Sequence record: OR999189.1
Length of the DNA stretch: 64,000 nucleotides
Strand: one strand, 5' to 3'
Origin: Enterobacteria phage P922
Of the stretch, positions 1 to 64,000 are shown piece by piece. How positions within the stretch are numbered: the stretch's first letter is position 1; the number at the start of each line of letters is the position of its first letter. The notes under the pieces are model-generated. The model saw nothing but the letters and a program-made list of their open reading frames with translations, had not been told where the DNA came from and did no database searches. The position numbers and the translations under genes are program-made.

Positions 1-578
1 TAATGAAATCTCTTTACCTCTGTTTGCACGTTATTAATGCCTTAGAAGCTATTCGTTTTTATGTATCTTTTGCATGTACCTTTAACTTCCATAAGAACAT
101 GGAAATCATGGAAGGTAATGCCAAGATTATGAAGTTCATTGCACGTGATGAGCAGCTTCACCTTAAAGGCACCCAATATATTATTCGTCAACTTCAATCC
201 GGTACTGATGGCGGCGAATGGGTTAAAATTGCTCAAGAGTGTGAACAAGAAGCAGTTGATATTTTCATGGAAGTTAACCGCCAAGAAAAAGATTGGGCAG
301 TTCATTTATTTAAAGATGGCGATGTTCCTGGATTAAATACAAATAGCATGTGGAGCTTTATTGATTACTTAACTGTATCTCGTATGAAACAGTGCGGTCT
401 TCCATGCCCAATTACCGATGCTCCGGTTAAACATCCATATCCTTGGATTCGTGAATACCTTAATTCTGATAATGTTCAATCCGCGCCACAAGAAGTAGAA
501 CTGTCATCTTACCTTGTTGCACAGATTGATAATGATGTTGATGATAAAGTTATGATGAGTTTTAAAAAATACTTTTAA
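1..578 (+). CDS. nrdB: Ribonucleotide reductase class Ia beta subunit, 3' part (5' end outside window)
   Basis: Translation aligns with the C-terminal half of R2 proteins (EAIRFYVSFAC, ARDEQLH, C-terminal SSYLVAQIDNDVDD tail); position upstream of denA as in T4. Confidence 0.93.
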   Translation, partial: MKSLYLCLHVINALEAIRFYVSFACTFNFHKNMEIMEGNAKIMKFIARDEQLHLKGTQYIIRQLQSGTDGGEWVKIAQECEQEAVDIFMEVNRQEKDWAVHLFKDGDVPGLNTNSMWSFIDYLTVSRMKQCGLPCPITDAPVKHPYPWIREYLNSDNVQSAPQEVELSSYLVAQIDNDVDDKVMMSFKKYF

Positions 579-582
579 GGAG

Positions 583-604
583 TGGGCCGCAAGGCCCATT
601 TTAT
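583..604 (+). terminator. GC hairpin (GGGCC-GCAA-GGCCC) followed by T-run after nrdB stop
   Basis: Inverted repeat with GNRA loop then TTTTATT, read directly. Confidence 0.5.
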
Positions 605-605
605 T

Positions 606-2193
<1,588 letters not shown>

Positions 2194-2195
2194 CT

Positions 2196-2225
2196 GTTTA
2201 CAAGTCCCTCGTGTTGTGTTATAGT
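2196..2225 (+). promoter_or_regulatory. T4-type early promoter (-35 GTTTAC, 18-bp spacer, -10 TATAGT) directly after rnlA stop
   Basis: GTTTAC at 2196-2201 and TATAGT at 2220-2225; near-identical cassette repeated at 18003. Confidence 0.6.
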
Positions 2226-2253
2226 AGACTTACTGACATAACATGAGGGCTTT

Positions 2254-2760
2254 ATGATGGATTTACAGCTTATTACTACTGAAATGGTCGTTGAAGCATA
2301 TGGTGATACTACAGATGGGATTTCTGTATTTAAAGGAAATCGTCGAGTTGGATATATCACCGATCTTAAGAAAGATTTAGCTAAGCAAGTCAAGCGGAAA
2401 ACGACCATTAAAGAATATCGAAATCGTCGTCTTGAGCAAGCCCGTGATATGCTTCCTGATGCGGTTGAGGAGATGAAAGTCTTTTTAGAAAATCAGCTTG
2501 CGAAATATGATTGCGAAGTATTCATTAATCAGACTCAACCTAATGTTCACATTAATAGCTGTAAATGCTACATCATCGTTAATCCTTTGACGGGAAAACA
2601 TCGTCTTGGAATTAGCAATCCAAATCGTAGTGCATCAGATATGGCAGAAGATGTTGAGGCATGCTTTAAAATTTCTAAATCTCCAGCTGAACATCATATT
2701 TTAATTAACGGTCTTTCTCAAGACGATATTGTAGAGGTTATTAAAACTTTATGCATGTAA
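2254..2760 (+). CDS. alc: Alc, blocks transcription of cytosine-containing host DNA, 168 aa
   Basis: Size (T4 Alc 167 aa) and position between rnlA and pseT.x; identity by synteny and recalled T4 order. Confidence 0.8.
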   Translation: MMDLQLITTEMVVEAYGDTTDGISVFKGNRRVGYITDLKKDLAKQVKRKTTIKEYRNRRLEQARDMLPDAVEEMKVFLENQLAKYDCEVFINQTQPNVHINSCKCYIIVNPLTGKHRLGISNPNRSASDMAEDVEACFKISKSPAEHHILINGLSQDDIVEVIKTLCM

Positions 2761-3104
2761 GTAATTTTACAGCTGGATTGCTATTACTTGTAATAGCATT
2801 TGGCGGAACTTCTTTAATTTTAAAAAGTAAAATTGAAAGATTAGAAACGTCTGTTGTAGAAATTACAAAAACGGCCAATGAAAACGCTTTAGCATTAAAT
2901 AATTTGCGAATTCAGTATAATTATATTGATGCGATGAATAATAAAAATCGTGAGGCAATTGCTGCTATTGAGCGTGAAAATGAAAAACTGCGCAAAGATG
3001 CAAAGAAGGCGGATGTGGTGGCTAATAAGCCAGGATTGGTTGAAAAACAAATCAACAACTCCTTCAACAAGTTCGCAGAAGACATCCAGGACCTTTCTAA
3101 ATGA
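2751..3104 (+). CDS. pseT.3: i-spanin (inner-membrane spanin subunit), 117 aa; T4 pseT.3 equivalent
   Basis: N-terminal TM helix (FTAGLLLLVIAFGGTSLIL) followed by coiled-coil-like periplasmic domain; immediately upstream of a lipoprotein ORF. Confidence 0.75.
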   Translation: MHVSNFTAGLLLLVIAFGGTSLILKSKIERLETSVVEITKTANENALALNNLRIQYNYIDAMNNKNREAIAAIERENEKLRKDAKKADVVANKPGLVEKQINNSFNKFAEDIQDLSK

Positions 3105-3400
3105 TTAAACTATCAGCAGTAATATTATCTATTGGTCTTCTAGTTGGTTGTTCGACAAAGCCTCTAGAAGTAAAGAAAGAAACAGTTCATCCTAATTGGC
3201 CTGTGCAAATAAAGTCATATGACGAAGCTAAACTATCTTGGCAAGTTAAAGTTATTGATGGTAAAGCTTGGGTCGGTATGCCATTCGAAGATTCTCAGGA
3301 ATTTCGTATTTGGCTTAATGATGTAAAACGATATGTACATGACCAAAAAACTATGATATGTTATTATCGTCAAGAGCTAAAAGAGGATAAATGTAAATGA
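3101..3400 (+). CDS. pseT.2: o-spanin (outer-membrane lipoprotein spanin subunit), 99 aa; T4 pseT.2 equivalent
   Basis: Signal peptide plus lipobox LLVGC-S, C-terminal Cys residues; ATGA overlap with upstream i-spanin ORF. Confidence 0.75.
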   Translation: MIKLSAVILSIGLLVGCSTKPLEVKKETVHPNWPVQIKSYDEAKLSWQVKVIDGKAWVGMPFEDSQEFRIWLNDVKRYVHDQKTMICYYRQELKEDKCK

Positions 3401-3623
3401 TTTCATGGCATCAATTTGAACATCTCAAAGGATTGATTTATGAATCTGAGATGGCTGCAATGATTTATGGACGCCAGATTCAACGATTAGAATCTTTACC
3501 TCCAACTAATGATGTTTTATTAGCTCAATCACGTGCTAATCTCAAAAATGAATATCAAAATAAGTGGGGCAAAGCATCTAAAGACCTGCATGATTATATT
3601 CAATCATTGGTTGAGAAAAATAA

Positions 3624-3627
<4 letters not shown>
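3397..3627 (+). CDS. Hypothetical early protein, 76 aa
   Basis: ORF with ATGA-type overlap to neighbours in early operon; no recognisable motif. Confidence 0.5.
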
Positions 3628-4845
<1,218 letters not shown>

Positions 4846-4846
<1 letters not shown>

Positions 4847-5043
4847 TGGCTTGGCATCATGAAACTTGGTCTATTGTTATTGTAAATAGCGGTTTAGTTG
4901 GTACTAGTAATGGGCAATTTTGTGTTTTCACTAGTGAAAACAGAGCTTGGGAGGAATGTCTTAAATTAAGAGAAAAGAATCCTGATGTTGAACTAACAGT
5001 AAAGAAAACTAAACTGCCTTTACCATGGAAAACTTATGAATAA
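4846..5043 (+). CDS. Hypothetical small protein, 65 aa (cd.x cluster)
   Basis: ORF in compact early operon between pseT and cd. Confidence 0.5.
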
Positions 5044-5236
5044 TCTAGAAAAGATTTATCGACTTTGTGATAAAATTGAAAAAGAAAAGAAATATCTATT
5101 TTGTTTATGGCCTATTGTAGATGGAAGAGTAGGCTTAGATGTTCTTGATTATGAAACAGAAGACAAAGTAGATGGTTCAATTTTTGATAACGCTTTGGAT
5201 GTTATTGATTGGCTTGAAGAAAATTATGTGAGGTAA
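5036..5236 (+). CDS. Hypothetical small protein, 66 aa (cd.x cluster)
   Basis: ORF in compact early operon. Confidence 0.5.
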   Translation: MNNLEKIYRLCDKIEKEKKYLFCLWPIVDGRVGLDVLDYETEDKVDGSIFDNALDVIDWLEENYVR

Positions 5237-5238
5237 AT

Positions 5239-5514
5239 ATGTTTCCGACTTACTCTAAAATCGTAGAAGTAGTGTTTAGCCAAATTATCGCTAATAACAT
5301 GTTTGAAAAGCTTGATAACGCAGCTGAGCTTCGAATTCATGCTCAAGTGACTCATGTATTGAACGCTTTGCTTCCAGACCAAGTGGATTCTATTGCAATT
5401 ACGCTGTATCCAGGTTCCGCGCATATCATTGTCGTATTCGGTCTTGATGCTGAGCTAGTCATCAAAGGCGATATTCGTTTTGAATCGCAGACAGCAGAAT
5501 TCAAAGCAATTTAA
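5239..5514 (+). CDS. Hypothetical small protein, 91 aa (cd.x cluster)
   Basis: ORF in compact early operon. Confidence 0.5.
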   Translation: MFPTYSKIVEVVFSQIIANNMFEKLDNAAELRIHAQVTHVLNALLPDQVDSIAITLYPGSAHIIVVFGLDAELVIKGDIRFESQTAEFKAI

Positions 5515-5516
5515 CA

Positions 5517-5555
5517 GTTTACTTTAAGGTAGAGTTGTGATATTATAGCTCTACC
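5517..5555 (+). promoter_or_regulatory. T4-type early promoter (GTTTAC, 18 bp, TATTAT) with 7-bp inverted repeat enclosing the -10
   Basis: GTTTAC 5517-5522, TATTAT 5541-5546, GGTAGAG 5528-5534 / CTCTACC 5549-5555. Confidence 0.55.
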
Positions 5556-5576
5556 AAAACAAATGAGGAAATTGAA

Positions 5577-6104
5577 ATGAGCGAATGGTTTGAAGAAGAT
5601 AAGGTTTATCGCTTTAAAGCTGGATATAAAGATATTTTTAATGAAACTTGTGGGGCTAATAAACGAATTGCCCAGTTTATTGGGGAAAATTCATTTAAAG
5701 TAAAAATAGATCCTGCGAAAAATGTTATTAGTATTAAACGCGAAATTGACGATTGCTGGTATAAAGCTGTTGATGTAATGGGCGAATCTTATAAAGATAG
5801 CCCGCTATTTTCAATTACTTATATGTCAGAATATTATTTTTTCGAAGAAGTTCAAAAAGATGACTCTATCAGTAAATTTGAAATTAAAACTGATAAAGAA
5901 ATTAAGTGGAAAGTAGTAGGTATTACTGGTTGTATGTTTTATATCTATGCTCAAACTGATACGAAGGAAGAAGCTAAAAAGAAAGCTCTAGAATATCTTG
6001 AAGAGTATGAAGAAGGCCCGGTAATGATTACCCAAGATGCCGAATTAGTTTCTGTCAAATTAGTTAAAAACGTTGAAAGTAAGGAGCTAGGATCAACATG
6101 CTAA
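5577..6104 (+). CDS. Hypothetical protein, 175 aa (cd.x cluster)
   Basis: ORF with SD GAGGAA upstream, own early promoter. Confidence 0.6.
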   Translation: MSEWFEEDKVYRFKAGYKDIFNETCGANKRIAQFIGENSFKVKIDPAKNVISIKREIDDCWYKAVDVMGESYKDSPLFSITYMSEYYFFEEVQKDDSISKFEIKTDKEIKWKVVGITGCMFYIYAQTDTKEEAKKKALEYLEEYEEGPVMITQDAELVSVKLVKNVESKELGSTC

Positions 6105-6334
6105 GCGAAAAACCAATTACTGTTAAAGAATTCCAAGAAAAAGTTAAACTATTTGCTCAGGAATTGGTAAATAAGGTTTCTGAACGATTTCCTGAAACAT
6201 CGGTTCGTGTTATTACCGAAACTCCTCGTTCAGTATTAGTAATTGTGAATCCAGGCGATGGTGACCAAATAACACATCTTAAACTGGATTTTGATGGATT
6301 AGTTGAAGCACAAAGGGTGTATGGCGTACTATGA
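6098..6334 (+). CDS. Hypothetical small protein, 78 aa
   Basis: ORF overlapping neighbours by a few nt. Confidence 0.5.
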   Translation: MLSEKPITVKEFQEKVKLFAQELVNKVSERFPETSVRVITETPRSVLVIVNPGDGDQITHLKLDFDGLVEAQRVYGVL

Positions 6335-6669
6335 TGAATTTAACTGATATAATTGATAATTGTCTTGAAAATGATACTGGCGATCATAGAGCGCTTGATT
6401 CTGAAACAGCACAGTTCATTAGAATAACTTTAATGAATGATACTCTAGTGAATAGTATTCATCCTTCTGTGTATGATGCTATTATTGTGACGAAGTATCC
6501 AGTTGAGCTTCACAAAAAGATGGCTGGTGCAATTTTTATTGATAAGAAAAACCGCTTTAAAGATGGGCAGAATATAATTAGTTCTGTTATTAAAAGTATA
6601 ACTAAACTTCGCCACGAAATTTATCGTGTTGAAACTGCTAAATCTGCTTATCTGGTGATTATGAAATGA
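6331..6669 (+). CDS. Hypothetical small protein, 112 aa
   Basis: ORF with ATGA overlap to cd. Confidence 0.5.
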   Translation: MMNLTDIIDNCLENDTGDHRALDSETAQFIRITLMNDTLVNSIHPSVYDAIIVTKYPVELHKKMAGAIFIDKKNRFKDGQNIISSVIKSITKLRHEIYRVETAKSAYLVIMK

Positions 6670-7247
6670 AAGCGAGTACAGTACTTCAAATTGCATATTT
6701 AGTATCACAAGAATCAAAATGTTGCTCCTGGAAGGTAGGAGCAGTAATTGAAAAGAATGGACGTATTATTTCTACCGGATATAATGGTTCACCTGCAGGT
6801 GGTGTGAACTGTTGTGATTATGCTGCTGAGCAAGGTTGGTTGCTGAATAAACCTAAACATACTATCATTCAAGGTCATAAGCCCGAATGTGTATCATTTG
6901 GTTCAACGGATCGTTTTGTCTTAGCGAAAGAACACCGTAGTGCTCACTCTGAATGGTCGTCTAAAAATGAAATTCATGCTGAACTAAATGCGATTTTGTT
7001 TGCTGCACGAAACGGTTCTTCAATTGAAGGTGCTACTATGTATGTAACACTTTCTCCTTGCCCAGATTGTGCAAAAGCGATAGCTCAATCTGGTATTAAA
7101 AAGCTGGTTTATTGCGAAACATACGATAAAAATAAACCTGGCTGGGATGATATTCTGCGAAATGCGGGTATTGAAGTGTTTAATGTTCCTAAGAAAAACT
7201 TAAATAAGTTAAATTGGGAAAATATCAACGAATTCTGTGGTGAATAA
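6666..7247 (+). CDS. cd: dCMP deaminase, 193 aa
   Basis: Cytidine/deoxycytidylate deaminase zinc motifs HAELNAI and PCPDCA; T4 cd length 193 aa. Confidence 0.93.
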   Translation: MKASTVLQIAYLVSQESKCCSWKVGAVIEKNGRIISTGYNGSPAGGVNCCDYAAEQGWLLNKPKHTIIQGHKPECVSFGSTDRFVLAKEHRSAHSEWSSKNEIHAELNAILFAARNGSSIEGATMYVTLSPCPDCAKAIAQSGIKKLVYCETYDKNKPGWDDILRNAGIEVFNVPKKNLNKLNWENINEFCGE

Positions 7248-7483
7248 TGAAATTTCGTTTGGTACAGCTCACAGCAATTAGTTCTTATTCTAACGAGAAC
7301 ATTTCATTTGCTGTAGAGTATAAGAAATATTTTTTCTCTAAATGGAAGCAGTATTATAAGTCAGAATGGGTTTGTATTGATAGACCGTATAGTTGGAAAT
7401 CTGATTTAGAAAAATGCCAAAAATTGCTTTCCACTCTTAAAGAACGTGGAACAACTCATATTAAAACTGTAATAGGTAAATAA
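7247..7483 (+). CDS. Hypothetical small protein, 78 aa (T4 31.2 position)
   Basis: ORF between cd and gene 31. Confidence 0.5.
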   Translation: MKFRLVQLTAISSYSNENISFAVEYKKYFFSKWKQYYKSEWVCIDRPYSWKSDLEKCQKLLSTLKERGTTHIKTVIGK

Positions 7484-7792
7484 ATGAAACTGACAACTGA
7501 ACAGAAAGTAGCAATTCGTGAAATTTTGAAAACTAAATTGTCCATGGGTATTTCAAACGTGGTTTTTGAAAAGTCTGATGGTACTATTCGTACTATGAAA
7601 GGCACTCGTGATGCTGACTTTATGCCAACTATGCAAACCGGTAAATTGACTGAATCTACTCGGAAAGAATCTACTGATATGATTCCGGTATTTGATGTTG
7701 AGCTCGGTGCATGGCGAGGTTTTTCTATTGACAAATTGATTTCCGTTAATGGTATGAAAGTTGAGCATTTGCTTCAATTTATTGGTAAATAA
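7484..7792 (+). CDS. Hypothetical small protein, 102 aa (T4 31.1 position)
   Basis: ORF between cd and gene 31. Confidence 0.55.
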   Translation: MKLTTEQKVAIREILKTKLSMGISNVVFEKSDGTIRTMKGTRDADFMPTMQTGKLTESTRKESTDMIPVFDVELGAWRGFSIDKLISVNGMKVEHLLQFIGK

Positions 7793-7826
7793 ATGCTTTA
7801 AGAATTATTTGTTATTATTAATTCAT
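7793..7826 (+). promoter_or_regulatory. Candidate MotA-dependent middle promoter for gene 31
   Basis: MotA-box-like ATGCTTTA about 12 bp upstream of TATTAT; gene 31 is known to be middle-transcribed in T4. Confidence 0.4.
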
Positions 7827-7848
7827 CTGTTAACAAAAAGGAAAAACG

Positions 7849-8184
7849 ATGTCTGAAGTACAACAGCTACCAATTCGTGCTGTCGGTGAATATGTTATTT
7901 TAGTTTCTGAACCTGCGCAAGCCGGTGATGAAGAAGTTACAGAATCAGGACTTATTATCGGTAAACGTGTTCAAGGTGAAGTTCCTGAACTGTGTGTAGT
8001 TCACTCCGTTGGTCCTGATGTTCCTGAAGGTTTCTGCGAAGTTGGTGATTTGACTTCTCTTCCAGTTGGTCAAATTCGAAACGTTCCGCATCCTTTTGTA
8101 GCTCTGGGACTTAAGCAGCCAAAAGAAATTAAACAAAAATTCGTTACCTGTCACTATAAAGCTATTCCGTGTCTTTATAAGTGA
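7849..8184 (+). CDS. 31: Co-chaperonin gp31 (GroES analogue for capsid folding), 111 aa
   Basis: Length 111 aa and position between cd and rIII as in T4. Confidence 0.9.
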
Positions 8185-8192
8185 TATAAATA
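8185..8192 (+). promoter_or_regulatory. Late promoter core TATAAATA downstream of gene 31 stop
   Basis: Exact TATAAATA octamer. Confidence 0.4.
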
Positions 8193-8331
8193 ATAATATG
8201 AATTGGGTGTCGGAATAATAAGTTAACCGAACAATTCTACGTGGTAGTCTACAACTGAGAGATCTGTCGAAAGAAGATGAAATTCAGAAGAACGTGACTA
8301 CCGAGTTTTAATCTCTAACGAGAATTTTTAA

Positions 8332-8580
8332 ATGATTAAACAATTACAACACGCTCTTGAACTGCAACGAAACGCATGGAATAATGGTCACGAAAACTAT
8401 GGCGCATCTATTGATGTTGAAGCCGAAGCTCTTGAAATCCTGCGTTATTTCAAACATCTGAATCCTGCTCAAACTGCATTAGCTGCTGAGCTTCAGGAAA
8501 AAGATGAACTTAAATATGCTAAGCCTTTGGCTTCTGCCGCACGAAAAGCAGTTCGTCACTTTGTGGTAACACTGAAGTAA
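8332..8580 (+). CDS. rIII: rIII lysis-inhibition accessory protein, 82 aa
   Basis: Length 82 aa and position next to gene 31 as in T4. Confidence 0.85.
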   Translation: MIKQLQHALELQRNAWNNGHENYGASIDVEAEALEILRYFKHLNPAQTALAAELQEKDELKYAKPLASAARKAVRHFVVTLK

Positions 8581-8776
8581 TTTATTGGAGATTCACTGCC
8601 TTAGTGTGAGCTAAAATCGAGGAGCCGTCGAACTGTCTGATTAATGATTTGCGAATCATTATAGTTTTAAGACCCCGACAGTTTTACGGTGTACCTCTTG
8701 AATGTTGACGAGGTTTATGGTTATCCTGTCGGTAAATATTCAAAACCTAAGTACCCCTTGAGGGCTTTCGCAGGCA

Positions 8777-8995
8777 ATGCCAATAAGTCCTGCATTTTCA
8801 TTTAAAAGAGAATTTATAATGGCAAAACAAGCTAAAGCAAAGAAAGCAGTTGAAAAGAAAGTTGGTGATTCTAAACGCGCTGGCTACAAGCGTGGGTCGA
8901 ACTCTCGTATCAATCAAACTGTTGAGAAGATCATGCGCCGAGCACGTGCGGTTCTTCGAGATGATGCTTCTCGTTTTGGTAAGCAGAAAGCATAA
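8777..8995 (+). CDS. Small highly basic protein (T4 30.9 position); probable true start ATG 8819 (58 aa)
   Basis: Lys/Arg-rich ORF MAKQAKAKKAVEKK...; followed by strong terminator. Confidence 0.5.
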   Translation: MPISPAFSFKREFIMAKQAKAKKAVEKKVGDSKRAGYKRGSNSRINQTVEKIMRRARAVLRDDASRFGKQKA

Positions 8996-9000
8996 GTTGA

Positions 9001-9029
9001 GGACTCCTTCGGGAGTCCTTTTTTATTTT
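9001..9029 (+). terminator. Rho-independent terminator
   Basis: GGACTCC-TTCG-GGAGTCC hairpin followed by TTTTTTATTTT. Confidence 0.75.
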
Positions 9030-9047
9030 CCAAAGATTGCACAAAGT

Positions 9048-9099
9048 TGTTTACAGTATGGTTCCTTTGTGATAGTATTATCTTACACAAACAAAGGAG
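9048..9099 (+). promoter_or_regulatory. T4-type early promoter with inverted repeat pairing spacer to downstream SD
   Basis: GTTTAC 9048-9053, -10 near 9072-9078, TCCTTTGTG 9063-9071 vs CACAAACAAAGGA 9086-9098. Confidence 0.5.
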
Positions 9100-9105
9100 A
9101 ATAAA

Positions 9106-9429
9106 ATGAAAACGATTAATCTGAACGCTACAGTTAAAACTAAATGCTTCAATGGTAAATATGATGAAACTATGTGGTTCTTAATGGCAGTTGAAGGTGA
9201 TATTATTGAAGTAGAAACAACAGAAGGTATGGGAACAGATTTCACCTTTACAATTCAAGTTCATAATTTCTTTACTGGTTGGATTTATGAATTGAATACA
9301 GTAATCGTTGGAAAAATTGAACAAAATGAATTAGGTGAATGGTATTATGTTACAGCGCGCCAACGTGCCGAACGCTTAATTGAGAAGATGAAAAAGTTGG
9401 TAAACTTGACATGCAGCACTGGAAAGTAG
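9106..9429 (+). CDS. Hypothetical protein, 107 aa (T4 30.8 position)
   Basis: ORF with SD AGGAG, preceded by early promoter. Confidence 0.6.
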   Translation: MKTINLNATVKTKCFNGKYDETMWFLMAVEGDIIEVETTEGMGTDFTFTIQVHNFFTGWIYELNTVIVGKIEQNELGEWYYVTARQRAERLIEKMKKLVNLTCSTGK

Positions 9430-9439
9430 TAAAATAATT

Positions 9440-9479
9440 GTTTACTTTGGTACAGGATATGATATTATATACCTGTACC
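9440..9479 (+). promoter_or_regulatory. T4-type early promoter (GTTTAC, 17 bp, TATTAT) with perfect 8-bp inverted repeat enclosing -10
   Basis: GTTTAC 9440-9445, TATTAT 9463-9468, GGTACAGG 9449-9456 / CCTGTACC 9472-9479. Confidence 0.6.
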
Positions 9480-9504
9480 GCAATTAAACATCTCGGAGAA
9501 TAAA

Positions 9505-9870
9505 ATGAACTACATCAACTTTGAACGTAAATATGTTTCTAACGGTATTGCAGGTTCTATTGATACTATCTGCCTTTGGAAACATCAAAATGGATCAGTA
9601 TGCGAAATTGAACAGTATATGACTCCTAATTACGTTTATATGCGATTTGAAAATGGCATCACGGTTTCAATCACGAAAGAAGGTTCTTCTTTTAAAATCG
9701 CATTAGATGATGATTTTCGTCAACGTGATTTAGGTACCCATCCTTGCTGGAACGGCGTTAATCGTAAGCTTCTGGTTAAAACTTGGATTCGTCATATTCT
9801 GAGTAACAGAGCTAAACCTGAGCATCTTGAAGCAATCTTTGATGTAGTTCTTAACGAATTTGATATTTAA
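9505..9870 (+). CDS. Hypothetical protein, 121 aa (T4 30.7 position)
   Basis: ORF with SD GGAGAA. Confidence 0.6.
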   Translation: MNYINFERKYVSNGIAGSIDTICLWKHQNGSVCEIEQYMTPNYVYMRFENGITVSITKEGSSFKIALDDDFRQRDLGTHPCWNGVNRKLLVKTWIRHILSNRAKPEHLEAIFDVVLNEFDI

Positions 9871-9878
9871 AATAAAAC

Positions 9879-9894
9879 AGGGGCTTCGGCCCCT
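9879..9894 (+). other. Intercistronic RNA hairpin (AGGGGC-TTCG-GCCCCT), no T-run
   Basis: Perfect 6-bp GC stem with UUCG loop. Confidence 0.5.
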
Positions 9895-9910
9895 TACTGA
9901 GGAAAATACT

Positions 9911-10198
9911 ATGTTTATGACTACTTATTTTGATACCCGCAAAAATTTCTGTGAAGTAGTTTTCTCTAAGGCGCCTAAAGACCTTCCTGCTCATTTGCAG
10001 CCTACCAGTGAATCGATTAAAAACTACGTTAATGTAGTCTGCCCTTTAGAGTTCCGTACTGTAAATGGGCGTGATACTCTAGCTATCACTAAACTCAATC
10101 GTGAAATTGACATTGACCCTTCAATTGCGCATGAAATTAATATTTCTGACATTGGTGGTGGTAATGTTAAATCGCACGGATTTCAGATGAGGTTCTAA
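9911..10198 (+). CDS. Hypothetical protein, 95 aa (T4 30.6 position)
   Basis: ATG 9911 with SD GAGGAA; ORF-track start 9860 would translate through the hairpin. Confidence 0.5.
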   Translation: MFMTTYFDTRKNFCEVVFSKAPKDLPAHLQPTSESIKNYVNVVCPLEFRTVNGRDTLAITKLNREIDIDPSIAHEINISDIGGGNVKSHGFQMRF

Positions 10199-10395
10199 TG
10201 AAATTCTTTTTGGGTCAAACTGTTGAATTAAAGGGAGTCGGTATACCTGGATTAATTTCTAAGGTTTTGCCTGCATTTAAATGGAGAGACGTTCAAATAA
10301 AAGAAGCTTATATTGTTTCTTGGGTAGATGGAAATGAAGACCTTCGTATGGGCGATGAATTATCTCCTATCTATGGATTAAAGGAATTAGTATGA
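10198..10395 (+). CDS. Hypothetical small protein, 65 aa
   Basis: ORF, ATGA overlap. Confidence 0.5.
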   Translation: MKFFLGQTVELKGVGIPGLISKVLPAFKWRDVQIKEAYIVSWVDGNEDLRMGDELSPIYGLKELV

Positions 10396-10598
10396 ATATA
10401 ATTAATAAGATTTTTGGAATTCAGTACATTAAGGTCACATATAAAGTAACATATAAAGGTCCGTATACCGATGAACATGAAGAACCACAAGTTAAGTCTA
10501 TTATATTAGAAAAGGACCCTAACTGGCCAGTTGAATTTCGTCTTCCTTGCTATGGTCATTGGGCTGATGTTGAAATTATAAGTATTGAAAATGTCTGA
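10392..10598 (+). CDS. Hypothetical small protein, 68 aa
   Basis: ORF, ATGA overlap. Confidence 0.5.
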   Translation: MNIINKIFGIQYIKVTYKVTYKGPYTDEHEEPQVKSIILEKDPNWPVEFRLPCYGHWADVEIISIENV

Positions 10599-11049
10599 GC
10601 TAGAGATAAGAAGCAATTTTAGATGGCCATCATGTGCATTAAGCAATTTCGCTCAATGGCCTTTCGTTATGGATGGTATCCAATTTGGAGGTCTCGAAGG
10701 ATTCCTCCAAGGATGTAAGGTGAAAAATGTTGAGCAGCAAAGACGTATATTTGGGATGTCCGGGCTTGCCGCCCAACAAGCTGGAAGGTCTTATGCTAGA
10801 GCTCAGGACCGTGGGACCCTCTTTTGGCTTGGAGTTCCATTTTCAAGATACTCTCCAGCATGGAAAGAATTATACACAAATGCATATTTTGAAGCAGCAA
10901 TCCAAAACAGGGGCTTTCGTGATGCATTACAAGCCTCAAAAGGAAAAGTTTTGAAGCACAGCATGGCTAGTGGTCTAACAAAAGATGATACAATACTAAC
11001 CGAAGCTGAATTTATTGATGTGTTAAACCTATTAAGAGACTCTCTATGA
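10585..11049 (+). CDS. NADAR-like (YbiA/DUF1768-like) protein, 154 aa
   Basis: N-terminal motif LSNFAQWPFVMDGIQFGGLEGFLQGCKV resembles the SNFxxWP...DG...E(H)xFQ signature of YbiA-family proteins; C-terminal WG motif not evident. Confidence 0.6.
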   Translation: MKMSELEIRSNFRWPSCALSNFAQWPFVMDGIQFGGLEGFLQGCKVKNVEQQRRIFGMSGLAAQQAGRSYARAQDRGTLFWLGVPFSRYSPAWKELYTNAYFEAAIQNRGFRDALQASKGKVLKHSMASGLTKDDTILTEAEFIDVLNLLRDSL

Positions 11050-11885
11050 AGCCAACTATTTTAACTGATATTGATGGAGTATGTTTAAGCTGGCAATCAG
11101 GCCTTCCTTATTTTGCTCAGAAATATAATCTTCCATTAGAACATATTTTAAAAATGATCCAAGATGAGAAATTTATTTCTCCGGGTAAACTCTTTAATTG
11201 TGACGAAGAACTTGGCGTCAAGTTAATTGAAAAATACAATCGTTCAGATTTTATTCGTTACTTGTCTCCGTATAAAGATGCCCTGTGTGTAATTAACAAA
11301 TTAAAAGAAGATTATAATTTTGTAGCTGTTACAGCATTGGGTGATTCTATTGACGCTCTGTTGAATCGTCAATTTAATTTGAATGCTCTTTTTCCTGGTG
11401 CTTTCTCGGAAGTAATGATGTGTGGTCATGATTCTTCAAAAGAAGAGCTGTTCAAAAAGGCAAAAGAGAAATATAACGTAATTTGTTATATTGACGATCT
11501 CGCTCATCACTGCGATCATGCGAGTGAAATATTAAATGTTCCAGTTTATTGGATGGCTCGAGGAGAGCGTGACAATATTCCAAAAACTGCGCAGCGAGTT
11601 TATACATGGAATGATGTAGAAAATAAGCTTTTTTCACCAAAGGAAAATAAAGAAAGTTTTGATAGTGAAAAAGCTATAAAAGATTTAATTGAGAAGATGG
11701 TTAAAAACGATTCTTTTCCTTGGAACACTACCTGGAGAACGCCTGGATTAAATCCTTATAATCATCTATATCATCCATATCAGACACATCCGTTTCAGAC
11801 ATGGAACTATATTAAACCTGGTGGCATAGAGTATTTGTATAATAGACCTACTAGTGGTGATAATATTTTTCAAGGAGCATTCTAA
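11046..11885 (+). CDS. HAD-superfamily hydrolase-like protein (possible nucleotidase), 279 aa
   Basis: N-terminal HAD motif I ILTDIDGV; translationally coupled to NADAR-like ORF. Confidence 0.6.
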   Translation: MKPTILTDIDGVCLSWQSGLPYFAQKYNLPLEHILKMIQDEKFISPGKLFNCDEELGVKLIEKYNRSDFIRYLSPYKDALCVINKLKEDYNFVAVTALGDSIDALLNRQFNLNALFPGAFSEVMMCGHDSSKEELFKKAKEKYNVICYIDDLAHHCDHASEILNVPVYWMARGERDNIPKTAQRVYTWNDVENKLFSPKENKESFDSEKAIKDLIEKMVKNDSFPWNTTWRTPGLNPYNHLYHPYQTHPFQTWNYIKPGGIEYLYNRPTSGDNIFQGAF

Positions 11886-12154
11886 TGTTTGTTGTTCATA
11901 CTATTTATGAAAATGAAGGTAATACTACACGTGATTACGGCCACGTAAATCAATTTTTTAGATGCAATCCAGAATTCCGAGCTCAAAAAGACGAACGAAT
12001 TTTTAAAAAATGTGTAGAACAAGGTTTCATTTACGTCAAGCACTGGATGCAAGGAAATAAAGTTAGAACTACATATCATAAGTCTTTGCCTGAGCTTAAT
12101 GATGAATTGATTTATAATAGAGCTGTAAACCAAACCCTGAAGGATGAGCAATGA
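11885..12154 (+). CDS. Hypothetical small protein, 89 aa (T4 30.1 position)
   Basis: ORF coupled to ligase gene. Confidence 0.5.
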   Translation: MFVVHTIYENEGNTTRDYGHVNQFFRCNPEFRAQKDERIFKKCVEQGFIYVKHWMQGNKVRTTYHKSLPELNDELIYNRAVNQTLKDEQ

Positions 12155-13611
12155 TTCTTAAAATTCTGAATGAAATAGCATCTATTGGATCAACTAAACA
12201 GAAGCAAGCAATTCTTGAAAAGAATAAAGATAATGAATTGCTTAAACGAGTATATCGTCTGACTTATTCTCGTGGGTTACAGTATTATATCAAGAAATGG
12301 CCTAAACCTGGTATTGCTACCCAGAGTTTTGGAATGCTGACTATTACTGATATGCTTGACTTCATTGAATTCACGTTAGCTACTCGGAAATTAACTGGCA
12401 ATGCAGCAATTGAGGAATTAACTGGATATATCACCGATGGTAAAAAGGATGATGTTGAAGTTTTGCGTCGAGTTATGATGCGAGACCTTGAATGTGGTGC
12501 TTCAGTATCTATTGCAAACAAAGTTTGGCCAGGTTTAATTCCTGAACAACCTCAAATGCTGGCAAGTTCTTATGATGAAAAAGGCATTAGTAAGAATATC
12601 AAGTTTCCAGCCTTTGCGCAGTTAAAAGCAGACGGAGCTCGGTGTTTTGCTGAAGTCCGAGGCGATGAATTAGATGATGTTCGTCTTTTATCACGAGCTG
12701 GTAATGAATATCTAGGATTAGATCTTCTTAAGGAAGAGTTAATCAAAATGACTGCTGAAGCCCGCCAGATTCATCCAGAAGGTGTGTTAATTGATGGCGA
12801 ATTGGTATACCATGAGCAAGTTGAAAAGGAACCAGAAGGCCTAGATTTTCTTTTTGATGCTACTGAAATCAGTAAAGCTAAAGACTTCACAGAAGTAGCT
12901 GAATCTCGTACTGCTTCTAATGGAATCGCTAATAAATCTTTAAAGGGAACCATTTCTGAAAAAGAAGCCAAATGCATGAAGTTTCAGGTCTGGGATTATG
13001 TCCCGTTGGTAGAAATATACGGTCTTCCGGCGTTTCGTTTAAAATATGATGTACGTTTTTCTAAACTAGAACAAATGACATCAGGATATGATAAAGTAAT
13101 TTTAATTGAAAACCAGGTAGTAAATAACCTAGATGAAGCTAAGGTAATTTATAAAAAATATATTGACCGAGGTCTTGAAGGTATTATTCTCAAAAATACC
13201 GATGGATTGTGGGAAAATGCTCGTTCAAAAAATCTCTATAAATTTAAAGAAGTAATTGATGTTGATTTAAAAATTGTAGGAATTTATCCTCACCGTAAAG
13301 ACCCTACTAAAGCAGGTGGATTTATTCTTGAATCAGAATGCGGAAAAATTAAAGTAAACGCTGGTTCAGGTTTAAAAGATAAAGCTGGTGTAAAATCACA
13401 TGAACTTGACCGTACTCGCATTATGGAAAACCAAAATTATTATATTGGAAAAATTCTAGAGTGCGAATGCAATGGTTGGTTAAAATCTGATGGCCGCACT
13501 GATTACGTTAAATTATTTCTTCCAATTGCGATTCGTTTACGTGAAGATAAAACTAAAGCTAATACATTCGAGGATGTATTTGGTGATTTTCATGAGGTAA
13601 CTGGTCTATGA
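12151..13611 (+). CDS. 30: ATP-dependent DNA ligase, 486 aa
   Basis: Adenylation motif KADGAR (AQLKADGARCF); length matches T4 gp30 (487 aa). Confidence 0.95.
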   Translation: MILKILNEIASIGSTKQKQAILEKNKDNELLKRVYRLTYSRGLQYYIKKWPKPGIATQSFGMLTITDMLDFIEFTLATRKLTGNAAIEELTGYITDGKKDDVEVLRRVMMRDLECGASVSIANKVWPGLIPEQPQMLASSYDEKGISKNIKFPAFAQLKADGARCFAEVRGDELDDVRLLSRAGNEYLGLDLLKEELIKMTAEARQIHPEGVLIDGELVYHEQVEKEPEGLDFLFDATEISKAKDFTEVAESRTASNGIANKSLKGTISEKEAKCMKFQVWDYVPLVEIYGLPAFRLKYDVRFSKLEQMTSGYDKVILIENQVVNNLDEAKVIYKKYIDRGLEGIILKNTDGLWENARSKNLYKFKEVIDVDLKIVGIYPHRKDPTKAGGFILESECGKIKVNAGSGLKDKAGVKSHELDRTRIMENQNYYIGKILECECNGWLKSDGRTDYVKLFLPIAIRLREDKTKANTFEDVFGDFHEVTGL

Positions 13612-13796
13612 AAGCTTACTTAGAAACAATTGTCGTTGCTCAAAAAGAAGGTGGAGATGTTTCTACTTCTGTATCACAAATCGTTCTTGAATTTGTAGAT
13701 GCATATGCTTATAATAAATTTACAGAAACATTTGATGCCTATGAAAAAGGTCCGAAGTTTGAAATATACCGTACTCTCTTACCACTAGATTATTAA
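13608..13796 (+). CDS. Hypothetical small protein, 62 aa
   Basis: ORF overlapping ligase stop (ATGA). Confidence 0.5.
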   Translation: MKAYLETIVVAQKEGGDVSTSVSQIVLEFVDAYAYNKFTETFDAYEKGPKFEIYRTLLPLDY

Positions 13797-13820
13797 AGGC
13801 CTTCGGGCCTTTAATTTTAT
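13795..13820 (+). terminator. Hairpin terminator (AAAGGCC-TTCG-GGCCTTT) plus T-rich tail
   Basis: Read directly. Confidence 0.6.
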
Positions 13821-13825
13821 AAATA
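13818..13825 (+). promoter_or_regulatory. Late promoter TATAAATA upstream of alt
   Basis: Exact TATAAATA about 20 bp upstream of alt ATG; Alt is a packaged virion protein so late expression is expected. Confidence 0.55.
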
Positions 13826-13848
13826 GAATAAACACTAGAGAGGATATG

Positions 13849-15942
13849 ATGGAACTCATTACAGAATTATTTGACGAAGATACTACTCTTCCGATTACAA
13901 ACTTAAATCCAAAGAAGAAAATACCGCAAATTTTTTCAGTTCATGTTGATGACGCAATTGAACAACCAGGCTTTCGTTTATGTACCTATACATCTGGAGG
14001 TGATACTAATCGCGATTTAAAAATGGGCGATAAAATGATGCATATTGTTCCTTTTACATTAACTGCTAAAGGTTCAATTGCTAAATTAAAAGGTCTCGGT
14101 CCAAGCCCAATTAATTATATCAATTCAGTTTTTACTGTTGCAATGCAGACGATGCGTCAGTATAAAATTGATGCCTGTATGCTCCGTATTCTTAAGTCTA
14201 AAACTGCTGGTCAAGCTCGACAAATTCAAGTTATTGCTGATAGACTTATCCGTAGTCGTTCAGGTGGCAGATACGTCCTTCTTAAGGAACTCTGGGATTA
14301 CGATAAAAAGTATGCATATATTCTTATACATCGCAAAAATGTATCACTAGAAGACATTCCAGGAGTTCCGGAAATTAGTACCGAGCTCTTTACTAAAGTT
14401 GAATCGAAAGTCGGCGATGTTTATATCAATAAAGATACTGGTGCTCAAGTAACTAAAAATGAGGCAATTGCAGCATCTATTGCGCAAGAAAATGATAAAC
14501 GCTCTGACCAAGCTGTAATCGTTAAAGTTAAAATTTCCCGTAGAGCAATTGCGCAAAGTCAATCATTAGAATCTTCTAGATTTGAAAGCGAATTATTCCA
14601 GAAGTATGAATCTACTGCAGCTAATTTCAATAAACCTGCTACTGCTCCTTTAATTCCAGAAGCAGAAGAAATGAAGCTTGGAATTAATTCATTAGCTTCT
14701 AAAACTAAGGCAGCAAAAATTATTGCTGAAGGAACTGCAGATGAACTTCACTATGACTATAAATTCTTTTCAAAAAGTGAGGTTAATGAAGTTTCTGAAA
14801 AAATTAAAGATGTAATTCTTAATGCGATTAAAAATGAACCAACTACTTCAATAAAATGTTTAGAGAAATACGCAGCAGCTGTTAATAAATTCTTTGAAGA
14901 ATACAAAGATAAATGGCTTGATAAACATAATAAAACCCGTAAAGGACAGCCAGATGAAGTCTGGGAAGAAATAACTAAAAATTCCTGGAACGCAGCAAAA
15001 ACTAAATTCCTCAAACGAATGATTTATAGTTTTTCTGGAATTGGTGCAGGTCCAATGATTGATATTACCATTGCACGCGATGGTTCTAAATATACTCCAT
15101 CGCAAAAGCGCGGCATTAGAGAGTATTGTGGATCAGGATATACTGACATCAATAATCTTCTTTTAGGCCGCTACAATCCAGAACGATATGATGTAATGAG
15201 TGAAAAAGAAATTGAATCTGCTATAAATAACTTAGATTCAGCTTTTGAAAATGGTGACCGTATACCAGAAGGCATTACAGTTTATCGTGCTCAAAGTATG
15301 ACTGCTCCTATATACGAAGCACTAGTTAAAAATAAAGTGTTCTATTTCAGAAATTTTGTATCTACTTCTTTAACTCCTATCATTTTTGGACGTTTTGGAA
15401 TTACACATGCTGGTATTGGTCTTTTAGAACCAGAAGCTCGTAATGAATTGACAGTTGATAAAAATGAAGAAGGAATAACTATTAATCCAAACGAAATAAG
15501 AGCGTATAAAGAAAATCCTGAATACGTTAAAGTTCAAATAGGATGGGCAATTGATGGAGCTCATAAAGTTAATGTTGTATATCCAGGAAGTCTCGGAATA
15601 GCAACAGAAGCTGAAGTTATTCTACCGCGCGGATTGATGGTCAAAGTTAATAAAATAACTGATGCTTCTAATAATGACGGAACAACATCTAATAATACAA
15701 AACTCATTCAAGCTGAAGTTATGACTACAGAAGAACTCACCGAATCAGTAATTTATGATGGAGACCATTTAATGGAAACTGGTGAAGTAGTTGCAATGAC
15801 AGGTGATATTGAAATAGAAGACAGAGTTGACTTTGCATCATTTGTTTCATCAAACGTTAAACAGAAAGTAGAATCATCTCTTGGAATTATTGCGTCTTGC
15901 ATAGATATTACAAACATGCCTTACAAGTTCGTTCAAGGATAA
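13849..15942 (+). CDS. alt: Alt ADP-ribosyltransferase (packaged, injected), 697 aa
   Basis: N-terminus MELITELFDEDTTLPITNL matches recalled T4 Alt; ART-like R/STS/EAE motifs (TVYRAQ, FVSTSL, EAEVILPRG). Confidence 0.9.
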   Translation: MELITELFDEDTTLPITNLNPKKKIPQIFSVHVDDAIEQPGFRLCTYTSGGDTNRDLKMGDKMMHIVPFTLTAKGSIAKLKGLGPSPINYINSVFTVAMQTMRQYKIDACMLRILKSKTAGQARQIQVIADRLIRSRSGGRYVLLKELWDYDKKYAYILIHRKNVSLEDIPGVPEISTELFTKVESKVGDVYINKDTGAQVTKNEAIAASIAQENDKRSDQAVIVKVKISRRAIAQSQSLESSRFESELFQKYESTAANFNKPATAPLIPEAEEMKLGINSLASKTKAAKIIAEGTADELHYDYKFFSKSEVNEVSEKIKDVILNAIKNEPTTSIKCLEKYAAAVNKFFEEYKDKWLDKHNKTRKGQPDEVWEEITKNSWNAAKTKFLKRMIYSFSGIGAGPMIDITIARDGSKYTPSQKRGIREYCGSGYTDINNLLLGRYNPERYDVMSEKEIESAINNLDSAFENGDRIPEGITVYRAQSMTAPIYEALVKNKVFYFRNFVSTSLTPIIFGRFGITHAGIGLLEPEARNELTVDKNEEGITINPNEIRAYKENPEYVKVQIGWAIDGAHKVNVVYPGSLGIATEAEVILPRGLMVKVNKITDASNNDGTTSNNTKLIQAEVMTTEELTESVIYDGDHLMETGEVVAMTGDIEIEDRVDFASFVSSNVKQKVESSLGIIASCIDITNMPYKFVQG

Positions 15943-15945
15943 ATC

Positions 15946-18003
15946 ATGGAACTTATTACAGAATTATTTGACGGCGCTTCGGCGCCGGTTGTTAACTTAA
16001 ACCCGAAGCATAAAATACCTCAAATTTTTGCTATTCAAGCAGGTGAAGAAAGCGTGCTTCCTGGATTTAGATTTTGTACATACACCTCTGGCGGTGATAC
16101 AAATAAAAACGTTAAGCCAGGCGATAAAATGATGCATATCGTAATGATAGGTGTCAATGAAAAGCTATCATTAGTTAAACTTAAAAACTTAGGTGGAAAT
16201 CCAATTGGTGTCATTAATGCGGTTTTTGATACTGCTCTTCAAACAATGAAACAGTATAAAATTGATGCATGCTTATTCCGCGTACTAAAGAGCAAAACAA
16301 ATGGAGCTGCTCGTCAAATGCAAGTTATTGCCGACCGTTTAGTACGTACTAAAGGAGCAGGTCGATATGTTCTTTTAAAGGAAATCTGGGACTATGATAA
16401 GAAATATGCATATATTATGGTTTACCGCAAAAATGCCAATTTAGAAGACATTCCAGGTGTACCTCCTATTTCAACTGAGTTATTCACAAAGGTTGAATCA
16501 AAGGTTGGTGATGTTTATGTAGATGTTAAAACAGGTAATGCTGTTCCTAAAGCTGTTGCTGTTGCTGCTTCTATTGCTTTAGAAAATGATAAGCGCACAG
16601 ATCAAGCTGTAATTCAGAAAACTAAAATTAGTCGTCGATTAGCAGCACAAGCTCAATACTCTACTGTCGATGCTTCACTTCAGGGTGATAGCTTCGCCGC
16701 TAAGAAATATCAAGAGTTTGAATCTAAAGTTCCGGTATATAAAGCAGAAGGACCAATGAACTCCGGCGTTATTCAGGTTGGTTCAAACTTCAGCAAAGGA
16801 GCTATCGGTGGTATGAGGAGTGCTTCTCGTTTTAAATCTAGTGATTATGAACTAGAAAGCTTCCGAAATCATATTGCATTGGCCCATGCGCGTTTACGTG
16901 ATCCATCTATTAAATTACAGAGCGATATAACATATCAAGGTTCTCAAGAATATTTAAAGAATAAAGAATTTTTTGATTATAAAACTGATAAAATTTTAAG
17001 CGATCTTGCTGACATTAATATTTCTAATAGCTTTGATGTTATTAAGAAAATTGTCAATGATTTAGTTAAAGGTTCTAAAGCCACGCCAGACGAAAAGGTA
17101 GCTATTGTTCAATTTGTCATGAATGGCATTTATAAATTGATTAATGAGTCTGCTTCTCAAGCGTATGAATATGCAAGTACTGAAGTACCCCCAAAAGGAT
17201 TAACTCAGGCTGAGTCTGATGTAATTGAAGATTATTGCGCGGATTCATATGTTGAAATGAACTCGTTCCTTTTAGGTAAACCGGATTCTACTCGTGAAGA
17301 ATACATGGAACGAGCTATTAAACACATCGAGACAATGGATTCTGCCTTTGCCAAAGGATCAGTTCTTCCTCCAGGAACTACGCTTTATCGTGGACAAGAA
17401 GTTACCTTTAAAACTTTACGTCATAATATTGAAAATAAAATGTTCTATTTTAAGAACTTCGTATCCACATCGCTTAAACCAAATATCTTCGGTGAGTATG
17501 GTAAAAACTATATGGCTCTAGATGATTCCAGTACAGTATTTTCTGGTGAAGGAGAAGGTTCAGTTGACGCAGAAGATTTGATGCATATGGGCAGTCATTC
17601 TTCTTATGCGAATGAAGATGCTGAAACTAGCGTGGGTATGGTAATTAAAGGAGCTGAGCGAATCAAAGTTATCGTTCCGGGTCATTTATCAGGATTTCCA
17701 TCAGAAGCTGAAGTTATTTTACCACGTGGAATTTTGCTGAAGATTAATAAAGTGAGTACGTACATGATGAAAGAAACTGCTTATAACAAGTATTTAATCG
17801 AAGGCACAATCGTTCCTCCTTCTGAACAATTAGAAGAATCGGTATATGATGGCGATCATCTGATGGAAACTGGTGAAGTTCGTCCAATGGCTGGGTTTAA
17901 TCAATTCCTTGTAGAAGAATCAAAAGAAGAGGAAAACGAAGTTTCTCAAATCTTAGCTTCTTTGGTTAACATCAACGGAATGTCTAAAAAGTTCAAGATG
18001 TAG
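15946..18003 (+). CDS. Alt-like ADP-ribosyltransferase paralog, 685 aa
   Basis: Same N-terminus MELITELFD, conserved blocks and ART motifs (TLYRGQ, FVSTSL, EAEVILPRG), divergent middle; starts 3 bp after alt stop. Confidence 0.85.
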   Translation: MELITELFDGASAPVVNLNPKHKIPQIFAIQAGEESVLPGFRFCTYTSGGDTNKNVKPGDKMMHIVMIGVNEKLSLVKLKNLGGNPIGVINAVFDTALQTMKQYKIDACLFRVLKSKTNGAARQMQVIADRLVRTKGAGRYVLLKEIWDYDKKYAYIMVYRKNANLEDIPGVPPISTELFTKVESKVGDVYVDVKTGNAVPKAVAVAASIALENDKRTDQAVIQKTKISRRLAAQAQYSTVDASLQGDSFAAKKYQEFESKVPVYKAEGPMNSGVIQVGSNFSKGAIGGMRSASRFKSSDYELESFRNHIALAHARLRDPSIKLQSDITYQGSQEYLKNKEFFDYKTDKILSDLADINISNSFDVIKKIVNDLVKGSKATPDEKVAIVQFVMNGIYKLINESASQAYEYASTEVPPKGLTQAESDVIEDYCADSYVEMNSFLLGKPDSTREEYMERAIKHIETMDSAFAKGSVLPPGTTLYRGQEVTFKTLRHNIENKMFYFKNFVSTSLKPNIFGEYGKNYMALDDSSTVFSGEGEGSVDAEDLMHMGSHSSYANEDAETSVGMVIKGAERIKVIVPGHLSGFPSEAEVILPRGILLKINKVSTYMMKETAYNKYLIEGTIVPPSEQLEESVYDGDHLMETGEVRPMAGFNQFLVEESKEEENEVSQILASLVNINGMSKKFKM

Positions 18004-18056
18004 TTTACAAGTCCCTCGTGTTGTGTTATAATAATTTTACTTACATAACATGAGGA
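18003..18056 (+). promoter_or_regulatory. T4-type early promoter cassette (GTTTAC, 17 bp, TATAAT), near-identical to cassette at 2196
   Basis: 28 bp identical to 2196-2223, followed by similar AACATGAGG SD-containing arm. Confidence 0.6.
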
Positions 18057-18063
18057 ACACAAA

Positions 18064-18354
18064 ATGAAATCTTCTTTACGCTTTTTAGGTCAAGAGCTTG
18101 TAGTTGAAGGCGTTATTCCTGCTGATAACGCTTTTAATGAAGCAGTTTACGATGAATTTATCAAAATTTTTGGAACAGATAAAAAGTTCGGAATTTTTCC
18201 TTCTGAAAATTTCTCAAAGCCAGAACAGACTGAAAGCATTTTCCAGGGTGTAGTAACAGGTAAATTTGAGTCAGAAGCTCCGGTAAAAATTGAAGTTTAT
18301 ATTGAAGACAGTTTAGTTGCTTCAGTTGCTGCTTTTATTTCATTCCGTAAATAA
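18064..18354 (+). CDS. Hypothetical protein, 96 aa (downstream of alt)
   Basis: ORF with SD GAGGAA and own early promoter. Confidence 0.6.
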   Translation: MKSSLRFLGQELVVEGVIPADNAFNEAVYDEFIKIFGTDKKFGIFPSENFSKPEQTESIFQGVVTGKFESEAPVKIEVYIEDSLVASVAAFISFRK

Positions 18355-18358
18355 AAAT

Positions 18359-18380
18359 ATGGGGACCGAAAGGTCCCCAT
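18359..18380. terminator. Bidirectional hairpin between convergent early (+) and late (-) transcription units
   Basis: ATGGGGACC-GAAA-GGTCCCCAT perfect 9-bp stem. Confidence 0.6.
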
Positions 18381-18382
18381 TG

Positions 18383-19348
18383 TTATATTGCTCCTAATAT
18401 TTTACTTTGCGAATTGACAATTCCTGTCATAGTATTAATGTTTGAAATGCTTCCCGCAGTTCCTCCTAATCTACTAAGTCGTGAAAGCGAATTAGATAGT
18501 CCAGTAACACCTCCACTATTTCCGAGAACGCTTTGAATGCCATTTATAGCAGCAGATTCAAGCCACTCAAGCGCAGCTTGTCTATCAACCGACCCAGCCT
18601 GCATGACTCTATACGCAAAAGTAACATCAAATGTAGTTATTTGGTTATCTCCATCATATGATAACTCAGGAGCACTCACTGACACTGGAATGCATCCGGT
18701 GAACATCACAGCAGTATGAGGTAATCCATTACGAGCATGAAGATTAACCTGAATGTCTGCCTCGACATCTTGCGGCAAAGCACGCAGTCCAGTTACTGGG
18801 TCTTGAACAGCATTAACCCAGTCTTGCATTGCACGATAGTTACAAGCTTCTGAATCCATCCTAAATGAAATAACCAAAGGGTCTAATTCTCTCCCAGTTA
18901 TACGAATATTAGGAGAATTATAGTTCCAGTCAGTTTCATAGGATAATCTATTCTCTGGCATTTTTACGGAATATATCATCAATCCAGATGAGTTATATGC
19001 CATGTTAAAGAAGTCAATTAAATATGTACCAACTGTAAATGAGCCCAATAAACTTTGAACTGTACGTTGACTCATGGCACCAATAAGATATTTACTAACC
19101 CCTGATTTTCTTATCAGTTTTTGTGTGCCAGCGGTAATTAGCGTGGTAATTCCCTGATTAATATCGCCTTGAGTCAATCCTAACCAATCTGAATTTAGAC
19201 CCAAGTTATTATAAGAAAAGTTGCTAATTGAACTTATCAACGAAGAGCTTTTAGTTGATGGAGCTGTCGCAAAAACGCAGCTAAACATATTATTACGCTG
19301 GAAATCTGCGTTTATTGCTTGATTATTAAATTCCTCTAAAGAATACAT
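18383..19348 (-). CDS. 54: Baseplate tail-tube initiator gp54, 321 aa
   Basis: Length and order 54-48-29-28-27-51 match T4. Confidence 0.9.
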   Translation of the reverse strand: MYSLEEFNNQAINADFQRNNMFSCVFATAPSTKSSSLISSISNFSYNNLGLNSDWLGLTQGDINQGITTLITAGTQKLIRKSGVSKYLIGAMSQRTVQSLLGSFTVGTYLIDFFNMAYNSSGLMIYSVKMPENRLSYETDWNYNSPNIRITGRELDPLVISFRMDSEACNYRAMQDWVNAVQDPVTGLRALPQDVEADIQVNLHARNGLPHTAVMFTGCIPVSVSAPELSYDGDNQITTFDVTFAYRVMQAGSVDRQAALEWLESAAINGIQSVLGNSGGVTGLSNSLSRLSRLGGTAGSISNINTMTGIVNSQSKILGAI

Positions 19349-20442
19349 TAAAAAGTCCCCGCATATAAAGAAGCACGGTTTAACGTGATAATTTCTCTCA
19401 TAGTAATCTCGAGAGTAAATGTACTAGGGAGGTTTGGAGCAATAGCTAATCCGTTAAAGTTACCATTAGGTGTTTTATCAAATCTGATGCTTTGTATTTG
19501 GCATGGGCCAAATATTTCTGTTTTTCCATCAAACTTAGATGTTGCACCAAAGTTTTTCACCATCCAAATTGTCGGGTTTGAAACTACTAGAACGTTAGTT
19601 AAACTCGATGTCATTTTCTCAAATAGTGTTTTATTTTTAGCTGCGTCTTCCGGAGATAAAGGTTCAATTAACGTAGAACGATACCAATCATCTAAATACC
19701 CCTTTATTTCAGCAGCATATTGAGATTTGCCAGTTTCACCATAAGAAAAATAGTTAAAATATTGATAGATATTAATAATAGCCATTAAATCTTCTGTGGA
19801 ACGTGGAGTCAAATCCCATGTAAACACTTTAGTTCTATTTTCAGCGCCACCATACATACTTCTGGCTGTCGTATAAATCTGTTCATTATTATCAGCCATT
19901 ATACCTTGTGTTATACTTTCCAGTGCCCCAAATACTGCAGTTGAAGCAATATTACTTAGCACACCAGTAGCAGTACCTCCGCCTCTGCTGATAAGACTTT
20001 CTTGAACATCATTAAATCTATGTGACGACGTATCAACGTCAGATTTAGATCTCGGTAAAAGAATGTTTGCGACAGGAGCTTTACTTATTGTTCCTGAATT
20101 ATTATCTGATATTAATCCATTTGACAGTTTTGATACTGTATTACTGATAGTGTTTCTGGCTGTACGTAAAATACTCGAAGATGAAGAAGAGTAGTTAGAT
20201 CTCATCGATCTAAGACTTCCAGAATCCCTAGATGACATATTGTATGCAGTAAATAATAATCCATTCTTATATAGATCTGTTACCTGGAAGTCTCCTGTAG
20301 TGTCATTACCACTAGCACGCCCAGTTGGAAACTGGGCAGTGTATGTTTTAGTTGCTACTTCTGATTTAGTACTCTGTCCGGCTGAAATTTTCTCACCGGA
20401 CTTTTTAATTAAATCAGCAGTTATTTCTTTAACAATTGCCAT
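19348..20442 (-). CDS. 48: Baseplate tail-tube cap gp48, 364 aa
   Basis: Length and synteny match T4 gp48. Confidence 0.9.
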   Translation of the reverse strand: MAIVKEITADLIKKSGEKISAGQSTKSEVATKTYTAQFPTGRASGNDTTGDFQVTDLYKNGLLFTAYNMSSRDSGSLRSMRSNYSSSSSSILRTARNTISNTVSKLSNGLISDNNSGTISKAPVANILLPRSKSDVDTSSHRFNDVQESLISRGGGTATGVLSNIASTAVFGALESITQGIMADNNEQIYTTARSMYGGAENRTKVFTWDLTPRSTEDLMAIINIYQYFNYFSYGETGKSQYAAEIKGYLDDWYRSTLIEPLSPEDAAKNKTLFEKMTSSLTNVLVVSNPTIWMVKNFGATSKFDGKTEIFGPCQIQSIRFDKTPNGNFNGLAIAPNLPSTFTLEITMREIITLNRASLYAGTF

Positions 20443-20450
20443 ATTATTCC

Positions 20451-22223
20451 TTAATTAACTCCAGTCGCATCAAATACACCGGGAGCAGTCGTGCTCGTTA
20501 CGGGTGTCATATTATGAACGACAGTATTTTTCTTAATAACATTATTAGTATTATTGATCGAAGGAGATGCTTGTTGAGCAGGAGCTTGCTGTGCTTTGTT
20601 CTTTTCTATTACCTGGACTTGTTTTGCTTCTGGCGATTTAGCAGAAGTTTCAGGTTTGGCATTAGGCTGATTTTTCTTGAGCTCTTGATAAGTAGCGTCA
20701 ATTTTAGAAAATCTAGCAGCAAGTTCTTTTTTAACTGCCGGTGAATTATTTAAATCCGGGTCATCCATCCGTTTTTTAAGGTCTTCATAGGCAGCTTCAA
20801 CTGATTTAACTGTTGAGTCTTTACTCATATCAGCTGAATCAGCATATTTTTCAAAGCGAATCATTGCGGCACGGGCTTCATTAGCCTTCATTAAAGCATT
20901 TTTTCTTTCTTCAGGTGAAAGTTGCTTTAATTTTTCTTCTTCTGCTGCACGTTCTTCGTCAGTAGTTAGTGCTTCTTTATTATCAACCCCACGAATCCAG
21001 TTAGATGCACGAGTTTTCCAATTAGCAATTTTGTCTAGTCCTTCTGCTATCGGACCAAGGTCTCCATTCATTCGTTTATCTTGATAATTCGCAACTTTTT
21101 CCTGGTCTTCTTTATTGAGAGATGCTCCAGTAGAATTTTGGAAATTTTCTAGTGCTCTTCCTTCTACTTCATCAGCAGTATCCTTCATACCAGGAATAAC
21201 TCGAAGAATTGCAGCAGATAATTTAGCCATTCCAAGCTGAATAAGTTCTCCTAAATTATAAAGAACTTTTCCAAGCCCTTCTACAATAGCTACCGTCAAA
21301 CCGCCCCAATCTCCCGCTTCCCAGAATTTTTTAATTTCATCAATAGAACTAAAGATGCTCTGTAATAAAGGACCCCATGTTCCGGTTTCGCTAGAGAATT
21401 TAGTAAAGTCTGCACTAAACAAATCCCAAGCCTGCGAAAATTTATCTGACCAATATTTAAAGTGAACCATCAGCAGATCTATTCCAACAACAACAGCCAA
21501 TATCATTGCAGTCATTTTAGCGGCTTCAATAGCAGCACTGACAGTATACTTAAATAACATGCTTGATATTTTATCAGTAATTGAAATAGATTTCTTAAAT
21601 CCAAAATCAACAGTCTTCGTTAATTTATCTAAAGCTTGAGATAATTTTAAGTTAAATGCGTCTTTTTTCTGTTTTTCTTCTGGCGATTCTTGTTTAGGTT
21701 CAACTGGCTGAGGGGTAGGGAAAAAATCAGCATCAGGATCATTATTAACTGCTTCAGGAGCTGGTAATAAAGGACCAACAGATTCAGCTGTATCATCCTC
21801 AACGACTTTAACAGGAATAGCGCTTTCAACAGTGGCTAAACTGGTTCCTGTTTGTTGAATTCCAGCTGTCTGAATTTTTTGCTCTAATAAACTCGTTAAT
21901 TTATCTAATTTACTCCCGAGCGATTCACCGATTTCTTTATTAATATTGTTGCCAATTTCGACAGTTTCAGCAATTAACTCAGAACCAGCAGTATTATCAC
22001 TCACTGCGTTTTCGACGTTGTCAATTGCTCCAATTATTTCATTCGATTTTTCTTCGACAGTTTGAGCAATTAATTCAGAAGCAGCTTGAGCATCATCCAA
22101 TTTCGTAGATATATCGTTAAGTCCAGATAAAGTATTGGAAGCGGATTTAGCCGCTTCCTGTGTTGGTTTATTATCTGAAATAACTTTTCTACGCATCGTT
22201 TGCATTTCTTGTGGCTTTTTCAT
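20451..22223 (-). CDS. 29: Tail tape-measure / baseplate hub protein gp29, 590 aa
   Basis: Length and synteny match T4 gp29. Confidence 0.9.
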   Translation of the reverse strand: MKKPQEMQTMRRKVISDNKPTQEAAKSASNTLSGLNDISTKLDDAQAASELIAQTVEEKSNEIIGAIDNVENAVSDNTAGSELIAETVEIGNNINKEIGESLGSKLDKLTSLLEQKIQTAGIQQTGTSLATVESAIPVKVVEDDTAESVGPLLPAPEAVNNDPDADFFPTPQPVEPKQESPEEKQKKDAFNLKLSQALDKLTKTVDFGFKKSISITDKISSMLFKYTVSAAIEAAKMTAMILAVVVGIDLLMVHFKYWSDKFSQAWDLFSADFTKFSSETGTWGPLLQSIFSSIDEIKKFWEAGDWGGLTVAIVEGLGKVLYNLGELIQLGMAKLSAAILRVIPGMKDTADEVEGRALENFQNSTGASLNKEDQEKVANYQDKRMNGDLGPIAEGLDKIANWKTRASNWIRGVDNKEALTTDEERAAEEEKLKQLSPEERKNALMKANEARAAMIRFEKYADSADMSKDSTVKSVEAAYEDLKKRMDDPDLNNSPAVKKELAARFSKIDATYQELKKNQPNAKPETSAKSPEAKQVQVIEKNKAQQAPAQQASPSINNTNNVIKKNTVVHNMTPVTSTTAPGVFDATGVN

Positions 22224-22753
22224 TCAAATAATCCAATAATATTGCCAATTCCGGTTATTGGACCATTAGGGCCAGGAATTGCTAAAGTTGTAAAAATGTC
22301 ATTTGCCCATTTTAAAACGAATGCTGGCATCTCAAGAAAATTAATTTCTTTAACTTCATCATTGATCTTAAGCAAGCATTTGGATAACATATCGCTCACA
22401 GTTAAAAATTGTTCAAATTTTCCAGGAGGTCTAAAATAAAATGTATTTCCTTGGTATTGAAATTCCAATCTTTGACATACATAAACATCATTAATGTCAT
22501 AAGTATAACCATCTATTTCTTTACGAGATTTAATTTTTCCATTAAATTCCAATAAATGAATAGAAACGAAATCAACTTCTGCCGGTGATAAATTCGGACA
22601 AATAGAATCAATAAGAAGTTTTAAATTTTCATCAGGACCTTTAACATCTTTTAAAATGTTATAATGTTTAAGACCCATTTTAGGAATAGAAACTTCTTTA
22701 TTGCTTATTGGAAGAACTACTTTCTTCAGTGGTAGTATCAGATTTAAATTCAT
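22220..22753 (-). CDS. 28: Baseplate hub distal subunit gp28, 177 aa
   Basis: Length and synteny; start overlaps gp27 3' end. Confidence 0.85.
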
Positions 22754-23873
22754 TTTTAACCTTAACTGGGTCTATTGTTTCCAGTTTCGTTGCATTAGTG
22801 AACATATATAGATGAGTTACTGAATTATTATTGGATAATTCATGGATGACTTCATCAACGTAAAATTCTGTTTTAAATTGGTTTTTACTATCATTAAAAA
22901 TAATTTTAACGCCAGGAGTTAAGTTAAAATTACCGACAGTAGAACATTTAGCATAGCCATCGTATTGCGCCATAGTTTGAAGACGAATAGCTTCTTCATA
23001 TCCATTCCTATAAGTCATTTCAGAATAAGCACCTGACCTTGACACTACAATAGAGTTTTCGCCCTTTCCTGTAGTAATCATTGGCAATGAAGAATCTAAA
23101 AATGAATGCGCATAGATAGTAGCGTTTTTCATTGGGTCACGTTTGTGAGGATTCGATTTAGTCAACCAAACGAAATCATATGCTAATGGATATTTTAATT
23201 CTTGGATGAATTGACCTATTAAAGATGGCTCACCGACAATCATTGGATATGGTTCTTGATTTATCATCATATCATAGTCCATCATGTTAACTCCCATGAT
23301 GTCTTGCCACACAAATACAAATTTGTCACTTCCTACAGCTAGAGCAACTTCTCTGACATATGACAAATAGTTTTCAAATGTACTAGTCCATGGAATATCA
23401 GGAACATAAGCATTTATAGCATTTATCGCTGGAGTTAATAATGTGCGATCTTGATAGATGACGCCAAGCATTTCCTTTATAGATTCACCTGCATCAGGGA
23501 AAAACGGTCTGCCAAATTTAAGATTTTCTATAGAATGAATAGTTCCCAATTCAATAGCAATGATGTTATCACCCTTTGAATCTACTGACACGGAAAAATG
23601 CTTACATCCATAAATTCGTGTTTTAACATTATTAATATCGTTTGCATTAGCTACAGAAATCTGAATTATTTCATTTCCATCCATTTTTGTATGGATGTTT
23701 TTAGAATCATAAAACTGCAGCATTCCTTCATTTCGGCCATAAAGAGAATCCCGCATAGTTAATGTGGTAATAGTAGCAGCTAATTCAACAAATCTATTAT
23801 TACTCCAAGCGTCGTAGCTATCAAATAATTTAACGCTGAGATTTGGATATCCTGGGCGTTGCAACATACTCAT
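22698..23873 (-). CDS. 27: Baseplate hub subunit gp27, 391 aa
   Basis: Length and synteny match T4 gp27. Confidence 0.92.
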
Positions 23874-24622
23874 TATTGTTTATCCTTCTCAATCAGTTTT
23901 AATACGAATCCGCGCTCGGCAGGAATCATTTTCATTATTGAATTTAAGCTATAATTACTTTTTACAAGTGTGTGATTAATTTGATAAAAAGTAAATATCT
24001 CATCTGGGTTAACTAATAGCTTAAACACATCTACTATATCAGTGTATTTTTTTACATACTTGTCGCAGCAGGACATATGTAGCGTTAAATTAATAGGATT
24101 CATTGCATCAAGAATTTTTTCTAATGTTTCTATCTCGATGGCATCAACAAGTTCTATTTGACTTGATTCGCTAATTTCCTTCCAATCATACCATGTTTCA
24201 TCTACTTGAACAGAATGAATATTTTCAGTAATCATCTTTGCTTTATTTTCATAAAACTCAGAAGGAAACTTTAATTTAATTTTAACATTAGCTACATCAA
24301 AAACAGGTTCCTTTAATTCTTTTTGATATATTTCAAATGGAACTGTCTTTTCTTTTTTACATTTTGGACATACAAATGTGACCGGTACTTTAGTTTTACC
24401 TATTGACCCTACAAATACCTGCAAAAATATAAATGGTTGCCAAGTCTTCGGATAGTCTCCAAAATAATCAGCAATTAAATCAGCAATTATTTCTTTTTGT
24501 TCTTGTGGTGACCGATGTTCTATATCGTTTCGAACTAACAAAAAATCTCGATAATCTTCTACCGTAAATGGTTTAAAACGATGAACACCATCTGGTAATT
24601 TACAACGAATAATGTTTGCCAT
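23873..24622 (-). CDS. 51: Baseplate hub assembly catalyst gp51, 249 aa
   Basis: Length and synteny match T4 gp51. Confidence 0.88.
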
Positions 24623-24639
24623 AGATGCTCCTTTTATTC

Positions 24640-24651
24640 TATTTATAAATA
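24640..24651. promoter_or_regulatory. Overlapping divergent late promoters (palindrome TATTTATAAATA) for genes 51 (-) and 26 (+)
   Basis: TATAAATA readable on both strands within one 12-bp palindrome between divergent late genes. Confidence 0.6.
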
Positions 24652-24672
24652 TGATAAATAAAGGAGCTAAAT

Positions 24673-25299
24673 ATGTATGAATACAAATTTGATGTGAGAG
24701 TTGGTTCTAAAATAATCAACTGTCGCGCATTTACTCTTAAAGAATATCTAGAACTTATTACTGCTAAAAAGAACGGTTCAGTCGAAGAGATCGTTAAAAA
24801 GCTAATCAAAGACTGTACAAATGCAAAAGATTTAAACCGCCAAGAATCAGAACTACTATTGATTCATTTATGGGCGCATTCTCTTGGAGAAGTTAATCAC
24901 GAAAACTCCTGGAAGTGCACCTGTGGAACTGAAATACCAACCCATATAAATCTATTACATACGCAAATAGATGCACCAGAAGACCTCTGGTATACACTGG
25001 GTGACATTAAAATTAAGTTCCATTACCCTAAAATTTTTGATGATAAAAATATAGCCCACATGATAGTATCGTGTATAGAAACGATTCATGCTAACGGGGA
25101 AAGCATTCCAATTGAAGACTTAAATGAAAAAGAGTTGGAAGATTTATATTCTATCATCACAGAGTCAGATATTGTAGCTATAAAAGATATGCTTTTAAAG
25201 CCTACTGTTTATTTGGCTGTTCCAATTAAGTGTCCAGAGTGTGGAAAAACTCACGCTCATGTAATAAGAGGACTCAAAGAATTCTTTGAGCTATTGTAA
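24673..25299 (+). CDS. 26: Baseplate hub subunit gp26, 208 aa
   Basis: Length and divergent arrangement with 51 as in T4. Confidence 0.88.
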
Positions 25300-25697
25300 T
25301 GGCAAATATTAATAAGCTTTATTCTGACATTGACCCAGAAATGAAAATGGATTGGGACAAAGACGTTTCCAGATCTCTTGGATTAAGGTCAATTAAAAAT
25401 AGTCTTTTAGGAATTATTACAACCAGGAAAGGGTCAAGGCCATTTGACCCAGAATTTGGATGCGATTTATCTGATCAGCTTTTTGAGAATATGACTCCTC
25501 TTACTGCTGATACAGTTGAGCGTAACATTGAAAGCGCAGTAAGAAACTATGAGCCACGTATTGATAAATTAGCAGTTAATGTAATACCAGTTTATGATGA
25601 TTATACTCTTATAGTAGAAATACGCTTTTCGGTCATCGATAACCCTGATGATATTGAGCAGATAAAACTGCAACTGGCTTCTAGTAATAGAGTATAA
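25299..25697 (+). CDS. 25: Baseplate wedge protein gp25, 132 aa
   Basis: Length 132 aa and synteny. Confidence 0.9.
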   Translation: MANINKLYSDIDPEMKMDWDKDVSRSLGLRSIKNSLLGIITTRKGSRPFDPEFGCDLSDQLFENMTPLTADTVERNIESAVRNYEPRIDKLAVNVIPVYDDYTLIVEIRFSVIDNPDDIEQIKLQLASSNRV

Positions 25698-25700
25698 TGC

Positions 25701-25735
25701 TTCACGTGTAAACGTGGTATAATGAATCTAAGTCC
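25701..25735 (+). promoter_or_regulatory. MotA-dependent middle promoter of uvsY; corresponds to the ori(uvsY)/oriF promoter region of T4
   Basis: MotA box TGCTTCA followed 13 bp later by TATAAT; T4 ori(uvsY) is known to consist of this middle promoter plus downstream unwinding region. Confidence 0.55.
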
Positions 25736-25763
25736 ATCCAATAACAATTGAATAGAGAACAAT

Positions 25764-26177
25764 ATGAAATTAGAAGATCTTCAAGAAGAATTGAAGAAAG
25801 ATGTGTTTATAGATTCGACTAAATTACAGTATGAAGCAGCTAATAATGTGATGTTATATAGTAAATGGCTTAATAAGCATTCAAGTATTAAAAAGGAAAT
25901 GCTTAGAATTGAAGCACAGAAAAAAGTTGCTCTTAAAGCTAAATTAGACTACTACTCGGGACGAGGAGATGGTGATGAATTTAGTATGGATCGTTATGAA
26001 AAATCAGAAATGAAGACAGTTCTATCAGCTGATAAGGACGTTTTAAAAGTTGATACTTCATTGCAATATTGGGGAATTTTATTAGATTTCTGTAGCGGAG
26101 CTCTTGATGCTATTAAATCACGTGGATTTGCTATTAAGCATATTCAAGACATGCGAGCATTTGAGGCTGGAAAATAA
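25764..26177 (+). CDS. uvsY: UvsY recombination mediator, 137 aa
   Basis: Length 137 aa, synteny and strong match to recalled UvsY. Confidence 0.93.
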   Translation: MKLEDLQEELKKDVFIDSTKLQYEAANNVMLYSKWLNKHSSIKKEMLRIEAQKKVALKAKLDYYSGRGDGDEFSMDRYEKSEMKTVLSADKDVLKVDTSLQYWGILLDFCSGALDAIKSRGFAIKHIQDMRAFEAGK

Positions 26178-26401
26178 TGAAATATAGCATTGATGATGCT
26201 TTTAATTATGAAGAAGAATTCGAAACGGAAATTCAATTCTTAATGAAAAAGTATAATCTCAAGCGTCAGGATATTCGTATCCTGGCTGACCACCCATGCG
26301 GTGAAGATGTACTTTACATTAAAGGAAAATTTGCCGGATATCTTGATGAATATTTTTATTCTAAAGATATGGGCATTGATATGCATATGAGAGTTATATA
26401 A
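26177..26401 (+). CDS. Hypothetical protein, 74 aa (T4 uvsY.-1 position)
   Basis: ORF with ATGA overlap to uvsY. Confidence 0.6.
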   Translation: MKYSIDDAFNYEEEFETEIQFLMKKYNLKRQDIRILADHPCGEDVLYIKGKFAGYLDEYFYSKDMGIDMHMRVI

Positions 26402-26429
26402 ATAGATATATAATTTAGAGGAGACAATC

Positions 26430-26597
26430 ATGTCAGATAAGATTTGTGTTGTCTGTAAAACTCCAATCGATTCTGCATTGGTTGTTGAAACAGACAAAGG
26501 TCCTGTACATCCTGGGCCTTGCTATAATTACATTAAAGAACTACCAGTTTCAGAAAGTTCGGAAGAACAATTAAATGAAACACAACTTTTGCTATAG
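26430..26597 (+). CDS. Small Cys-containing protein, 55 aa (T4 uvsY.-2 position), not in ORF track (<60 aa)
   Basis: ATG 26430 with SD AGAGGAG; translation MSDKICVVCKTPIDSALVVETDKGPVHPGPCYNY... Confidence 0.45.
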   Translation: MSDKICVVCKTPIDSALVVETDKGPVHPGPCYNYIKELPVSESSEEQLNETQLLL

Positions 26598-26619
26598 TGT
26601 GACCTTTAGTCTATAGTTT

Positions 26620-26650
26620 TGGCCCTTCCTTTTTGGTTGGGCCTTTTTTT
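26620..26650. terminator. Hairpin plus T-runs between convergent transcription units
   Basis: GGCCC...GGGCC stem flanked by T-rich tracts on both sides. Confidence 0.5.
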
Positions 26651-26653
26651 AAT

Positions 26654-26884
26654 TTAAAAGCTTTCTTCTACTTCATCGTCTGAATCTTCTAATTCAGCTC
26701 TTTTTCCTGCCAAAGCATCTCTAACTGAGATGTCATCAGTATCTTTTAATTCAGTTTCTTTAACTCTTTTCTTATAATAAGCTTCAAGTTCTTCTAAACC
26801 TTCTAATGTTTGGCATGATGCAATTTTACCCATAAATTCATCAATAGAAGCTTCATAAAGAAATTGTTTAAATTCTAGTAACAT
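26654..26884 (-). CDS. uvsW.1: UvsW.1 small protein (76 aa from ATG; ORF track gives an 80-aa non-ATG extension)
   Basis: Position immediately downstream of uvsW, separated by hairpin; first ATG gives 76 aa. Confidence 0.7.
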   Translation of the reverse strand: MLLEFKQFLYEASIDEFMGKIASCQTLEGLEELEAYYKKRVKETELKDTDDISVRDALAGKRAELEDSDDEVEESF

Positions 26885-26909
26885 CTTTTTCTCCAAAGGG
26901 CCGAAGCCC

Positions 26910-28418
26910 TTATAAATTAACTGTTTTCATTACGTAATTAAATTTTTCATCTGCGTAGCGCTGAATACGATCAATGCCGTGTTTTAAAAGATAGTTCAAA
27001 TGAACATATTTCTTTTTCGTATTAGCAGATTTTGGCTTAACACCGCAATCATCAATGAGGTCCCAGACCGTTGCGATTGTTTTAGAACCATGCTTACGTA
27101 ATACACGACCTATTGTTTGCAATACAATAATTTTAGATTTAACGCCGTGCGCTAAAACAACGTGATGCAGATTTTTAACTGAAATACCAGTAGAAAATAC
27201 ACCATAACTAGCTACTATAATTATTCCTTTACCGTTTTCAGCTAAGGTTTTCATTACATTGCGTGTTTCAGTATCAACTTCCCCTGATACGTAATAAACT
27301 TTATCGTATTCATTTTTAATTAAATCGAAAATAGCTTTACCATGTGATACATGTTTAAACATGACAAAAGCGTTTTCATCTTTTTGCGCAAGTTTAATAG
27401 CTAATTTAGCGATCCATTTATTTCTTTTACTGAGCCCAGTAATAATTTTTATTTCTTCTTGGTAAGTTTTTCCCTTTAATTTAGTAGTGAACTCATCGGG
27501 ATAACGAAGAAAAATACTATTAATTTTTAACTCAGTTACTTGTCCATCTTCCATTAATTTAGAAGTCGTTACTGGCTTAAATATTTCACCAAACATTCCA
27601 ACATACTGCATGATATTGGCTTTGCCATCACGTAATGAACCAGACAAACCGAATTTGAACATGCAGTTATTTAAACCTGATATGATAGATGAAATACTTT
27701 TTCCTGTAGCAAGATGGCATTCATCATTCATCATCATTCCAAACTGTGAGAACCATTCTTTTGGTTGTTTTACTACAGTTTGCCATGTACCAACAATTAC
27801 CGGTGCATCATTTTTATATTTATCATCTTTTGATGCTCCGCCGCCAATTTTCTTTATCATTGCATGACTGAATAAACGATAATCAACAAAGTCATCAGCC
27901 ATCTGAGTTGTCAGAGCAGTTGTTGGAACAATGATAAGAATTTTACCTTCATAATTTTCCAAATAATAACGTGCAAGCAAAGCTTGAATTAAAGATTTAC
28001 CTGCGGATGTTGGAAGATTAAGAATTCTACGACGATTAACTAATCCTTCGAACACTGCATCTTTTTGATACCAGTGTGGTTCAATTCTTTTATTTCCTGA
28101 ATAGATTTCTAATTTAGAAAGCCATTCATCAAAATCTTTTCTTGATAATTCTTCTTTTTCGTTAATCTGTGGGTCAATCCAAGCTTTATAGCCAAAGTTA
28201 TCACAGAACTTTTTAATTTGCCCGACTAAGCCGAATGGAAGAAGGCGATTATAATCTAAAAGACGGATTCGTCCATCCCAGTTGCCATATCTGAAGCGAG
28301 GATTAAACCTATATCCATCGGCCTCAAACGAAAAGAAATCTCTTAATTCGTGGAACGTGCTCTCTTCACAATCGATGCGTACATGACTGAAGTCGTGAAA
28401 ATGTACTTTAATATCCAT
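26910..28418 (-). CDS. uvsW: UvsW DNA/RNA helicase, 502 aa
   Basis: Helicase motifs (PTSAGKS Walker A; DECH box) and T4-matching length. Confidence 0.93.
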   Translation of the reverse strand: MDIKVHFHDFSHVRIDCEESTFHELRDFFSFEADGYRFNPRFRYGNWDGRIRLLDYNRLLPFGLVGQIKKFCDNFGYKAWIDPQINEKEELSRKDFDEWLSKLEIYSGNKRIEPHWYQKDAVFEGLVNRRRILNLPTSAGKSLIQALLARYYLENYEGKILIIVPTTALTTQMADDFVDYRLFSHAMIKKIGGGASKDDKYKNDAPVIVGTWQTVVKQPKEWFSQFGMMMNDECHLATGKSISSIISGLNNCMFKFGLSGSLRDGKANIMQYVGMFGEIFKPVTTSKLMEDGQVTELKINSIFLRYPDEFTTKLKGKTYQEEIKIITGLSKRNKWIAKLAIKLAQKDENAFVMFKHVSHGKAIFDLIKNEYDKVYYVSGEVDTETRNVMKTLAENGKGIIIVASYGVFSTGISVKNLHHVVLAHGVKSKIIVLQTIGRVLRKHGSKTIATVWDLIDDCGVKPKSANTKKKYVHLNYLLKHGIDRIQRYADEKFNYVMKTVNL

Positions 28419-28420
28419 AA

Positions 28421-29038
28421 TTATGCCTTACTAAATTTGCCTTTAGAATCTCTTTTCATGAGACGACCTTTAATAAATCCGTCGGGAATAATACCGTCTG
28501 GTTGTATTAATTTATTTATTGCGCCATTATTGACCCAAAAAGTTCCTGTTGTAGTCGGTTTGACTTTACATCCTTTTCTGGACTTTCTATTAGGATGAAC
28601 CATCCCTTTTACAAATCCTTCTGGAACAAGTTCTCCAGGCTTAATAAAAATATTTTTAGTTCCATTAGTGTAACAAGTTGTACCTAATACCGTGCCCGGT
28701 GAGTTTTCAAATCTCTTAGCGGAAGATTCTTTCATCTTTGCTATAACCTCTGTAGTCATAACAATTCCACCAATTCCACCAGGTTTCATATTATAATAAT
28801 TTTTGCTTTTTATTAGTTCAGGAGTTATAATTTCTTCTTCATACATGTACGCTTCTTCGGAAGTTTTAAACTCTTTTAGTATTTTTCTAGAGAAATTGTT
28901 TTCACCATATTTCTTTATAGCCTGCTGAATTGCCTTACCGGAACCAATGTAGCCATCATTCAGGTCGTCAGTAGAGTGCTTTCCTATATACTTTTTACCA
29001 TTTATTAGATTTGTTGTTTCATATACAAAGTGGTACAT
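28421..29038 (-). CDS. segE: GIY-YIG free-standing homing endonuclease (seg family, SegE-like by position), 205 aa
   Basis: N-terminal GIY-YIG module YHFVYETTNLINGKKYIGKH; located between uvsW and inh where T4 carries segE. Confidence 0.75.
   Translation of the reverse strand: MYHFVYETTNLINGKKYIGKHSTDDLNDGYIGSGKAIQQAIKKYGENNFSRKILKEFKTSEEAYMYEEEIITPELIKSKNYYNMKPGGIGGIVMTTEVIAKMKESSAKRFENSPGTVLGTTCYTNGTKNIFIKPGELVPEGFVKGMVHPNRKSRKGCKVKPTTTGTFWVNNGAINKLIQPDGIIPDGFIKGRLMKRDSKGKFSKA
28421..29038 (-). mobile_element. Free-standing homing endonuclease gene (GIY-YIG)
   Basis: Same ORF as above; such genes are mobile in T-even phages. Confidence 0.6.
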
Positions 29039-29087
29039 ACTATTTTCCGAGTAATAAATATATCTATATTTATACTGAGGAAATATT

Positions 29088-29768
29088 ATGATAGATAAAG
29101 ATTATATTGCAGAGCTGAAGGCTCTTGATGATAATAAAGAAGCTAAGGCTAAATTAGCTGAATATGCTGAACAGTTTGGTATAAAGGTCAAAAAGAATAA
29201 ATCTTTTGATAATATTGTTATTGATATTGAAGAAGCCCTCCAGAAGCTCGCTAGTGAACCTATGCCAGAGACTGATGGGTTATCTATTAAAGACTTAATT
29301 GATGCTGCTGATGCTGCAGAGGGATTAAAATATGACGATGAAGAGGTCAATCCAGAAGCAGCACTTCTGATTGATTCTCCGGTTAAATCTGATATTAAAA
29401 TTGAAGTAGTCGAAACGGATAAAATTCCTGAAAATACCGATGTTTTGATTGAAGATACTCCTTTTGTTGAAGAAAAATTTGAGCAGGCTGTAGCTGAGAT
29501 TATTGAATCTGAAAAGCCGTCTGTATTTACTCTTCCGGAAAACTTTAGTCCGAATCTTCAGCTGATTGGAAAAAATCCAGGATTCTACACTGTTCCTTGG
29601 TGGATTTACCAGTGGATTGCTGAAACTCCGGATTGGAAATCTCACCCAACTAGTTTTGAACACGCGTCAGCACACCAAACTTTATTTAGCTTAATTTACT
29701 ACATTAACCGTGACGGATCAGTTTTAATTCGTGAAACACGCAACTCTTCTTTCGTAACATTAAAATAA
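29088..29768 (+). CDS. inh: Inh, inhibitor of prohead protease, 226 aa
   Basis: Size and position upstream of hoc as in T4. Confidence 0.8.
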   Translation: MIDKDYIAELKALDDNKEAKAKLAEYAEQFGIKVKKNKSFDNIVIDIEEALQKLASEPMPETDGLSIKDLIDAADAAEGLKYDDEEVNPEAALLIDSPVKSDIKIEVVETDKIPENTDVLIEDTPFVEEKFEQAVAEIIESEKPSVFTLPENFSPNLQLIGKNPGFYTVPWWIYQWIAETPDWKSHPTSFEHASAHQTLFSLIYYINRDGSVLIRETRNSSFVTLK

Positions 29769-29777
29769 GGATAACTT

Positions 29778-30908
29778 ATGGCTTTTACAGTTGATATAAC
29801 TCCTAAAACACCAACAGGGGTTATTGATGAAACCAAGCAGTTTACTGCTACACCCAGTGGTGAAACTGGAGGTGGAACTATTACCTATGCTTGGAGCGTA
29901 GATAATGCTCCCCAAGAAGGATCAGCAGCAACTTTTGATTATGTATTAAAAGGACCTGCTGGTCAAAAGACTATTAAGGTAGTTGCAACAAATACTATTC
30001 CTGATTCTGAAGCTGAAACAGCTGAAATTAGTACAACTATCACAGTTCAAAATAAGACACAGACAACTACCTTAGCTGTAACTCCTAATAGTCCTCCAGA
30101 AGGAGTAATCGGAACAGCCGTTGAATTTACTGCTGCCTTAGCTTCACAGCCATCGGGCGCATCCGCTACGTATCAATGGTACGTTGACGGTTCTCCTGTG
30201 GGCGAAGCAACTTCTGCTGCATTCAATTATACTCCTACTACAAGCGGAGTTAAAAAAATTAAATGCGTAGCCCAAGTAACTGCAGAAAATTATAATGAAA
30301 AGGAAGTTACTTCCAATGAAGTATCATTGACAGTTAATAAGAAGACAATGAATCCACAGGTTACATTGACTCCTCCTTCTATTAATGTTCAGCAAGATGC
30401 TTCGGCTACATTTACTGCTAATGTTACTGGCGCACCTGAAGCAGCACAAATTACTTACTCATGGAAGAAAGATTCTTCTCCTGTAGAAGGGTCAACTAAT
30501 GTATACACCGTTGATACATCATCTATTGGAAGTCAAACTATTGAAGTTACTGCAACTGTTACTGCCACTGATTATGATAGCAAAACTATTACAGCAGAAG
30601 GTCAAGTTCAGGTAACTGATAAAGTTGCTCCGGAACCAGAAGGTGAATTGCCTTATGTTCATCCTCTTCCACATCGTACTTCAGCTTATATCTGGTGCGG
30701 TTGGTGGGTTATGGATGAAATCCAAAAAATGACTGAAGAAGGTAAAGATTGGAAAACTGACGACCCAGATAGTAAGTACTACTTGCATCGTTACACTCTT
30801 CAAAAGATGATGAAAGACTATCCAGAAGTTGATGTTCAAGAATCGCGCAATGGATACATCATTCATAAAACTGCTTTAGAAACTGGTATCATCTATACCT
30901 ATCCATAA
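29778..30908 (+). CDS. hoc: Hoc, highly immunogenic outer capsid protein, 376 aa
   Basis: Length 376 aa; repeated Thr/Ser-rich Ig-like segments; synteny. Confidence 0.92.
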   Translation: MAFTVDITPKTPTGVIDETKQFTATPSGETGGGTITYAWSVDNAPQEGSAATFDYVLKGPAGQKTIKVVATNTIPDSEAETAEISTTITVQNKTQTTTLAVTPNSPPEGVIGTAVEFTAALASQPSGASATYQWYVDGSPVGEATSAAFNYTPTTSGVKKIKCVAQVTAENYNEKEVTSNEVSLTVNKKTMNPQVTLTPPSINVQQDASATFTANVTGAPEAAQITYSWKKDSSPVEGSTNVYTVDTSSIGSQTIEVTATVTATDYDSKTITAEGQVQVTDKVAPEPEGELPYVHPLPHRTSAYIWCGWWVMDEIQKMTEEGKDWKTDDPDSKYYLHRYTLQKMMKDYPEVDVQESRNGYIIHKTALETGIIYTYP

Positions 30909-30935
30909 TCATAAGGGGCTTCGGCCCCTTTCTTC
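30909..30935 (+). terminator. Hairpin terminator after hoc
   Basis: AGGGGC-TTCG-GCCCCT followed by TTTCTTCATTTT. Confidence 0.6.
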
Positions 30936-30997
30936 ATTTTGAAAGCACACAAAACACAATCAGAAAACGATGTATATAATGGCACCAACTCGATAAC

Positions 30998-31213
30998 ATG
31001 AGATTGATTATGAGAACTGAGGTTGTGGTGTTTACACTCCATGAGTCTGGAAAGTCATTCATTGAAATTGCTCGTGAATTGAACTTACAGGCAAAAGAAG
31101 TGGCTGTATTATGGGCTCGAGCTATGACTGCTAAGAATAAATTTGAGACTCGAGAAAAAGTTGTCTATAGAAAAAGACATATTAATAAAAAGGTGAAAAA
31201 TGGAACAGTATGA
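30998..31213 (+). CDS. Small protein with helix-turn-helix-like segment (T4 24.3 position), 71 aa
   Basis: Segment SGKSFIEIARELNLQAKEVAVLW resembles an HTH; start uncertain. Confidence 0.5.
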   Translation: MRLIMRTEVVVFTLHESGKSFIEIARELNLQAKEVAVLWARAMTAKNKFETREKVVYRKRHINKKVKNGTV

Positions 31214-31478
31214 TCTTTATGAAAATGAATCTTTTGCTAATCAATTACGTGAAAAAGCACTTAAAAGTAAACAGTTTAAACTAGAGTGTTTTATTAAAGA
31301 TTTTTCGGAACTTGCTAATAAAGCAGCTGAACAAGGTAAAACATATTTTAGTTATTATTGCACTGCTCGTGATAAATTGATTACTGAAGAAATTGGTGAT
31401 TGGCTGAGAAAAGAAGGATTTAGCTTTAAAGTCAATAGTGATCAGCGTGATGGTGATTGGTTAGAAATTACATTTTGA
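31200..31478 (+). CDS. Hypothetical protein, 92 aa (T4 24.2 position)
   Basis: ORF between 24.3 and rnlB. Confidence 0.55.
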   Translation: MEQYDLYENESFANQLREKALKSKQFKLECFIKDFSELANKAAEQGKTYFSYYCTARDKLITEEIGDWLRKEGFSFKVNSDQRDGDWLEITF

Positions 31479-31487
31479 GGATTAATT

Positions 31488-32492
31488 ATGTTTAAAAAGT
31501 ATAGCAGTCTTGAAAATCATTACAATTCTAAATTCATTGAAAAACTTTACAGTTTAGGATTGACTGGCGGCGAATGGGTAGCTCGTGAAAAGATTCATGG
31601 CACAAATTTCTCACTGATTATTGAACGCGATAAAGCAACTTGTGCTAAACGTACTGGACCGATTCTTCCTGCTGAAGATTTCTTTGGGTATGAAATTATT
31701 CTAAAGAATTACGCTGATTCCATTAAAGCAGTACAAGATATTATGGAAACTTCGGCAATTGTATCTTATCAAGTCTTCGGCGAATTCGCTGGACCTGGCA
31801 TTCAGAAGAATGTCGATTATGGCGATAAAGATTTTTATGTATTTGACATTATTGTTACTACCGAAAGTGGTGATGTGACTTATGTCGATGATTATATGAT
31901 GGAATCATTCTGTAATACATTTAAATTTAAAATGGCTCCACTTTTGGGTCGTGGTAAATTTGAAGAACTTATTAAATTGCCAAATGATTTAGATTCTGTC
32001 GTCCAGGATTATAATTTTACGGTAGATCACGCTGGATTAGTTGATGCAAATAAATGCGTTTGGAATGCCGAAGCAAAAGGTGAAGTATTTACCGCTGAAG
32101 GTTATGTATTGAAACCTTGTTATCCTTCTTGGATGCCTAACGGAAATCGTGTAGCTATTAAATGCAAGAACTCTAAATTTAGCGAAAAGAAAAAGTCTGA
32201 TAAGCCTATTAAAGCTAAAGTTGAGTTGTCAGAAGCTGATAATAAATTGCTGGGAATTTTAGCTTGCTACGTTACACTGAACCGAGTAAATAACGTTATT
32301 TCTAAAATTGGCGAAATTGGTCCGAAGGATTTTGGAAAGGTGATGGGGCTAACTGTTCAAGATATTTTGGAAGAAACTTCTCGTGAAGGTATTACTTTAA
32401 CTCAAGCGGATAATCCTTCTTTGATTAAAAAGGAATTAGTTAAAATGGTACAAGATGTACTTCGTCCGGCTTGGATTGAATTGGTGAGTTAA
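31488..32492 (+). CDS. rnlB: RNA ligase 2, 334 aa
   Basis: Nucleotidyltransferase motif I KIHGTN (lysine adenylation site); length 334 aa as T4 Rnl2. Confidence 0.93.
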
Positions 32493-32496
32493 ATAA

Positions 32497-32518
32497 AAAG
32501 GGACCGAAAGGTCCCTTT
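32497..32518. terminator. Bidirectional hairpin between convergent rnlB (+) and gene 24 (-)
   Basis: AAAGGGACC-GAAA-GGTCCCTTT perfect stem. Confidence 0.6.
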
Positions 32519-32521
32519 GTT

Positions 32522-33805
32522 TTATTCATCAACGATAATTTTTGGTAGCTTAACACCTAATAAAACAGACAAATCTGAACGACCCGCCATTTTATCCATG
32601 TCTCCACCATCAATTATTCTTGCTTCTTTTTCATCTTTTGCTACAGTGTAAGGATTTGCAGATAAAGCATATCTAACTAATAAACCAATAGATGGCTGCA
32701 AACTTTCTGGATCAACTACAACTTTAAATGCACCTACATGTTCAGGGTCATCTAAGTCCAGACCTTCTGTATACGGGGCATAGAAAATTGATCCAACAAT
32801 TTCTTTTTCGCCAATATTTTCTACCACGCCAACGATTACATAATCTAATGGGCTGTTAGTGTCACAATAAAGCGGTAAACCATTAGCTAAGAACCCGTAG
32901 GCATTTTGTGAAAGATATTTATCATCTTCTGGTTTATGTTTTAACCAACCTGATGCGGCAAGAATCGCAGCAGCACGAGCTGAAGCAACACAGAACGTTG
33001 CTGTATAAGTTGATTCTTTTTGGATATGCGAAACCATTTCACACACCATTCGGTATAATGAACGACCAGCTTCAGGTGCAGATGCATAACTCAAATCAAT
33101 GAATCCGGTGTCAGTAATTCCTGTAACTTTATAGCGTTTTGATACTGTAATCAAAGACTGTAGAATATCTTTATTGATTTCATCCGCCATTTCAGTTGCA
33201 AGCAAATCTTCCAAGAAATTAGGAGCATCGAATCCATTTGCTTCTAAATCTTGTGCTAATTCAACTGTGATGCCAGTTTTAAGTTTACGAGATTTAACTG
33301 CGGTTTGCCATTTATTAATCTGGAATCTAGCATCCGCAATTTCGCTATCAGAGCTTTCAAATTTGCTTGTTGACGCTGCGTCAGAAAATAGGCGAACCTT
33401 TAAAAGAACAATTGCAATCTGAAGAGCTAATTCTAAATCGCTTTCTTCAATGGTAGCAAATGGTGTATCTTCTAATACTTTATAAACGATATTATTATAT
33501 TTGAATAAATCGCCTTTATTGAGAGTTAATTTAGACTCTTCTGTTAATTCTGTGATTTGTTCTCGGTCTACATACCCAGCTTCACCAGCGTAAGTAGCAC
33601 CAGTTTTAAACGTAAATTCGTTGTCTGGGTTAAGGTATTTGATACCATAAAAAGCAGCAACAGGTTGATTAGTTCTTTGTGTTGCTACAATGTCAGAATA
33701 TATTAATTTAGTGGTAGCGCGAGTCAAAGCAACGAGATTTGGGCGACCGATTGAGTTGCTATTCGTTGTGGTTGATTCGCGCAGAAGTTCGTTGATTTTA
33801 GCCAT
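32522..33805 (-). CDS. 24: Head vertex protein gp24, 427 aa
   Basis: Paralog-like similarity to gp23 fold region; length and synteny. Confidence 0.92.
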   Translation of the reverse strand: MAKINELLRESTTTNSNSIGRPNLVALTRATTKLIYSDIVATQRTNQPVAAFYGIKYLNPDNEFTFKTGATYAGEAGYVDREQITELTEESKLTLNKGDLFKYNNIVYKVLEDTPFATIEESDLELALQIAIVLLKVRLFSDAASTSKFESSDSEIADARFQINKWQTAVKSRKLKTGITVELAQDLEANGFDAPNFLEDLLATEMADEINKDILQSLITVSKRYKVTGITDTGFIDLSYASAPEAGRSLYRMVCEMVSHIQKESTYTATFCVASARAAAILAASGWLKHKPEDDKYLSQNAYGFLANGLPLYCDTNSPLDYVIVGVVENIGEKEIVGSIFYAPYTEGLDLDDPEHVGAFKVVVDPESLQPSIGLLVRYALSANPYTVAKDEKEARIIDGGDMDKMAGRSDLSVLLGVKLPKIIVDE

Positions 33806-33888
33806 TGCGCTTTCCTTTTGGTTTATATGATTTATTTATACCATAAAAACAACTAAAGGGACCCGAAGGTCCCTTAAATCGTCAAAGA

Positions 33889-35454
33889 TTAGATACCTTT
33901 AACATATACACGGCGGAAGTAAGCGTTTTTACCAAGGCTATTCAGAATAGAAGGCATACCGCTCTGGATGCGAGAAGCCGGAGCCTGAGCAGCGGATTCT
34001 GCAAATGGGTTGATACCGATACCGTAACGAGTTTTGAATCCCATTACTGGTTGGAAGTTCTTCGGATCGGAACCACGCAGCGGAGTCAGAGCTACATATG
34101 GAGCATAGTAAATACCAGCATCCATTTCGTTCGGACCTTTATAACCTACAGTGAAATAATCCTGTTTAGCATACTGGTCGATATATACACGGTATTTACC
34201 ACCCAGAACACCAGCAAATACTGACTTGGTAGTATCAGTGTTAAAGCCGGTAGCCAGACCCTGTGCAGCATAAGAAATGCCAGTATCAACTGAAGCCAGA
34301 ACGTTAACTACGTTACGGGAAGCGATAATGAAGTTACCTTCACCACGACCGGTCTGACGAGCAATTTCAACTGCTTCTTTGTCAATCTGGAACAACAGAG
34401 CTTTAAAGGATTCACCCGCCCAGCGAGCACCACGAATATCAATCGGATCCTGGAAGTCAAATACACCAGCTTTAGAACCTGGAGTCAGGGTCATACCAGA
34501 TTTACCAACCTGAGCTGAGTAGTTAATCCAATCAACAACTTCACGGTTGATTTCCAGCATGATTTCGGTAGCCAGAATACCAGACAGTTCAGCATCAGCA
34601 TCCATACCGTGAACAGCGCGGAGGTCTTGTGCTAATTCGATAGAGTAAGCAGCTTTCAGCTGACGAGATTTAGCTTCGATAACTTGTTTATCGATACGGA
34701 AGCCCATTTCATTCCATGGGTTATCGGTAGAACCGTTGAAACCTTCCTGAAGTTCAGCGATAGAAGTAGCCATACCTTCAGCGATTTCTACCAGTACACC
34801 AGCTTCCATTTGTTTCTTAATTTCAGCATCTAATTTAGCTACGTCAGATGCAGTGGAATCAATTTGTTTAGCTTCTGTAGCTTGCAGATACACAGTACCA
34901 GTGTCCTGGAAGAAGTGGGTGTAAATAGTTCCAACTTCAAGAGTATCACTTGCTTTCAAAGCAGCGAATTTCTTAGCAGCACCCTGACCAGAGAACATTG
35001 CATCTGGACCATACATTGGGTGGAATGCTTCTTTAGCACCTGAAGCGATTGGGTCTTTACCATATACAGCACGCAGTGCGAATACCTGACCAGTCGGGCT
35101 GTTCATCGGCTGAACACCGCAAATATCGAAAGCAATCAGGTTAGGAATAGCACGACGTACCATACCCATAACAGCTGGGCCAATCTGAGTTACTGCGCCA
35201 GAAGTCTGACCAGCAGCGATGTTAGTAGCATTGTAACCATGGTCACCACCGATTTCAGCTTCTGTTAAGAAAGAACCGAACGCTTGGGCGATTTTTTCGT
35301 CTTTGTACTCTGGAGCTGTCTGGAAATCTTTTTCCTGGTTTTCAAAGATTTTAGCGATAATCGCTTGTTTGCTATTAGCAATTTCCGGTAAACCTTCACC
35401 TTCCAGTAATGGCTTCCATTTGTTCAAAAGTTCAGCTTTAGTTTTGATAGTCAT
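33889..35454 (-). CDS. 23: Major capsid protein gp23, 521 aa
   Basis: Length 521 aa, strong match to recalled T4 gp23. Confidence 0.96.
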   Translation of the reverse strand: MTIKTKAELLNKWKPLLEGEGLPEIANSKQAIIAKIFENQEKDFQTAPEYKDEKIAQAFGSFLTEAEIGGDHGYNATNIAAGQTSGAVTQIGPAVMGMVRRAIPNLIAFDICGVQPMNSPTGQVFALRAVYGKDPIASGAKEAFHPMYGPDAMFSGQGAAKKFAALKASDTLEVGTIYTHFFQDTGTVYLQATEAKQIDSTASDVAKLDAEIKKQMEAGVLVEIAEGMATSIAELQEGFNGSTDNPWNEMGFRIDKQVIEAKSRQLKAAYSIELAQDLRAVHGMDADAELSGILATEIMLEINREVVDWINYSAQVGKSGMTLTPGSKAGVFDFQDPIDIRGARWAGESFKALLFQIDKEAVEIARQTGRGEGNFIIASRNVVNVLASVDTGISYAAQGLATGFNTDTTKSVFAGVLGGKYRVYIDQYAKQDYFTVGYKGPNEMDAGIYYAPYVALTPLRGSDPKNFQPVMGFKTRYGIGINPFAESAAQAPASRIQSGMPSILNSLGKNAYFRRVYVKGI

Positions 35455-35472
35455 TTGTGTTAACCTTTAAAA

Positions 35473-36282
35473 TTAGAAACGAGATGCGACTTTCGCATAT
35501 ACACTTACAATATCTTCTGCACCAGGTGCAGCTTTATCTTCTACAGCTTCAGTGACGAAATTTAGTCCGGCTGCTTCAGTATCAGGAGTATTTATACCCT
35601 CAGTAATAGTGCTTTCATCTTTATTAGACTTCTTCACCATTTCTACGATGGCACTCAATTTATTTGAGAATTCATCTGAATAATCCATACCTTCGACCAG
35701 AGCAGAGACTTTTTCTTTTTGAGACTCAGTCAGATCTTTAGTACTTTCGCTCAATGCCACTTCACGCTGCACATAATTGATATATGCGTCACGCTTATTG
35801 AGTTCTTCGAACAGACGAGCTGATTCTTCTTTATGTTCTTGCAGCTCTTCTTCCATTTCAGCCACAACATCAACTGATTCTTCTGGAACAACAACGTTGT
35901 GTTCAACAAAGAGCTCTTTTAATCCACCAAGCATGGATTCAAACAGTTCGGCTTTGATGCCTTTATCAACTGCTAATTTATTTTCAGCGAGCCATTCTTT
36001 CGCAAGATGGTCAATGAATTTAGAAGCTTGCTCAGCAATTTTCTTCTCAGCTTTTTCTTCTGCTTCTTCTTTATTTTTTTCTACTTCTTCTTCTGCTTTT
36101 TCAGCAATTTTAGCGATATGAGATTCAGCTAATTTAACGGCGTGCTGCTTGACGGTAGCTTCGAATACAGTGCCGAAAGTTTCTTTTGCTTCCGGAGAAA
36201 TATTAACTGATTCGAAAATACTATCAAGAGCAACGGAAGCATCAATTTTTTGCGCTTCAGCAATCAGTTGTTCTTTAAGCAT
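35473..36282 (-). CDS. 22: Prohead core scaffold protein gp22, 269 aa
   Basis: Glu/Lys-rich helical scaffold composition; synteny. Confidence 0.92.
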   Translation of the reverse strand: MLKEQLIAEAQKIDASVALDSIFESVNISPEAKETFGTVFEATVKQHAVKLAESHIAKIAEKAEEEVEKNKEEAEEKAEKKIAEQASKFIDHLAKEWLAENKLAVDKGIKAELFESMLGGLKELFVEHNVVVPEESVDVVAEMEEELQEHKEESARLFEELNKRDAYINYVQREVALSESTKDLTESQKEKVSALVEGMDYSDEFSNKLSAIVEMVKKSNKDESTITEGINTPDTEAAGLNFVTEAVEDKAAPGAEDIVSVYAKVASRF

Positions 36283-36312
36283 TTTGTAGTCCTGTTGTTT
36301 AGATAATAATAT

Positions 36313-36951
36313 TTATAACGCTTTTTTCATGGCCTCTGCGAGAGCCATATAGGCGTCATCGGCACTTGTATCGGCTTCCGCCGTCTGTGATTCGGTAATT
36401 TCCTTAGGAGTTACCCATGCATCTGGAGCACTTGGACCCCATACTGCATCAACACCTACAGTTAATTTGAATCCTTCGTTTACGATACGATAACCTTTAT
36501 TTGTGTCAGTCAATGAACCTAATCCACGAGAAGAAACTCCTGGAATCCATCCGGCACGAATATTAGCTGCTAATTTATCTCCAGGACCGTGGTCACCTTC
36601 AATAACACGAGCTCGTCCGTATACGTCATTTCCTTTCCACCACATATCTTCTATAATGATAGCGGCTTGCATCGGGTCAACATTAGCGCGTGGAGGATGA
36701 TTTAATTCTCCGAGAGCTTGTTTAGTTAAAACTTGCTCATTAATATAGTCTTTTACCGCTTTTTCTAATATGCGTTTTGGATAAAGACGTTTATTTCTAT
36801 TGACGACTTCTGCTTGCATGAATATTCCTTCGATGTATAAACCCGGTTTTAAACCTAAGTCTTTTCCATCGTGGGATTCAAGCATTGGCACACCATCAAT
36901 AATTTCGCCAGGTTGACCCCAAGTTTCAATTAGTAATTGGGGTTCATTCAT
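36313..36951 (-). CDS. 21: Prohead protease gp21, 212 aa
   Basis: Length and synteny. Confidence 0.92.
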   Translation of the reverse strand: MNEPQLLIETWGQPGEIIDGVPMLESHDGKDLGLKPGLYIEGIFMQAEVVNRNKRLYPKRILEKAVKDYINEQVLTKQALGELNHPPRANVDPMQAAIIIEDMWWKGNDVYGRARVIEGDHGPGDKLAANIRAGWIPGVSSRGLGSLTDTNKGYRIVNEGFKLTVGVDAVWGPSAPDAWVTPKEITESQTAEADTSADDAYMALAEAMKKAL

Positions 36952-37376
36952 TAGCTTAATCCTAATGCTTTACGGCGTTTAAGAGCTTTTTTACGCTTAC
37001 GCTGAGCACGAGATTGACCTGCTGGATTGGCAATCTTCGTTTTGGTAGCTTTGCGAGCAATTTGTCTACGTTTTGCTTTAGACAGCCCAGTGGTTTGAAA
37101 TGCATTACGTTCGCGTGTTTTGCGGTCTTTAGTACGTGTAATTTCACCACGAGCTGAAACGTGCTTAACAATGAATTCATTTAACGGCATATTTTCATTA
37201 ATAGAAGCTAATGCAACTGCTAAATCAGTTTCATCATCAAGCATATTCTCGACAATTGTATTTATATCGTCTTTATTTAAAGCAGAAGACAATTCGTCAA
37301 AGCGACCCTGTGCTTCAGGAATAAGTGCTTCGACATTCTCGAGAACTAATTCATGAGTTTCAGGGATCAGAAGCAT
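36951..37376 (-). CDS. 68: Prohead core protein gp68, 141 aa
   Basis: Length and synteny between 67 and 21. Confidence 0.85.
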
Positions 37377-37623
37377 TATTCATCATCCTCGTCTTCGTCA
37401 TCTTCGTCAGAGTCTCTGTCTTTTTTGTCGTCTTTATCATCACCATCTTCGTCTTCGTCATCATCCTTGTCTTCAGGTTCTTCACCTTCGATTAAGAAAT
37501 TACGAGCGATAGCGATTTTTTCTTCTTTAATTAAATCAATCGTTCTTGCAGCCATGGCTTCAGCAAATAATTTACGAGCGGCTACGAGGTCGTTTGATTT
37601 AATAGCTTCAATTAAACCTTCCA

Positions 37624-37624
<1 letters not shown>
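37376..37624 (-). CDS. 67: Prohead core protein gp67, 82 aa, acidic C-terminus
   Basis: Asp/Glu-rich tail; synteny next to portal gene. Confidence 0.85.
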
Positions 37625-39249
<1,625 letters not shown>

Positions 39250-39281
39250 TTAAGCAGGATGGGGATTTCTCCCCATTCATT

Positions 39282-39773
39282 TTATTCCCAATAATCGAGA
39301 GCGAGAGTTACTTCAAAGGTTTGGATTTCATTGTTTGAATCCCAATCTAACTGAAGTTCACCCACGTTAGTAGGCCACAGGCCTTTAATTTCGACTTCTT
39401 TTGTTACAGTTTTAGCGTCACGAGCATATTGGCGTACAATAGCACTCTTTTTATACTCTGCTGGTTTTCCACCAGTAATTTCGTTTCCTTGCCCAGCAGC
39501 AATGCTTTGCCAGTCAACAAACTTCTGGCGTGCATCATGCGCCTCATCATTCATTACTGTAATAGTCCAGTCATCGAATGTACGATCGCCTGCTACGTTA
39601 ATTTTACGGTTCATAAATCCGACTGGAATTTTTTCTACAATACCAGCTGGTAAAGCAGTGGCTTTACATTGAAACGTAAAATTTTGTCCAAGATAAGAAA
39701 TTTCTACTTGGAATAAGTTAGGTCGAGCAAAATCACCAGATTCAAACGCTCGTGTTACATCATCTACAAACAT
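39282..39773 (-). CDS. 19: Tail tube protein gp19, 163 aa
   Basis: Length 163 aa and synteny. Confidence 0.93.
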   Translation of the reverse strand: MFVDDVTRAFESGDFARPNLFQVEISYLGQNFTFQCKATALPAGIVEKIPVGFMNRKINVAGDRTFDDWTITVMNDEAHDARQKFVDWQSIAAGQGNEITGGKPAEYKKSAIVRQYARDAKTVTKEVEIKGLWPTNVGELQLDWDSNNEIQTFEVTLALDYWE

Positions 39774-39786
39774 ATTAGCCTCTGTA

Positions 39787-39794
39787 GTATTTAT
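39787..39794 (-). promoter_or_regulatory. Late promoter TATAAATA proximal to gene 19
   Basis: TATTTATA on plus strand 13 nt upstream of gp19 ATG. Confidence 0.5.
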
Positions 39795-39846
39795 ATCCCT
39801 ATGTTTAACCTAGGGCATATAGAATTAAAGAATTAAGGATATAGTG

Positions 39847-39854
39847 TATTTATA
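39847..39854 (-). promoter_or_regulatory. Second late promoter TATAAATA, directly downstream of HNH gene hairpin
   Basis: TATTTATA on plus strand; preceded on minus strand by GGCCTG-TTTCGG-CAGGCC hairpin. Confidence 0.45.
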
Positions 39855-39880
39855 TGGCCTGCCGAAACAGGCCTTTAGAA

Positions 39881-40498
39881 TCATTCTAGCAAATCCCAAA
39901 GATCTACACTATTTCTTTTTGACTTTTCTCGGTTAGATTCCCAAGTGATTATTTCTAAATTATTAATACCGCCAATTATTTTAGCAGGAATTAAATTATC
40001 AAAACCGTATTTGATAGATACCTTATGATCAAGTTGGTAAGCACCTTCTGTACCACACACTCCTATCTTATCAGCATTCGGCCATTTTGACCAAATTTTC
40101 TTATGCTTACGAGTTTCTCTATATACAGATGAAATATATTCACGCATTTCAGATTTATTTGGGTTCCATCTTGGATGATTTACGCCATGCATACATTCTA
40201 CTGTTTTTCCTTTATTCGCGGAACCATATGAATTATTATGCATTTTGTCTTTATGACGGCAATCACAACAAATATCAGTGTTTCTTCCAATGCGTTGATT
40301 ATATTCAATTCCACATTTATCGCAACGACATTTTACATACGCGGTACTACCTTTAATGTCTTCAACTTTAACATCAATTTCATAATACTTAAATCCGTGT
40401 TTAACCGCTCCAAGAGGTGTTAATTTATATCCCTTTGACTGATAATGTTTAAAATTTGATGGTACAATTTTTACTTTAATGAATTTAGAAATAATCAC
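39881..40498 (-). CDS. HNH-family free-standing homing endonuclease-like protein with zinc-ribbon, 205 aa, apparent GTG start
   Basis: CxxC...CxxC cluster (CRCDKCG...CCDCRH) and HNH-like motif (QLDHKVSIKYG...NLEIITWESNREKSKRN); inserted between 18 and 19. Confidence 0.75.
   Translation of the reverse strand: MIISKFIKVKIVPSNFKHYQSKGYKLTPLGAVKHGFKYYEIDVKVEDIKGSTAYVKCRCDKCGIEYNQRIGRNTDICCDCRHKDKMHNNSYGSANKGKTVECMHGVNHPRWNPNKSEMREYISSVYRETRKHKKIWSKWPNADKIGVCGTEGAYQLDHKVSIKYGFDNLIPAKIIGGINNLEIITWESNREKSKRNSVDLWDLLE
39881..40498 (-). mobile_element. Free-standing homing endonuclease gene (HNH) between tail sheath and tail tube genes
   Basis: Same ORF; flanked by hairpins and a duplicated late promoter. 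Confidence 0.55.
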
Positions 40499-40536
40499 TT
40501 GATTCCTCGAGAACAGGGGCCGAAGCCCCTTATCAA

Positions 40537-42516
40537 TTAACCTGCAAGACCAGTTAACTCATCGAAATCTGCACCAGTAGCAGTTGCGACGAAATTCAAA
40601 GTAATATAATTTATACTGCGCGCCGGTTGGATGTAGAATGTTGCAACAAACTCATTTCTATCAATTACTGACGGAGTGTTATTTGTTGTATCGCAAACTA
40701 CACGATATTCATAAATTCCACCGAGAGCTTTAATTCCCTGTAAGTATTGGGCAGTTTCTGTGCGGAATGATGAACGAGTAAACGCGTTGTTTAATTCGAA
40801 CAAACGATATTTTGAACTACGTCCGATATTCGTTTTCAACATATTAAACAGACGACGAACGTTAATACGATCAAATGGAGAAGGAACAGAAGTAGCTGTT
40901 TTATCACCATACAATACGTAACCATCACCACCTGTGCCAGTTACTGGGTTGATAGCTTCTTGGTATAAACGGTCGCGCTGAGCTTGGCGAGTTTCAATAG
41001 CAAGTTTAATAACGTTAAGAATCTGGCCGCGATTATAACCAGCTGGAGACATCCAAGTCTGAGAAACGTTATCGGTTCTTGCACATAAACCGGCAATATC
41101 AGCTGCTAATGGAACCCAGCGATTGACATCATTATATTTGTCATACTGATATTTGTAGTTACCATCAATTGCTGCGTAGGTTGAACTGATATTAAAGTTA
41201 TTATCAGTGTATGAACCTGTTGCAGTTCTCCAATTGACTAAGTTATCAACAGCGCGAGTTACAGGAATTCCAACTACAGTTTCGCGCGGTGGTGAGCACA
41301 ATACTAAGCAATCCTGGCGAGCATCCCCAATTGAAACGACGTGTTTTTGGACAGTAGATGCTGTTTCTAAAGATTCACCGGCACAAGAACCCGCAATAAA
41401 CAACTGAACGTCAACAGATTCACGGTCAGCAAAGAAGTCCCAGGCTTCCATTAAATCTCCTGCTGTTACTTCAGCATTTGATGATAATCCACCAGACAGA
41501 GTTAAAATTCCAGAGAATCCTTCTGGCCAGTTTTGTGCAGTTGCGAAAATATATTCTGAACCGCCTTTTGCGAAAAAGTCATCAATGTAGATGTTACTAT
41601 CGTAAATATCTTTTTCACCACGCTTTGTTGAAAGAACAATACTTTGAACAATAGCATCATTACGACGAACTATAATAGCGTATTGCGAATCAGTTTGTGG
41701 TCCATATCCAAAAACTGCCTTGGCAGTAGATGCGCGTGTTCCGCCACCTGGATAAATTGGAAGTAATGCAGAAGCACCTTTTGCGTAGTCAGCTTTAGAT
41801 ACGATTTCAATTTCGATTTTATCGCCCAACTCGCCCGGATAAAGAGCTACTACTCCTGGAATTCCATATTTTTCGAGATTTGCCTGAAAGTCAACCGCTG
41901 TCATAGCAGCTTCAGCATTTTCAATCTCAGCTAATAAAATACCGGAATCAGTAATAATTTTTCCAAGAGTTATTACTGCAGCTAAACCAGATGAAGACGA
42001 AGAAATTTCCGCGGTCCAGTTAGAACCTAATGCTGGATATTCACCGACTTCTTTCGCTTTAGCGATAATTTTTGCGGTAGGAATACTAATTTTCTTAATT
42101 TTTCCATCAGCATCTACTTCGGTAATTTTACCTTCCGTTTCAATGTCTTCTGAAACATACTTAACTGTGATTTTATCTCCAACCGCGTAGTTACTACCTG
42201 GAGTAGAAATAGTGTATTCAATATTACCAGCAATCGGAGATGAGTTTTTAGCGGTATCTCTATCGACAGCACGCACAACTCGCAAATCATTTCCATATTG
42301 TAAGAAATTCATTGCAGACATAAAATAGTCAGCAGTTTCAGCTGTAGGTTGACCAAAAGTATTAACTAAATCTACTTCATTTGTAACCTGTTTGATCTGA
42401 AAAGCAGGACCCCACTGGAATTTACCGGCCAAAGCTGCTGTACCAGTAGAGTTATTAACCACGGTGCTTTGAACCGTAGTTTCTTTGAGCTCAATGCCCG
42501 GAGATAATAAAGTCAT
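40537..42516 (-). CDS. 18: Tail sheath protein gp18, 659 aa
   Basis: Length 659 aa and synteny. Confidence 0.95.
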   Translation of the reverse strand: MTLLSPGIELKETTVQSTVVNNSTGTAALAGKFQWGPAFQIKQVTNEVDLVNTFGQPTAETADYFMSAMNFLQYGNDLRVVRAVDRDTAKNSSPIAGNIEYTISTPGSNYAVGDKITVKYVSEDIETEGKITEVDADGKIKKISIPTAKIIAKAKEVGEYPALGSNWTAEISSSSSGLAAVITLGKIITDSGILLAEIENAEAAMTAVDFQANLEKYGIPGVVALYPGELGDKIEIEIVSKADYAKGASALLPIYPGGGTRASTAKAVFGYGPQTDSQYAIIVRRNDAIVQSIVLSTKRGEKDIYDSNIYIDDFFAKGGSEYIFATAQNWPEGFSGILTLSGGLSSNAEVTAGDLMEAWDFFADRESVDVQLFIAGSCAGESLETASTVQKHVVSIGDARQDCLVLCSPPRETVVGIPVTRAVDNLVNWRTATGSYTDNNFNISSTYAAIDGNYKYQYDKYNDVNRWVPLAADIAGLCARTDNVSQTWMSPAGYNRGQILNVIKLAIETRQAQRDRLYQEAINPVTGTGGDGYVLYGDKTATSVPSPFDRINVRRLFNMLKTNIGRSSKYRLFELNNAFTRSSFRTETAQYLQGIKALGGIYEYRVVCDTTNNTPSVIDRNEFVATFYIQPARSINYITLNFVATATGADFDELTGLAG

Positions 42517-42544
42517 TTTTAATCCTCTTTAATATGCTTTAATA

Positions 42545-45685
<3,141 letters not shown>

Positions 45686-45726
45686 GATTTCTCCTAATCT
45701 GGGCTTTAATTAGTTTATAATATTTA

Positions 45727-47428
<1,702 letters not shown>

Positions 47429-47459
47429 TTAAAATCCTTTGGGGCCTTGCGGCCCCATG

Positions 47460-48926
<1,467 letters not shown>

Positions 48927-50477
48927 TTAGTAATGAACTTTAATAATATAGTTTAATGATATATTCCATGGTCTAGTTTCATAACCAATTAATCCTTCAC
49001 GATTAAGTGTACCATGAGCATCTCTCGGTCCACCTAATTCAAATCCATCATTAGTGAAGTATGAAGCATTATCCCAGTCGGAATATTTTCTAGTTCCAAG
49101 ATATCCTTGATAAACTGACGCGCCAAATGGGCCTTCACTTCTGTTATATTCCCCCCAACCACCGGCGTGTTTATGGTATGACATTTGTTGTGCCTGAACA
49201 CCACCAACATGCATTCCGTCACATCCTACGCCCAGTCTATCCTTTCCATAGCCATCTTGTCCACGTTGATTTAAAATATGACCGCCTGTGCCGGCTCCTC
49301 TGACGAAAAGACCTCGCATATCAGGAATACCAGGATTATTCCAATCACCACCAAATCTTGTTCCAACTACGTTTCTATAATCAGGAAATTGGTCACCTGA
49401 CACGGTTCCACCGTGACACATAGACCAACCTGGAGGTGCTGAATCACCTGCAAACATCATAATAGTCCCAACTGGAATTCTTTCGGACGCATATCTTTCA
49501 GTGGCAACAGGTTGATCGCCATTTTTCCACATTCCGCCGCGTGACCAAATTCCGTTTGCTGTAAGATGGTCTAAATTTAAAGAACCATTAATAGTTTGTC
49601 CACCACGAGTATTAATTACATCTGCGTTCCATGCTAATGCACCAGAGCTATCACCTTCAGGGGCAATACCGGCTTGCGTCGTTAATTTAACTACTCCACG
49701 CATAGAACCAGTAGCTCCTCGACCATTTAGTGTTTCACCTGTTACTGCAACACCCCCTAAATTATTATTAATTTCAGTCTGTGTTCCTAAACGTATAACA
49801 CCCCTATATTCATCTGTTGCAACAGAATTCATAAAGGTATATGGGGAAATTGCATATCCTTCGCGGAGAGTTCCTTGACGAGTTTGCGCAACAGTAGATA
49901 ATTGAACTACTCCTCTCACCGATTCTGTTGCAGTGTCTTCTGACGGAGCTATTTGTGAAATTAATTTTATTGCAAGTTTTTGGGTTTTTAATGGAGTCAT
50001 TGCCGTAGTATCATCTACGCCGGCCAAAGCTGCAGGTGTAGATGATATTTTAATAACCCCGTTTGATGACTCAGACGAATATCTATTTTGGAACACATCG
50101 TCAGTATGGTATTTCAGTTTTTGCGGAGTTATTGATGAATTATTATCTGAGCCTTCTAACGTTTCTTCATTTGTTGAATAACGCGTTAAACCATATTTAG
50201 TTTCAGTAGCATTTGGGTATAATAACCTTGTTGCTAATGTAGCTGGCGTAACGATTTTAGAATTATTAGTTCCATCTAAAACCTCTTGTTCTGACGCAAT
50301 CATTGCTATTCCTTTAACTTCCATAGTTGCATCAGGAATACCATTTACGCCGATATTACTTATTTTTGATAATGCAGACTGCACTGTCGTAACAGTGTTA
50401 GGAAAATTCGATCCTACTGGATCGAATTTAACATATTTTGATTCATTTGATACGTGCTGATATGTATTGTTACTCAT
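48927..50477 (-). CDS. 12: Short tail fiber protein gp12, 516 aa
   Basis: Synteny between wac and 11; repetitive beta-rich body. Confidence 0.9.
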
Positions 50478-51133
50478 GCTACTCTCTCAAAATAATAAAA
50501 TACTGTAGGTTGTGTGTGACTATCTAGCGTAACAGTTTGCGCACCTAATAATTGCCAAGTTCCGTACCCAGGTTTAGAAGGAGAAATTATTTCCTGTTTG
50601 AAAGTAATTCCTTTATCAGAGTATTGTTCTAAGATATGTTCTTGATTATCTAAATACTTAACTTGTATTTTATTTCCTATGGTAGGATGGTCTTCAAATG
50701 AATCAATTGCAATAAATTTTGCTACCATTTCCTGTAGAGCTATTCTAACGGCACTGGTAAATTCGATTGAAGTCATTCCATTAGTAGCTTTAACAGGAAT
50801 GCCAAACATGTTAACAATAACTGGGTCACCTGGTTTGGCTGAAGTATCATTGACAGTTCCTTCAAATGACCAGTAGTCTGTTTGCTGCACGCCAGTAGGA
50901 GATACGCCACTTATATTAACTAATACAGCTCCAACCTGTTGCTCTGCCATATTTCTAACATCATTGATAGCAGATTCTACATTTGGGTCATAAAAACCTT
51001 TTGCTATTTGTGAAATTGTTACAGCGCCTACTGGCTGATTATTCATAACCGAAATATCATTTTTCTTAGTTCTAAAACCAAGAAAATCTGCTAAGCGGGA
51101 AATAACTCCCGCTTTATTATTAAGTAAACTCAT
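50474..51133 (-). CDS. 11: Baseplate wedge / short-fiber attachment protein gp11, 219 aa from [10 protein letters not shown]
   Basis: N-terminus matches recalled T4 gp11; ORF-track start at 51151 is a 6-codon extension. Confidence 0.88.
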
Positions 51134-52938
51134 TATGCAATCCTTATCCAACGGTATACAGTAATAGACGGTTGAATATTACTAATATTAGCAGGAGGAG
51201 TATGTGAAGAGTTTGTTGTTGCGTAATCTTCACGGTATTTTGTATATATAGGACCAGTTTCATCTGGGTCATATTGGCAACCTCCAATAATAACCGATCC
51301 ATTTTCGTCTTCAATTAAAACTCTTTCGTCGGTTTTAGTTGCAGGAAGATTTGCGTTTTCAAGCGTTACTGATGTTGTTCCAACCGTTCCACCGGCAGTA
51401 TGTGAAGGATTTCCACTAGAATCTAAATCATTATTGTTTAAAGCAAAGTTTGGATCCGTAACATCATCATTCCATCCTACTAAAACTTGTCCTTTACCAA
51501 ATAATTTCCATGAACCAAACCCCATATAAGTCACCGGATTATTTGGGTTTATAGCATTTTCATAAATTGAACCTACAGGATAAATGCTATCGAAAATAGA
51601 TGATATTGAATTATACGTTCTAGTATAAGAATCAACTTTTTCAACATTTGGCCAACCGATTTTATCAAAATCCGTTAAGGCTACATCACCAGTAACTTCG
51701 GTAGATGATCCTTTACTAACATAACGGTCATCAGTCAATTCAATGATGTCATCTTTTTCTAAAAGAGTTCCTAAATCATTATTGAACCACGTTATAACGA
51801 TTATATCACCTGATTCAAATTTTCTATCAAATAAAAGACTGGTAGGTTTTCCATCTTCATATTCTATAGAATAATCTGTGTTTGATTCTTTCCATTCACC
51901 ACCAAGAGATATACAACCTTCTTGTGTATCTGAACTAGCGCCTTCACACAAAAACAGAGGATATCCAGCTGTTCCAGCTTGTTGCTGTAAAATTCCATTA
52001 AAACGAACCTCAAGAGAGTTAGGATTAATAGGTTCACCAGGAATTAATCCAAAAGCGGAAAATGGAATTGATTTCATCGTCGATAAATCAGTAACGTAAA
52101 TACTTCCTTCTAATGAAGTCTTTGATGTTAGTTTTGAATCTAGTACTTTTATTTGGCGTCTTGTATATGAACTTCTCCATTGTGATACACCATCCATAAA
52201 TGTTTCAATTTGAACAGTGTCACCAATATTACATGGCTGTCTTAGCCTAATATTAAATCCATCGAGAGGAATTAGTTCTCCTTCATTTTCCCCTGGAGAG
52301 CCAAAGTCACTGTTTTCACTAAATACATCACCGTAATATAATTCGTTACCACGATGTTTTACTCTTATGTTATTAACGTTATAACTAGTTCCACGGAAAA
52401 TATCTAAAAAGTCAGTTTGTCCTTGAACTTCAACTAAAAATTCTTTGCGAGCTACATTACTAATATCTGAACTAATAATTTTATCAATTTGTTTGTTTTT
52501 GACATACTCCCAACGTCCTGGAGCGCAATAAACGAGCTCTAAATCACTAAATTGAATATTAATTTCAACTGACGATGACGACCCTTTAATTGTATCTCCG
52601 GAAGCAGCTACTAAAGTAACTGGATTGATGTTCCATGTAGCGAATACGTCTCTAGCTCTAATTACCTTGTTGTAATCATTAACAGTTCCTTTAGGAAGTT
52701 GTAGAGTTACTCTTCCAGACGAAGTATTAATGGCATATGATTTTCCCCATTCTGCCGTTAGTGTTTGTCCAGATGAAGCATTATAAGTTTTCCAGGCACC
52801 GGCTGAATATGGAACATCTCCATCACCAAGTTCATAATAAAGTTCATCAAAGTTTTCATTTATTTTTATACCACCTTTACGCAGGTAGTCACCGGTACCA
52901 TCATCAACAACATTACCGATATTAATATTTTGTTTCAT
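51133..52938 (-). CDS. 10: Baseplate wedge protein gp10, 601 aa
   Basis: Length and synteny. Confidence 0.9.
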
Positions 52939-53804
52939 TATTGAGCCACCCCGATTTTCTGCGTAGCGATAACTTTAACTGCTGCTCTCATACTGACAGT
53001 TGAAGAACTTATAGTCGCTGTTACATAATTTGTTTTAATACTAAATGCAATATTAGCGATTTCGTCTTCTTCGGTTTCATTCCCAACCCGCATGACAGCA
53101 TATTCAGAAGAAATGACCTCTGAATTAACAGTATCTACAAGAATATTTATTTCTGCTGTTTTAATTTTTCTTCCATCTACTGATTGGCATGTAACTAACA
53201 ATTTAGCCATGTTATATTCAGTACGATGAAATAGCGGAATGTCAACTGATCCAGACGTAGAAATATTCCATGTACCTTCGGCCGGTGATTCCTTTTGGCC
53301 AAACATACTTTCAATAGAATAATTCCAAACTGACGTAGAATTATCAGATGAAATACAACGTAAAGTAACTTTACTATATGGGCTAGTTACTACCAAATTA
53401 CCTGAAACGCCTTTAATTGAATCAATAGCTTGAATCGTTAAAGGATTAGTAACTGATATTGATCCATTTGAGTTAATAAATTCAACGCAGTCGCCAAGTT
53501 CGCCTCTTTCAATGATAACTTTAACACCAACAGTAGAGGTATCAATATCATGTCTAGTACCAACTTTCACCGGAGTTGCGTACTCTGTGATAGAATGCTT
53601 TTGATAATATCCAGTAGCATGGATAATTTGGCCGTTAGCACCAGTGCCATTTGCTACTGCCATTTTACGCTGATCGCCAAACGCGTTATAAATTGCGTTA
53701 AAATCACTATTAATTTTATTACCACCGTCGAATAAGATATCACCAGTAGAAGCGTTACCAATTTCGCCGGTATCAATCAATTTCTTTGGTTCTTGAATGA
53801 ACAT
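52938..53804 (-). CDS. 9: Baseplate wedge / long-fiber socket protein gp9, 288 aa
   Basis: Length 288 aa and synteny. Confidence 0.9.
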   Translation of the reverse strand: MFIQEPKKLIDTGEIGNASTGDILFDGGNKINSDFNAIYNAFGDQRKMAVANGTGANGQIIHATGYYQKHSITEYATPVKVGTRHDIDTSTVGVKVIIERGELGDCVEFINSNGSISVTNPLTIQAIDSIKGVSGNLVVTSPYSKVTLRCISSDNSTSVWNYSIESMFGQKESPAEGTWNISTSGSVDIPLFHRTEYNMAKLLVTCQSVDGRKIKTAEINILVDTVNSEVISSEYAVMRVGNETEEDEIANIAFSIKTNYVTATISSSTVSMRAAVKVIATQKIGVAQ

Positions 53805-53867
53805 AGCGGTTTCCTTATGAGTTTATAGTATTTATAAAGAAAAAGGGAGCCCATGGGCTCCCTTAAT

Positions 53868-54872
53868 TTAAAATGTAAACAGAATATTGATTTCTTCTGT
53901 TTGATCCATTGCCATAATAATAGGTGGCCTATTTTCCATATAAATCATTTCGCCCGAATGCCTCATTAAATCTTCCGGATCATAGTAATCCTTTTCAGCT
54001 TTAACGTTTGGGTCGTTTGGATGAACTTTAGCTTCAAGAGGATTCGTGATTATCGATATTTGTCTAAATCCTTTATTTCCTGGCAATGCAGCTTCAGGAA
54101 AATAAACTGAATCTAAGTATGCTTTAAAACGAATAGTATTTGCCTTAACCCGGTAAATTAATCCAAAATCATCTTGCTGCCAGGTGAGGTTATCTTCATA
54201 CCCCCATCTAGTCGGATCTTCTTTTAATTCCTCAGGCCAAGGAACCACGATATATTCATTCGTGCATCTGTTTATAGATACATCAGGCGGAATCTCAAAA
54301 AGATATTCCCATACATACCCGTCTCCAGGTTCGATTGTTCCTTCCGCGTCTCCTCGACCTTCAGGAGGAGTCATTGACCTAACAGAAGGAGTCCATTTTC
54401 CACCTAGCTTAAGGCATTCATCCTTATTAGTTAAAGACTCAATTGAGCACATTCCAGTATCAGGAACATCTAAACAACGATATACTAACCAGCCTGCGCC
54501 TGATTCGGTAGCGTTGTAAGGAGCTGAGTTACACACTACAATATCGTTAATTCTAAATGTGTATGGATCCGGATATCTAGTATCTCCCCAATCTCTACGA
54601 GGAATAACTGCATCAAGCATAGATGGAAGAACCTTTACGGTTCCCATCATATGAGTCCACATGTCAGTTACACCTAACACAGAATCAGTGGGATAAGGTG
54701 GGGCAAATCCCACCTCATTTTCGTTTGATGACCACGGTTCTGATCTTCCAAATGTAATAAAGATAGTGTTTTTATCCGGACCACTTCCAATTGAATTATA
54801 AAAATTCAACATTTTTTCTGTTCTAAATTTTGAAGTAACTATCGCACGATAGATAACACTTGAATCATTCAT
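53868..54872 (-). CDS. 8: Baseplate wedge protein gp8, 334 aa
   Basis: Length 334 aa and synteny. Confidence 0.9.
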   Translation of the reverse strand: MNDSSVIYRAIVTSKFRTEKMLNFYNSIGSGPDKNTIFITFGRSEPWSSNENEVGFAPPYPTDSVLGVTDMWTHMMGTVKVLPSMLDAVIPRRDWGDTRYPDPYTFRINDIVVCNSAPYNATESGAGWLVYRCLDVPDTGMCSIESLTNKDECLKLGGKWTPSVRSMTPPEGRGDAEGTIEPGDGYVWEYLFEIPPDVSINRCTNEYIVVPWPEELKEDPTRWGYEDNLTWQQDDFGLIYRVKANTIRFKAYLDSVYFPEAALPGNKGFRQISIITNPLEAKVHPNDPNVKAEKDYYDPEDLMRHSGEMIYMENRPPIIMAMDQTEEINILFTF

Positions 54873-57800
54873 CTATTTTAACCTGTGTTGGATTTTCAGG
54901 GTCTCTTGGATTTCCTATATTATCTTTTAGACGTTTATTAACTAAATCCCTAAACTGTGCAAATGTTGTTCCAGATGCGTCAAATAGAGGACTCATTAAC
55001 TTGCGTCGTTCAGAAGGCAATTGACCTTGAAATATTGAATTATTATTTTCAGCATTATAGTCATTAGGAAGAGGATATTTTACACCAGCCATTGGGCCAG
55101 GTTCATAAATTGCTTCTCCTGTTACTGAATCATGTTCAATTTCACCAGTTGGAGTTAATTTAGCTACTCTATCAGCATATTCAGTAGGCAATCCAGAATC
55201 CCACTTGTAGTTTTTGTATTTATTAATTATAGTCTCTGTATGTTTAAGAGTTAAACCGACATTAATAAACATTGTTAAAAGAGTAATTGCTATAAATCCA
55301 AATCCTACTGGATGAACAAAACGAATAACGTCAGATTTCCAGCGAGAAGAAGGTAAATTGGATTTAATTTTCATTACATAATATGATCGGCTTCTATTAA
55401 TATAGTCTATATTATTTTGAAGCAAATCCTTTCCTTTAACACCACGAATAATTTCGCCTTCAAAACTAGGGAGTCTTTCTGCTTTAACTTCTTGACCGGC
55501 AATTAATCTTCCCAAAAGATTATGAATAGTTACAGTCCATTGCAATTTACCGTTAGAATAACTTCTTTCTATATAAGTAACATTACATCTTCCTGTAGCT
55601 GTATAAATCGTTTGTCCTACTAAGTCTTCAGTCAAAGAATCAGATTGAATGATTATATCATATTCAGTACCAGCCCCAGATTCAATTTCAATTTCAACTT
55701 CTTCATTATAAAGAACTTTAAAAAGAAATTTGTATGATGCTTCAATTCCTTTAGTAGAATAAAAATCATAGCTACGTGATTCAAAAAATCTTGCAACAGC
55801 ATCACGTTTATCAGCATTTAAATAAATGTTTCTTTTATATATCTCTGACCACAAATATTCCCATGCATGCTCTTCTCGTGGATATTTGTTACGAATTAAA
55901 TTTCGTAAATTGTTATACTGAGTTCCATATCCATCAGAAAGATATTGAATATATGCTTCGCAAAATGCCTCAAAATTCGAATCTTGTAGTAAATAAGAAT
56001 CAGGCATCATTGTGCCAATCAATGGTCTTAAATCAGGGTCAGCTAATCCATGCTCTTCTTCTGGTGACCAAGGAGTTTCACGCTCTTGGTTTTGTAAAAA
56101 TGCTTTTAAAAATATTCCAGTTGGCTTCCAAATTATTTCAACCGTGTCTCTCACTCGATAGTTAAAATCATAGTAAGAAATTATTTCACCAGAAGATTTA
56201 TAAAAAAGCATCCCAGACGCATATTTTTTAAATCCCGTGAATTTAACATTTGGCATTACTATCGTACAATCACCATCATCCCAGTATTCATGAACTAATC
56301 TATCTGGCGATGTTTCCGGAATATTTTCTATAACTTTAGTGTATTTTAAATCAGCATAAACTACTACAGCTCTGTCAGAGTTGTTTATCCAACAACGTGT
56401 GTTAGATTTTTTAGACCAGTTAAAGAATGGTTCTGCATAATATTTCATCGGTTGAGGCGTAAAAGTTTCCCAATCAGATTTTTCATCTGCTATAAATGCC
56501 ATCATATGATAATGCTTATCGGCTAGCCATTCACGAGGAAATTCATATTTAACAGCACCGATTAACTGATATTTCGCTGCAGTTTCAGGGTCATTAACAA
56601 TGTTATCACTTAAAAATTTAAAATTACTCGAAGATAGAGAAACTAATTTACCGTCAGTTGACATATTCGCATATCCAGGTTGAATACGTCTTCTTTCTTC
56701 TTCAGTGTTGCCAAAAACTCTTTTCCATGTTTTCGTTTCATGATTTAAAATATATATTCCTTTATCAGCAGAGTCAATTATTTTTGATGTTCTAGGATTA
56801 GCATTTAATGTTTCAACTTCACCAATAATAAGAGCAAAAACTTTATCACCGATAGAATCCATTTTATAGCATACTGCTTTAGGATTTCCGGTTATAGTCA
56901 TTGTATCAGGTTCAAAAAGTCTTTCCGAATATGTTGGAGATAATGGATCAGAATCTATAGGTGCATTACTCGTTTTTATGTATCTAACTTTGTCTCTGGC
57001 GACAACGTAAATGTAATAATCAGTGCAAGTAATAGCTTCAGCTATACGATACACATTTGCAGGTAATGTAGCATAAGTACCAAATATTTCAACATCAAAT
57101 CCCAAATGAAGTTGATCTCCAAGTTTAGCAAATGTTATATCTTGTGAACTAAATCTAACATCATCAGCTGACCATCTAACATCAGTAGATTTGCGGCCAT
57201 AGAAAATCTTGTCGTATCCTAGAACGTATGTTGTGCTCGCAGATTGGTAATATACAGTCTTAGATAAAGGATATCCTACACGGTCATTGAAGAGCTTTAC
57301 AGCTTTCCAAGTTTGTCCTTTATCATTAGATACTTTAACTACAGGTTGATAACGCTCAAAAAGATATAGAATCCCTTCTGATTCCATCAAATAAACTCGA
57401 TTAATATCCTTACATACTTGCTGAATAGAACCTTGTATTTCATGATACTCATTTTCACCAATAATAAAATTACTTATTGATGAAACATCAGCATATGATG
57501 GGCTGAATTGGAATGATTCATTCATCAATGCAGCCATTATAGTATCATTATTAAAATTAACATAGTCAGAATTATTAAGAGTAAATTTTTCCTGAATGAA
57601 TTTATTAGCTAATTGCATTTCAATCATGTTTTGAAATGTATAAGCGTTTGTAGCAAAAGTTTCAAACTCTTCAGTATAAATCCAATCAGACTGCTCAAAA
57701 TCCTGCGCAGCTGTAGCTACTCTAATAATGTACGATGTCAATGGATTAGCATTATCAAAAAAGAAGCTGTTATTTGCAGTATATCCTAAGTTAATCCATC

Positions 57801-57963
57801 GGTATTGATTGCTCGGGAGATTTTCTCCCGAGTTTGTTTTTGTCTCAGCGATTTCTACAAAATAGTAGAAATTAGCACCAACGTCATCCCAGCGTACTTG
57901 CACCTGATTTGCGGATAACTTGGAAATTCTGAGACTAGTGACTGAAGGTGCTTTTACTGTCAT
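54865..57963 (-). CDS. 7: Baseplate wedge protein gp7, 1032 aa
   Basis: Length 1032 aa and synteny. Confidence 0.93.
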   Translation of the reverse strand: MTVKAPSVTSLRISKLSANQVQVRWDDVGANFYYFVEIAETKTNSGENLPSNQYRWINLGYTANNSFFFDNANPLTSYIIRVATAAQDFEQSDWIYTEEFETFATNAYTFQNMIEMQLANKFIQEKFTLNNSDYVNFNNDTIMAALMNESFQFSPSYADVSSISNFIIGENEYHEIQGSIQQVCKDINRVYLMESEGILYLFERYQPVVKVSNDKGQTWKAVKLFNDRVGYPLSKTVYYQSASTTYVLGYDKIFYGRKSTDVRWSADDVRFSSQDITFAKLGDQLHLGFDVEIFGTYATLPANVYRIAEAITCTDYYIYVVARDKVRYIKTSNAPIDSDPLSPTYSERLFEPDTMTITGNPKAVCYKMDSIGDKVFALIIGEVETLNANPRTSKIIDSADKGIYILNHETKTWKRVFGNTEEERRRIQPGYANMSTDGKLVSLSSSNFKFLSDNIVNDPETAAKYQLIGAVKYEFPREWLADKHYHMMAFIADEKSDWETFTPQPMKYYAEPFFNWSKKSNTRCWINNSDRAVVVYADLKYTKVIENIPETSPDRLVHEYWDDGDCTIVMPNVKFTGFKKYASGMLFYKSSGEIISYYDFNYRVRDTVEIIWKPTGIFLKAFLQNQERETPWSPEEEHGLADPDLRPLIGTMMPDSYLLQDSNFEAFCEAYIQYLSDGYGTQYNNLRNLIRNKYPREEHAWEYLWSEIYKRNIYLNADKRDAVARFFESRSYDFYSTKGIEASYKFLFKVLYNEEVEIEIESGAGTEYDIIIQSDSLTEDLVGQTIYTATGRCNVTYIERSYSNGKLQWTVTIHNLLGRLIAGQEVKAERLPSFEGEIIRGVKGKDLLQNNIDYINRSRSYYVMKIKSNLPSSRWKSDVIRFVHPVGFGFIAITLLTMFINVGLTLKHTETIINKYKNYKWDSGLPTEYADRVAKLTPTGEIEHDSVTGEAIYEPGPMAGVKYPLPNDYNAENNNSIFQGQLPSERRKLMSPLFDASGTTFAQFRDLVNKRLKDNIGNPRDPENPTQVKIDE

Positions 57964-59942
57964 TGTGATATAGGCTCCAAATCGATAGTTAAGTATTGCG
58001 GGCGTAAATCATTTTCAAATACAATCAGTGAACCATCACGTGTGAAAATAACATCGTCTATTGGGTCAGAATATAGTTCAATAGTCTGAACCTCAAATTT
58101 ATCGGATGTTAAATTAATTTTAGCGATATTCCAATAAATCATATCAGCTGGATAATTTATTTCACCGATAACATAGTATTTGTCGCGTCCACTAGAATTT
58201 GCTAATTTATTAAAATCGTTGCCTGTGTATGGACGAATGTTTTTATTTTCTGTAACATCACCAGAAGCAAATGGACCAATAATAACTTTACCAATTCCTT
58301 TAGAATTTCGGTCTGTTGATACTATGCGAACGTCATATAATACATCTTCTTCTAAACCAGTATCAGGATTTACAACCTTTCGTCCAGAATTAAATGAAAA
58401 CGTATTAGATTCCATAGAACGGTCTTTTATTTGATTATTGTATTTAATACCTGCTTCAGGCGTTTTATAGAAGTTTTGTACTTCACGAACAATTTGAATT
58501 GTCGCTGATGAGCCAATGATAGAATGATCTGCATCATCTACATATGTCAACATCTTAGATTTAGCGAAAGATGAGTTAAAAATTTCTACGTCTTCGGTAT
58601 AATAACGATCAATTTTATCAATTATTTGACCTTCGAGCCACTGTTCGGATTCTTGCAGCTTATTTAAAGCATATGTGACTTTTAAATTAGTCTTAATAAA
58701 AAGGTAATTAGGAGAAATAATTGATGGTGTAATAGGAGCTAAATTATAGTCTTTGAGATAATTTTTAATATCTTCACGCTGTACAGTAGTTAAATACAGA
58801 CCTGATTTAGGTTTAGCAGCAATAAATGCATAACCGGGTTTTGTAGAATCAGTGAAAGTTTGAACTGCTTGAATAATAGAACCAAATCTCTCTGAAACGA
58901 ATGTATCATAATCAGTCGCAGTTACGCAGCGTTGTTGGGTTTCGCGTTTAATAGTACCCAATTCGCGAATACGCTCAATATCTTCTGGGTCACCACCGCC
59001 GTCTGCTCCAACGAAATCTGGGTCGTCGTTTGGATTTTCATTAATATTGATGACAGTTATATTTGTTAATGTATCTGCATATGAAAATCCGACTGCGCCA
59101 TTCGCATCTGCACCGTTAGTACTGATGTACTCAATAACAATCGTAGAGTTCTGGGTAGGTTTAAGACCTCCAATATAATTAGCGGTCAATGCTCCTTCTG
59201 CCGCATTAACGGAAATCTCACCTTCACCAAAATAAAATTCAGTATTTCCATCAATAGTTTCACGCATGTAGTAAATTGTTGATGTAGAACCAGCATGAAC
59301 CATTGACTTTCTTGTCCAGTTAATCCATTCTGCTCCATCAACGTATAGTTTAACTTGGTTTCTATCTATATTTTTGTCATAAATGATAATAGGTGTTAAT
59401 TTATCATAAATGATTTCAGTTCTTACTATACGTCCTTGGGCTAATTTTAAACGCGGAAAATATTGGTTATTTTTATCGCGAATAGCAATAACATCTTCAG
59501 TAGATACAAAGTTATAAGGATTAACGGAAGTATCTTTTGCATATGCTAAAAAGCGAGTACCACGAGGAATAGTAATATAATTTCTATTCAATGCGTCTGT
59601 ACAAGTTAGCATAATTTCAGTTTGAGCAGCTGATTTTGAAGTAGGTAAATATCCATTATCTTGTGCAGCTTGAACTACTGAACTACGCAAATTAGCAGTA
59701 CGCATAAAGCTTTCATACAAGGCAGCATTACCAAACTGCTGAATGTACAATGTATTATAAGCCAAAAGGTCACACAGAACGTTTAATCTTGAGCCTTCAA
59801 AATCATAATCCAAAAATTCATTTTGGCCATTAAGCCATTCAATGAGGTTTTGTTTTATTTCAGCAAATGTACCCCCGACGAATATCTCGGGAATAGCATT
59901 TGCTGTTCTTGTTAATTGATAATTTACAGGGGTCTTTGCCAT
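57960..59942 (-). CDS. 6: Baseplate wedge protein gp6, 660 aa
   Basis: Length 660 aa and synteny. Confidence 0.93.
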   Translation of the reverse strand: MAKTPVNYQLTRTANAIPEIFVGGTFAEIKQNLIEWLNGQNEFLDYDFEGSRLNVLCDLLAYNTLYIQQFGNAALYESFMRTANLRSSVVQAAQDNGYLPTSKSAAQTEIMLTCTDALNRNYITIPRGTRFLAYAKDTSVNPYNFVSTEDVIAIRDKNNQYFPRLKLAQGRIVRTEIIYDKLTPIIIYDKNIDRNQVKLYVDGAEWINWTRKSMVHAGSTSTIYYMRETIDGNTEFYFGEGEISVNAAEGALTANYIGGLKPTQNSTIVIEYISTNGADANGAVGFSYADTLTNITVININENPNDDPDFVGADGGGDPEDIERIRELGTIKRETQQRCVTATDYDTFVSERFGSIIQAVQTFTDSTKPGYAFIAAKPKSGLYLTTVQREDIKNYLKDYNLAPITPSIISPNYLFIKTNLKVTYALNKLQESEQWLEGQIIDKIDRYYTEDVEIFNSSFAKSKMLTYVDDADHSIIGSSATIQIVREVQNFYKTPEAGIKYNNQIKDRSMESNTFSFNSGRKVVNPDTGLEEDVLYDVRIVSTDRNSKGIGKVIIGPFASGDVTENKNIRPYTGNDFNKLANSSGRDKYYVIGEINYPADMIYWNIAKINLTSDKFEVQTIELYSDPIDDVIFTRDGSLIVFENDLRPQYLTIDLEPISQ

Positions 59943-59950
59943 TTTAAATC

Positions 59951-60244
59951 CTATTTAATGAATACTTTAGATGATGCCTGAGCCACAGTATCACCGCATG
60001 ATATTGGATCAGCCATTTGAACAGCTTTCTTTCCAGTGACATATACCTTAGAAGTTCTAGGTTGTGCCACTCCGCCATGTGTTTCATATGGCTTTTTAAT
60101 TTCTGTATGTTCTGTAATTGGATCACCTGCCACGAGAACAGCAATTCCTCCAGTGAATACTTTACTTTGTGTAGCATTCACAACTGTTGGAGGCCACGCT
60201 TCATGACCAGCAGTAACACACTTATCATAACTTAATCCTGACAT
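59951..60244 (-). CDS. 5.4: PAAR-repeat spike-tip protein gp5.4, 97 aa
   Basis: Length 97 aa, position between 5.1 and 6. Confidence 0.8.
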
Positions 60245-60801
60245 TATTGCCTCTCATATACGTAGCTTCTTAATTTATTAGCCCAACGACTCCAATTTCC
60301 AACTATAGTTTTTGTGTAATTTTTAACAAGAGTTTTTCTTATTGGAGCAGGAGGATCCGTTGGTTCAGTAGTATCAGAAGATGACCTAGAATTACTACCA
60401 GAACCTCCAGATTCACTTTGTTCTTGATAGTCATATATTAATGTTACTTCGTAAGTGAATGTCTTCTGGAGGTTTTGAGGAGCTTTCCATAGATATAACT
60501 GAGTATTAGAATCAGTTGGAAGGTCTTCCCATGAAGCAGCAGTTTTAAATTCATTATCTAAACGATATTTTAGTGCGTCATTTCCAAATCCAAACACAGA
60601 TTCATACGTTCCATATAAACGATTTTCTTCTACTAAAACCCCAGGAGTTTCTTCGTAACTAGTTATATTTATAGATACTAACGTTTCACCTGTTTCTAAT
60701 TGAGCGGTAAAGGTGACGTCAATAGAAGAACCTTCCATGGATTCTCCTAAATCAGCGCTCATTGGAAGTATATTAGCCAATGTCAATCCTCGATCCATCA
60801 A
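60244..60801 (-). CDS. Hypothetical protein, 185 aa (T4 5.1 position)
   Basis: ORF overlapping gp5 3' end. Confidence 0.6.
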
Positions 60802-62500
60802 TTGTGTATTGACCAGATGAAATAGAACTCATAGATGCCATTTTTTCTGTCCAATCACCACCAACGTCCCAATCAACTGTCCCAGCAACTTTCCAAGAAA
60901 GATTTCCATTTACTGTATTAGTCTGATTTCCTTCAACTAAAGTGGTAGCATCTCCTTTAACTGTAATGTCAGCATTACCTTCGACTACAATAGTAACATT
61001 ACCTTTAACTAGGATAGTTCCATTACCTTCAACTGTCTTAGTTTCATCGCCACGGACAAATATTGTGTTGCTTCCATCTATTTGGTGAAGACGATTATCC
61101 ATGTTGTAGTAAATTTCTGATCCACCGACGTTAGTCTTTTTATCGCCGGCTACCAAAAAATTACCGTCAGCATTTGTTATATCATACAAATTATCAACAG
61201 TTTTTCTTGTTCTTCTTCCTGACGGTGATACTTCCTCATATGTTCCAGTCGGATGAACTAATCTGTATCGTTCTTGTCCAGGCGTATCATCAAATTCCTG
61301 AATATGACCGCTTTCAGTTTCCATTGTGTGAACATATGGATATTCACCTTTATATGAAGAAACAGGTTCTTTAAATAAAATTCTCGAATCATTCGGAATA
61401 GGAGGGTCAGCTGGATCAGAAGACTTTGCTACAGTAGCAGCCATTGCTGACAAAGACCTAGCTGGTGTTTTCACTTCAATACCATATGATTCCAAATTCC
61501 CTGTAAGAATAATCATGGTAACACGGGATGCACGGCCTTTTGTTTGTTGATACCACAATGAATCACGACCAGCTTTATATGCTTTTTCCCAATCTCCGGC
61601 TAACATAGCTGTTAACATTGTGTTAAATTTAGCTACACCGCCAACACCCATCTGAAATGCCATATTTTCTAATGCCATTTGACGGGAACGATTAACTGCT
61701 TGCCAAACTGGGCCAACTTTAGAATGTGATTTAATGTCACGTTGCATATCAGCCAAATCGCGTTCAAATAAAGTTACCGCTTCTTCCATTGTAATAGAAC
61801 CTGGATTTCCGGTAATTTCACGACCAACTTGTTTTGATAAAACTTTATTAATTTGAGTCATATCACGAACTGGCTGCTTCATGATAAGATGACCAATACC
61901 AATTGTCGGATATCCTTCAGTATCCCAATAAACTTTTAGTCTTAATCCTTCATCGCGGCGAAGCATTTCAGCCATTGACATATTTGGATTATCATCAGTT
62001 GGAATTTCTGATAGCGGTCTATCATCAGGATTTATCGCAGTATCTAGATTGCTATCTTGGATAATATTAGAAGACGAATCATATCCTACTTCTCCGCCTT
62101 GGTTTAATACGTTAGTATCATTTCCTAGACGTCTAGGATACTGTCCAGTTGGGTCAGAAAAGCCTTCAAGTCTATTAGGTTTTTCACGAACTATTCCGCC
62201 ATATGTGCCAAGGACAATTCCGTTAGTTTTCCATTTGTCTAAAAAATGACCATAAACTCTAGTTCCTTCTACTGGACCAGTAACGGAGCCTCCAATTCCA
62301 GACATTGCTGCAGAAGTTATAGGTTGAATAACTGACATCCATGGTAATTTATCGGTTGGAATACCCATTACGTCGCCTTGCGCTCTTTGAGGTGGATGCA
62401 GACCAACCACACGAACACGAACACGACCTAATTTTAATGGGTCCATTCTATCTTCAACAACACCAACAAACCAATTAAGGTTATTACTTATCATTTCCAT
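60773..62500 (-). CDS. 5: Baseplate central spike / tail lysozyme gp5, 575 aa
   Basis: T4-lysozyme-like segment (YWDTEGYPTIGIGHL) plus C-terminal VxGxxxxx beta-helix repeats. Confidence 0.95.
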   Translation of the reverse strand: MEMISNNLNWFVGVVEDRMDPLKLGRVRVRVVGLHPPQRAQGDVMGIPTDKLPWMSVIQPITSAAMSGIGGSVTGPVEGTRVYGHFLDKWKTNGIVLGTYGGIVREKPNRLEGFSDPTGQYPRRLGNDTNVLNQGGEVGYDSSSNIIQDSNLDTAINPDDRPLSEIPTDDNPNMSMAEMLRRDEGLRLKVYWDTEGYPTIGIGHLIMKQPVRDMTQINKVLSKQVGREITGNPGSITMEEAVTLFERDLADMQRDIKSHSKVGPVWQAVNRSRQMALENMAFQMGVGGVAKFNTMLTAMLAGDWEKAYKAGRDSLWYQQTKGRASRVTMIILTGNLESYGIEVKTPARSLSAMAATVAKSSDPADPPIPNDSRILFKEPVSSYKGEYPYVHTMETESGHIQEFDDTPGQERYRLVHPTGTYEEVSPSGRRTRKTVDNLYDITNADGNFLVAGDKKTNVGGSEIYYNMDNRLHQIDGSNTIFVRGDETKTVEGNGTILVKGNVTIVVEGNADITVKGDATTLVEGNQTNTVNGNLSWKVAGTVDWDVGGDWTEKMASMSSISSGQYTIDGSRIDIG

Positions 62501-63074
62501 AAGATTTCTCCATTATACGTATAAGGTCGTTCATAAATGAATTGATGTCTGATTTTGCTATTATTTTTATTTGACGAAGTTTTTCATTTTCAAGAACAGC
62601 AGCTTCATACGTATCGACCGCAGCAAGTGCTCCTTCATATTGAGGATATTTTCTAGCTTTATCGCCTTTGTCATACCAAACATATGGATTATCATCGTAT
62701 GATATTAAATTATAAAATTTTTCACCGTTTTCATTCACATGATATACTATTTGGTCTCCACCTACGTTTTTGTATTTTTGTATAGATGCTTGATAAGCAG
62801 CTTCTTGCGAAGTAATCCATCCATAATACGGATCATAATTATCATTACACATCAATAAAACCCAATACAACTGCGGATTTCCATATATAGCGTTTGCTAA
62901 TTCTTCCGGGCGTGGTGAACCTTTAATATAATAAGTACGTAAACGGTATCCCGCAAGAGCACGTTTGAAATAGTCTTTATAGTTTCTAAAAATATCTGTC
63001 ATAGGAATAGTCGGCGCGTTTTTATTCACCGTTTTGGCCGCATATTCAATCGGATCAAAAAATGTAAAGAGCAT
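62484..63074 (-). CDS. 53: Baseplate wedge protein gp53, 196 aa
   Basis: Length 196 aa and synteny. Confidence 0.9.
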   Translation of the reverse strand: MLFTFFDPIEYAAKTVNKNAPTIPMTDIFRNYKDYFKRALAGYRLRTYYIKGSPRPEELANAIYGNPQLYWVLLMCNDNYDPYYGWITSQEAAYQASIQKYKNVGGDQIVYHVNENGEKFYNLISYDDNPYVWYDKGDKARKYPQYEGALAAVDTYEAAVLENEKLRQIKIIAKSDINSFMNDLIRIMEKSYGNDK

Positions 63075-63121
63075 GGGCCCTCCTGTTTATAAATATATTA
63101 TCTATTTATAAGGAGAATCCA

Positions 63122-63574
63122 ATGGCATATTCTGGAAAATGGGTTCCTAAAAATATATCAAAATATAGAGGTGACCCTAAAAAAATTACGTATAGATCAA
63201 ATTGGGAAAAATTCTTTTTTGAATGGTTAGATAAAAATCCAGAAATTATTGCATGGGGTAGTGAAACAGCAGTAATTCCTTATTTTTGTAATGCAGAAGG
63301 GAAAAAACGTAGATACTTCATGGATATTTGGATGAAAGATTCTTCTGGACAAGAATTTTTTATTGAAATAAAACCTAAAAAAGAAACACAACCACCAGTT
63401 AAACCAGCACATCTAACAACTGCAGCGAAGAAAAGATTTATGAATGAAATTTATACATATTCAGTTAATACTGACAAATGGAAAGCAGCGCAATCTTTAG
63501 CTGAAAAGCGTGGAATAAAATTTAGAATTTTAACAGAAGATGGATTACGAGCTCTTGGCTTTAAGGGGGCATAA
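63122..63574 (+). CDS. 4: Head completion protein gp4, 150 aa
   Basis: Length 150 aa; divergent from 53 as in T4. Confidence 0.82.
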
Positions 63575-64000
63575 TGGCTATTTTTCAAATAATTAATGAA
63601 AGCACTCCCCAAGTTCCAAAGGTTAAGCAATCATTAAACGAAAAGAAATGGATTCAGATAGGTCTTGAATACAAAAAGGCCAAAGCAAAAGGAATGACAG
63701 GAAAGAAATTTGCTGAAGAAAGAGGAATCAAATACTCTACGTTTACTTCGGCAATGTCAAAATATGCTTCAGGAATTAAAACGGCTGAAAAGATTCAAAA
63801 GCTTGAATCAAAACCAATGAATAAACTCAATAAGCAAGAAAGACAACTGCTTATGATAAATTCATTCAGGCAAACATTGCGTGATAAAATTCGTAATGAA
63901 GGTGCAGCAATTAATAATAAAACCAGAAAGTGGTTTGCTGAAACTATTAAGCAAGTAAAAGGACATAAAGTTGTTCGCCCGCAGCCGGGACGAATATATG
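63575..64000 (+). CDS. 2: DNA end-protector protein gp2, N-terminal part (3' end outside window)
   Basis: Position immediately downstream of gene 4 as in T4; assignment by synteny only. Confidence 0.6.

Follow-up and report, generated by a model that had tools for sequence, protein, structure and literature searches.

A repeated early-promoter cassette at alc and alt.-3 of a T4-type phage carries a predicted hairpin that may gate translation

The window analysed here, a stretch of 64,000 nt from Enterobacteria phage P922 (OR999189.1), belongs to a Tequatrovirus, one of the T4-type phages. The + strand of the window is equivalent to the minus (early) strand of T4, and the two are collinear over window positions 933-14655 (about T4 137600-124696) and 17984-20000 (about T4 123112-121101). 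Two exact copies of the 28-mer GTTTACAAGTCCCTCGTGTTGTGTTATA lie on this + strand, at 2196-2223 and 18003-18030; allowing up to three mismatches gave no further match in the window, and 100 shuffles gave no match at all. Copy 1 begins 2 nt past the stop codon of rnlA (ORF 1033-2193), while the first base of copy 2 is the G of the stop codon TAG of an alt paralog (ORF 15946-18003), the second of two full-length alt paralogs in the window. Downstream of either copy come ACATAACATGAGG and then an ATG, which is at 2254 for copy 1 and at 18064 for copy 2. These exact matches bear out the original prediction of one sequence placed behind the stop codons of two large genes and followed each time by a shared stretch and a start codon. 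The features to which we refer throughout are the following:

1017-1045, + strand: MotA-box-like middle-promoter candidate 5' of rnlA, a pattern match only and not among the mapped T4 middle promoters
2196-2225, + strand: early promoter of copy 1 (alc), with the -35 box GTTTAC at 2196-2201, then 18 nt, TGn at 2217-2219 and the -10 box TATAGT at 2220-2225; an orthologous site exists in T4
2202-2220, + strand: 5' arm of the copy 1 hairpin (AAG, a bulged U, then CCCUCGUGUUGUGUU), lying in the promoter spacer and containing the anti-Shine-Dalgarno sequence CCCTC
2232, + strand: predicted transcription start of alc, placed by promoter geometry 7 nt past the -10 box; RNA from here would be without the 5' arm
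2235-2252, + strand: 3' arm of the copy 1 hairpin (GACAUAACAUGAGGG plus CUU), with the Shine-Dalgarno (SD) sequence GAGG at 2245-2248
2254-2760, + strand: alc (ATG 2254), served by copy 1 and coding for an inhibitor of host transcription
13818-13825, + strand: late-promoter consensus TATAAATA, directly 5' of the first alt gene (ATG 13846)
18003-18032, + strand: early promoter of copy 2 (alt.-3 homolog), with the -35 box GTTTAC at 18003-18008, TGn and the -10 box TATAAT at 18027-18032; orthologous in T4
18014-18026, + strand: 5' arm of the copy 2 hairpin (CCUCGUGUUGUGU), from the predicted fold
about 18039, + strand: predicted transcription start of alt.-3, 7 nt past the -10 box
18043-18055, + strand: 3' arm of the copy 2 hairpin (ACAUAACAUGAGG), with the SD GAGG at 18052-18055 and the ATG at 18064
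18064-18354, + strand: 96-aa ORF, homolog of T4 alt.-3, the gene served by copy 2
18359-18380, both directions: bidirectional terminator-like hairpin after alt.-3, facing gene 54, which ends the transcription unit holding copy 2

The likeness between the copies reaches further than the 28-mer first pointed out. It covers 53 bp, beginning at the -35 box and ending with the SD GAGG, with 48 of the 53 positions identical, and all five mismatches fall in the apical part between the two hairpin arms. Since the sequences flanking the two copies are unrelated to each other on either side, the repeated unit is exactly the -35 box through the SD. Judging from the sequence records, the repeat is not peculiar to the P922 genome: T4 carries both copies (53 of 54 positions identical to each other), one metagenomic Tequatrovirus contig has them identical at 54 of 54 positions, and the query finds two places in essentially all of the 499 Tequatrovirus records. 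The apical variant seen in copy 2 of the window is a minority form, matched at ≥99% in three of the 499 records, as opposed to 368 in the T4-like band of 90-95%. An exact-pattern scan of viral contigs returned only seven loci.

By their sequence, both copies look like T4-type early promoters. They combine GTTTAC, TGn and TATAGT (copy 1) or TATAAT (copy 2), with 17 nt between the sigma-70 hexamers; the early -35 element GTTTAC(A/T) is present as GTTTACA at 2196-2202 and 18003-18009. Scored against the sigma-70 consensus, copy 1 (TTTACA-17-TATAGT) matches at 10 and copy 2 (TTTACA-17-TATAAT) at 11 of 12 positions, each with the TG, and both cassettes rank among the best sigma-70-like sites of the early region. 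Upstream of the -35 box, judged by eye, lies an A/T-rich GAAAAATTATAAAAAATTTAT at copy 1 and a weaker TCTAAAAAGTTCAAG at copy 2. The cassettes share with the catalogued T4 early promoters (Pe series, e.g. Pe133295) the GTTTAC and TGn elements, a -10 box near TATAAT and, at copy 1, possibly the A/T-rich upstream region. Placing +1 at 7 nt after the -10 box predicts starts at 2232 and 18039 (about 136300 and 123057 in T4), and for a neighbouring promoter, at 5517, this rule leads to T4 133295, which is the annotated Pe133295 of T4. Together with the promoter anatomy, this supports the early-promoter nature that had been proposed for the cassettes. In the T4 RefSeq and GenBank records no promoter feature is annotated at these junctions; the JB75 record is the only phage record with a promoter annotated, at the copy 1 site and by a prediction tool.

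The second property of the cassette becomes visible in RNA that enters it from the upstream gene. In the predicted fold of the copy 1 read-through RNA, positions 2206-2220 pair with 2235-2249 in 15 contiguous pairs, three of them G-U, with U2205 bulged; three more pairs (2202-2204 with 2250-2252) extend the base and a 4-bp stem forms at the apex. This hairpin reaches -26.5 kcal/mol (z = -4.8), and the one of copy 2, with 13 pairs between 18014-18026 and 18043-18055, -19.0 kcal/mol (z = -4.1); in neither case did any of 200 shuffles fold as well. For the spacer-leader duplex of copy 1 (-23.8 kcal/mol), none of 500 spacer shuffles was as good. The 10-bp stem of the original prediction is therefore present, but it forms only the base of a far longer helix of 19-22 bp overall, at whose apex lie the -10 box and the predicted start site and whose 3' arm holds the SD GAGG.

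Folding of promoter-proximal RNA next to read-through RNA, as had been suggested, separates the two clearly: RNAs beginning at the predicted starts show no unusual structure (z = -0.7 for copy 1 and +0.25 for copy 2) and have none over the SD. Opening the alc SD is calculated to cost 9.4-11.5 kcal/mol in read-through RNA versus 2.0-2.2 kcal/mol in self-initiated RNA, and for alt.-3 the figures are 11.4-11.9 versus 2.7 kcal/mol. At the level of these models, the idea that the SD is sequestered in read-through transcripts and free in transcripts from the cassette's own promoter is supported, and we consider it fairly probable that each copy represents an early-promoter-embedded, SD-sequestering hairpin that gates translation. 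An intrinsic terminator was also considered and rejected, as a terminator scan calls nothing at either cassette and there is no U-run (CUUUAUG at alc). A search against Rfam found no match at either cassette within window positions 1-19000 at E ≤ 1.

The geometry is known from T4 itself. At e, soc, 49 and I-TevI, as well as at I-TevII/III, Aeh1 mobE and segB, an intergenic hairpin holds the SD and/or the AUG in long read-through RNA, and a promoter is located within or across the 5' arm; RNA that starts there is without this arm and is translated (PMC3014915). The alc and alt.-3 cassettes show the same arrangement, with the SD in a stable predicted helix and the predicted starts at 2232 and 18039 located 3' of the 5' arms. 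However, the promoter embedded in the known examples is the late promoter TATAAATA, and it is early translation that is blocked there, whereas the promoter at alc and alt.-3 is of the sigma-70 early type with the anti-SD in its spacer, and middle and late translation would be blocked. The control logic of e and soc, to which the cassettes had been compared, is thus apt in its mechanics and runs in the opposite temporal direction. Because the embedded promoter is early and TATAAATA is found in neither cassette, the cassettes are a variant of this type and not a member of it. A 2010 review of post-transcriptional control in T4 contains no alc, alt.-3 or early-promoter example (PMC3014915), and full-text literature searches for alt.-3 and for early-promoter stem-loops gave nothing specific, although the structure may already be mentioned in the older T4 literature.

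To ask whether the pairing itself is maintained, one has to look beyond Tequatrovirus, as the arms are invariant within this genus, which alone gives no covariation. In seven genera the gap between rnlA and alc measures 56-68 nt and that between alt and alt.-3 57-60 nt. In Melville, WG01, VR5, Kosakonia 305 and Marfa, the alc arms differ in sequence and the spacer still pairs with the SD region. The arm pairs read CCCTCGTGTT/AACATGAGGG in T4, CCTCGTTTGTT/AACAAACGAGG in Marfa, CTCCATTTCGTT/AACGAAATGGAG in Kosakonia 305, TCTCCGTTT/AAACGGAGA in Melville and TCTCCTCATG/CATGAGGAGA in VR5. At alc of RB69, spacer-to-SD pairing was looked for and is absent. Adding 36 loci from viral contigs to these genera yielded 30 distinct alc cassettes; the Gaprivervirus loci L017, L018 and L044 were left out, as their alc is split, the upstream region is different and the true start is uncertain. 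A spacer-leader duplex of -14.8 kcal/mol or lower that covers the SD is predicted for 22 of the 30. The other eight are without SD pairing: the RB69 type, L042 and L043/L045 have a hairpin inside the spacer that leaves the SD free, and in L025/L041 and L029 the stem flanks only the -10 box. Since these eight cassettes lack SD pairing, the gate is, as far as sequence comparison can tell, dispensable in some lineages.

A MAFFT alignment of the 30 cassettes brought the 5' arms into register and not the 3' arms, and was therefore not used for pair counts. A covariance model was likewise set aside: owing to the near-palindromic nature of the element it drew minus-strand hits, besides spurious ones, and it placed the Tequatrovirus stems in poor register. 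It was replaced by a register-free swap test, a pair table anchored on promoter geometry and a count within an exact-register subfamily. In the swap test with 12 clade representatives, spacers paired with their own leader at -13.4 kcal/mol compared to -7.7 kcal/mol with the leaders of other clades, and none of 20,000 permutations was as low; seven of the 12 representatives surpassed all 500 of their spacer shuffles. The pair table, in which the 5' positions are fixed by promoter geometry, has two-sided compensatory changes at 15 of 20 stem positions. In the exact-register subfamily of eight sequences, 91.9% of the cells are paired versus 36-46% with the partners slid, and 0 of 500 shuffles reach the observed covariation score. 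Conservation of the alc pairing across genera is thereby supported by covariation.

These comparisons bear on two further readings of the hairpin. It could be functionless, with the copies alike through recent copying and the self-complementarity a chance property of one sequence, and the invariance of the arms within Tequatrovirus would fit this. We give this reading hardly any credence: five other genera keep the alc pairing with different sequences, the swap test (0/20,000) and the seven representatives that beat 500 shuffles speak against it, and the cross-genus covariation contradicts it. The long duplex could also be a processing site for RNase III, or for another double-strand-specific nuclease, at which polycistronic RNA is cut between rnlA and alc and between alt and alt.-3. 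The stem lies exactly at the intercistronic junction, and 19-22 bp is a length usual for substrates of RNase III. On the other hand, the stems of other genera often have only 9-13 bp and cleavage within the stem would cut through the SD, which makes this explanation very unlikely in our view.

Besides the conservation of the pairing, the comparison gives insights into the history of the two copies. The rnlA-alc junction is kept in all genera examined, and because the alc cassette is conserved across genera, it appears to be the older one. Pairing of the spacer with the SD at alt.-3 is restricted to Tequatrovirus; outside this genus, the alt.-3 promoter carries a mini-hairpin inside its spacer (CCACA-nGGA-TGTGG) and the SD is free. 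The Tequatrovirus alt.-3 copy most likely arose when an alc-type cassette replaced the older alt.-3 promoter in an ancestor by non-reciprocal recombination, a direction that we infer from the sequences. In VR5, an independent swap has left an identical 32-nt leader at alc and alt.-3, unlike in its congener WG01, and the alc spacer of RB69 resembles the alt.-3 type. Moreover, the leader AACACGAGG of RB69 is fully complementary to the 5' arm CCTCGTGTT of T4, at a place where T4 itself has a G-U pair. Exchange between the alc and alt.-3 loci would accordingly have taken place more than once, with the direction and number of events being our interpretation of these patterns. Next to copy 2, phages differ in how many alt paralogs they have, from one to three.

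The two direct repeats had also been proposed as a substrate for deletion or duplication of the intervening 15.8 kb, and this part of the original prediction does not stand. The interval of about 15.8 kb is collinear with T4 from alc through the alt homologs and includes genes 31 and 30, which we take to be essential as they are in T4. A viable deletion between the copies was therefore rejected, as the loss of these two genes would be lethal, and a tandem duplication of 15.8 kb would exceed the headful. What the sequences point to instead is the non-reciprocal replacement of cassettes.

Such exchange recalls the PeSL cassettes of T4-type phages (Arbiol et al., 2010, PMC2839356; Comeau et al., 2014, PMC4122927). 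In these, a terminator stem-loop immediately precedes the AT-rich region and the strong early promoter; they are situated in hyperplastic regions with variable ORFs and indels alongside, and their copies bear signs of having recombined, the crossovers falling between the -10 box and the SD or the ATG. The elements described here are likewise short, repeated intergenic cassettes that provide a strong sigma-70-like early promoter, the SD and the ATG of the downstream ORF. They also appear as recombining copies, for which the evidence is comparative and consists of the whole-cassette replacement at alt.-3 and the leader swap in VR5. In contrast to PeSLs, the stop codons (2193 and 18003) abut the -35 box and leave no room for an upstream stem-loop, and the stem extends across the promoter as far as the SD. 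In addition, PeSLs flank small dispensable ORFs, whereas these copies flank about 15.8 kb with presumably essential genes. The suggested resemblance thus extends to a recombining promoter/SD cassette and not to the terminator stem-loop upstream of the promoter; the cassettes are not canonical PeSLs.

The cassettes are also part of a wider set of inverted repeats at T4 early promoters. On the early strand of T4 we counted 41 early-promoter-like sites, eight of which have a spacer paired to the SD of the gene served (class A, defined by a spacer-SD duplex of -11 kcal/mol or lower and z ≤ -3.7): motB.2, nrdC.8, regB, denV, alt.-3, 30.8, alc and ndd.4. In many other T4-type early promoters, the stem is confined to the two sides of the -10 box (class B) or to the interior of the spacer (class C) and leaves the SD untouched, which may point to a more general, promoter-linked reason for inverted repeats at these sites. 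Alc and alt.-3 are the most similar pair within this wider architecture and not a unique oddity.

This diversity of stems has to be weighed in two other explanations. The hairpin might be the T4-group equivalent of the PeSL stem-loop, working as an attenuator, an insulator or a 3'-end protector of the upstream transcript, with SD coverage as a by-product of a long stem in a 60-nt gap. The stem-loops of RB49 and phi1 PeSLs have been measured as effective terminators (PMC2839356; PMC4122927), many T4-type early promoters have stems clear of the SD (classes B and C), and the window itself contains a canonical terminator-plus-promoter pair at 8999-9020 and 9049. However, the U-tract expected after such a stem is absent at alt.-3, in Kosakonia 305 and in Marfa, with only CUUUAU at alc, and in 22 of the 30 alc cassettes the SD lies at the end of the 3' arm despite varied arms and loop sizes. 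As the small-loop stems of class B leave the SD free, its coverage in class A is not forced by geometry, and we regard this explanation as unlikely.

The inverted repeat might, alternatively, act at the DNA level, by forming a cruciform or hairpin at the -10 box and so influencing how the promoter opens or is shut off, or by providing a preferred site of recombination, with the RNA fold being incidental. In a comparison of the strands, the sense strand folds better in 13 of 28 cases (p = 0.83), the two strands are equal on average, and in several genera the antisense strand is favoured, which is what a DNA palindrome would be expected to show. At these promoters, inverted repeats with the -10 box at their centre are frequent, the way in which early promoters are shut off is, according to the literature, not completely understood, and cassette exchange has occurred at the alc and alt.-3 sites. 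Against this, Tequatrovirus, the only genus with a clear sense bias, has three G-U pairs in its stem, which are A-C mismatches on the other strand and amount to a difference of 9 kcal/mol. Furthermore, the arm sequences vary freely between genera and therefore contain no conserved sequence-specific protein site, and the 3' arm of class A is anchored on the SD instead of being symmetric around the -10 box. A DNA-level role consequently seems improbable to us, and we return to the translational gate as the preferred reading.

According to this proposal, each copy is a sigma-70-type T4 early promoter with an anti-SD sequence in its spacer. RNA entering from the upstream gene would contain both arms and form the 19-22 bp hairpin, by which the SD of alc or alt.-3 would be buried and the gene translated poorly; such RNA would reach copy 1 via rnlA from middle or delayed-early promoters, and copy 2 via alt from a late promoter. 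RNA from the cassette's own promoter would begin at the hairpin apex, contain only the 3' arm and expose its SD. Since early promoters of T4 are active for a few minutes only, translation of alc and alt.-3 would be confined to the immediate-early period even though longer RNAs are still made. On this view, Alc and Alt.-3 are probably translated only during the first minutes after infection. Ribosomes that finish rnlA or alt do so 9-13 nt ahead of the 5' arm, and may melt the outermost few pairs of the stem.

Candidate sources of read-through RNA are present upstream of both copies. The late-promoter consensus TATAAATA at 13818 is the likely origin of late RNA entering copy 2, and the terminator scan found no + strand terminator-like site between 13818 and 18359. 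For copy 1, the MotA-box-like site at 1017 is a possible source, and the mapped T4 middle promoters PnrdA, PnrdB and PI-TevIII are located further upstream of rnlA on the same strand. In published T4 omics data, Alc and Alt.-3 are classified as early-RNA and early-protein, rnlA as early-RNA and late protein, and pseT.3 as early-RNA and middle protein. The classes of Alc and Alt.-3 relative to their neighbours fit a gate in a correlative manner only.

T4 is a reference system for temporal gene control, and the abrupt stop of immediate-early protein synthesis in this phage is only partly explained by promoter shut-off and RegB cleavage; the gate would add a simple cis-acting mechanism. It would explain how Alc, which must act at once on host transcription, is made early while its co-transcribed neighbours accumulate later. 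If true, promoter spacers, which are usually seen as nearly free sequence, can carry a post-transcriptional signal. In addition, the replacement at alt.-3 and the leader swap in VR5 would mean that a single recombination step suffices to transfer a regulatory logic to another gene.

A tentative extension, which we hold to be possible and on balance somewhat doubtful, is that about a fifth of the T4 early promoters (8 of 41) are self-licensing translation units with an anti-SD in the spacer. These would be conserved across the Tevenvirinae, would switch off immediate-early protein synthesis at early-promoter shut-down alongside RegB cleavage, and would be copied between loci as units. All seven detectable class A genes are early-protein, which does not discriminate, since any gene that directly follows an early promoter should be of this class. 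One of the class A genes is regB, whose production has been described as needing tight regulation.

The pairing of a promoter spacer with the SD is not confined to the alc and alt.-3 leaders, as T4 carries two further cassettes of this type:

T4 about 53885-53945 (L056, T4 locus): promoter cassette before nrdC.8
T4 about 166749-166810 (L057, T4 locus): promoter cassette before ndd.4

These cassettes are approximately 80% identical to one another and their differences are compensatory, so that spacer-to-SD pairing is kept. They constitute a second repeated family with the SD-pairing design, with copies about 113 kb apart. Within the window, the design is also found before the homolog of T4 30.8:

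8999-9020: strong terminator-like hairpin
9049: early-promoter-like site downstream of this hairpin
9106: ATG of the 30.8 homolog

Here, the SD of the 30.8 homolog pairs with the spacer of the promoter at 9049. As a whole, the region (8999-9110) resembles a canonical pair of terminator and promoter (PeSL-like) with the SD-pairing design superimposed. The terminator also overlaps a weak Rfam match to Atu_C8 (8951-9034, E 0.007, under the gathering score), probably a chance match. Two other early-promoter-like sites belong to a different class, in which the stem surrounds the -10 box only:

5517-5575: early-promoter-like site, 8-12 bp inverted repeat flanking the -10 box alone
9440-9510: early-promoter-like site, 8-12 bp inverted repeat flanking the -10 box alone

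The arms of these repeats read GGTAGAG...CTCTACC and GGTACAGG...CCTGTACC, and the SD is free at both sites. Inverted repeats of this -10-box-flanking class are common in RB69, WG01, VR5, Kosakonia 305 and Marfa.

The SD of alc and alt.-3 in Tequatrovirus is GAGG(A/G) and lacks GGAG (2245-2248 and 18052-18055 in the window); in most other genera, the alc SD is GGAG or GAGGAG. Since GGAG is the cleavage target of RegB, the Tequatrovirus alc and alt.-3 leaders may escape RegB cleavage. If so, a hairpin gate would be the chief means of silencing these leaders.

Relative to T4, the window contains two insertions, and two full-length alt paralogs lie beside the alt.-3 cassette:

3630-3944: insertion of about 315 bp between the pseT.1 and pseT homologs, with a 106-aa ORF (3624-3944)
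5580-6098: 519-bp insertion carrying a 175-aa ORF (5577-6104)
13846-18003: two full-length alt paralogs of 698 and 685 aa

The 519-bp insertion directly follows the leader of the 5517 promoter, which corresponds to T4 Pe133295; indels of this kind, adjoining a promoter cassette, are what the PeSL model predicts. The window has two full-length alt genes. T4 has one alt together with the remnants alt.-1 and alt.-2; of the lost second copy, T4 retains the 3' end, which reaches all the way to the cassette. Elsewhere, WG01 has three alt copies, VR5 two, and RB69, Kosakonia 305 and Marfa one each.

A MotA-box-like site just upstream of rnlA has no entry among the mapped T4 middle promoters (2010 table):

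1017-1045: TGCTTC, spacer, TACTAT

In VR25/VR26-type phages (L017, L018, L044), the match to alc falls into two parts that together span about 740 bp rather than 500, suggestive of an insertion inside alc. Upstream of alc, these loci carry a hairpin rich in G+C and lack a GTTTAC promoter. In VR5 (L008), the alc and alt.-3 leaders have an identical 32-nt stretch (ACCTTACACAAACATGAGGAGAACATTATGAA) in common, with differing promoter spacers; this identity is absent from WG01, a congener of VR5. The VR5 arrangement has the appearance of a partial conversion of recent date in which the crossover fell between the -10 box and +1.

Follow-up and report, generated by a model that had tools for sequence, protein, structure and literature searches.

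Does the long interval between genes rIII and 30.9 of T4-like phages carry a function of its own, and if so, does it act as DNA, as RNA or as a small coding sequence? Although few viruses have been studied as closely as T4, the RNA of this interval is unannotated there. The original prediction, made for phage P922, pointed to an unusually long non-coding gap with several inverted repeats behind rIII, and offered as options a regulatory RNA, a protein-binding site and a recombination- or packaging-related element. The comparison of this gap with its counterparts in related phages allows us to conclude that it represents an RNA family not catalogued in Rfam, of the structured phage RNA element type.

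The rIII-30.9 Locus and the Actual Boundaries of the Gap

The window, i.e., the whole stretch of 64,000 nucleotides analyzed (Enterobacteria phage P922, sequence record OR999189.1), belongs to a Tequatrovirus (T4/T2-like), and its region 8200–9100 is ~99% identical to those of KAW1E185, ACG-C40 and T2. The reading frames around the gap (dCMP deaminase, 31.2, 31.1, gp31, rIII, 30.9 and 30.8) all lie on the + strand, the transcribed strand for 31-rIII-30.9-30.8. The gap and its neighbours are as follows:

8332..8580, + strand: rIII, 82 aa, upstream neighbour, stop codon TAA at 8578–8580 (from the list of open reading frames)
8581..8818, + strand: intercistronic RNA spacer, 238 nt, non-coding
8819..8995, + strand: gene 30.9, 58 aa, very basic product, downstream neighbour

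The upstream gene was assigned to PHROG 1457 (lysis inhibition accessory protein, E = 5e-44) and is annotated as rIII in T4 and T2. The gp30.9 protein falls into PHROG 1427, where its function label is "unknown", and has neither a Pfam match nor a PDB relative. The gap was originally described as 8581–8776, ending just before an ATG at 8777. This ATG opens only an unconserved extension of 30.9, which is interrupted by an in-frame stop in JS98 and lacks the ATG in Bp7, and in the T4 and T2 records 30.9 spans 177 nt from the ATG equivalent to 8819. Because the conserved start of 30.9 is the ATG at 8819 and not that at 8777, the gap extends to 8818 and comprises 238 nt.

The gap was correctly regarded as non-coding, since no reading frame is kept in it among the relatives compared. 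It is extremely unlikely that it represents a small coding gene or pseudogene, be it the old 97-aa "ORF D", the 103-aa ORF annotated in the KAW1E185 record, or mini-ORFs of 19–38 aa. Some depositors do annotate ORFs here, ORFs of 25–38 aa are present in the window, and AUGAUG is found upstream of hairpin D1 (see below) in many relatives. However, every frame is broken by single-base indels that set T4, T2, ACG-C40 and KAW1E185 apart from the window within otherwise near-identical gap sequence; the covariation within the stems alters the would-be codons; and no consistent frame or extent emerges from the annotated ORFs, the records of T4 and T2 leaving the gap blank and others filling it with small ORFs that contradict one another. 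A leader peptide beginning at the AUGAUG was also considered and rejected, as its frame and length differ in every genus. These observations should deter annotators from spurious ORF calls in the rIII-30.9 gap.

Transcription of the Gap

When at least 9 of 12 matches to the −35/−10 hexamers at a spacing of 16–18 bp were required, no promoter-like site was found in 8581–8818, and both the late-promoter motif TATAAATA and the MotA box TGCTT are absent from the + strand of 8481–8830. A late promoter TATAAATA is located at 8185, upstream of rIII, and rIII expression has been reported from early, middle and late promoters (PMC9409239). The end of the unit is marked by the following feature:

8999..9020, + strand: intrinsic terminator at the end of the rIII-30.9 unit, a 9-bp GC-rich stem followed by TTTTTATTTT

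The terminator 3′ of 30.9 is also present in KMB19 and KPV15, and a simple scan with a loop limit of 8 nt called it as the sole terminator in the window and in two other genera. A promoter-like site at 9050–9078 (9/12, with TG) lies downstream of it. Since the gap bears no promoter, the only called terminator follows 30.9, and a late promoter is situated at 8185, the gap can be assigned to the rIII-30.9 mRNA; judging from these signals in the DNA, it appears to be transcribed as the spacer of a single message.

A search for 30.9 elsewhere found it only adjacent to rIII, so that the partner of the RNA cannot be told apart between the two neighbours. At the loci examined, the RNA modules described below, wherever detected, precede 30.9 or its remnant, and at a locus devoid of 30.9 (L057) no modules were detected. 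At two loci (L056 and L059), 30.9 directly follows rIII with no spacer RNA between them, which indicates that 30.9 does not require the spacer.

If the gap acted at the DNA level, it could be a promoter, an operator, or a signal for replication, recombination or packaging, all of which we consider very unlikely. TTGACG (8705–8710) resembles a −35 hexamer, the palindromes could bind dimeric proteins, and TTATCC in D1 may partly resemble a DnaA box. However, TTGACG is not conserved (ATGACG, ATGTGG or TTGGTC in relatives), lacks a −10 partner and forms part of the flank and stem of D1, so that its earlier interpretation as a −35 element has to be abandoned. Besides the lack of promoter-like sites, late-promoter motifs and MotA boxes, the annotated T4 records consulted show no feature in the gap, and the G-U pairs and strand-asymmetric covariation described below fit RNA, not duplex DNA. 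Nothing was found in favour of a role in packaging, and the recombination option applies only insofar as insertions and deletions are concentrated at ~8705/8706 among relatives.

Hairpins of the Spacer RNA

The features recognized in the gap are listed below:

8592..8610, + strand: hairpin A, stem 8592–8596/8606–8610 with a 4-bp core; 9-nt loop UGCCUUAGU at 8597–8605
8619..8697, + strand: stem-loop BC, lower stems of 17 bp and an 8-bp tip, from fold and covariation
8619–8622/8694–8697, + strand: BC helix 1, GAGG/CCUC
8624–8628/8686–8690, + strand: BC helix 2, GCCGU/ACGGU
8630–8637/8677–8684, + strand: BC helix 3, GAACUGUC/GACAGUUU
8642..8661, + strand: BC apical hairpin, UAAUGAUU-UGCG-AAUCAUUA, a perfect 8-bp inverted repeat
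8698..8752, + strand: D1 domain, a hairpin at 8707–8730 and the conserved tail GGUAAAUAUUCAAAACC
8707–8709 and 8711–8713/8725–8730, + strand: D1 upper stem, GAC and AGG paired with CCUGUC, G8710 bulged; 11-nt loop 8714–8724
8754..8764, + strand: hairpin D2, CCCTTGAGGG; CCC/GGG, 5-nt loop, flanks GUA and CUUUCG
8770..8793, + strand: hairpin D3, GCAGG 8770–8774/CCUGC 8789–8793; loop with conserved CAAUAAG, then a U-rich tract
8794..8813, + strand: weak hairpin over the 30.9 ribosome-binding site, AUUUUC 8794–8799/GAGAAU 8808–8813

Folding energy was not decisive here, as the whole gap has near-equal z values on the two strands (−2.0 for the + and −2.15 for the minus strand), and the support for the structures is comparative. 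On energy, only 8615–8700 stands out, with a minimum-energy fold of −26.5 kcal/mol (z = −4.1; 0 of 300 shuffles as good, a count that is not a probability), and the small hairpins are unremarkable. The module alignments were gathered by pattern matching from related sequences, and controls with slid partners provide a fairer comparison than shuffles.

Among 14 distinct variants of BC, 99.1% of the cells were paired, vs. 25–62% with slid partners, and 7 of the 25 pairs were changed on both sides with pairing kept. The changes include G-C to A-U in KAW1E185-type phages, a paired change in PSD2001 (GAAUUAUC/GAUAAUUU), and, in the tip of NHEP29 and L036, two pairs changed on both sides with pairing intact (UAUCGAUU/AAUCGGUA). 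Three G-U positions are invariant and would turn into A-C mismatches if read on the other strand; since invariant G-U pairs fit only the + strand, BC is a + strand RNA. In Sfk20 and S16, the distal part of BC is cleanly missing and a capped stem is left. By its fold, about two turns of irregular helix between cistrons, BC is predicted to resemble an RNase III-type signal.

These data clarify the repeats noted originally, all of which are indeed present in the sequence. The AT-rich inverted repeat TAATGATT-tgcg-AATCATTA (8642–8661) proved to be the tip of the covariation-supported stem-loop BC, and CCCTTGAGGG (8755–8764) the small hairpin D2, with compensatory stem changes in relatives. By contrast, the pairing suggested between CCGACAG (8675–8681) and CTGTCGG (8726–8732) does not hold, each arm being part of a different supported helix. 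GACAG pairs with the upstream CUGUC (8633–8637), both arms of which are changed in PSD2001 with CTGTCG unchanged, and CTGTC is the 3′ arm of D1. Because the PSD2001 change covaries with CUGUC 8633–8637 and CTGTC sits in D1, the 7-bp repeat is not a helix.

For hairpin A, 16 distinct variants showed 85% of the cells paired, with two of the five pairs changed on both sides (10 cells; CAC/GUG, CGC/GCG and UGC/GCA) and a conserved loop U(G/A)CC(U/A)(U/A)AGU. An alternative register, CACU/AGUG, was not supported by the comparison. The D1 hairpin is continued in the window by a lower helix of 9 bp, 8698–8706 with 8735–8743, recognized from the fold and as an inverted repeat. In 20 variants of D1 from at least eight genera, 90.8% of the cells were paired, as compared to 30–50% with slid partners, and four of the six pairs were changed on both sides (23 cells), the variant stems being GAC/GUC, GUC/GAC, GGC/GCC and GUG/CAC, and AGG/CCU, UGG/CCA and UAG/CUA. 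A covariance model of D1 matched the 64-kb window only once (8703–8752, 65.6 bits, E = 8e-17) and had no hit in 55 additional kb of T4. When A, C and D1 were sought elsewhere in the genome with exact and near-exact matching, no copy other than this one turned up for any of them.

The stem of D2 appears in relatives as CCCU/AGGG, GCCU/AGGC (Cronus), CCUC/GAGG (L047), GCU/AGC (L048) and CCCC/GGGG (L045). D3 consists of a 5-bp stem and a 14-nt loop followed by AUUUUCAUUU, and was not called by the terminator scan with its loop limit of 8 nt. In Gelderlandvirus-type phages (S16, L035 and L051), its stem is (GA)ACUGG/CCAGU(UC), with changes on both sides in two of its pairs; in L033 it is GCGGG/CCUGC and includes a G-U pair, and other genera bear longer hairpins followed by U-rich tracts at the place of D3. 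Taken together, the comparison indicates that hairpins A, BC, D1, D2 and D3 are + strand RNA structures with compensatory changes in relatives. This bears out the RNA option of the original prediction: the covariation across relatives it had proposed as a check revealed conserved structure, and the + strand hairpins, with their compensatory changes and G-U pairs, lie inside the rIII-30.9 transcription unit. It is also plausible that this RNA binds a protein, as the conserved hairpin loops suggest.

The last hairpin, 8794–8813, would occlude the 30.9 ribosome-binding site, but it is weak in the window (−2.4 kcal/mol, no better than shuffles). Most other genera have a conserved CUCC 4–6 nt upstream of the GGAAGA ribosome-binding site, with CCUC/GAGG in Cronus and little variation otherwise. 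Two long-range pairings were considered and rejected: that of UUUAUUGG (8581–8588) with the D3 loop CCAAUAAG is lost in PSD2001, FL18 and JS98, and that of CUUAG in the loop of hairpin A with CUAAG (8747–8751) is broken in T4. Another one, GAAUGU (8700–8705) with GCAUUU (8792–8797), was predicted on an alignment of close relatives and shows one-sided changes only, with a mismatch in JS98.

Conservation of the Gap

The gap was matched in 773 phage records, at one place in each. An rIII-30.9 spacer of 120–400 nt is found in Tequatrovirus, Dhakavirus, Mosigvirus, Gaprivervirus and Gelderlandvirus, as well as in Karamvirus, Jiaodavirus, Kanagawavirus, Moonvirus and Roskildevirus. For identity comparison, the window was set against JS98, Bp7, PSD2001, FL18, NHEP29 and S16. 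The rIII genes of these six phages are 70–86% identical to that of the window overall and 51–67% identical at third codon positions, and where the third positions of rIII show 51–67%, most gap modules show 93–100%. Modules B, C and D1 reach 93–100% in Dhakavirus, Mosigvirus and Gaprivervirus, and D1 does so in Gelderlandvirus too. In the six-phage comparison, module B is identical at 46–55 of 55 positions where present, module C at 29–33 of 33 (23 of 33 in S16), and module D1 at 37–38 of 40. The identity of D1 declines gradually, from ~95% in S16 to 88% in KMB19 and lower values in KPV15. These identities indicate that the gap is more constrained than neighbouring synonymous sites, or has recently been exchanged, or both. 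Overall, the rIII-30.9 locus harbours RNA structures under strong selection, in places more conserved than the flanking genes.

A Variable Junction and a Missing Core

The alignments revealed a point at which relatives carry extra RNA:

8703..8706, + strand: junction with extra RNA in relatives, insertion/deletion point ~8705/8706, from alignments

Four states of this junction were found. Nothing is inserted in the window, KAW1E185, S16 and Sfk20; T4 has 5 nt; T2, Bp7, FL18 and PSD2001 have a D1-like hairpin of ~50 nt, which looks like a D1 paralog; and ACG-C40, JS98 and NHEP29 have an insert of ~159 nt holding a multi-branched core of ~140 nt. The core occurs in 405 phage records from many genera. 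The consensus fold of 18 distinct copies comprises 44 pairs, of which 23 show compensatory changes on both sides; its closing stem covaries, and many of its G-U pairs fit only the + strand. The most conserved motif of the core is found once per T4-like contig in IMG/VR and is confined to those contigs, and a search of the window for the 20-nt motif best conserved in the core, with up to 3 mismatches allowed, found none. The core, absent from the window, is the only domain with aptamer-like complexity. From these alignments, the window holds the short form of a larger RNA locus, its core domain having been lost.

The order and the set of modules vary as well. Hairpin A lies directly downstream of D1 in other genera, D1 and A are found upstream of the core in KPV15 and Q7622, D2 stands immediately after the rIII stop codon in Karamvirus-type loci, and additional modules are present in relatives, such as a hairpin whose UGUACG loop is invariant. 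In EP01-type Tequatroviruses, A, B and C have been lost and D1–D3 retained, and modules and core are gained and lost patchily even inside one genus. Whole RNA domains are thus swapped in and out between close relatives at this locus.

Such mobility might mean that the modules are an evolutionary by-product, i.e., relics of insertion, deletion and recombination, possibly selfish cassettes, which owe their identity to recent horizontal exchange. Shuffling of modules at conserved cassettes is known from T4-type genomes (PMC2839356, PMC4122927). In line with this explanation are the four states at the one junction, the shuffling of modules between genera, the identity of B at 55 of 55 positions between genera, and the flanking of block 8581–8748 by TAA 8578–8580 and TAA 8749–8751, the block looking inserted when compared to Karamvirus-type loci, where D2 comes directly after the rIII stop. 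Nevertheless, we regard this explanation as improbable. Pairing kept by compensatory changes over at least eight genera means selection on RNA structure, the divergence gradient of D1 is at odds with a single recent transfer, each genome has one copy, invariably at the rIII-30.9 locus, and neither terminal repeats nor an associated enzyme gene were seen.

Searches for Known RNA Classes

Rfam 15, searched at permissive E-values with 8100–9200 of the window and seven related loci, gave no match within gap or core; nearby, it hit only the terminator after 30.9, below threshold. In line with the original remark that the gap shows no tRNA-like T-loop, ARAGORN detected neither tRNA nor tmRNA in the window and nine related loci. 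In the core of the relatives, the minus strand holds a T-loop-like GGTTCGA, which was judged coincidental, given that the G-U pattern assigns the core to the + strand. Neither gap nor core resembles T4 rnaC or rnaD, and mimicry of a host RNA was discarded, as no match for either was found in 5,426 E. coli genomes. The literature searched contains no description of the rIII-30.9 gap, its transcript ends, cleavage sites or partners.

Possible Roles of the Spacer RNA

Of the functional readings, we favour tentatively, at a little short of an even chance, that the gap RNA acts in cis, on the processing and stability of the rIII-30.9 mRNA and on the translation of 30.9. Its basis is observed, namely the structures, their strand, their conservation, the single transcription unit, the modularity and the loss of the core, from which we infer all the functional steps. 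Independent hairpins A, BC, D1, D2 and D3, together with the ribosome-binding-site hairpin, would fill nearly all of the 238 nt. BC and its neighbours might mark or block the processing and decay of the message, such that the rIII segment would be protected by a structure at its 3′ end and the 30.9 segment would have a structured leader at its 5′ end. The level of 30.9 translation may be set by D1–D3, the U-rich tract and the weakly occluded ribosome-binding site. The conserved loops would most likely be read by a protein, the candidates being the basic gp30.9, ribosomal protein S1, or a nuclease. All this points to post-transcriptional control of rIII and of gp30.9.

Several observations touch on the proposed link to 30.9. 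EP01-type phages keep D1–D3 in the absence of A, B and C; wherever detected at the loci examined, the modules stand before 30.9 or its remnant; and other genera have CUCC near the 30.9 ribosome-binding site, all of which speak for a link in cis. On the other side, plain stabilizer or processing hairpins need neither conserved loops nor near-100% identity, the ribosome-binding-site hairpin is weak in the window, and the 55/55 identity between genera could in part be due to recent exchange instead of selection. As the module order varies between genera, independent units fit better than one integrated leader.

The RNA could instead act in trans, its hairpins (and, in relatives, the core) being cut from the transcript to function elsewhere, for example as a protein platform or decoy, a possibility that we hold to be rather unlikely. 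Candidates would be S1, RegB or RIII partners, an RNA chaperone or a host defence nuclease. The loops are conserved and the stems covary, modules keep their identity while their order changes between genera, the core has its own covarying closing stem, the patchy gain and loss of modules and core within a genus is typical of accessory traits, and T4 already makes processed stable small RNAs, rnaC and rnaD. These points are countered by others: the gap has neither its own promoter nor a scan-called terminator; nothing similar was found in host sequences, which gives no indication that it mimics an E. coli RNA; it shares no similarity with rnaC/rnaD; its loops differ from one another, unlike those of repeated-motif sponges such as CsrB; and there is no experimental sighting in the literature searched. 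In its broadest form, this reading would see in the spacer an undescribed modular RNA family, trans-acting or protein-binding, which titrates or guides an RNA-binding protein or a defence nuclease. The family would draw on A, BC, D1, D2, D3, the UGUACG-loop hairpin and the ~140-nt core in sets varying by phage, the window being core-less; as a joint proposal, we find it possible but doubtful.

Comparison with Known Systems

The cis-acting role, as tentatively favoured above, has parallels in processing signals: the T7 early mRNA has intercistronic RNase III hairpins, and RNase E processes T4 polycistronic mRNAs such as that of gene 32. BC is similar to these signals as a long irregular stem-loop (17 bp and an 8-bp tip) between cistrons. 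Unlike them, the gap has its sequence and loops conserved far more strictly and presents several hairpins in series, in varying order.

The autogenous operators and ribosome-binding-site hairpins of T4 offer another parallel, including the gp43 operator hairpin, the gp32 pseudoknot, the RegA sites, and the hairpins of e, soc, 49 and I-TevI. Just as with these operators, the gap RNA lies just upstream of a small gene, has a complementary segment 4–8 nt before the ribosome-binding site, and bears conserved loops that suggest a protein partner. In contrast to e, soc and 49, there is no late promoter inside a gap hairpin, and the occluding hairpin of the window is very weak. The gap loops do not appear to match the gp43 or RegA consensus sequences.

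The chain of hairpins with conserved loops is reminiscent of the CsrB/RsmZ sponges, but the gap loops are all different, with no repeated binding motif and no GGA loops in the window. Similarly to T4 rnaC and rnaD (species 1 and 2), which are made from longer transcripts of the tRNA cluster, the gap RNA is phage-encoded, structured and non-coding; it differs from them in its locus and its sequence. The PeSL cassette of T4-type phages combines a terminator stem-loop with an early promoter (PMC2839356, PMC4122927). Like PeSL, the gap modules are short, conserved, non-coding and located at the boundaries of insertions, deletions and swaps. Unlike PeSL, which was not found in it, the gap has no promoter or canonical terminator, and a PeSL-like element is present instead at 8999–9078.

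With its states ranging from no insert through 5 nt and a 50-nt hairpin to the 140-nt core, the junction at ~8705/8706 provides a natural set of variants for probing the role of the RNA. The product of rIII reportedly acts on S1 and RegB. The RegB target motif GGAG occurs in the gap at 8587 and 8621; other genera have GGUG or AGUG in place of the first, and the second lies within BC helices 1–2.

Conserved RNA Structures in the rIII–30.9 Interval of Related Phages

In many Tevenvirinae, the interval between rIII and 30.9 holds a multi-branched RNA domain of ~140 nt, hereafter the core, where 23 of the 44 predicted pairs show changes on both sides with pairing kept. The closing stem is the core's own and covaries as well. 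The core is present in one copy per T4-like contig and has no match in Rfam; when looked for in the window, it gave no match. Relatives also carry an additional conserved hairpin with an invariant UGUACG hexaloop, whose 5-bp stem covaries (CCAUG/CAUGG, CUCUG/CAGAG, CUUUG/CAAAG). The related loci bearing these elements (L-numbers, with coordinates within each locus) are as follows:

ACG-C40, L003:1013-1158, core
JS98, L008:799-944, core
KPV15, L016, core; UGUACG-loop hairpin at ~790-820
Cronus, L017:896-1042, core; UGUACG-loop hairpin at ~1050-1085
Q7622, L018:898-1043, core
L067 and L048, UGUACG-loop hairpin in stretches downstream of rIII

At the same junction (~8705/8706 in the window), T2 (L002, ~1010-1060), Bp7 (L009), FL18 (L012) and PSD2001 (L011) carry an insert of ~50 nt that forms the hairpin CAGA-AAAAGGUUA-UCUG, with CAGC/GCUG in L038. 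This insert looks like a duplicated D1, the spacer hairpin at 8707-8730, because the two have GGUUAUC(C)UGUC in common.

Organization of the Spacer in the Window

Two TAA triplets, at 8578-8580 and 8749-8751, bracket the block 8581-8748 that comprises hairpins A, BC and D1. In the Karamvirus-type loci, hairpin D2 (GUACCCUUCGAGG) lies directly 3′ of the rIII stop, which gives the block the look of a sequence inserted between that stop and D2. GAAUGU at 8700-8705 and GCAUUU at 8792-8797 could pair in a predicted helix enclosing D1-D3; in relatives, changes in these sequences are one-sided only, with a mismatch in JS98. The putative helix and the hairpin that covers the 30.9 ribosome-binding site would be competing alternatives.

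Transcription signals in the window are:

8185-8192, T4 late-promoter motif TATAAATA, just past the stop codon of gene 31, ahead of rIII
8999-9020, strong intrinsic terminator
9050-9078, early-type promoter-like site with TG, downstream of the terminator

The same composite terminator-promoter arrangement as at 8999-9078 is found in PeSL cassettes.

Neighboring Genes and Annotation

In T2 (L002, 1346-1458), 30.9 is followed directly by 30.7, without the gene 30.8 present in the window and T4. Two genes upstream of rIII, the gp31.1 homologue (7484-7792) matches Pfam WYL_2 (E = 7e-21), an Sm-like SH3 barrel; such folds are often tied to nucleic-acid binding.

The spacer is prone to misleading gene calls. 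Placing the 30.9 start at ATG 8777 adds an unconserved 14-codon extension (8777-8818). The annotated 103-aa ORF of KAW1E185 (L001:987-1295) arises from a 1-nt deletion, and the 97-aa "ORF D" of the old T4 entry X17657 (L006:1476-1769) spans the same rIII–30.9 spacer RNA.

Follow-up and report, generated by a model that had tools for sequence, protein, structure and literature searches.

In bacteriophage T4, expression of the genes e, soc, 49 and I-TevI involves sequestration of the ribosome-binding site (RBS) in read-through RNA, whereas the promoter situated inside the hairpin gives rise to a translatable mRNA; in these classical cases, the promoters are late ones and the Shine-Dalgarno sequence (SD) is located in the 3′ arm. 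REP-type and other intercistronic 3′ hairpins that lack a U-tract can block RNase II or PNPase following a downstream endonucleolytic cut, and the promoters of phage N4 contain hairpins with 5–7 bp stems and 3-nt loops. Truncaite and colleagues (Virology, 2006) reportedly described the region upstream of T4 gene 30 as containing early promoters and RegB sites along with a stem-loop sequence and a terminator that is conserved. The closest described counterparts of the elements analyzed here are the PeSL cassettes, which have been divided into five positional subclasses, including one in which the stem-loop overlaps the −10 element (Arbiol et al. 2010, PMC2839356). According to the PeSL authors, T-even phages possess analogues built on T4 early promoters, and the roles proposed for the cassettes are attenuation of upstream transcription and mediation of gene shuffling (PMC2839356; Comeau et al. 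2014, PMC4122927). The related mobE case of RBS sequestration is cited in PMC3014915.

The window, that is, the entire stretch of 64,000 nucleotides of Enterobacteria phage P922 (OR999189.1) that was analyzed, belongs to a Tequatrovirus, or T4-like phage, with the best sequence matches being ~98.5–98.8% identical. The T4 early-gene strand corresponds to the + strand of the window, on which both sites and the sister cassettes described below are located. Two sites are of concern here, namely, site 1, which is the early promoter of gene 30.7, and site 2, the early promoter of cd.2, both identical to those of T4. As is characteristic of PeSLs, each occupies the boundary between two genes. Site 1 is bounded by the stop codon of the gene 30.8 homologue (9106–9429) at 9429 and the start codon of the gene 30.7 homologue (9505–9870) at 9505, whereas site 2 lies between the stop codon of cd.3 (5239–5514) at 5514 and the start of the next open reading frame (ORF) at 5577. 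Pfam family assignments were confirmed for 30.8, 30.7 and cd.3, and no Pfam family was found for the 175-aa product of the ORF at 5577–6104, which separates the site 2 promoter from cd.2. Relative to T4, this ORF is inserted straight after site 2, at the place occupied in T4 by cd.2; it has no counterpart in T4 and e11/2, and is present in several relatives (L017–L020, L053).

The original prediction that perfect inverted repeats enclose the −10 elements of two early promoters, at 9449–9479 and 5528–5555, holds to the base, and the GTTTAC −35 elements are separated from TATTAT by 17 bp (site 1) and 18 bp (site 2), exactly as claimed. At site 1, the −35 hexamer (9440–9445), which is the same in T4, is followed by a spacer that includes the 5′ arm GGTACAGG (9449–9456, about −26 to −19), invariant in eight distinct orthologues. 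The 15-nt loop (9457–9471) holds the TG of the extended −10 element (9460–9461) and TATTAT (9463–9468); it is a quasi-palindrome and, in RNA, undergoes further pairing. The 3′ arm CCTGTACC (9472–9479) contains the predicted transcription start (9475–9477), which was placed by the position of the −10 element and by homology with T4 Pe133295. The full RNA hairpin (9448–9480) is predicted to consist of 14 pairs with one bulge and a UAUU loop, at −16.1 kcal/mol, and ends 15 nt before the SD of gene 30.7, GGAGAATAAAA (9495–9505). Site 2, located downstream of cd.3 and orthologous to T4 Pe133295, is similarly organized: GTTTAC (5517–5522), the 5′ arm GGTAGAG (5528–5534), a 14-nt loop (5535–5548) with TG at 5538–5539 and TATTAT at 5541–5546, and the 3′ arm CTCTACC (5549–5555). 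The predicted RNA hairpin coincides with the repeat (5528–5555) and comprises 12 pairs, including 3 G·U, and an AUAU loop, at −16.3 kcal/mol. The same sequences are found at both sites in T4, the record of which names the site 2 promoter Pe133295; the T4 start coordinate 133295 is the fifth base, A, of CTCTACC (A5553 in the window), and in the annotation of a relative this position carries a 'predicted early promoter'. An independent consensus scan called TG-extended promoters at 5518–5546 and 9441–9468. Thus, the strong intergenic early promoter of a PeSL is present in both cases (GTTTAC, a 17/18-bp spacer and TGnTATTAT). In addition, a near-consensus σ70 site (TTGACA, 18 bp, TAAAAT; 11/12 matches) is found in the 3′ end of 30.8, at 9406–9435, 34 bp upstream of site 1. 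In transcripts initiated there, the complete hairpin would be close to the 5′ end; this site is not conserved in the Mosigvirus and Dhakavirus relatives.

The inverted repeats at both sites are real and non-random. The early strand of the whole T4 genome was searched for strict sites (GTTTAC, a 17/18-bp spacer and TAnnnT), and each of the 23 sites was scored by its longest perfect repeat around the −10 element: the repeat reached 6 nt or more at 10 sites, 7 nt or more at 7 and 9 nt or more at 3, with a maximum of 14 nt at the ipII promoter. After shuffling of the unconstrained positions, a repeat of 7 nt or more was present at 0.33 sites on average, and the observed seven were reached in 0 of 2000 shuffles. 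The same search at random positions of the T4 genome gave repeats of at least 7 nt in 2.4% and of at least 8 nt in 0.9% of the cases. In a metagenome scan with the promoter-only pattern, which returned mostly unrelated bacterial promoters and was used solely as a negative control, only 5 among the ~120 listed unrelated sites with the same −35/TG/−10 pattern (~4%) had at least 7 nt; hence, the symmetry is not a by-product of the promoter consensus. Prediction of RNA folding likewise gives stable stem-loops within both promoters, as expected of PeSLs, with z-scores of −5.2 for site 1 and −7.5 for site 2 and none of 200 shuffles folding as well in either case. All five early-type promoters of the window (2196, 5517, 9049, 9440 and 18003) have the −10 element enclosed by a hairpin. 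Nevertheless, about half of the T4 early promoters lack such a hairpin, which is therefore dispensable. Two T4 promoters without a hairpin around the −10 element, Pe2422 and Pe50937, abut the upstream gene and share a small hairpin, CCACA-agga-TGTGG, wholly inside the spacer, an arrangement that matches another published positional subclass of PeSLs.

Lack of conservation of the symmetry in related phages would have spoken against a function; instead, the structure is conserved while the arm sequences turn over. The arms of at least 10 T4 early promoters are unrelated to each other (for example, GGTACAGG, TCCTAGAATTGTGA, AGTTGACAAGATT, GACAAGACT, ATAGGCT and GGGACC). Upstream of 30.7, T4 and phages of the genera Mosigvirus and Dhakavirus have common arms, T2 has a different promoter with the arms TTTGTG/CACAAA, and the arms of a Karamvirus are CTCCGTTGTAT/ATACAACGGAG. 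For cd.2, the corresponding arms are AGGGTTAT/ATAACCCT in phage S16, and Mosigviruses display G·U variants of the pairing. In the site 2 orthologue of the Dhakavirus IME08, which is followed by a different gene, the promoter is kept and the pairing is down to ~4 bp, so that in at least one lineage the hairpin is dispensable. Natural single-base variants of the arms (L006, NHEP36, L022/UGJNEcP2) all yield G·U pairs. Because the two sites could not be placed in one pairing register in a joint alignment, their families were counted separately. Among the site 1 orthologues, 98.1% of the cells are paired, compared to 29–43% with the partner slid, and among those of site 2, 84.5% compared to 35–56%. 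All single changes at site 1 are to G·U or U-A, as are most of those at site 2, where unpaired cells, largely from IME08 and S16, are found as well. The double changes among the orthologues are A-U to G-C and G-C/U·G/U-A. Covariation is weak, given the small samples: site 1 shows one covarying pair, with the observed value reached in 12 of 500 shuffles, and site 2 one A-U to G-C double change, with the observed value reached in 98 of 500 shuffles, which is not significant. A search of IMG/VR for relatives produced only 14 and 6 loci, with nearly invariant arms.

The two strands of the repeats are not equivalent. The antisense strand of site 2 folds at only −8.8 kcal/mol, compared to −16.3 kcal/mol for the sense strand, and, among the T4 promoters whose −10 element is surrounded by at least 6 pairs (15 in all), the sense strand is more stable by a mean of 4.05 kcal/mol versus 0.69 kcal/mol in controls (Mann-Whitney P=0.006), the stems of these promoters holding 20 G·U pairs. 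This bias could partly stem from the GT-rich consensus 5′ of the −10 element, which can pair through G·U with the AT-rich −10 sequence, and so may not reflect selection. With this qualification, the G·U pairs and the greater stability of the sense strand point to RNA, and the inverted repeat most likely acts as an RNA structure rather than as a DNA binding site.

Among the three readings that had been offered for the symmetry, namely, that it marks an operator recognized by a dimeric regulator, an element prone to cruciform formation or the stem of a cassette of the PeSL type, only the last is supported, the −10-overlapping stem-loop being a published PeSL subclass. Like PeSLs, both sites combine an intergenic early promoter, a stem-loop and the SD and start codon of the next gene, and are tied to insertions, deletions and module boundaries. 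They differ in several respects. The stems of RB49 and phi1 PeSLs are of the G(n)...C(n) type and stand beside σ70 consensus promoters, whereas here the arms are of mixed sequence and the −35 element is GTTTAC. Furthermore, the stems of PST and T4 are depicted as 'just upstream' of the promoter (2014 figure legend, PMC4122927), whereas those described here straddle the −10 element and the transcription start.

The geometry of the sites suggests what such an RNA hairpin might do. Because the transcription start is inside the 3′ arm, RNA initiated at the promoter itself lacks the 5′ arm, and only read-through RNA can fold. In most of the T4 hairpin promoters that were checked, the upstream stop codon is 0–3 nt from the −35 element (~2 nt in T4 at the two sites considered here), with no terminator in between; the respective gene pairs are rnlA/alc, cd.3/cd.2, 30.8/30.7, e.8/e.7, vs.3/regB and 41/dmd. 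With a stop codon beside the −35 element and no intervening terminator, read-through is certain. The position of the repeat also has a simple rationale: the ~70-nt intergenic space is filled by the promoter and the leader, and only the spacer and the start region can vary freely, so that the hairpin must enclose the −10 element.

Under the model we propose, each site would represent a T4-type early promoter (UP/−35 GTTTAC/TGn/−10) fused with a stem-loop. The transcript of the promoter itself, missing the 5′ arm, would stay unstructured, whereas the read-through transcript from 30.8 or cd.3 would fold into the hairpin of about −16 kcal/mol, ~12 nt past the stop codon. The hairpin would then serve as an intercistronic boundary that stops 3′-to-5′ exonucleases entering after the downstream leader has been cut, so that the upstream message would be independent of what happens to its downstream neighbor; weak attenuation of read-through is a further possible effect. 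RegB would be responsible for the cut at site 1, at GGAG, 15 nt beyond the hairpin. The SD of 30.7, GGAGAATAAAA, agrees at every position with the consensus for strong RegB cleavage, GG*AGRAYARAA (PMC3014915), the 30.7 transcript of T4 has served as a RegB target in experiments (PMC9409239), and host exonucleases attack the 3′ ends that RegB generates (PMC3014915). The SD of site 2 is not a GGAG RegB site; thus, the involvement of RegB cannot be generalized, and another nuclease would be needed there. The hairpin itself is not a RegB recognition element, given that site 2 lacks GGAG and RegB needs no information 5′ of GGAG (Durand 2006). The likeness to REP-type stabilizers is in the placement of a hairpin without a U-tract just downstream of a coding region, at site 1 with a documented RegB cut 15 nt downstream; the difference is that the element is superimposed on a promoter and is known here from the sequence. 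For PeSLs, the authors assigned the stem-loop the role of a terminator or attenuator, not of a decay barrier. Our literature search did not find a genome-wide map of T4 transcript 3′ ends. Both the folding of the hairpin in vivo and its action as an exonuclease barrier are deduced from predicted structure, and we give the interpretation of these PeSL-type promoters as RNA hairpins that form intercistronic decay boundaries an even chance of being correct.

A more general version, possible but rather doubtful in our estimate, is that hairpins straddling the start site systematically mark the origin of the transcript in about half of the T4-type early promoters. RNA started at the promoter would be unstructured, and RNA arriving from upstream would carry the hairpin, which, in one class, would mask the RBS and, in the class considered here, would form a decay or processing boundary beside a site for RegB or RNase E. 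For each gene, the identity of the promoter would in this way be linked to translation and to the lifetime of the mRNA as the phage passes from early to middle expression.

The role favored by the PeSL authors, in which the nascent hairpin formed on read-through acts as a terminator or attenuator that stops or lowers transcription arriving from upstream promoters and limits cumulative over-expression of downstream genes, appears rather unlikely at these sites. Placed between a promoter and lacZ, one phi1 stem-loop lowered expression about as much as the rrnB T1 terminator (Arbiol et al. 2010, PMC2839356), and the hairpins described here are stable, at about −16 kcal/mol; the phi1 stem that was assayed is, however, G/C-rich and of a different type. 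Rho-independent terminators share with the two elements a stable RNA hairpin shortly past a stop codon, but the U-tract is absent here: the 3′ flanks of the two hairpins are GCAATTAAAC and AAAACAAATG, with no T-run, and none of the start-site-proximal T4 hairpins is directly followed by one. The terminator scan also found nothing at either site, although it detected the terminator at 8999–9020. Taken together, the missing T-runs and the blank scan indicate that the hairpins are not intrinsic terminators, and the terminator role proposed for PeSLs is unsupported by the sequence at either site. The element at 8999–9020 is an intrinsic terminator of the canonical kind, in which the hairpin GGACTCC-UUCG-GGAGTCC, with its UUCG loop, precedes a T-run; it is located after 30.9, immediately before the 9049 promoter, and is conserved in T2.

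It is also conceivable, although unlikely, that the cassettes are recombination modules without any RNA role, serving in the shuffling of genes between T4-type phages either as a stretch of homology or as something for a structure-specific protein to target, with the symmetry maintained by templated repair of quasi-palindromes. Association with module boundaries is indeed evident. In alignments with divergent phages, the homology starts precisely at GTTTAC, at position 9440 of the window, and the 175-aa ORF is inserted straight after site 2 relative to T4. A 15-nt block, GGAGAATAAAATGAA, is identical at 9096–9110 and 9495–9509, before both 30.8 and 30.7, and in T2, which is missing both 30.8 and the site 1 promoter, a 9049-type promoter is joined to 30.7 at this very block, a junction that looks like a deletion by recombination between two cassettes. 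The inserted ORF, the T2 junction and the GTTTAC breakpoints fit the shuffling role published for PeSLs, for which mini-circles have been reported as well. However, homologous recombination requires homology, not dyad symmetry, and the arms differ between cassettes, so that the stems contribute little homology; moreover, the strand asymmetry created by the G·U pairs is unexpected for an element acting at the DNA level or maintained by templated repair.

Discrimination at the level of translation, whereby the hairpin and its extensions would lower downstream translation on read-through RNA and the gene would be translated mainly from its own promoter, is quite improbable for the two sites. This mechanism is plausible for the three sister cassettes of the window, each with an early promoter inside the hairpin: 2196–2252 (T4 Pe136300), with the SD in the 3′ arm; 9049–9099, upstream of 30.8 (T4 Pe123057), with the hairpin reaching the SD; and 18003–18058, in the alt.-3 region (T4 Pe62761), with an SD-occluding hairpin. 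In the read-through RNA of these cassettes, the accessibility of the initiation region is predicted to fall to ~0.4–0.75 of the value for the own transcript, depending on the cassette, with at least half of it lost in the majority of cases, and thus they fit the logic of T4 e, soc, 49 and I-TevI, but with early promoters. The two sites share with the latter genes a promoter within a hairpin and a structure that exists only in transcripts started upstream, whereas the 3′ arm of site 1 ends 15 nt before the SD, and at neither site does the 3′ arm pair with the SD or the start codon. The predicted unpaired probability of the site 1 initiation region is 0.63 in its own RNA versus 0.64–0.75 in read-through RNA, that is, unchanged, and SD occlusion is accordingly rejected for this site. 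For T4 site 2, the predicted change is small (0.52 versus ~0.41), and the remaining start-site-proximal T4 hairpins have ratios of ~1. In the window, accessibility at site 2 is predicted to drop from 0.79 to ~0.35 upon read-through, owing to pairing of the 3′ end of cd.3 with the leader of the inserted ORF. The original distinction between the two sites and the SD-occluding cassettes therefore stands for site 1, whereas at site 2 of the window initiation does become less accessible, albeit through pairing outside the repeat.

Recognition of the symmetric −10 DNA by a dimeric or structure-specific protein, for instance to switch off early promoters, is very improbable, and the operator and cruciform readings offered initially fare accordingly. 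The half-site centers are 21–23 bp apart, about two helical turns, and the shut-off of T4 early promoters, which is independent of AsiA and ModA, is still unexplained (PMC2988021). Dyad symmetry at the promoter core is also found in lac O1, the lambda operators and the N4 hairpin promoters; here, by contrast, there is no common half-site, the strands are asymmetric, and the promoters are used by the host σ70 polymerase rather than by a hairpin-recognizing one. Half-site sequences are not common to the co-regulated early promoters of T4, the arms of which are unrelated, so that a shared operator is rejected; the repeat is missing from about half of these promoters, and unrelated arms are substituted at orthologous sites in other genera. 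Conservation of the structure in the face of sequence turnover speaks against an operator recognized by a single protein. Furthermore, the G·U pairs of the stems are mismatches in DNA, and the glucosyl-hydroxymethylated cytosines of T4 hinder reading of the major groove (PMC2988021). A cruciform would call for long arms with little space between them and for DNA hairpins that are stable on both strands, whereas the perfect arms are 7–8 bp long and 14–15 bp apart, and the DNA hairpins reach only −5 to −8 kcal/mol (−8.4/−7.6 and −5.2/−4.8 kcal/mol for the two sites).

Finally, a phase-variable switch, in which the loop between the arms flips and thereby moves or destroys the −10 element, is scarcely credible, even though the T4 GenBank record describes the 14-bp loop 133300–133313 (NC_000866; window 5535–5548) as 'inverted complement of previously reported sequence': BLAST searches with flipped-loop queries for both sites found no flipped loop in ~700 T4-like genomes, the best full-length matches (93.8% for site 2 and 96.2% for site 1) being equal to the values for the native orientation. 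The older inverted T4 report is probably a sequencing or cloning artefact at the hairpin; cloning strong T4-type promoters in intact form is difficult (PMC2839356).

Given that both sites are T4's own promoters and that the combination of a promoter with a stem-loop is a published design, they do not represent a new kind of element but belong to a known one, the PeSL, and in T4 both are known promoters. What the present analysis adds is that this design is statistically pervasive in T4, that selection may operate on the RNA of the sense strand, as suggested by the strand bias, and that the hairpins fall into two geometric classes, of which the one represented at both sites is neither an intrinsic terminator nor an operator. 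From a practical standpoint, such cassettes are compact, portable promoter-insulator parts. Should the decay-boundary model, or its extension to the marking of transcript origin, be true, it would explain how neighboring early messages within one read-through unit come to have different lifetimes, and why the cassettes move as complete units during gene shuffling between phages.

Follow-up and report, generated by a model that had tools for sequence, protein, structure and literature searches.

Genes 30.3 and 30.2 of Enterobacteria phage P922 are, very probably, neighbours with separate functions that lie side by side in the early/middle gene string running from 30.7 to alt.1 in a T4-type phage. 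The first corresponds to adfN of T4, and the second would encode a capped phosphatase. The earlier note on this DNA had suggested that the two constitute a translationally coupled module for ADP-ribose clean-up or anti-defence. That suggestion is not supported: overlaps between genes are generic here, synteny links 30.2 to the DNA ligase gene, and insertions in T4 30.2 are neutral on a DarTG1 host in the available part of a transposon-sequencing preprint.

The window, i.e., the whole 64,000-nucleotide stretch of sequence record OR999189.1 that was analyzed, contains both ORFs on the plus strand where the earlier note had placed them, and the overlap it described between the stop codon of one and the start codon of the other is real (ATGA, 11046-11049). 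The segment between positions 10300 and 12200 matches many Tequatrovirus (T4-type) genomes with 97-99% DNA identity, the top match being Shigella phage CT01 (99%). Genes 30.8, 30.7, 30.6, 30.5, 30.4, 30.3, 30.2, 30.1, 30 (DNA ligase), alt.1 and alt follow one another in this order on the plus strand, which is the order of the T4 and RB69 annotations. Gene identities, folds, motifs and synteny were established in the present analysis, and the features concerned are as follows.

10392-10598, plus strand: gene 30.4, 68 aa, PHROG 2042, without assigned function
10591-10598, plus strand: last 8 nt of 30.4, ATGTCTGA, shared with the start of adfN (junction table)
10591-11049, plus strand: gene 30.3 = adfN, 152 aa, predicted NADAR-superfamily DNA ADP-ribosylglycohydrolase (Pfam PF08010)
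10696-10698, 10717-10719 and 10957-10959, plus strand: 30.3 catalytic codons E36, K43 and H123, respectively (roles from PMC11825919 and PMC11125620; checked in the window sequence)
10727-10954, plus strand: 30.3', internal out-of-frame ORF within adfN, 75 aa (ORF list)
11046-11049, plus strand: ATGA overlap of the 30.3 stop and the 30.2 start (sequence and junction table; same in the T4 annotation)
11046-11885, plus strand: gene 30.2, 279 aa, predicted HAD-superfamily phosphatase
11046-11642, plus strand: gp30.2 residues 1-199, core with C1 helical cap (confident model)
11067-11069, 11073-11075, 11331-11333, 11439-11441 and 11493-11498, plus strand: gp30.2 motif codons D8, D10, T96, K132 and D150-D151, respectively
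11885-12154, plus strand: gene 30.1, 89 aa, DUF3045 (Pfam PF11243, E 5.6e-63), between 30.2 and the ligase gene
12151-13611, plus strand: gene 30, ATP-dependent DNA ligase (Pfam PF01068, E 9.6e-33)
13846-15942, plus strand: gene alt, packaged ADP-ribosyltransferase (Pfam PF03496, E 1.9e-37; T4 gene order agrees)

In the ATGA overlap, the ATG of 30.2 occupies positions 11046-11048 and the TGA of 30.3 positions 11047-11049. This arrangement is not special, since all seven consecutive junctions from 30.6 (taken from its ATG at 9911) to alt.1 overlap, by 1-8 nt. The overlap would reflect a compact, translationally linked gene string as a whole and not a dedicated two-enzyme pathway. A scan for promoters and terminators returned a number of sites no higher than in shuffled sequence. 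The T4 annotation describes 30.3' as an [quoted passage not shown]. The earlier note had also placed the two ORFs near phage ADP-ribosyltransferase (ART) genes, and the PF03496 match at 13846-15942, an Alt-type enzyme, agrees with this. The closeness to alt is shared synteny; it gives no support to the idea that AdfN undoes the work of the ARTs encoded by the phage itself.

In the ORF list, ORF 1 starts at a TTG (10585) and encodes 154 aa; a start at the ATG at 10591 gives 152 aa. Judging from the sequence, the ATG is the true start of 30.3, since it agrees with the T4 annotation and is the only one of the two that reproduces the published residue numbering (E36, K43). The predicted protein matches Pfam family PF08010 (Phage_30_3) over the full length of the model (E 3.9e-70; 234.5 bits, with a cut-off of 36) and is identical to T4 gp30.3 at about 150 of 152 positions (98%). 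The substitutions relative to the T4 protein, listed as three (L56M, K107R and I125M), are all conservative.

The string LSNFAQWPFVMDGIQFGGLEGFLQGCKV, in which the earlier note had seen a likeness to YbiA/NADAR proteins, is present in ORF 1. A phmmer search with the single protein retrieved YbiA (2b3w) at E 1.5, the match spanning exactly the LSNFAQWPFVMDGIQFGGLEGFLQGCKV motif, and a profile built from 44 gp30.3 relatives retrieved the same structure at E 0.0026. The AF2 model of the protein (pLDDT 93.8) has a NADAR fold. When it was compared with the PDB using Foldseek, the first three ranks were taken by YbiA (2b3w), the Phytophthora NADAR (8bau) and the Geobacter NADAR (8bat), with probabilities of 1.00, 1.00 and 0.98, respectively, and a TM score of 0.69 to YbiA; later matches had probabilities of 0.06 or less. 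The likeness to NADAR proteins is thus confirmed by the profile, by the model and by the three top-ranking structures. In the alignment of the 44 relatives, E36 and H123 do not vary, and at least 90% of the sequences have K43. The earlier note had regarded the protein as a possibly divergent NADAR without the usual C-terminal WG motif. The NADAR assignment stands; the protein is, however, not an unrecognized divergent member but part of a phage clade that already has a name, gp30.3/AdfN. The apparently missing C-terminal motif is explained by a His of the phage clade in the last strand (H123, invariant in the 44 sequences) that replaces Glu/Asp (PMC11125620). No DarT or ART domain was found beside 30.3 in Pfam scans of eight neighbouring ORFs. 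We conclude that the product of 30.3 is an orphan member of the NADAR superfamily in the phage gp30.3/AdfN clade.

What is said below about the activity of AdfN, its DarTG1 phenotype and the dispensable nature of 30.2 comes from the work of others on T4. Schuller and colleagues found T4 gp30.3 to be active in vitro on guanine-linked ADP-ribose, which it hydrolyses, and noted that phage NADARs have a His where other NADARs have Glu or Asp (PMC11125620). Johannesman et al. renamed gene 30.3 adfN, for anti-DarT factor NADAR (Nat Commun 2025, PMC11825919). [quoted passage not shown] This helix (residues 138-151) is intact in the window protein and truncated in the 30.3 protein of RB69, the sensitive phage. 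Full function of AdfN-T4 was observed only during T-even infection, where, according to the authors, a further phage protein may be required (PMC11825919). What the earlier note had offered as a guess, i.e., reversal of DNA guanine ADP-ribosylation directed against DarTG, has therefore been demonstrated experimentally for a T4 protein 98% identical to the one studied here (PMC11825919, PMC11125620).

T4 AdfN is the product of the same gene of a sister phage, located in the same slot between 30.4 and 30.2; E36, K43, H123 and the C-terminal helix are identical in the two alleles, which differ by the three substitutions listed above. By analogy with this 98%-identical ortholog, the window AdfN would detach ADP-ribose hydrolytically from the guanines of phage DNA that the host toxin DarT1 has modified, and the removal of ADP-ribose would restore replication in DarTG1 hosts. 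The fold and the N-terminal catalytic motif are common to gp30.3, to DarG1 of DarT1-NADAR operons (Geobacter lovleyi, 8bat) and to E. coli YbiA (2b3w), though the sequence identity of gp30.3 to NADAR structures is ca. 15-17%. Hydrolysis of guanine-linked ADP-ribose in vitro is likewise shared by T4 gp30.3 and NADARs of the DarG1 and YbiA types (PMC11125620). In contrast to DarG1, which is encoded in DarT1-NADAR operons, gp30.3 is an orphan without an adjacent DarT; its His corresponds to an Asp in proteins of the DarG1 type and to a Glu in those of the YbiA type (PMC11125620), and in uninfected cells the T4 protein cannot take over the antitoxin role of DarG1 (PMC11125620, PMC11825919).

A direct comparison of the two genes during infection is provided by transposon sequencing of T4 (bioRxiv 10.1101/2025.11.20.689424), with statements here limited to the available part of that preprint. 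The comparison concerns one DarTG1 system in one host. On the DarTG1 host, insertions in 30.3 were depleted ca. 150-fold (log2FC -7.25), whereas insertions in 30.2 were neutral (log2FC -0.12, p 0.61, 71 sites) (10.1101/2025.11.20.689424). Significant depletion was reported for two genes only, 30.3 and 30.4, the latter with a log2FC of -1.79 and an adjusted p of 0.014 (10.1101/2025.11.20.689424). The depletion of 30.4 would be explained most simply by a polar effect on adfN across the 8-nt overlap. Insertions in 30.2 were also neutral on DarTG2 (log2FC 0.00) and in minimal medium (-0.10), and in K-12 the gene tolerated insertion at 72 of 72 TA sites, with the ligase gene being essential (10.1101/2025.11.20.689424). 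The hits named for the screens of T4 on clinical isolates do not include 30.2, and "30.2" does not occur anywhere in the main text (10.1101/2025.11.20.689424). The possibility was also weighed that gp30.2 is the T-even cofactor required by AdfN, for which its position makes it an obvious candidate. The presence of 30.2 in RB69 fits this role, but, since insertions in 30.2 are neutral on DarTG1 in the available data, gp30.2 is excluded as an AdfN cofactor for that system.

ORF 2 begins, on the plus strand, with MKPTILTDIDGV and was identified as gene 30.2 by its slot in the T4 annotation and by its close similarity to T4 gp30.2. Searches with the single gp30.2 sequence found no Pfam family at E ≤ 1, no NCBIfam match and nothing usable in the PDB, and its PHROG family has no annotated function. 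A literature search for "gp30.2" found no paper and no biochemical data; a search combining 30.2 with HAD, ligase, NT5C and T4-like returned nothing on gene 30.2. In the alignment of 42 relatives, D8, D10 and K132 are invariant and T96, D150 and D151 are present in at least 90%; among 142 distant representatives, D8, D10, K132 and D151 are retained. All four HAD motifs can thus be recognized: the DxD of motif I, the Thr/Ser of motif II, the Lys of motif III and the DD of motif IV. W16, R108 and N111 are invariant residues specific to the family. In the model, a Rossmann-like core carries a helical insert (residues ca. 13-88) between the DxD loop and the strand formed by residues 91-96, i.e., a C1 cap; the tail (residues 200-279) is mostly disordered and varies in length among relatives. 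The earlier note had called the ORF a HAD-type hydrolase, and the four motifs, together with the HAD core and cap in the model, agree with this. By its motifs and predicted fold, gp30.2 appears to be a genuine phosphatase of the HAD superfamily.

The top Foldseek matches of gp30.2 would suggest a dehalogenase or an epoxide hydrolase, and in structural scores generic HADs, including dehalogenases and epoxide hydrolases, equal the nucleotidases. A HAD DxD motif with a second Asp is a signature of phosphatases and not of dehalogenases, and both of these functions were rejected on this ground. Capped (C1) HADs take small molecules, while phosphatases acting on macromolecules, such as Pnkp, are capless; the helical C1 cap therefore points to a small-molecule substrate for gp30.2.

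A profile of the gp30.2 family had a sole meaningful match in the PDB, the mouse 5'(3')-deoxyribonucleotidase (cdN) 2jao, at E 0.042. An exhaustive profile search for the family collected 1423 cluster representatives. When 142 of these were scanned with Pfam, 34 matched NT5C (PF06941, counted at E ≤ 0.001), 14 the generic Hydrolase family and 10 HAD_2. Two representatives that were checked exceed the PF06941 cut-off of 24.8 bits (38.4 and 35.6 bits); the window gp30.2 itself does not reach the gathering score of this family. The NT5C enzymes (mouse and human cdN/mdN, 2jao, 2i7d and 4yih, and S. epidermidis 3bwv) have the HAD core, the C1 helical cap and the DxD motif in common with gp30.2 and provide both its best sequence-level match in the PDB and its structural match of highest identity; gp30.2 differs from them by an extra, mostly disordered tail of ca. 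80 residues. NT5C is thus the nearest named family of gp30.2 and does not stand for a demonstrated specificity. With NT5C as the nearest family, we infer that a small nucleotide-like phosphoester is the best guess for the substrate class. The predicted enzyme would be a Mg-dependent phosphatase of the DxD type that most likely removes the phosphate from (deoxy)nucleoside monophosphates or comparable small phosphoesters, and its role may be accessory to phage DNA and nucleotide metabolism.

The neighbourhoods of the two genes were compared across viral genomes. When gp30.2 served as the anchor, 75 of 80 viral loci had a ligase gene within 4 kb, and 37 had a gp30.3-type NADAR gene within the same distance, adjacent in 22. 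Of 80 loci anchored on NADAR, conversely, 19 have a HAD gene within 5 kb and 61 do not. After the gp30.2 loci were collapsed at 70% identity into 27 lineages, the ligase gene was a short way downstream in ca. 22, with HAD and ligase ORFs often overlapping or abutting; NADAR was within 4 kb in 11 lineages and adjacent in ca. 8. Wherever the genes are this close (11 of 27 lineages), the order is always NADAR, HAD, ligase. At least seven near-complete genomes (e.g., L016/L107 and L029/L153) contain both genes ca. 55-60 kb apart. On distant T4-like contigs, the HAD gene is found beside a PD-(D/E)XK nuclease gene, with gp59 and gp32 following within a few kb, or immediately before UvsX; in one distant phage without a ligase (L118), a distant HAD gene lies upstream of a gp30.3-type NADAR gene, at a distance of two genes. 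Nearly all gammaproteobacterial T4-like phages have 30.2 (1455 records) and 30.3 (1510 records), so that the co-occurrence of the two is uninformative as to linkage, and genome-level co-occurrence was dropped as linkage evidence. A weak positional association of NADAR and HAD genes exists, which we read as inherited gene order. By position, 30.2 is tied to the DNA ligase gene rather than to adfN.

Three other readings of the locus were weighed against functional separation of the two genes. If AdfN and gp30.2 acted as a two-step module, the glycosidase would free ADP-ribose from DNA or protein, the phosphatase would process the product, and translational coupling would fix their ratio. We give this scheme scarcely any chance. 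The ATGA overlap that inspired it is real but, as described above, generic in the operon, and the adjacency of the genes in ca. 8 of 27 lineages (11 of 27 within 4 kb, in constant order), as well as the arrangement in L118, is set against the 61 of 80 NADAR loci without a HAD gene within 5 kb and the at least seven genomes with the genes ca. 55 kb apart. No NADAR-HAD fusion was found among 95 gp30.3 relatives and 100 gp30.2 relatives. NADAR hydrolysis leaves DNA intact, and no phosphatase step is chemically required after it. The requirement of AdfN-T4 for a T-even context, and maybe for another phage protein (PMC11825919), would suit the scheme, as would the presence of 30.2 in RB69, the phage rescued by ectopic adfN-T4; on DarTG1, however, the available data give a log2FC of -0.12 for 30.2 against -7.25 for 30.3 (10.1101/2025.11.20.689424), and for this system the two-step module is already largely refuted.

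The proximity to gene 30 suggests another role, that of a DNA-end 3'-phosphatase which would heal nicks for the adjacent ligase in the manner of the HAD domain of T4 polynucleotide kinase-phosphatase. The HAD-ligase pair of ca. 22 of 27 lineages, with its often overlapping or abutting ORFs, and the location of distant relatives among replication and recombination genes are consistent with such a role. We nevertheless consider it very unlikely: the gp30.2 model has a substantial helical cap in contrast to the capless Pnkp, the Pnkp match is limited to a core of 126-129 residues and ranks below many capped enzymes, T4 already has PseT, and, in the available part of the preprint, T4 can do without 30.2 altogether but not without its ligase gene. 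The phosphatase domain of T4 PseT, too, is capless and acts on nucleic-acid ends, and the capped gp30.2 aligns with it over the core only. Finally, gp30.2 might be a conditionally essential counter-defence or niche phosphatase that destroys a host-made immune signal of the nucleotide type or a toxic nucleotide. In a weaker variant of this reading, it might process a phosphoester derived from ADP-ribose in connection with some defence system that is not DarTG1. Genes that are near-universal yet dispensable in the laboratory show a pattern typical of anti-defence genes, and 30.2 combines 1455 records in gammaproteobacterial T4-like phages with dispensability in laboratory E. coli in every readable condition of the available data. 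Its nucleotidase-like family and its place in a string of early genes, where a proven anti-defence gene is its neighbour, point the same way. On the other hand, the main text on the T4 clinical-isolate screens does not name 30.2, and its conserved location next to replication genes would be just as expected of a housekeeping function in nucleotide metabolism; we regard the counter-defence role as rather unlikely. Functional separation of 30.3 and 30.2 remains the preferred reading.

For 30.3, whose function was published in 2024-2025, these results bring nothing new. The DarTG1 data, as far as the available part of the preprint goes, eliminate the protein that would come to mind first as the T-even factor required by AdfN. 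Gene 30.2, one of the most widely conserved uncharacterized genes of T4-like phages, can now be described as encoding a predicted capped, NT5C-like HAD phosphatase. The counter-defence role, if true, would explain why nearly all gammaproteobacterial T4-like phages retain a gene in which, according to the same data, 72 of 72 TA sites can be disrupted.

Besides adfN (gene 30.3), whose NADAR glycohydrolase product counters the host defence system DarTG1, gene 30.4 alone showed significant depletion on DarTG1 (log2FC -1.79, adjusted p 0.014) in a published T4 transposon screen (bioRxiv 10.1101/2025.11.20.689424). The gene and an open reading frame internal to adfN are placed in the window as follows:

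10392-10598, plus strand: gene 30.4, whose final 8 nt (10591-10598) are shared with the start of adfN
10727-10954, plus strand: 30.3' (75 aa), lying in another frame within adfN and annotated in T4

Since the 3' end of 30.4 overlaps the adfN start by 8 nt, the simplest reading of the 30.4 depletion is that adfN is affected through polarity or translational coupling. It is possible that 30.4 has a role of its own. The frame of 30.3', which the T4 annotation describes as "internal translation in a different reading frame", is intact in the window. As for the length of gp30.3 itself, it is 152 aa both in T4 and in the window, whereas the T4 NADAR construct is given in the methods of PMC11125620 as "gp30.3; residues 1-208"; the figure of 208 residues may include tags.

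Two further features lie to either side of adfN and 30.2 in the gene string:

9879-9894: GC-rich hairpin AGGGGC-TTCG-GCCCCT, between the end of 30.7 (9870) and the ATG of 30.6 (9911)
13608-13796: alt.1, a small open reading frame between the ligase gene and alt

The hairpin occupies the sole non-overlapping gap of this gene string. Its minus strand was scored as terminator-like in the promoter/terminator scan, and its plus strand forms a UUCG-loop hairpin immediately upstream of the ribosome-binding site of 30.6. For this gene the automatic ORF list takes the TTG at 9860 as the start, which is probably spurious, since the ATG at 9911 yields 95 aa, the same as in T4. The alt.1 product matches PF24647, a recent Pfam entry named "Phage blade protein", with an E value of 1e-29.

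The frameshift responsible for the truncated 30.3 of RB69 leaves a 42-nt gap ahead of 30.2 as well (at 10226-10267 of that locus), and the 30.3/30.2 overlap is therefore absent there. A more distant arrangement was retrieved from a 166-kb viral contig:

3736-5456 of locus L118: a distant gp30.2-like HAD protein and a gp30.3-type NADAR

The HAD gene (hmmsearch E value 1e-19) is located two genes upstream of the NADAR gene. No ligase gene was found within 5 kb of the pair, making it the single case of HAD-NADAR proximity without a nearby ligase gene among the loci surveyed.

The structure model and an alignment of relatives delimit one more element:

11646-11885, plus strand: tail of gp30.2, residues 200-279

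The tail is rich in aromatic residues and proline and is predicted by the model to be mostly disordered, with the exception of a single helix at residues 207-220. As can be seen from the alignment, many gp30.2 relatives lack the tail or carry a different one, and a short GIEYL..PT-like stretch within it recurs among some distant relatives. The gp30.2 tail might be a docking peptide.

Follow-up and report, generated by a model that had tools for sequence, protein, structure and literature searches.

The two head-to-tail genes at the alt locus of the T2-like (T4-family) Enterobacteria phage P922 (sequence record OR999189.1; the window analysed here is a stretch of 64,000 nucleotides) are a tandem pair of Alt-type ADP-ribosyltransferase (ART) genes, as a first-pass annotation of the sequence had proposed: two open reading frames on the same strand, 3 bp apart, encode proteins of 41% identity (E = 2e-161 by BLASTP, far past chance), each with a Pfam ADP-ribosyltransferase domain (Table 1). 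We consider it probable that copies 1 and 2 are two functional Alt paralogs, precursors of ~690 aa that share one architecture, are packaged and injected, and likely act on different substrates. The finding as such is ordinary: the pair is already known, being annotated in hundreds of records and commented on in print.

Table 1. Features of the tandem alt locus, with positions in the 64,000-nt window and residue numbers of each protein
Feature	Position	Strand	Remarks
GC-rich hairpin AAAGGCC-TTCG-GGCCTTT	13795..13812	+	after alt.1, just 5' of the alt promoter; read directly
TATAAATA, T4 late-promoter consensus	13818..13825	+	5' of copy 1; the same motif precedes T4 alt
Copy 1, alt ortholog, 697 aa	13849..15942	+	homology, Pfam domain, motifs
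Copy 1 propeptide MELITE	13849-13866	+	
Copy 1 N-module			aa 7-235
Copy 1 variable helical middle			aa 236-420
Copy 1 ART domain			aa 421-632
Copy 1 R480	15286-15288	+	
Copy 1 STS (S505-T506-S507)	15361-15369	+	
Copy 1 EAE (E587-A-E589)	15607-15615	+	
Copy 1 LTE-632	15736-15744	+	
Copy 1 C-terminal propeptide			aa 633-697
Copy 2, second Alt paralog, 685 aa	15946..18003	+	
Copy 2 propeptide MELITE	15946-15963	+	
Copy 2 N-module			aa 7-235
Copy 2 helical middle			aa 236-420
Copy 2 ART domain			aa 421-631
A-run site GATACAAATAAAAACG	16096..16111	+	one A lost in T4; the resulting frameshift divides the remnant between alt.-1 and alt.-2
Left 8-bp repeat CTAAAGAG	16285..16292	+	repeat at the 1,699-bp deletion of copy 2 in the T4 lineage
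Copy 2 R482	17389-17391	+	
Copy 2 STS (S507-T508-S509)	17464-17472	+	
Copy 2 EAE (E587-A-E589)	17704-17712	+	
Copy 2 LEE-631	17830-17838	+	
Copy 2 C-terminal propeptide			aa 632-685
Right repeat CTAAAAAG	17984..17991	+	T4 deletion junction
Sigma-70/T4-early-type promoter, strong	18004..18032	+	TTTACA, 17 nt spacer, TG, TATAAT; 11/12 matches; adjoins the copy 2 stop codon
alt.-3 homolog (96 aa, DUF5498)	18064..18354	+	downstream limit of the alt array; outside the ART pair

The pair occupies the position of alt in T4, between ligase/alt.1 and alt.-3/gene 54 and on the same strand. Copy 1 has two possible start codons, at 13846 (698 aa) and 13849 (697 aa); the likelier one is the second, at which T4 alt is annotated to begin, because the SD sequence GAGG (13840-13843) stands 5 nt before it and only 2 nt before the first. 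The late-promoter consensus of T4 is established, and the match to it upstream of copy 1 probably drives both copies as a single late transcript. Directly upstream of copy 2 there is no late promoter of its own, and its SD sequence, AAGGA, falls within the 3' end of copy 1. The only other TATAAATA match here lies inside copy 1, at 15222; a scan of the window returned 21 matches against ~9 expected, nothing supports that particular match, which may be due to chance, and we do not claim it as a promoter. The hairpin that precedes the late-promoter match is found in T4 too and was not returned by a consensus terminator scan. The strong promoter that follows copy 2 serves alt.-3.

Both proteins open with MELITELFD, every conserved block quoted in the first-pass annotation is found in both, and the centre and the C-terminal tail are diverged as it had stated: identity is ~53-83% over residues 1-235, 10-30% over residues 240-420, 30-57% in the ART core with a trough of ~10% between the STS and ExE motifs, and ~20% over the last ~40 residues. 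Against either copy 1 or T4 Alt, the helical middle of copy 2 has only 10-20% identity and its STS-to-ExE insert ~10%. The description of the two ends as conserved holds for the blocks themselves, but the YDGDHLMETGE block of the C-terminal end, part of the SV(I)YDGDHLMETGE sequence with which the C-terminal propeptide of each copy begins, belongs to a propeptide that is removed from mature T4 Alt. Synonymous divergence between the copies is saturated in every segment, the N-module included (dS = 1.3-1.6); the duplication is therefore old, and recent gene conversion is rejected as the cause of the conserved ends. The reading we prefer makes these ends modules for packaging and treats the variable middle as an effector that can be exchanged; that the divergent middle confers a different host target, as had been suggested, is plausible.

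Full-length homology places both copies in the T4 Alt family: PHROG 802 ("Alt-like") covers the full length of each (E = 4e-273 and 5e-255 for copies 1 and 2), PF03496 matches both above its cut-off (E = 1.9e-37 and 2.6e-20), PF26846 (Tevenvirinae_ADPRT) is precomputed together with PF03496 on the copy 2 cluster, and copy 2 aligns with T4 Alt at 42% identity (E = 8e-158). The predicted Arg / STS / Glu-x-Glu arrangement could be located in both copies, in the order and with the spacing of a C3/Vip2-type R-S-E mono-ADP-ribosyltransferase, and R482, S507, S509, E587 and E589 of copy 2 are invariant in an alignment of 15 diverse homologs. Copy 2 alone found no match among PDB sequences by single-sequence phmmer; a profile of the 15 sequences reached C3, CPILE, Certhrax and Vis, aligning "YR" and "ExEvILPRG" with the catalytic R and Q/ExE of C3-type and CPILE-a ARTs. 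A loss of the ART fold in copy 2, raised earlier as a possible refutation, is not what we see: the predicted model of copy 2 matches solved ARTs, the closest being Vis, an arginine ART, and the catalytic residues are kept. Confidence in this model is low (pLDDT 33-59) across the STS-to-ExE insert and over the C-terminal tail, so that no safe structural statement on target recognition can be drawn from it. The ExE motif suggests, short of proof, that the copies are specific for arginine. Substitution E577A in T4 Alt yields a catalytically dead enzyme (PMC11404850).

The protease gp21 cuts T4 Alt at ITE-6 and LTE-619, and ~40 copies are present per head (PMC5694885, PMC9026906). Both proteins of the pair carry the I-T-E site within MELITE, as noted at first reading, and this site is the published ITE-6 cleavage site of T4 Alt (PMC5694885); LTE-632 of copy 1 and LEE-631 of copy 2 align with LTE-619, and E631, Y634, D635, G636 and D637 of copy 2 are invariant among the 15 homologs. 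Because both prohead-protease sites of T4 Alt are kept, both copies are probably packaged, trimmed and injected, a prediction made from motifs. A literature search for virion proteomics, activity assays or targets of copy 2 in any phage found no experimental data; Alt is not discussed in a study of Yersinia Tequatrovirus phages (PMC7917993) and is not mentioned in one of injected anti-restriction proteins (PMC12373910).

We propose that both genes would be transcribed late, probably from the TATAAATA match at 13818, and that copy 2 would be translated from its own SD sequence, starting 3 bp past the stop codon of copy 1. The two precursors would enter the prohead core by means of their conserved ends; gp21 would then cleave each of them twice, behind ITE-6 and behind LTE-632 in copy 1 or LEE-631 in copy 2, so that the head would contain trimmed proteins of ~625 aa. 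Injected with the DNA, these would carry out NAD+-dependent mono-ADP-ribosylation of arginines on host proteins. RNA polymerase alpha (Arg265) is a known target of T4 Alt, among others. Three elements would most likely direct the two enzymes to different substrate sets: the variable helical middle, the long STS-to-ExE insert, and the ARTT-loop residue that precedes ExE.

Copy 1 was thought to match T4 Alt, and this is only partly correct: residues 1-246 are ~100% identical and the C-terminal ~100 aa ~93%, but the middle and ART regions (residues 247-585) are only ~45% identical, giving a mosaic with 70% identity overall. The same pattern appears in dS, which is 0.11 at the N-terminus, 1.2-1.6 in the middle and ART regions, and 0.39 at the C-terminus. 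The low identity and saturated dS over residues 247-585 indicate that copy 1 carries a different cassette allele from that of T4. The ART segment of copy 1 is 94% identical to that of alt-a, the first gene of the Dhakavirus QL01 array, whereas the N-modules of the two are only 46% identical.

Whether the second copy is standard in T4, a question left open by the first-pass annotation, is now settled: T4 retains only the alt.-1/alt.-2 remnant, whereas the gene is intact in T2 and in most other Tequatrovirus records. It occurs at ≥95% identity in 396 phage records, and 772 sequences belong to its cluster at 90% identity; T-even phages with two copies include therapeutic candidates. Between the window and T2, copy 2 shows a dS of 0.285 and a dN of 0.012, with dN/dS of 0-0.09 per segment and ~0.04 overall; the ART domain, with a dN/dS of 0.04, is under purifying selection. 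On these ratios and this distribution we reject copy 2 as a pseudogene. Its T4 counterpart, in contrast, is dead, through the loss of 1 bp from the A-run and of 1,699 bp between CTAAA(G/A)AG repeats. High-identity alignment to copy 2 covers ~345 bp at the start of the remnant and ~20 bp at its end. With 61 and 67 positions, PHROGs 23015 and 15247 have the lengths of Alt.-1 and Alt.-2; they match copy 2 at e-40 and e-38 and copy 1 only at e-21 and e-19. A preprint on phage contingency loci does not mention the alt A-run. Of 497 phage records, 91 show the T4 deletion junction, and in one metagenomic phage the pair has collapsed to a single hybrid gene; copy 2 is thus dispensable.

One alternative regards copy 2 as a redundant duplicate heading for loss, in effect a future pseudogene that contributes no separate function: the T4 lineage destroyed it by frameshift and deletion, in one metagenomic phage it was fused with copy 1, and its loss does not keep T4 from growing well. 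Such a reading is nevertheless very unlikely, given a full-length intact reading frame in ~400 records, the low dN/dS against T2 (~0.04 at a dS of 0.285), the invariance of the catalytic residues and of both processing motifs, the retention of the copy despite an old duplication, and the two or three paralogs kept by related genera. Copy 2 might instead be packaged mainly as a structural protein of the head core, its ART activity irrelevant or lost; the N-module and C-terminal propeptide are indeed more conserved than the enzyme domain, and PMC11404850 mentions that Alt had been described as a protein of the head core. We judge this extremely improbable: the R, STS and ExE residues are strictly kept in all homologs aligned, the ART domain itself is under purifying selection, and Alt is non-essential for head assembly (PMC5694885).

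It is a more serious possibility, though one we still hold to be doubtful, that copy 2 acts after injection as an effector whose substrate class or role is not that of Alt, e.g. one that neutralises a host defence or a toxin, or an enzyme of nucleic acid modification or ModB-like RNA attachment, rather than one that tunes RNA polymerase. The strong divergence of its helical middle and STS-to-ExE insert would fit such a role, as would the movement of whole cassettes between genera, which is expected of arms-race genes. T4 Alt is reported to ADP-ribosylate the MazF toxin, which also counts for this view. Moreover, viral ARTs have been described as fast-evolving conflict genes (PMC9503650). However, the ExE motif and the closest fold match, to Vis, point to ordinary protein-arginine modification, and the literature searched yielded no link between copy 2 and a defence system. 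We favour two functional Alt paralogs.

T4 Alt lies at the same locus and is like both copies in length, in the order of its domains, in the R-S-ExE site and in having both gp21 cleavage motifs; the difference lies in the degree of identity given above. The same pair of "Alt-like RNA polymerase ADP-ribosyltransferase" genes, at 97-99% DNA identity, is found in T2, PP01, SHFML-11, 6phi13 and hundreds more Tequatrovirus genomes, from which the present pair does not differ materially; it is another instance. The paralog pair and the idea of functional divergence after duplication have already been stated (PMC13600099, 2026), and paralogous alt duplications were noted earlier (PMC1524935). Dhakavirus QL01 likewise has tandem alt paralogs with 3-bp spacing between the ligase region and alt.-3/gene 54. 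The third of these paralogs, at 55% identity over the ART segment, is the nearest relative of copy 2. Unlike the window, QL01 has three copies rather than two, and its genus-specific N-modules are 42-46% identical to those of the window. The C3/Vip2/iota-type ARTs (Vis, Certhrax, CDTa, C3bot), which are secreted toxins of ~200-450 aa, share the fold and the catalytic R / STS / (E/Q)xE with the pair, but have no counterpart of the phage N-module, of the helical middle or of the propeptides, and are only 13-25% identical. T4 ModA and ModB are small, early-made and unpackaged, and ModB, likewise an R-S-E ART, also attaches RNA chains (RNAylation). Both are phage R-S-E ARTs of the same clade as Alt (PMC5512222).

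About four-fifths of sequenced relatives (~400 of 500 records) encode two enzymes at the alt locus. Alt is the textbook case of an enzyme that a phage sends into the cell along with its DNA in order to reprogram the host. Since T4 has only a broken remnant of the second copy, experiments have dealt almost entirely with one enzyme. Tentatively, most T4-genus phages may inject two or three different ADP-ribosyltransferases instead of one, with copy 2 having host targets of its own, possibly including a defence or stress-response protein, and the alt locus would be a tandem array in which a lineage-specific packaging chassis bears effector cassettes that are swapped between genera. Conserved packaging ends around an exchangeable enzyme cassette could serve for protein delivery from a capsid. 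If this picture is true, a host-takeover or counter-defence activity that is widespread has escaped the T4-centred view of "alteration"; and if the targets of copy 2 are distinct, host takeover by T-even phages would be richer than the T4 model suggests.

The tandem alt pair of phage P922 is a real feature and was correctly interpreted in the first-pass annotation: the ORF list places the two genes 3 bp apart, and their products share 41% identity (294/718; E 2e-161). The sliding identity profile of the two copies also bears out the annotated pattern of conserved ends and a divergent middle: identity is 53–83% over residues 1–235, 10–30% over residues 240–420, and 30–57% in the core of the enzyme, falling to near 10% from STS to ExE; the SV(I)YDGDHLMETGE block is kept, and the last ~40 residues are ~20% identical. 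The copy-1 start region reads ...GAGGATATGATGGAA...; as an SD sequence (GAGG, 13840–13843) precedes the second ATG (13849) by 5 nt, and the annotation of T4 alt, which has an identical ATGATG, likewise begins at the second ATG, the 697-aa reading of copy 1 (MELITELFD) is the better one.

P922 is a Tequatrovirus, and the pair is ordinary for this genus: 539 phage records match the 4,158-bp stretch, EcNP1 and Nami most closely (98.8%), and annotate it as “Alt-like RNA polymerase ADP-ribosyltransferase (x2)” or equivalent. Both copies match Pfam PF03496 (ADPrib_exo_Tox; cut-off 23.4 bits) with E-values of 1.9e-37 (copy 1, from residue 378) and 2.6e-20 (copy 2, from residue 414), and both have full-length matches to PHROG 802 (“Alt-like”). 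The catalytic motif comprises R480, S505-T-S507 and E587-A-E589 in copy 1, and R482, S507-T-S509 and E587-A-E589 in copy 2; none of R482, S507, S509, E587 and E589 varies among 15 aligned homologs, the most distant of which has 42% identity. The profile of this alignment matches C3-type, CPILE-a/BECa, Certhrax, CDTa and Vis chains in the PDB, and aligns “YR” and “E-x-E-v-I-L-P-R-G” with the catalytic Arg and Q/E-x-E of those ADP-ribosyltransferases (ARTs). The domain matches, the invariant residues and the PDB profile matches together show that the second ORF has both an ART fold and the catalytic residues. The published inactive mutant “Alt E577A” (PMC11404850) has no Glu at 577 in GenBank numbering, where ExE is E574/E576; the name fits the second Glu only if an extra upstream Met (ATGATG start) is counted.

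The conserved ends carry the motifs of known processing sites. Published mass spectrometry shows that the prohead protease gp21 trims T4 Alt at both ends, after ITE-6 and LTE-619 (PMC5694885), the latter cut removing 63 C-terminal residues (PMC5694885; reviewed in PMC9026906); there are ~40 copies of T4 Alt per head (PMC5694885, PMC9026906). The T4 Alt numbering used here reproduces both sites. The proposed N-terminal I-T-E site is indeed the mapped T4 site, present as ITE-6 in both copies; at the C-terminal site, copy 1 has LTE-632 and copy 2 has LEE-631 at the aligned position, with E631 and the following Y-D-G-D invariant across homologs. The position of this second site places block YDGDHLMETGEV, which the first-pass annotation rightly saw as conserved, within the C-terminal propeptide and outside the mature enzyme. 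We infer that the N-propeptide and the N-module (residues 7–235), together with the beginning of the C-propeptide, make up a head-targeting and processing apparatus; the need to match the scaffold and protease of the same phage would explain why this apparatus is conserved.

Recent gene conversion could also have produced shared ends, but it is ruled out by Nei-Gojobori estimates: dS between the two copies is saturated (1.3–1.6) in every segment, including the conserved N-module, so that selection at the protein level accounts for the shared ends. Between P922 and T2, the same method gives copy 2 a dS of 0.285 and a dN of 0.012, with dN/dS of 0–0.09 in each of four segments; the values for copy 1 are 0.143 and 0.007. 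The pair goes back to an old duplication, and its second gene is still live.

Whether the second copy is standard in T4 had been left as a question; it is not, as T4 has only a remnant, whereas T2 has both alt genes intact, as in P922. Downstream of alt, T4 (AF158101) has the small ORFs alt.-1 (61 aa) and alt.-2 (67 aa); according to the GenBank notes, the two taken together resemble an old duplicate of the beginning of alt. Alignment shows that T4 retains the first ~345 bp of copy 2; one A is missing from a run at window ~16104 (AATAAAAACG to AATAAAACG), and after CTAAA(G)AG (window 16285) the sequence resumes only at CTAAAAAG (window 17984), a deletion of 1,699 bp between 8-bp repeats that leaves the last codons and stop. 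PHROGs 23015 and 15247, with the lengths of Alt.-1 and Alt.-2 (61 and 67 positions), match copy 2 at e-40/e-38 and copy 1 only at e-21/e-19. Phage PM123, in which a T4-type alt occurs together with an intact copy 2, therefore probably resembles the ancestor of T4. A 120-bp probe spanning the deletion junction was covered by at least 80% in 91 of 497 matching records, and 396 records encode a copy 2 with protein identity of 95% or more; thus the intact pair is the majority state and T4 the exception.

The match of the first copy to T4 Alt holds at the ends but not in between: identity, 70% overall, is ~100% over residues 1–246, ~45% over residues 247–585 and ~93% over the C-terminal ~100 residues, with dS of 0.11, 1.2–1.6 and 0.39, respectively, a contrast that is a recombination signature. 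The P922-type middle occurs at 95% or higher in 315 records; T4-type phages have ~43–44%. At the same locus, the Dhakavirus QL01 (Escherichia phage; L003, 4263–10523) carries three tandem alt genes (694, 681 and 707 aa) with 3 bp between each. In the ART segment, the first of these matches copy 1 at 94% identity, yet the N-modules share only 46%; the gene closest to copy 2 is the third (ART segment 55%, middle 46%). S-A-S replaces S-T-S in the third gene, and the second has W-R and E-Q-E. In a metagenomic contig of a related phage (Logan SRR24155011; L005, 4001–6055, protein P0006), a single 684-aa hybrid gene replaces the pair, with copy-1 sequence to residue 175, copy-2 sequence from residue 193, and the crossover within block ISTELFTKVESKVGDVY, identical in both copies. 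The triple array, the hybrid and the copy-1 mosaic together indicate that the locus behaves as an expandable and collapsible array.

In a structure model, residues ~250–470 are all-helical, at moderate confidence. The STS-to-ExE interval, where conservation within the enzyme is lowest, spans 77–79 residues in the P922 copies against roughly 36 in C3 exoenzyme, and is poorly modelled (pLDDT 52–59). The loop before ExE reads G-F-P-S-E-A-E in copy 2, G-I-A-T-E-A-E in copy 1 and A-P-S-N-E-M-E in T4 Alt. Given that the “ARTT” loop of C3-type enzymes contributes to substrate choice, these differences make it reasonable to suppose that the two copies may have different target sets.

Gene order around the pair matches T4. 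Copy 2 has its SD (AAGGA) in the 3' end of copy 1, and the 3-bp gap ahead of copy 2 contains no promoter; late co-transcription of both copies would be the simplest reading of these signals. A near-consensus early promoter lies directly 3' of the copy-2 stop codon. Mutants of T4 Alt.-3 with a C-terminal extension block the degradation of CmdA and thereby evade CmdTAC defence (PMC11618068). The alt.1 homolog start overlaps the ligase gene end by 4 bp, and the downstream hairpin separates the converging alt.-3 and gene 54.

Features in and around the alt pair of P922
Feature	Position	Strand	Remarks
DNA ligase	12151-13611	+	T4-like neighbourhood
alt.1 homolog, 62 aa	13608-13796	+	Pfam PF24647 “Phage blade protein”, E 1e-29
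GC-rich hairpin	13795-13812		upstream of copy 1; also in T4
TATAAATA	13818-13825		T4 late-promoter consensus, upstream of copy 1; also in T4
Copy 1 ORF	13846..15942	+	ORF list; 698 aa from first ATG
Copy 2 ORF	15946..18003	+	ORF list; 685 aa
Strong early-type promoter, serves alt.-3	18004-18032	+	TTTACA, 17 nt, TATAAT; 11/12 matches
alt.-3 homolog, 96 aa	18064-18354	+	DUF5498
Perfect 9-bp GC-rich hairpin ATGGGGACC-GAAA-GGTCCCCAT	18359-18380	both	scored terminator-like
Genes 54 and 48		opposite	T4-like neighbourhood

As a finding and as an idea, the alt pair is already known. The remnant duplication appears in the T4 genome annotation, both genes are annotated in hundreds of GenBank records, and Nolan et al. 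(2006) reported alt-adjacent paralogs in T4, RB49 and 44RR, with a full-length duplicate in 44RR (PMC1524935). A 2026 paper on phages 6phi13 and SHFML-11 described “two paralogous Alt-like proteins” of 43% identity and suggested their functional divergence (PMC13600099); a literature search for experimental work on the second Alt enzyme found none. Our analysis adds the exact lesion that made T4 alt.-1/alt.-2 from copy 2 and its frequency, the conservation of both gp21 sites and the assignment of the C-terminal conserved block to the propeptide, a measure of how strong purifying selection is, and the exchange of cassettes between genera. It is conceivable, though on balance doubtful, that copy 2 encodes a further effector, likewise injected but acting on targets of its own, and overlooked because it is absent from T4. 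The alt locus behaves as a lineage-specific packaging chassis with exchangeable enzyme cassettes.

Follow-up and report, generated by a model that had tools for sequence, protein, structure and literature searches.

A probable free-standing homing-endonuclease-type gene of the T6 ORF19.1 family at the tail sheath–tail tube gene junction of phage P922

Between its tail sheath gene (18) and its tail tube gene (19), Enterobacteria phage P922 carries an optional gene, an element of an ordinary kind. According to the sequence comparisons reported here, this gene is probably a free-standing gene of the homing endonuclease type, and represents the RB3-type (A) allele of the T6 ORF19.1 family. All positions refer to the window, that is, the entire stretch of 64,000 nucleotides that was analyzed (sequence record OR999189.1), and are compiled in Table 1. 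The ORF itself is already on record as ORF19.1 of phage T6 (1994); what is proposed here is that it most likely encodes an HNH-type homing endonuclease. Judged by its sequence it is a real gene and not a chance reading frame, as it matches PHROG 5104 (E = 1.1e-90, residues 1–204 matched), has homologs in 245 phage records, and shows a dN/dS of ~0.1. The initial annotation had described a free-standing minus-strand ORF of 205 aa between genes 18 and 19, and this description holds. Positions 39774–40536 constitute the entire intergenic region, of which the ORF occupies only a part. Its GC content is 31.9%, versus ~40% in genes 18 and 19.

Table 1. Features of the gene 18–19 region of phage P922 (window coordinates).
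Feature	Position	Strand	Remarks
Gene 19 (tail tube)	39282–39773		Neighbor of the ORF
Late-promoter-like octamer, gene 19-proximal copy	39788–39795	-	TATAAATA; native, in insert-free T4
Late-promoter-like octamer, distal copy	39847–39854	-	TATAAATA; native, in insert-free T4
Native stem-loop	39856–39873	-	GGCCUGUUUCGGCAGGCC; outside the insert; directly behind gene 18 in T4
ORF	39881–40498	-	205 aa + stop; GTG start; RB3-type (A) allele of T6 ORF19.1 family
Insert relative to T4	39882–40535	-	654 nt; from junction comparison of 14 phages and T4 alignment
Conserved C-terminal nuclease-like domain	39884–40159	-	Codons 114–205
HNH-like core	39923–40030	-	D157, H158, N180, N189, K192; within C-terminal domain
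Variable cassette	40109–40453	-	Codons ~16–130; contains zinc-finger module
Cys4 zinc cluster	40259–40324	-	Codons 59–80; CDKC...C(C/R)DC; C59-x2-C62...C77-x2-C80
Shine-Dalgarno sequence	40503–40508	-	GAGGAA; 6 nt upstream of GTG (4 nt from GAGGAA end)
Insert-borne stem-loop	40516–40529	-	GGGGCUUCGGCCCC; UUCG loop; absent from T4
Gene 18 3' end	40537–40600	-	Encodes conserved sheath C-terminus LNFVATATGADFDELTGLAG
Gene 18 (tail sheath)	40537–42516		Neighbor of the ORF

A GTG start codon had been suggested for the ORF, and its relatives bear this out: GTG is common to the Tequatrovirus, Jiaodavirus, and Dhakavirus A/B-type alleles, and the GenBank entry for T6 (1994) concurs by stating that ORF19.1 would "likely begin by GTG codon". 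Likewise, there is indeed no ATG at the start of the ORF. The N-terminal region is devoid of in-frame ATG codons, the first internal methionine being at about residue 86, and the in-frame ATG that is found 11 codons upstream in RB3, HP3, T6, and ADUt is replaced by AAG in P922. The initial annotation had expected weak translation from this start; the AGGA that it saw ahead of the GTG was recovered as the Shine-Dalgarno sequence GAGGAA, which is good in both sequence and spacing; Merci and PSD9 have a comparable layout with AAGGAA or AAGGA and GTG. Sequestration of this ribosome binding site by base pairing was also considered. Pairing of the Shine-Dalgarno sequence and GTG appears in the minimum-free-energy structure but is missing from the centroid, so that sequestration is unsupported and was rejected.

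The insert begins 1 nt past the stop codon of gene 18, in place of the 7 nt ACGGTGC that the empty T4-type junction has there, and its boundary is ambiguous by 1 nt at either end. This junction is clean: among the 14 phages compared, all nine insert carriers have the identical junction, and the five non-carriers an identical empty site. Whether T4 has a gene at this position had been left uncertain; according to the alignment it has none, its 18–19 spacer measuring 116 nt. The GC hairpins reported to bracket the ORF are both present, but only the upstream one belongs to the insert. This hairpin (GGGGCTTCGGCCCC) is located right behind the gene 18 stop codon and 7 nt ahead of the Shine-Dalgarno sequence, whereas the downstream one (GGCCTGTTTCGGCAGGCC) is found base for base in insert-free T4. 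Because the element brings its own stem-loop to this place, gene 18 keeps a 3' hairpin as in T4. Analogous stem-loops, unrelated in sequence, precede the homolog in Merci, AbTZA1, PSD9/UP19, phiM7, and Bp7.

Both late promoter octamers noted downstream of the ORF were found as well, but the idea that the insertion had carried or copied the gene 19 promoter was rejected, since the two octamers occur base for base in the spacer of insert-free T4. The insert thus duplicated neither the octamers nor the downstream hairpin. The 38 nt that separate gene 18 from the ORF contain no copy of TATAAATA, a script search of the preceding 500 nt gave no MotA-box or TGCTT match, and a scan for sigma-70 promoters and terminators performed no better than on shuffled sequences. 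As these scans revealed no promoter motif belonging to the element, low-level expression from late gene 18 transcripts that read through into the ORF is probable. The Rfam scan revealed no intron and no other RNA family.

The 18–19 junction shows a clear presence/absence polymorphism. The T4 type of empty junction is seen in 382 T-even-like records, the A (RB3-type) allele in 47, and the B (T6-type) allele in 70. The initial annotation had named universal, syntenic presence in T4-like genomes as the pattern that would speak against its reading; the ORF was indeed found to be syntenic across T4-like phages, but it is polymorphic and phylogenetically incongruent, and this pattern favors mobility. 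All 13 of the full-length homologs examined adjoin the sheath gene directly downstream. This position is kept in five genera (Tequatrovirus, Jiaodavirus, Dhakavirus, Hadassahvirus, and Emdodecavirus) and in four metagenomic T4-like contigs, and its constancy would also be expected if the ORF were an old accessory gene of benefit to the phage, inherited mostly vertically, deleted in the T4 lineage, and not self-propagating. Such a gene could, for example, encode a nuclease directed against the DNA of competing phages, which it would exclude or degrade, or act in late DNA metabolism. We consider this explanation unlikely, although it would also accommodate the dN/dS of ~0.1 found within both alleles and the fact that most copies are intact, the allele of Pu-Krd-SF2 with one nonsense codon being the sole degraded copy among those inspected. 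Moreover, the flanks of carriers and non-carriers are fully mixed: no SNP is fixed between the two groups, and the sole candidate was an alignment artefact inside the insert. The flanks therefore bear no signature of co-conversion, and gain and loss within Tequatrovirus cannot be told apart from the sequences.

Several features of the alleles argue against a vertically inherited accessory gene, however. ORF products only 37–63% identical are found in phages with 95–100% identical gp18 and gp19, and phages of different genera share allele types. The A and B alleles, for instance, are 57% identical while the accompanying gp18 and gp19 are 99% identical, and three Dhakavirus alleles are 37–63% identical despite 100% identical gp19. 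In the Dhakavirus spacer, two different insertion points are used, one at the distal end (Bp7) and one right behind the sheath stop codon (PSD9, UP19). Furthermore, ~77% of the T-even-like records are without the ORF and share one clean junction, and relatives of its nuclease domain are found inserted within genes, in the manner typical of selfish elements. The nonsense codon of the Pu-Krd-SF2 allele likewise counts on the side of mobility. A gene of use to the phage would also account for the strict synteny, the strong purifying selection, and the finding of only one degraded copy among those inspected.

The divergence between the two T-even alleles is unevenly distributed. Over codons ~16–130 (the central ~350 nt), the A allele has only 35–60% nucleotide identity to the T6-type allele, and this central divergence identifies the P922 copy as the distinct RB3-type allele. 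The ends of the element are mostly 82–98% identical, with mostly 91–98% identity over the 3' ~220 nt, although this conserved end includes a divergent patch at codons 171–185 (71% nucleotide identity to the T6-type). The Tequatrovirus alleles show mosaic replacement of a cassette. From these alignments it appears that the putative recognition cassette may have been swapped in T-even phages, while the nuclease domain and both ends of the element were kept.

The initial annotation had pointed out a Cys4 cluster and an HNH-like motif in the protein; both are present, and their key residues are invariant in the homologs. Within the Cys4 cluster, C59, C62, and C77 do not vary in either of two homolog alignments (36 and 40 sequences). 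The cluster is a putative treble-clef or zinc-ribbon DNA-binding module: 11 of the 36 homologs have weak matches to the DUF4379 treble-clef, and PDB searches with the single sequence and with the full profile retrieved zinc-finger or ribosomal zinc-ribbon matches only. The variable N-terminal module that contains it would be the DNA-recognition part. The C-terminal domain contains the HNH catalytic residues in order (Asp-His, Asn, helix Asn), as YQLDH(157–158)...NL(180)...WESN(189)REK, with Asn and not His at the last catalytic position. D157, H158, N180, N189, and K192 are invariant in the same two alignments, which extend to ~33% identity, and the D-H, N, and N are also invariant in a C-terminal alignment that includes phiM7, Bp7, and KP13-7. 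In the AlphaFold model (pLDDT 86.9), a strand (154–158), a second strand (181–185), and a helix (186–192) are placed around the motif residues. The best structural matches of this predicted model, although weak, are the HNH nickases Gme HNH (4h9d) and phage GVE2 HNH (5h0o), and its matches in BFVD include proteins annotated as HNH or homing endonucleases (E 1e-6 to 1e-4). Foldseek against the PDB found nothing, and the C-terminal domain profile retrieved from the PDB nothing beyond spurious LRR matches and a Cas8f-HNH fusion (E = 1.1). Pfam HNH_4 matched 2 of the 36 homologs weakly (best E 0.0056), while the P922 protein matched no curated HNH profile, nor any other family, in Pfam/NCBIfam. 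The HNH assignment is thus supported by the invariant D-H/N/N residues, the predicted beta-beta-alpha arrangement, and the weak nickase matches.

It also has to be considered whether the protein might be an inactive, zinc-finger nucleic-acid-binding protein with a degenerate HNH-like fold, for instance a regulator of the expression of the late gene 19. The missing curated profile match, the restriction of sequence matches among solved structures to zinc fingers, and the Asn in place of His at the third motif position would all suit such a role. We nevertheless regard it as improbable, because D-H, N, and N are retained without exception even where homologs share only ~30% identity, and this domain recurs in ORFs interrupting rnlA, nrdA, and a sheath gene. 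In addition, active HNH enzymes with a final Asn exist, such as I-HmuI and the HNH domain of Cas9. The missing match to curated HNH profiles, the lack of similarity to MobE or the Bp7 HNH protein, and the Asn at the last catalytic position also count against the reading of the P922 protein as a homing endonuclease.

If the ORF encodes a homing endonuclease, the enzyme would nick or cut the DNA of a co-infecting phage during mixed infection, at or near the empty T4-type 18–19 junction. The T4-type recombination-dependent repair would then copy the 654-nt element, which has its own Shine-Dalgarno sequence and GTG start, into the broken genome. For recognition, the strongly conserved sheath gene 3' end would be a plausible region. 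Beside the insertion point, no other sequence is conserved across genera, and for this reason we propose it as a candidate recognition region. We infer nuclease activity, target, homing, and expression route from the features described above; no published cleavage or inheritance data were found for any member of the ORF19.1 family. As an alternative to homing, an HNH nuclease in this neighborhood could be associated with DNA packaging and aid the terminase, as in HK97-like and GVE2-like phages, where HNH proteins are encoded beside the terminase genes. The ORF is indeed located two genes downstream of gene 17, which encodes the large terminase. However, T4-type phages perform headful packaging with gp17's own nuclease, the sheath gene separates the ORF from the terminase genes, and the constant partner of the ORF is the sheath 3' end. 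Since the ORF is also dispensable, being absent from T4 and 382 records, a packaging function seems very improbable indeed.

Taken together, and put forward here as a tentative and rather doubtful reading, the ORF19.1 family would be a distinct, uncharacterised HNH-like lineage that has kept its association with the sheath gene's 3' end across the T4-like phages, with competing old alleles and a swapped recognition cassette. Members from enterobacterial, Acinetobacter, Sinorhizobium, and environmental phages follow the sheath gene, and that of a Campylobacter phage lies within it. Should the two T-even alleles recognize different sequences, each may attack the genomes that carry the other. This would represent either a natural case of competition between elements combined with specificity switching, or a nuclease adopted by the phage to exclude rivals. 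Free-standing homing endonuclease genes shape the inheritance of markers in co-infection and mark boundaries of genetic exchange. The family would provide an easy test system, with T4 as natural empty recipient and the RB3-type and T6-type phages as natural donors with different N-terminal modules, and such a system could show how these enzymes choose and change their targets. Moreover, almost all of the ~245 phage records label the protein as "hypothetical protein", and its recognition as HNH-type would improve the annotation of T4-like genomes. The general picture of T-even phage biology is unchanged by the finding.

The closest known counterpart is ORF19.1 of T6, which occupies the same locus with an identical junction behind the gene 18 stop codon and likewise has the upstream hairpin and the GTG start. 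Both proteins belong to the family over their full length, with 49% identity by tblastn and 57% by local alignment, and differ in the central part described above, which includes the zinc-finger module. The T6 GenBank entry assigned no function to ORF19.1, and no member of the family was counted in the table of RB3 homing endonuclease genes in a 2010 survey (PMC2993671).

Like MobA–E of T4, the P922 ORF is a free-standing intergenic gene with an HNH-type motif and a patchy distribution among close relatives, and like them it is modular, with a nuclease and a DNA-binding part (predicted in P922). The Mob genes are free-standing HNH homing endonuclease genes of T-even phages whose nuclease domain is N-terminal (PMC2988022), whereas in the P922 ORF it is C-terminal, so that the domain order is reversed. 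Comparison of the family's C-terminal domain profile with T4 MobE by hhalign gave a probability of 0.1% and thus no sequence relationship; hhalign against the annotated HNH protein of Bp7 likewise found no relationship, and membership in the Mob family was rejected on these results. Hef (homing endonuclease-like function) of phage U5, which replaces mobE, is described as an endonuclease of T4-related phages that has no similarity to known homing endonuclease families but homologs in Campylobacter phages (PMC3322345; PMC2988022). The ORF19.1 family also has Campylobacter-phage relatives; a second, profile-based homolog search contributed no protein called Hef, only unnamed or "hypothetical" ones.

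A homologous C-terminal domain of ~90 aa with the same D-H/N/N residues is shared by Acj133p227 of Acinetobacter phage 133, CP21_075 of Campylobacter phage CP21, and an ORF of Klebsiella phage KP13-7. For the ORFs of CP21 and phage 133, hhalign yielded probabilities of 98.8–99.0%, in agreement with tblastn, and the annotators of phage 133 had already noted for Acj133p227 "some similarity to ORF19.1 of Enterobacteria phage T6". These three ORFs differ from the P922 ORF in their other, longer N-terminal parts and in being placed inside genes, which they split. The ORF of phage 133 interrupts rnlA, that of KP13-7 nrdA, and that of CP21 the tail sheath gene. Among solved structures, the two proteins best matched by the P922 model, 4h9d and 5h0o, are small HNH nicking endonucleases and have the D-H...N...N-R-x-K spacing of the P922 motif in common with it. 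This spacing, finally, also resembles that of the Cas9 HNH motif (Pfam HNH_4).

The T4-like (Tequatrovirus) late-gene region of the window lies on the minus strand in the order gene 17, gene 18, ORF, gene 19, gene 20, and its nearest records over the stretch are the Escherichia phages LYE-01 and W143 (99.3–99.4% identity). In the T4 reference genes 18 and 19 are parted by 116 nt with no gene between, whereas in the window a 205-aa ORF separates the tail sheath from the tail tube gene. The junction was defined by aligning the window and T4 loci, and then 14 phages. In the 14-phage alignment the empty site reads TAA-T/ACGGTGC/ATTCTAAAGGCC... and the occupied site TAA-T/TGAT..GGGGCTTCGGCCCC..ORF..GAATG/ATTCTAAAGGCC..., a clean junction at which a 654-nt insert takes the place of 7 nt. 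Downstream of the insert follows the native T4 spacer, base for base; the GGCCTGTTTCGGCAGGCC hairpin is part of it, as are both TATAAATA octamers. The initial annotation had correctly located two GC hairpins and the two octamers, but had proposed that the gene 19 promoter was brought along or duplicated by the insertion; since both octamers and the downstream hairpin are native to insert-free T4, this idea is wrong, and only the upstream hairpin is insert-borne. The GC content of the ORF is 31.9%, compared with ~40% in its neighbours. An Rfam scan of the locus detected no intron and no other RNA family.

Features of the 18–19 locus and of other genes mentioned in the text (window positions)
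Feature	Position	Strand	Remark
rnlA	1033-2193		intact
SegE-type ORF, 205 aa	28421-29038	(-)	between apparent uvsW and inh
Genes 23 and 24	32522-35454	(-)	521-aa and 427-aa ORFs, assigned by size and order
Gene 19, tail tube	39282-39773	(-)	
TATAAATA octamer	39788-39795	(-)	native T4 spacer
TATAAATA octamer	39847-39854	(-)	native T4 spacer
GC hairpin GGCCTGTTTCGGCAGGCC, downstream	39856-39873		native T4 spacer
ORF, 205 aa	39881-40498	(-)	
Insert	39882-40535		654 nt
Codon 78 of ORF	40265-40267		R78C
GTG start	40496-40498		
GAGGAA	40503-40508		ahead of GTG
GC hairpin, upstream	40516-40529		belongs to insert
Gene 18, tail sheath	40537-42516	(-)	
TATAAATA of gene 18 promoter	42545-42552		
Gene 17	42548-44380	(-)	

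The gene had initially been read as a free-standing insertion; it is indeed optional, the 18–19 junction being polymorphic for its presence. Searches of a phage collection with diagnostic segments from the locus recovered the 80-nt empty T4 junction intact in 382 records, the 5' half of the window ORF (allele A) in 47 (RB3, RB5–RB10, HP3, several Shigella phages and others) and that of the T6 version (allele B) in 70. The insert is thus found in ~23% of T-even-like records, in two allelic forms. HP3 (NC_041919) is filed under Rosemountvirus, yet is T4-like at this region, and MG010123.1 (“Staphylococcus phage SAJK-IND”, 32 kb), which matches a T-even 18–19 region with the ORF at 96.8% over 1.9 kb, appears to be mislabelled or contaminated. 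Nearly all genome records label the homolog “hypothetical protein”; a few automatic annotations read “homing endonuclease”, “type II restriction endonuclease” or, wrongly, “head morphogenesis protein”. For RB3, a 2010 survey of homing endonuclease genes across T4-related genomes has no entry under “other HNH” or “hef-like”, and the ORF was therefore left out of its count (PMC2993671).

Pfam and NCBIfam scans of the ORF protein yielded no family match, and its PHROG (5104, E = 1.1e-90) is of “unknown function”. Of 36 homologs, 11 weakly match DUF4379, a treble-clef zinc-finger model, and two weakly match HNH_4, at best with E = 0.0056. Both motifs named in the initial annotation are present, the Cys cluster as C59-x2-C62...C77-x2-C80 and the HNH-like motif as YQLDH...NLEIITWESNREK. 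Invariant in alignments of 36–40 homologs are C59, C62, C77, D157, H158, N180, L181, W186, N189, and K192. A confident AlphaFold model built from the alignment (mean pLDDT 86.9) places D157-H158 at the end of strand 154–158, N180 at the beginning of strand 181–185 and N189 in helix 186–192, a predicted strand-strand-helix that corresponds to the beta-beta-alpha arrangement of HNH nucleases. Foldseek found nothing in the PDB with this model, but among predicted viral structures retrieved proteins annotated as HNH or homing endonucleases (E 1e-6 to 1e-4). We conclude that the C-terminal ~90 residues form a divergent HNH-like domain, a putative nuclease whose motif has Asn in its final position, and that the N-terminal ~100 residues constitute a zinc-containing module with a probable role in DNA binding. 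Comparisons with T4 MobE and with the annotated Bp7 HNH protein revealed no relationship. The window allele has CCDC where RB3, HP3, ADUt, sb3, and ECp13 have CRDC, a substitution (R78C) adjoining the zinc ligands C77 and C80.

A GTG start preceded by AGGA, with weak translation as its predicted effect, had also been proposed, and GTG as the start codon is well supported by comparison with relatives. The window ORF has a good Shine-Dalgarno sequence and spacing and no in-frame ATG before ~codon 86, and GTG after (G/A)AGGA is common to the Tequatrovirus A and B alleles, Klebsiella phage Merci (protein 65% identical) and the Dhakavirus phages PSD9 and UP19. Distant homologs (AbTZA1, Bp7, phiM7, and three metagenomic contigs) have ATG at the equivalent MII... 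position. RB3, HP3, ADUt, T6-type MLF4, and T6 have, 11 codons upstream at the hairpin foot, an in-frame ATG that lacks a good Shine-Dalgarno sequence; sb3 and ECp13 have this ATG as well. In the window the codon is AAG and in Pu-Krd-SF2 GTG. Sequestration of the ribosome-binding site and GTG is not claimed, as the pairing appears only in the minimum-free-energy fold and is absent from the centroid. No promoter motif belonging to the element itself was found: the spacer ahead of the ORF contains no TATAAATA, and a promoter scan scored no better than shuffles. The ORF is therefore likely expressed at a low level, by late transcripts that read through from the gene 18 promoter. The whole window has 21 copies of TATAAATA, against an expectation of 9.4 after shuffling, and one shuffle in 100 attained 21; most copies lie directly upstream of late structural genes, where T4 late promoters are expected.

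Several lines of evidence point to mobility, among them the low GC content of the ORF and the gene-splitting relatives listed further below. Alleles A and B are 57% identical; gp18 and gp19 from the same phages are 99% identical. Similarly, the alleles of three Dhakavirus phages share 37–63% identity, their gp18 95–99% and their gp19 100%. Type A is nearest to Jiaodavirus and Dhakavirus alleles, type B to another Dhakavirus allele. Nucleotide identity between A and B is 82% over codons 1–15, 35–60% over codons 16–127 and 91–98% over codons ~133–205, except for codons 171–185 (71%), whereas A and the Merci allele are evenly 52–80% identical along their length. A cassette with the zinc module has thus been exchanged inside a resident element. 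Two different insertion points occur in the Dhakavirus spacer. PSD9 and UP19 have the element directly behind the stop codon of the sheath gene, with the native spacer of ~125 nt downstream, and in Bp7 the native spacer comes first, followed by a third allele type just before gene 19. In Bp7 (3769–5630 of its locus record) an additional gene annotated as an HNH endonuclease lies between genes 19 and 20, and the annotation divides the portal gene 20 into gp20' and gp20. Of nine copies inspected, only the B allele of Pu-Krd-SF2 (2501–3106 of its locus record) is clearly degraded: at ~codon 89 a Q codon has become an in-frame stop.

All 13 full-length homologs inspected, from nine phage genomes of five genera and four metagenomic T4-like contigs (proteins 34–45% identical to that of the window), lie directly after the tail sheath gene, and in every locus except phiM7 the tail-tube gene is next or one ORF further on. 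Such constancy, together with strong selection on the protein (dN/dS ~0.1 in both alleles), could also indicate an accessory gene of use to the phage, as could the flanks, where carriers and non-carriers show no fixed difference and within-group diversity equals between-group diversity; we regard this reading as unlikely. Fidelity to one locus is also expected of a homing element with a conserved target. With no fixed flank differences, no co-conversion tract is readable, and within Tequatrovirus gain and loss are not distinguishable from sequences alone. As a homing endonuclease, the enzyme would nick or cut element-free DNA at or near the 18–19 junction during co-infection, recombination-dependent repair would copy the element in, and the insertion would destroy or displace the recognition site. 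All inspected phages conserve, at the nucleotide level too, the sheath C-terminus beside the insertion point (LNFVATATGADFDEL...), which makes the 3' end of gene 18 a plausible candidate for the recognition region. Immediately behind the stop codon of gene 18 the element brings a stem-loop of its own; in six other lineages, too, the homolog is preceded by a comparable stem-loop, though of unrelated sequence. Such an arrangement is consistent with an element that has parted gene 18 from its 3' hairpin and provides a substitute, so that the host gene would be harmed less.

A second homing-endonuclease-type gene of the window, matching Pfam SegE_GIY-YIG (E = 5e-9), lies by gene order between apparent uvsW and apparent inh, which we take to be the position of segE in T4. 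P922 seems to lack segD, as genes 23 and 24, between which it is located in T4 (PMC2988022), are just 83 nt apart.

The ORF thus appears to be a free-standing, putatively homing endonuclease gene of a kind known from T-even phages. Its family has been recorded since 1994 as T6 ORF19.1, mostly annotated as hypothetical and never characterised; our analysis adds its assignment as HNH-like, the cassette swap between A and B, the existence of two insertion points and the link to the sheath gene across the family. The nuclease domain alone is homologous to ORFs of three further phages (hhalign 98.8–99.0% for two of these gene-splitting homologs). Unlike the intergenic window ORF, these lie within split genes: rnlA in Acinetobacter phage 133, nrdA in Klebsiella phage KP13-7 and, beside other putative homing endonucleases, the fragmented tail sheath gene in Campylobacter phage CP21. 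In phage 133 (1570–3647 of its locus record) a 273-aa ORF, annotated with “some similarity to ORF19.1 of Enterobacteria phage T6”, divides the RNA ligase gene into rnlA-A and rnlA-B. At least four annotated sheath fragments of CP21 (1–6261 of its locus record) are interspersed with a 388-aa ORF whose nuclease domain is of the ORF19.1 type; behind them lie three genes for putative homing endonucleases. Asn at the last position of the HNH motif is also known from I-HmuI and from the HNH domain of Cas9.
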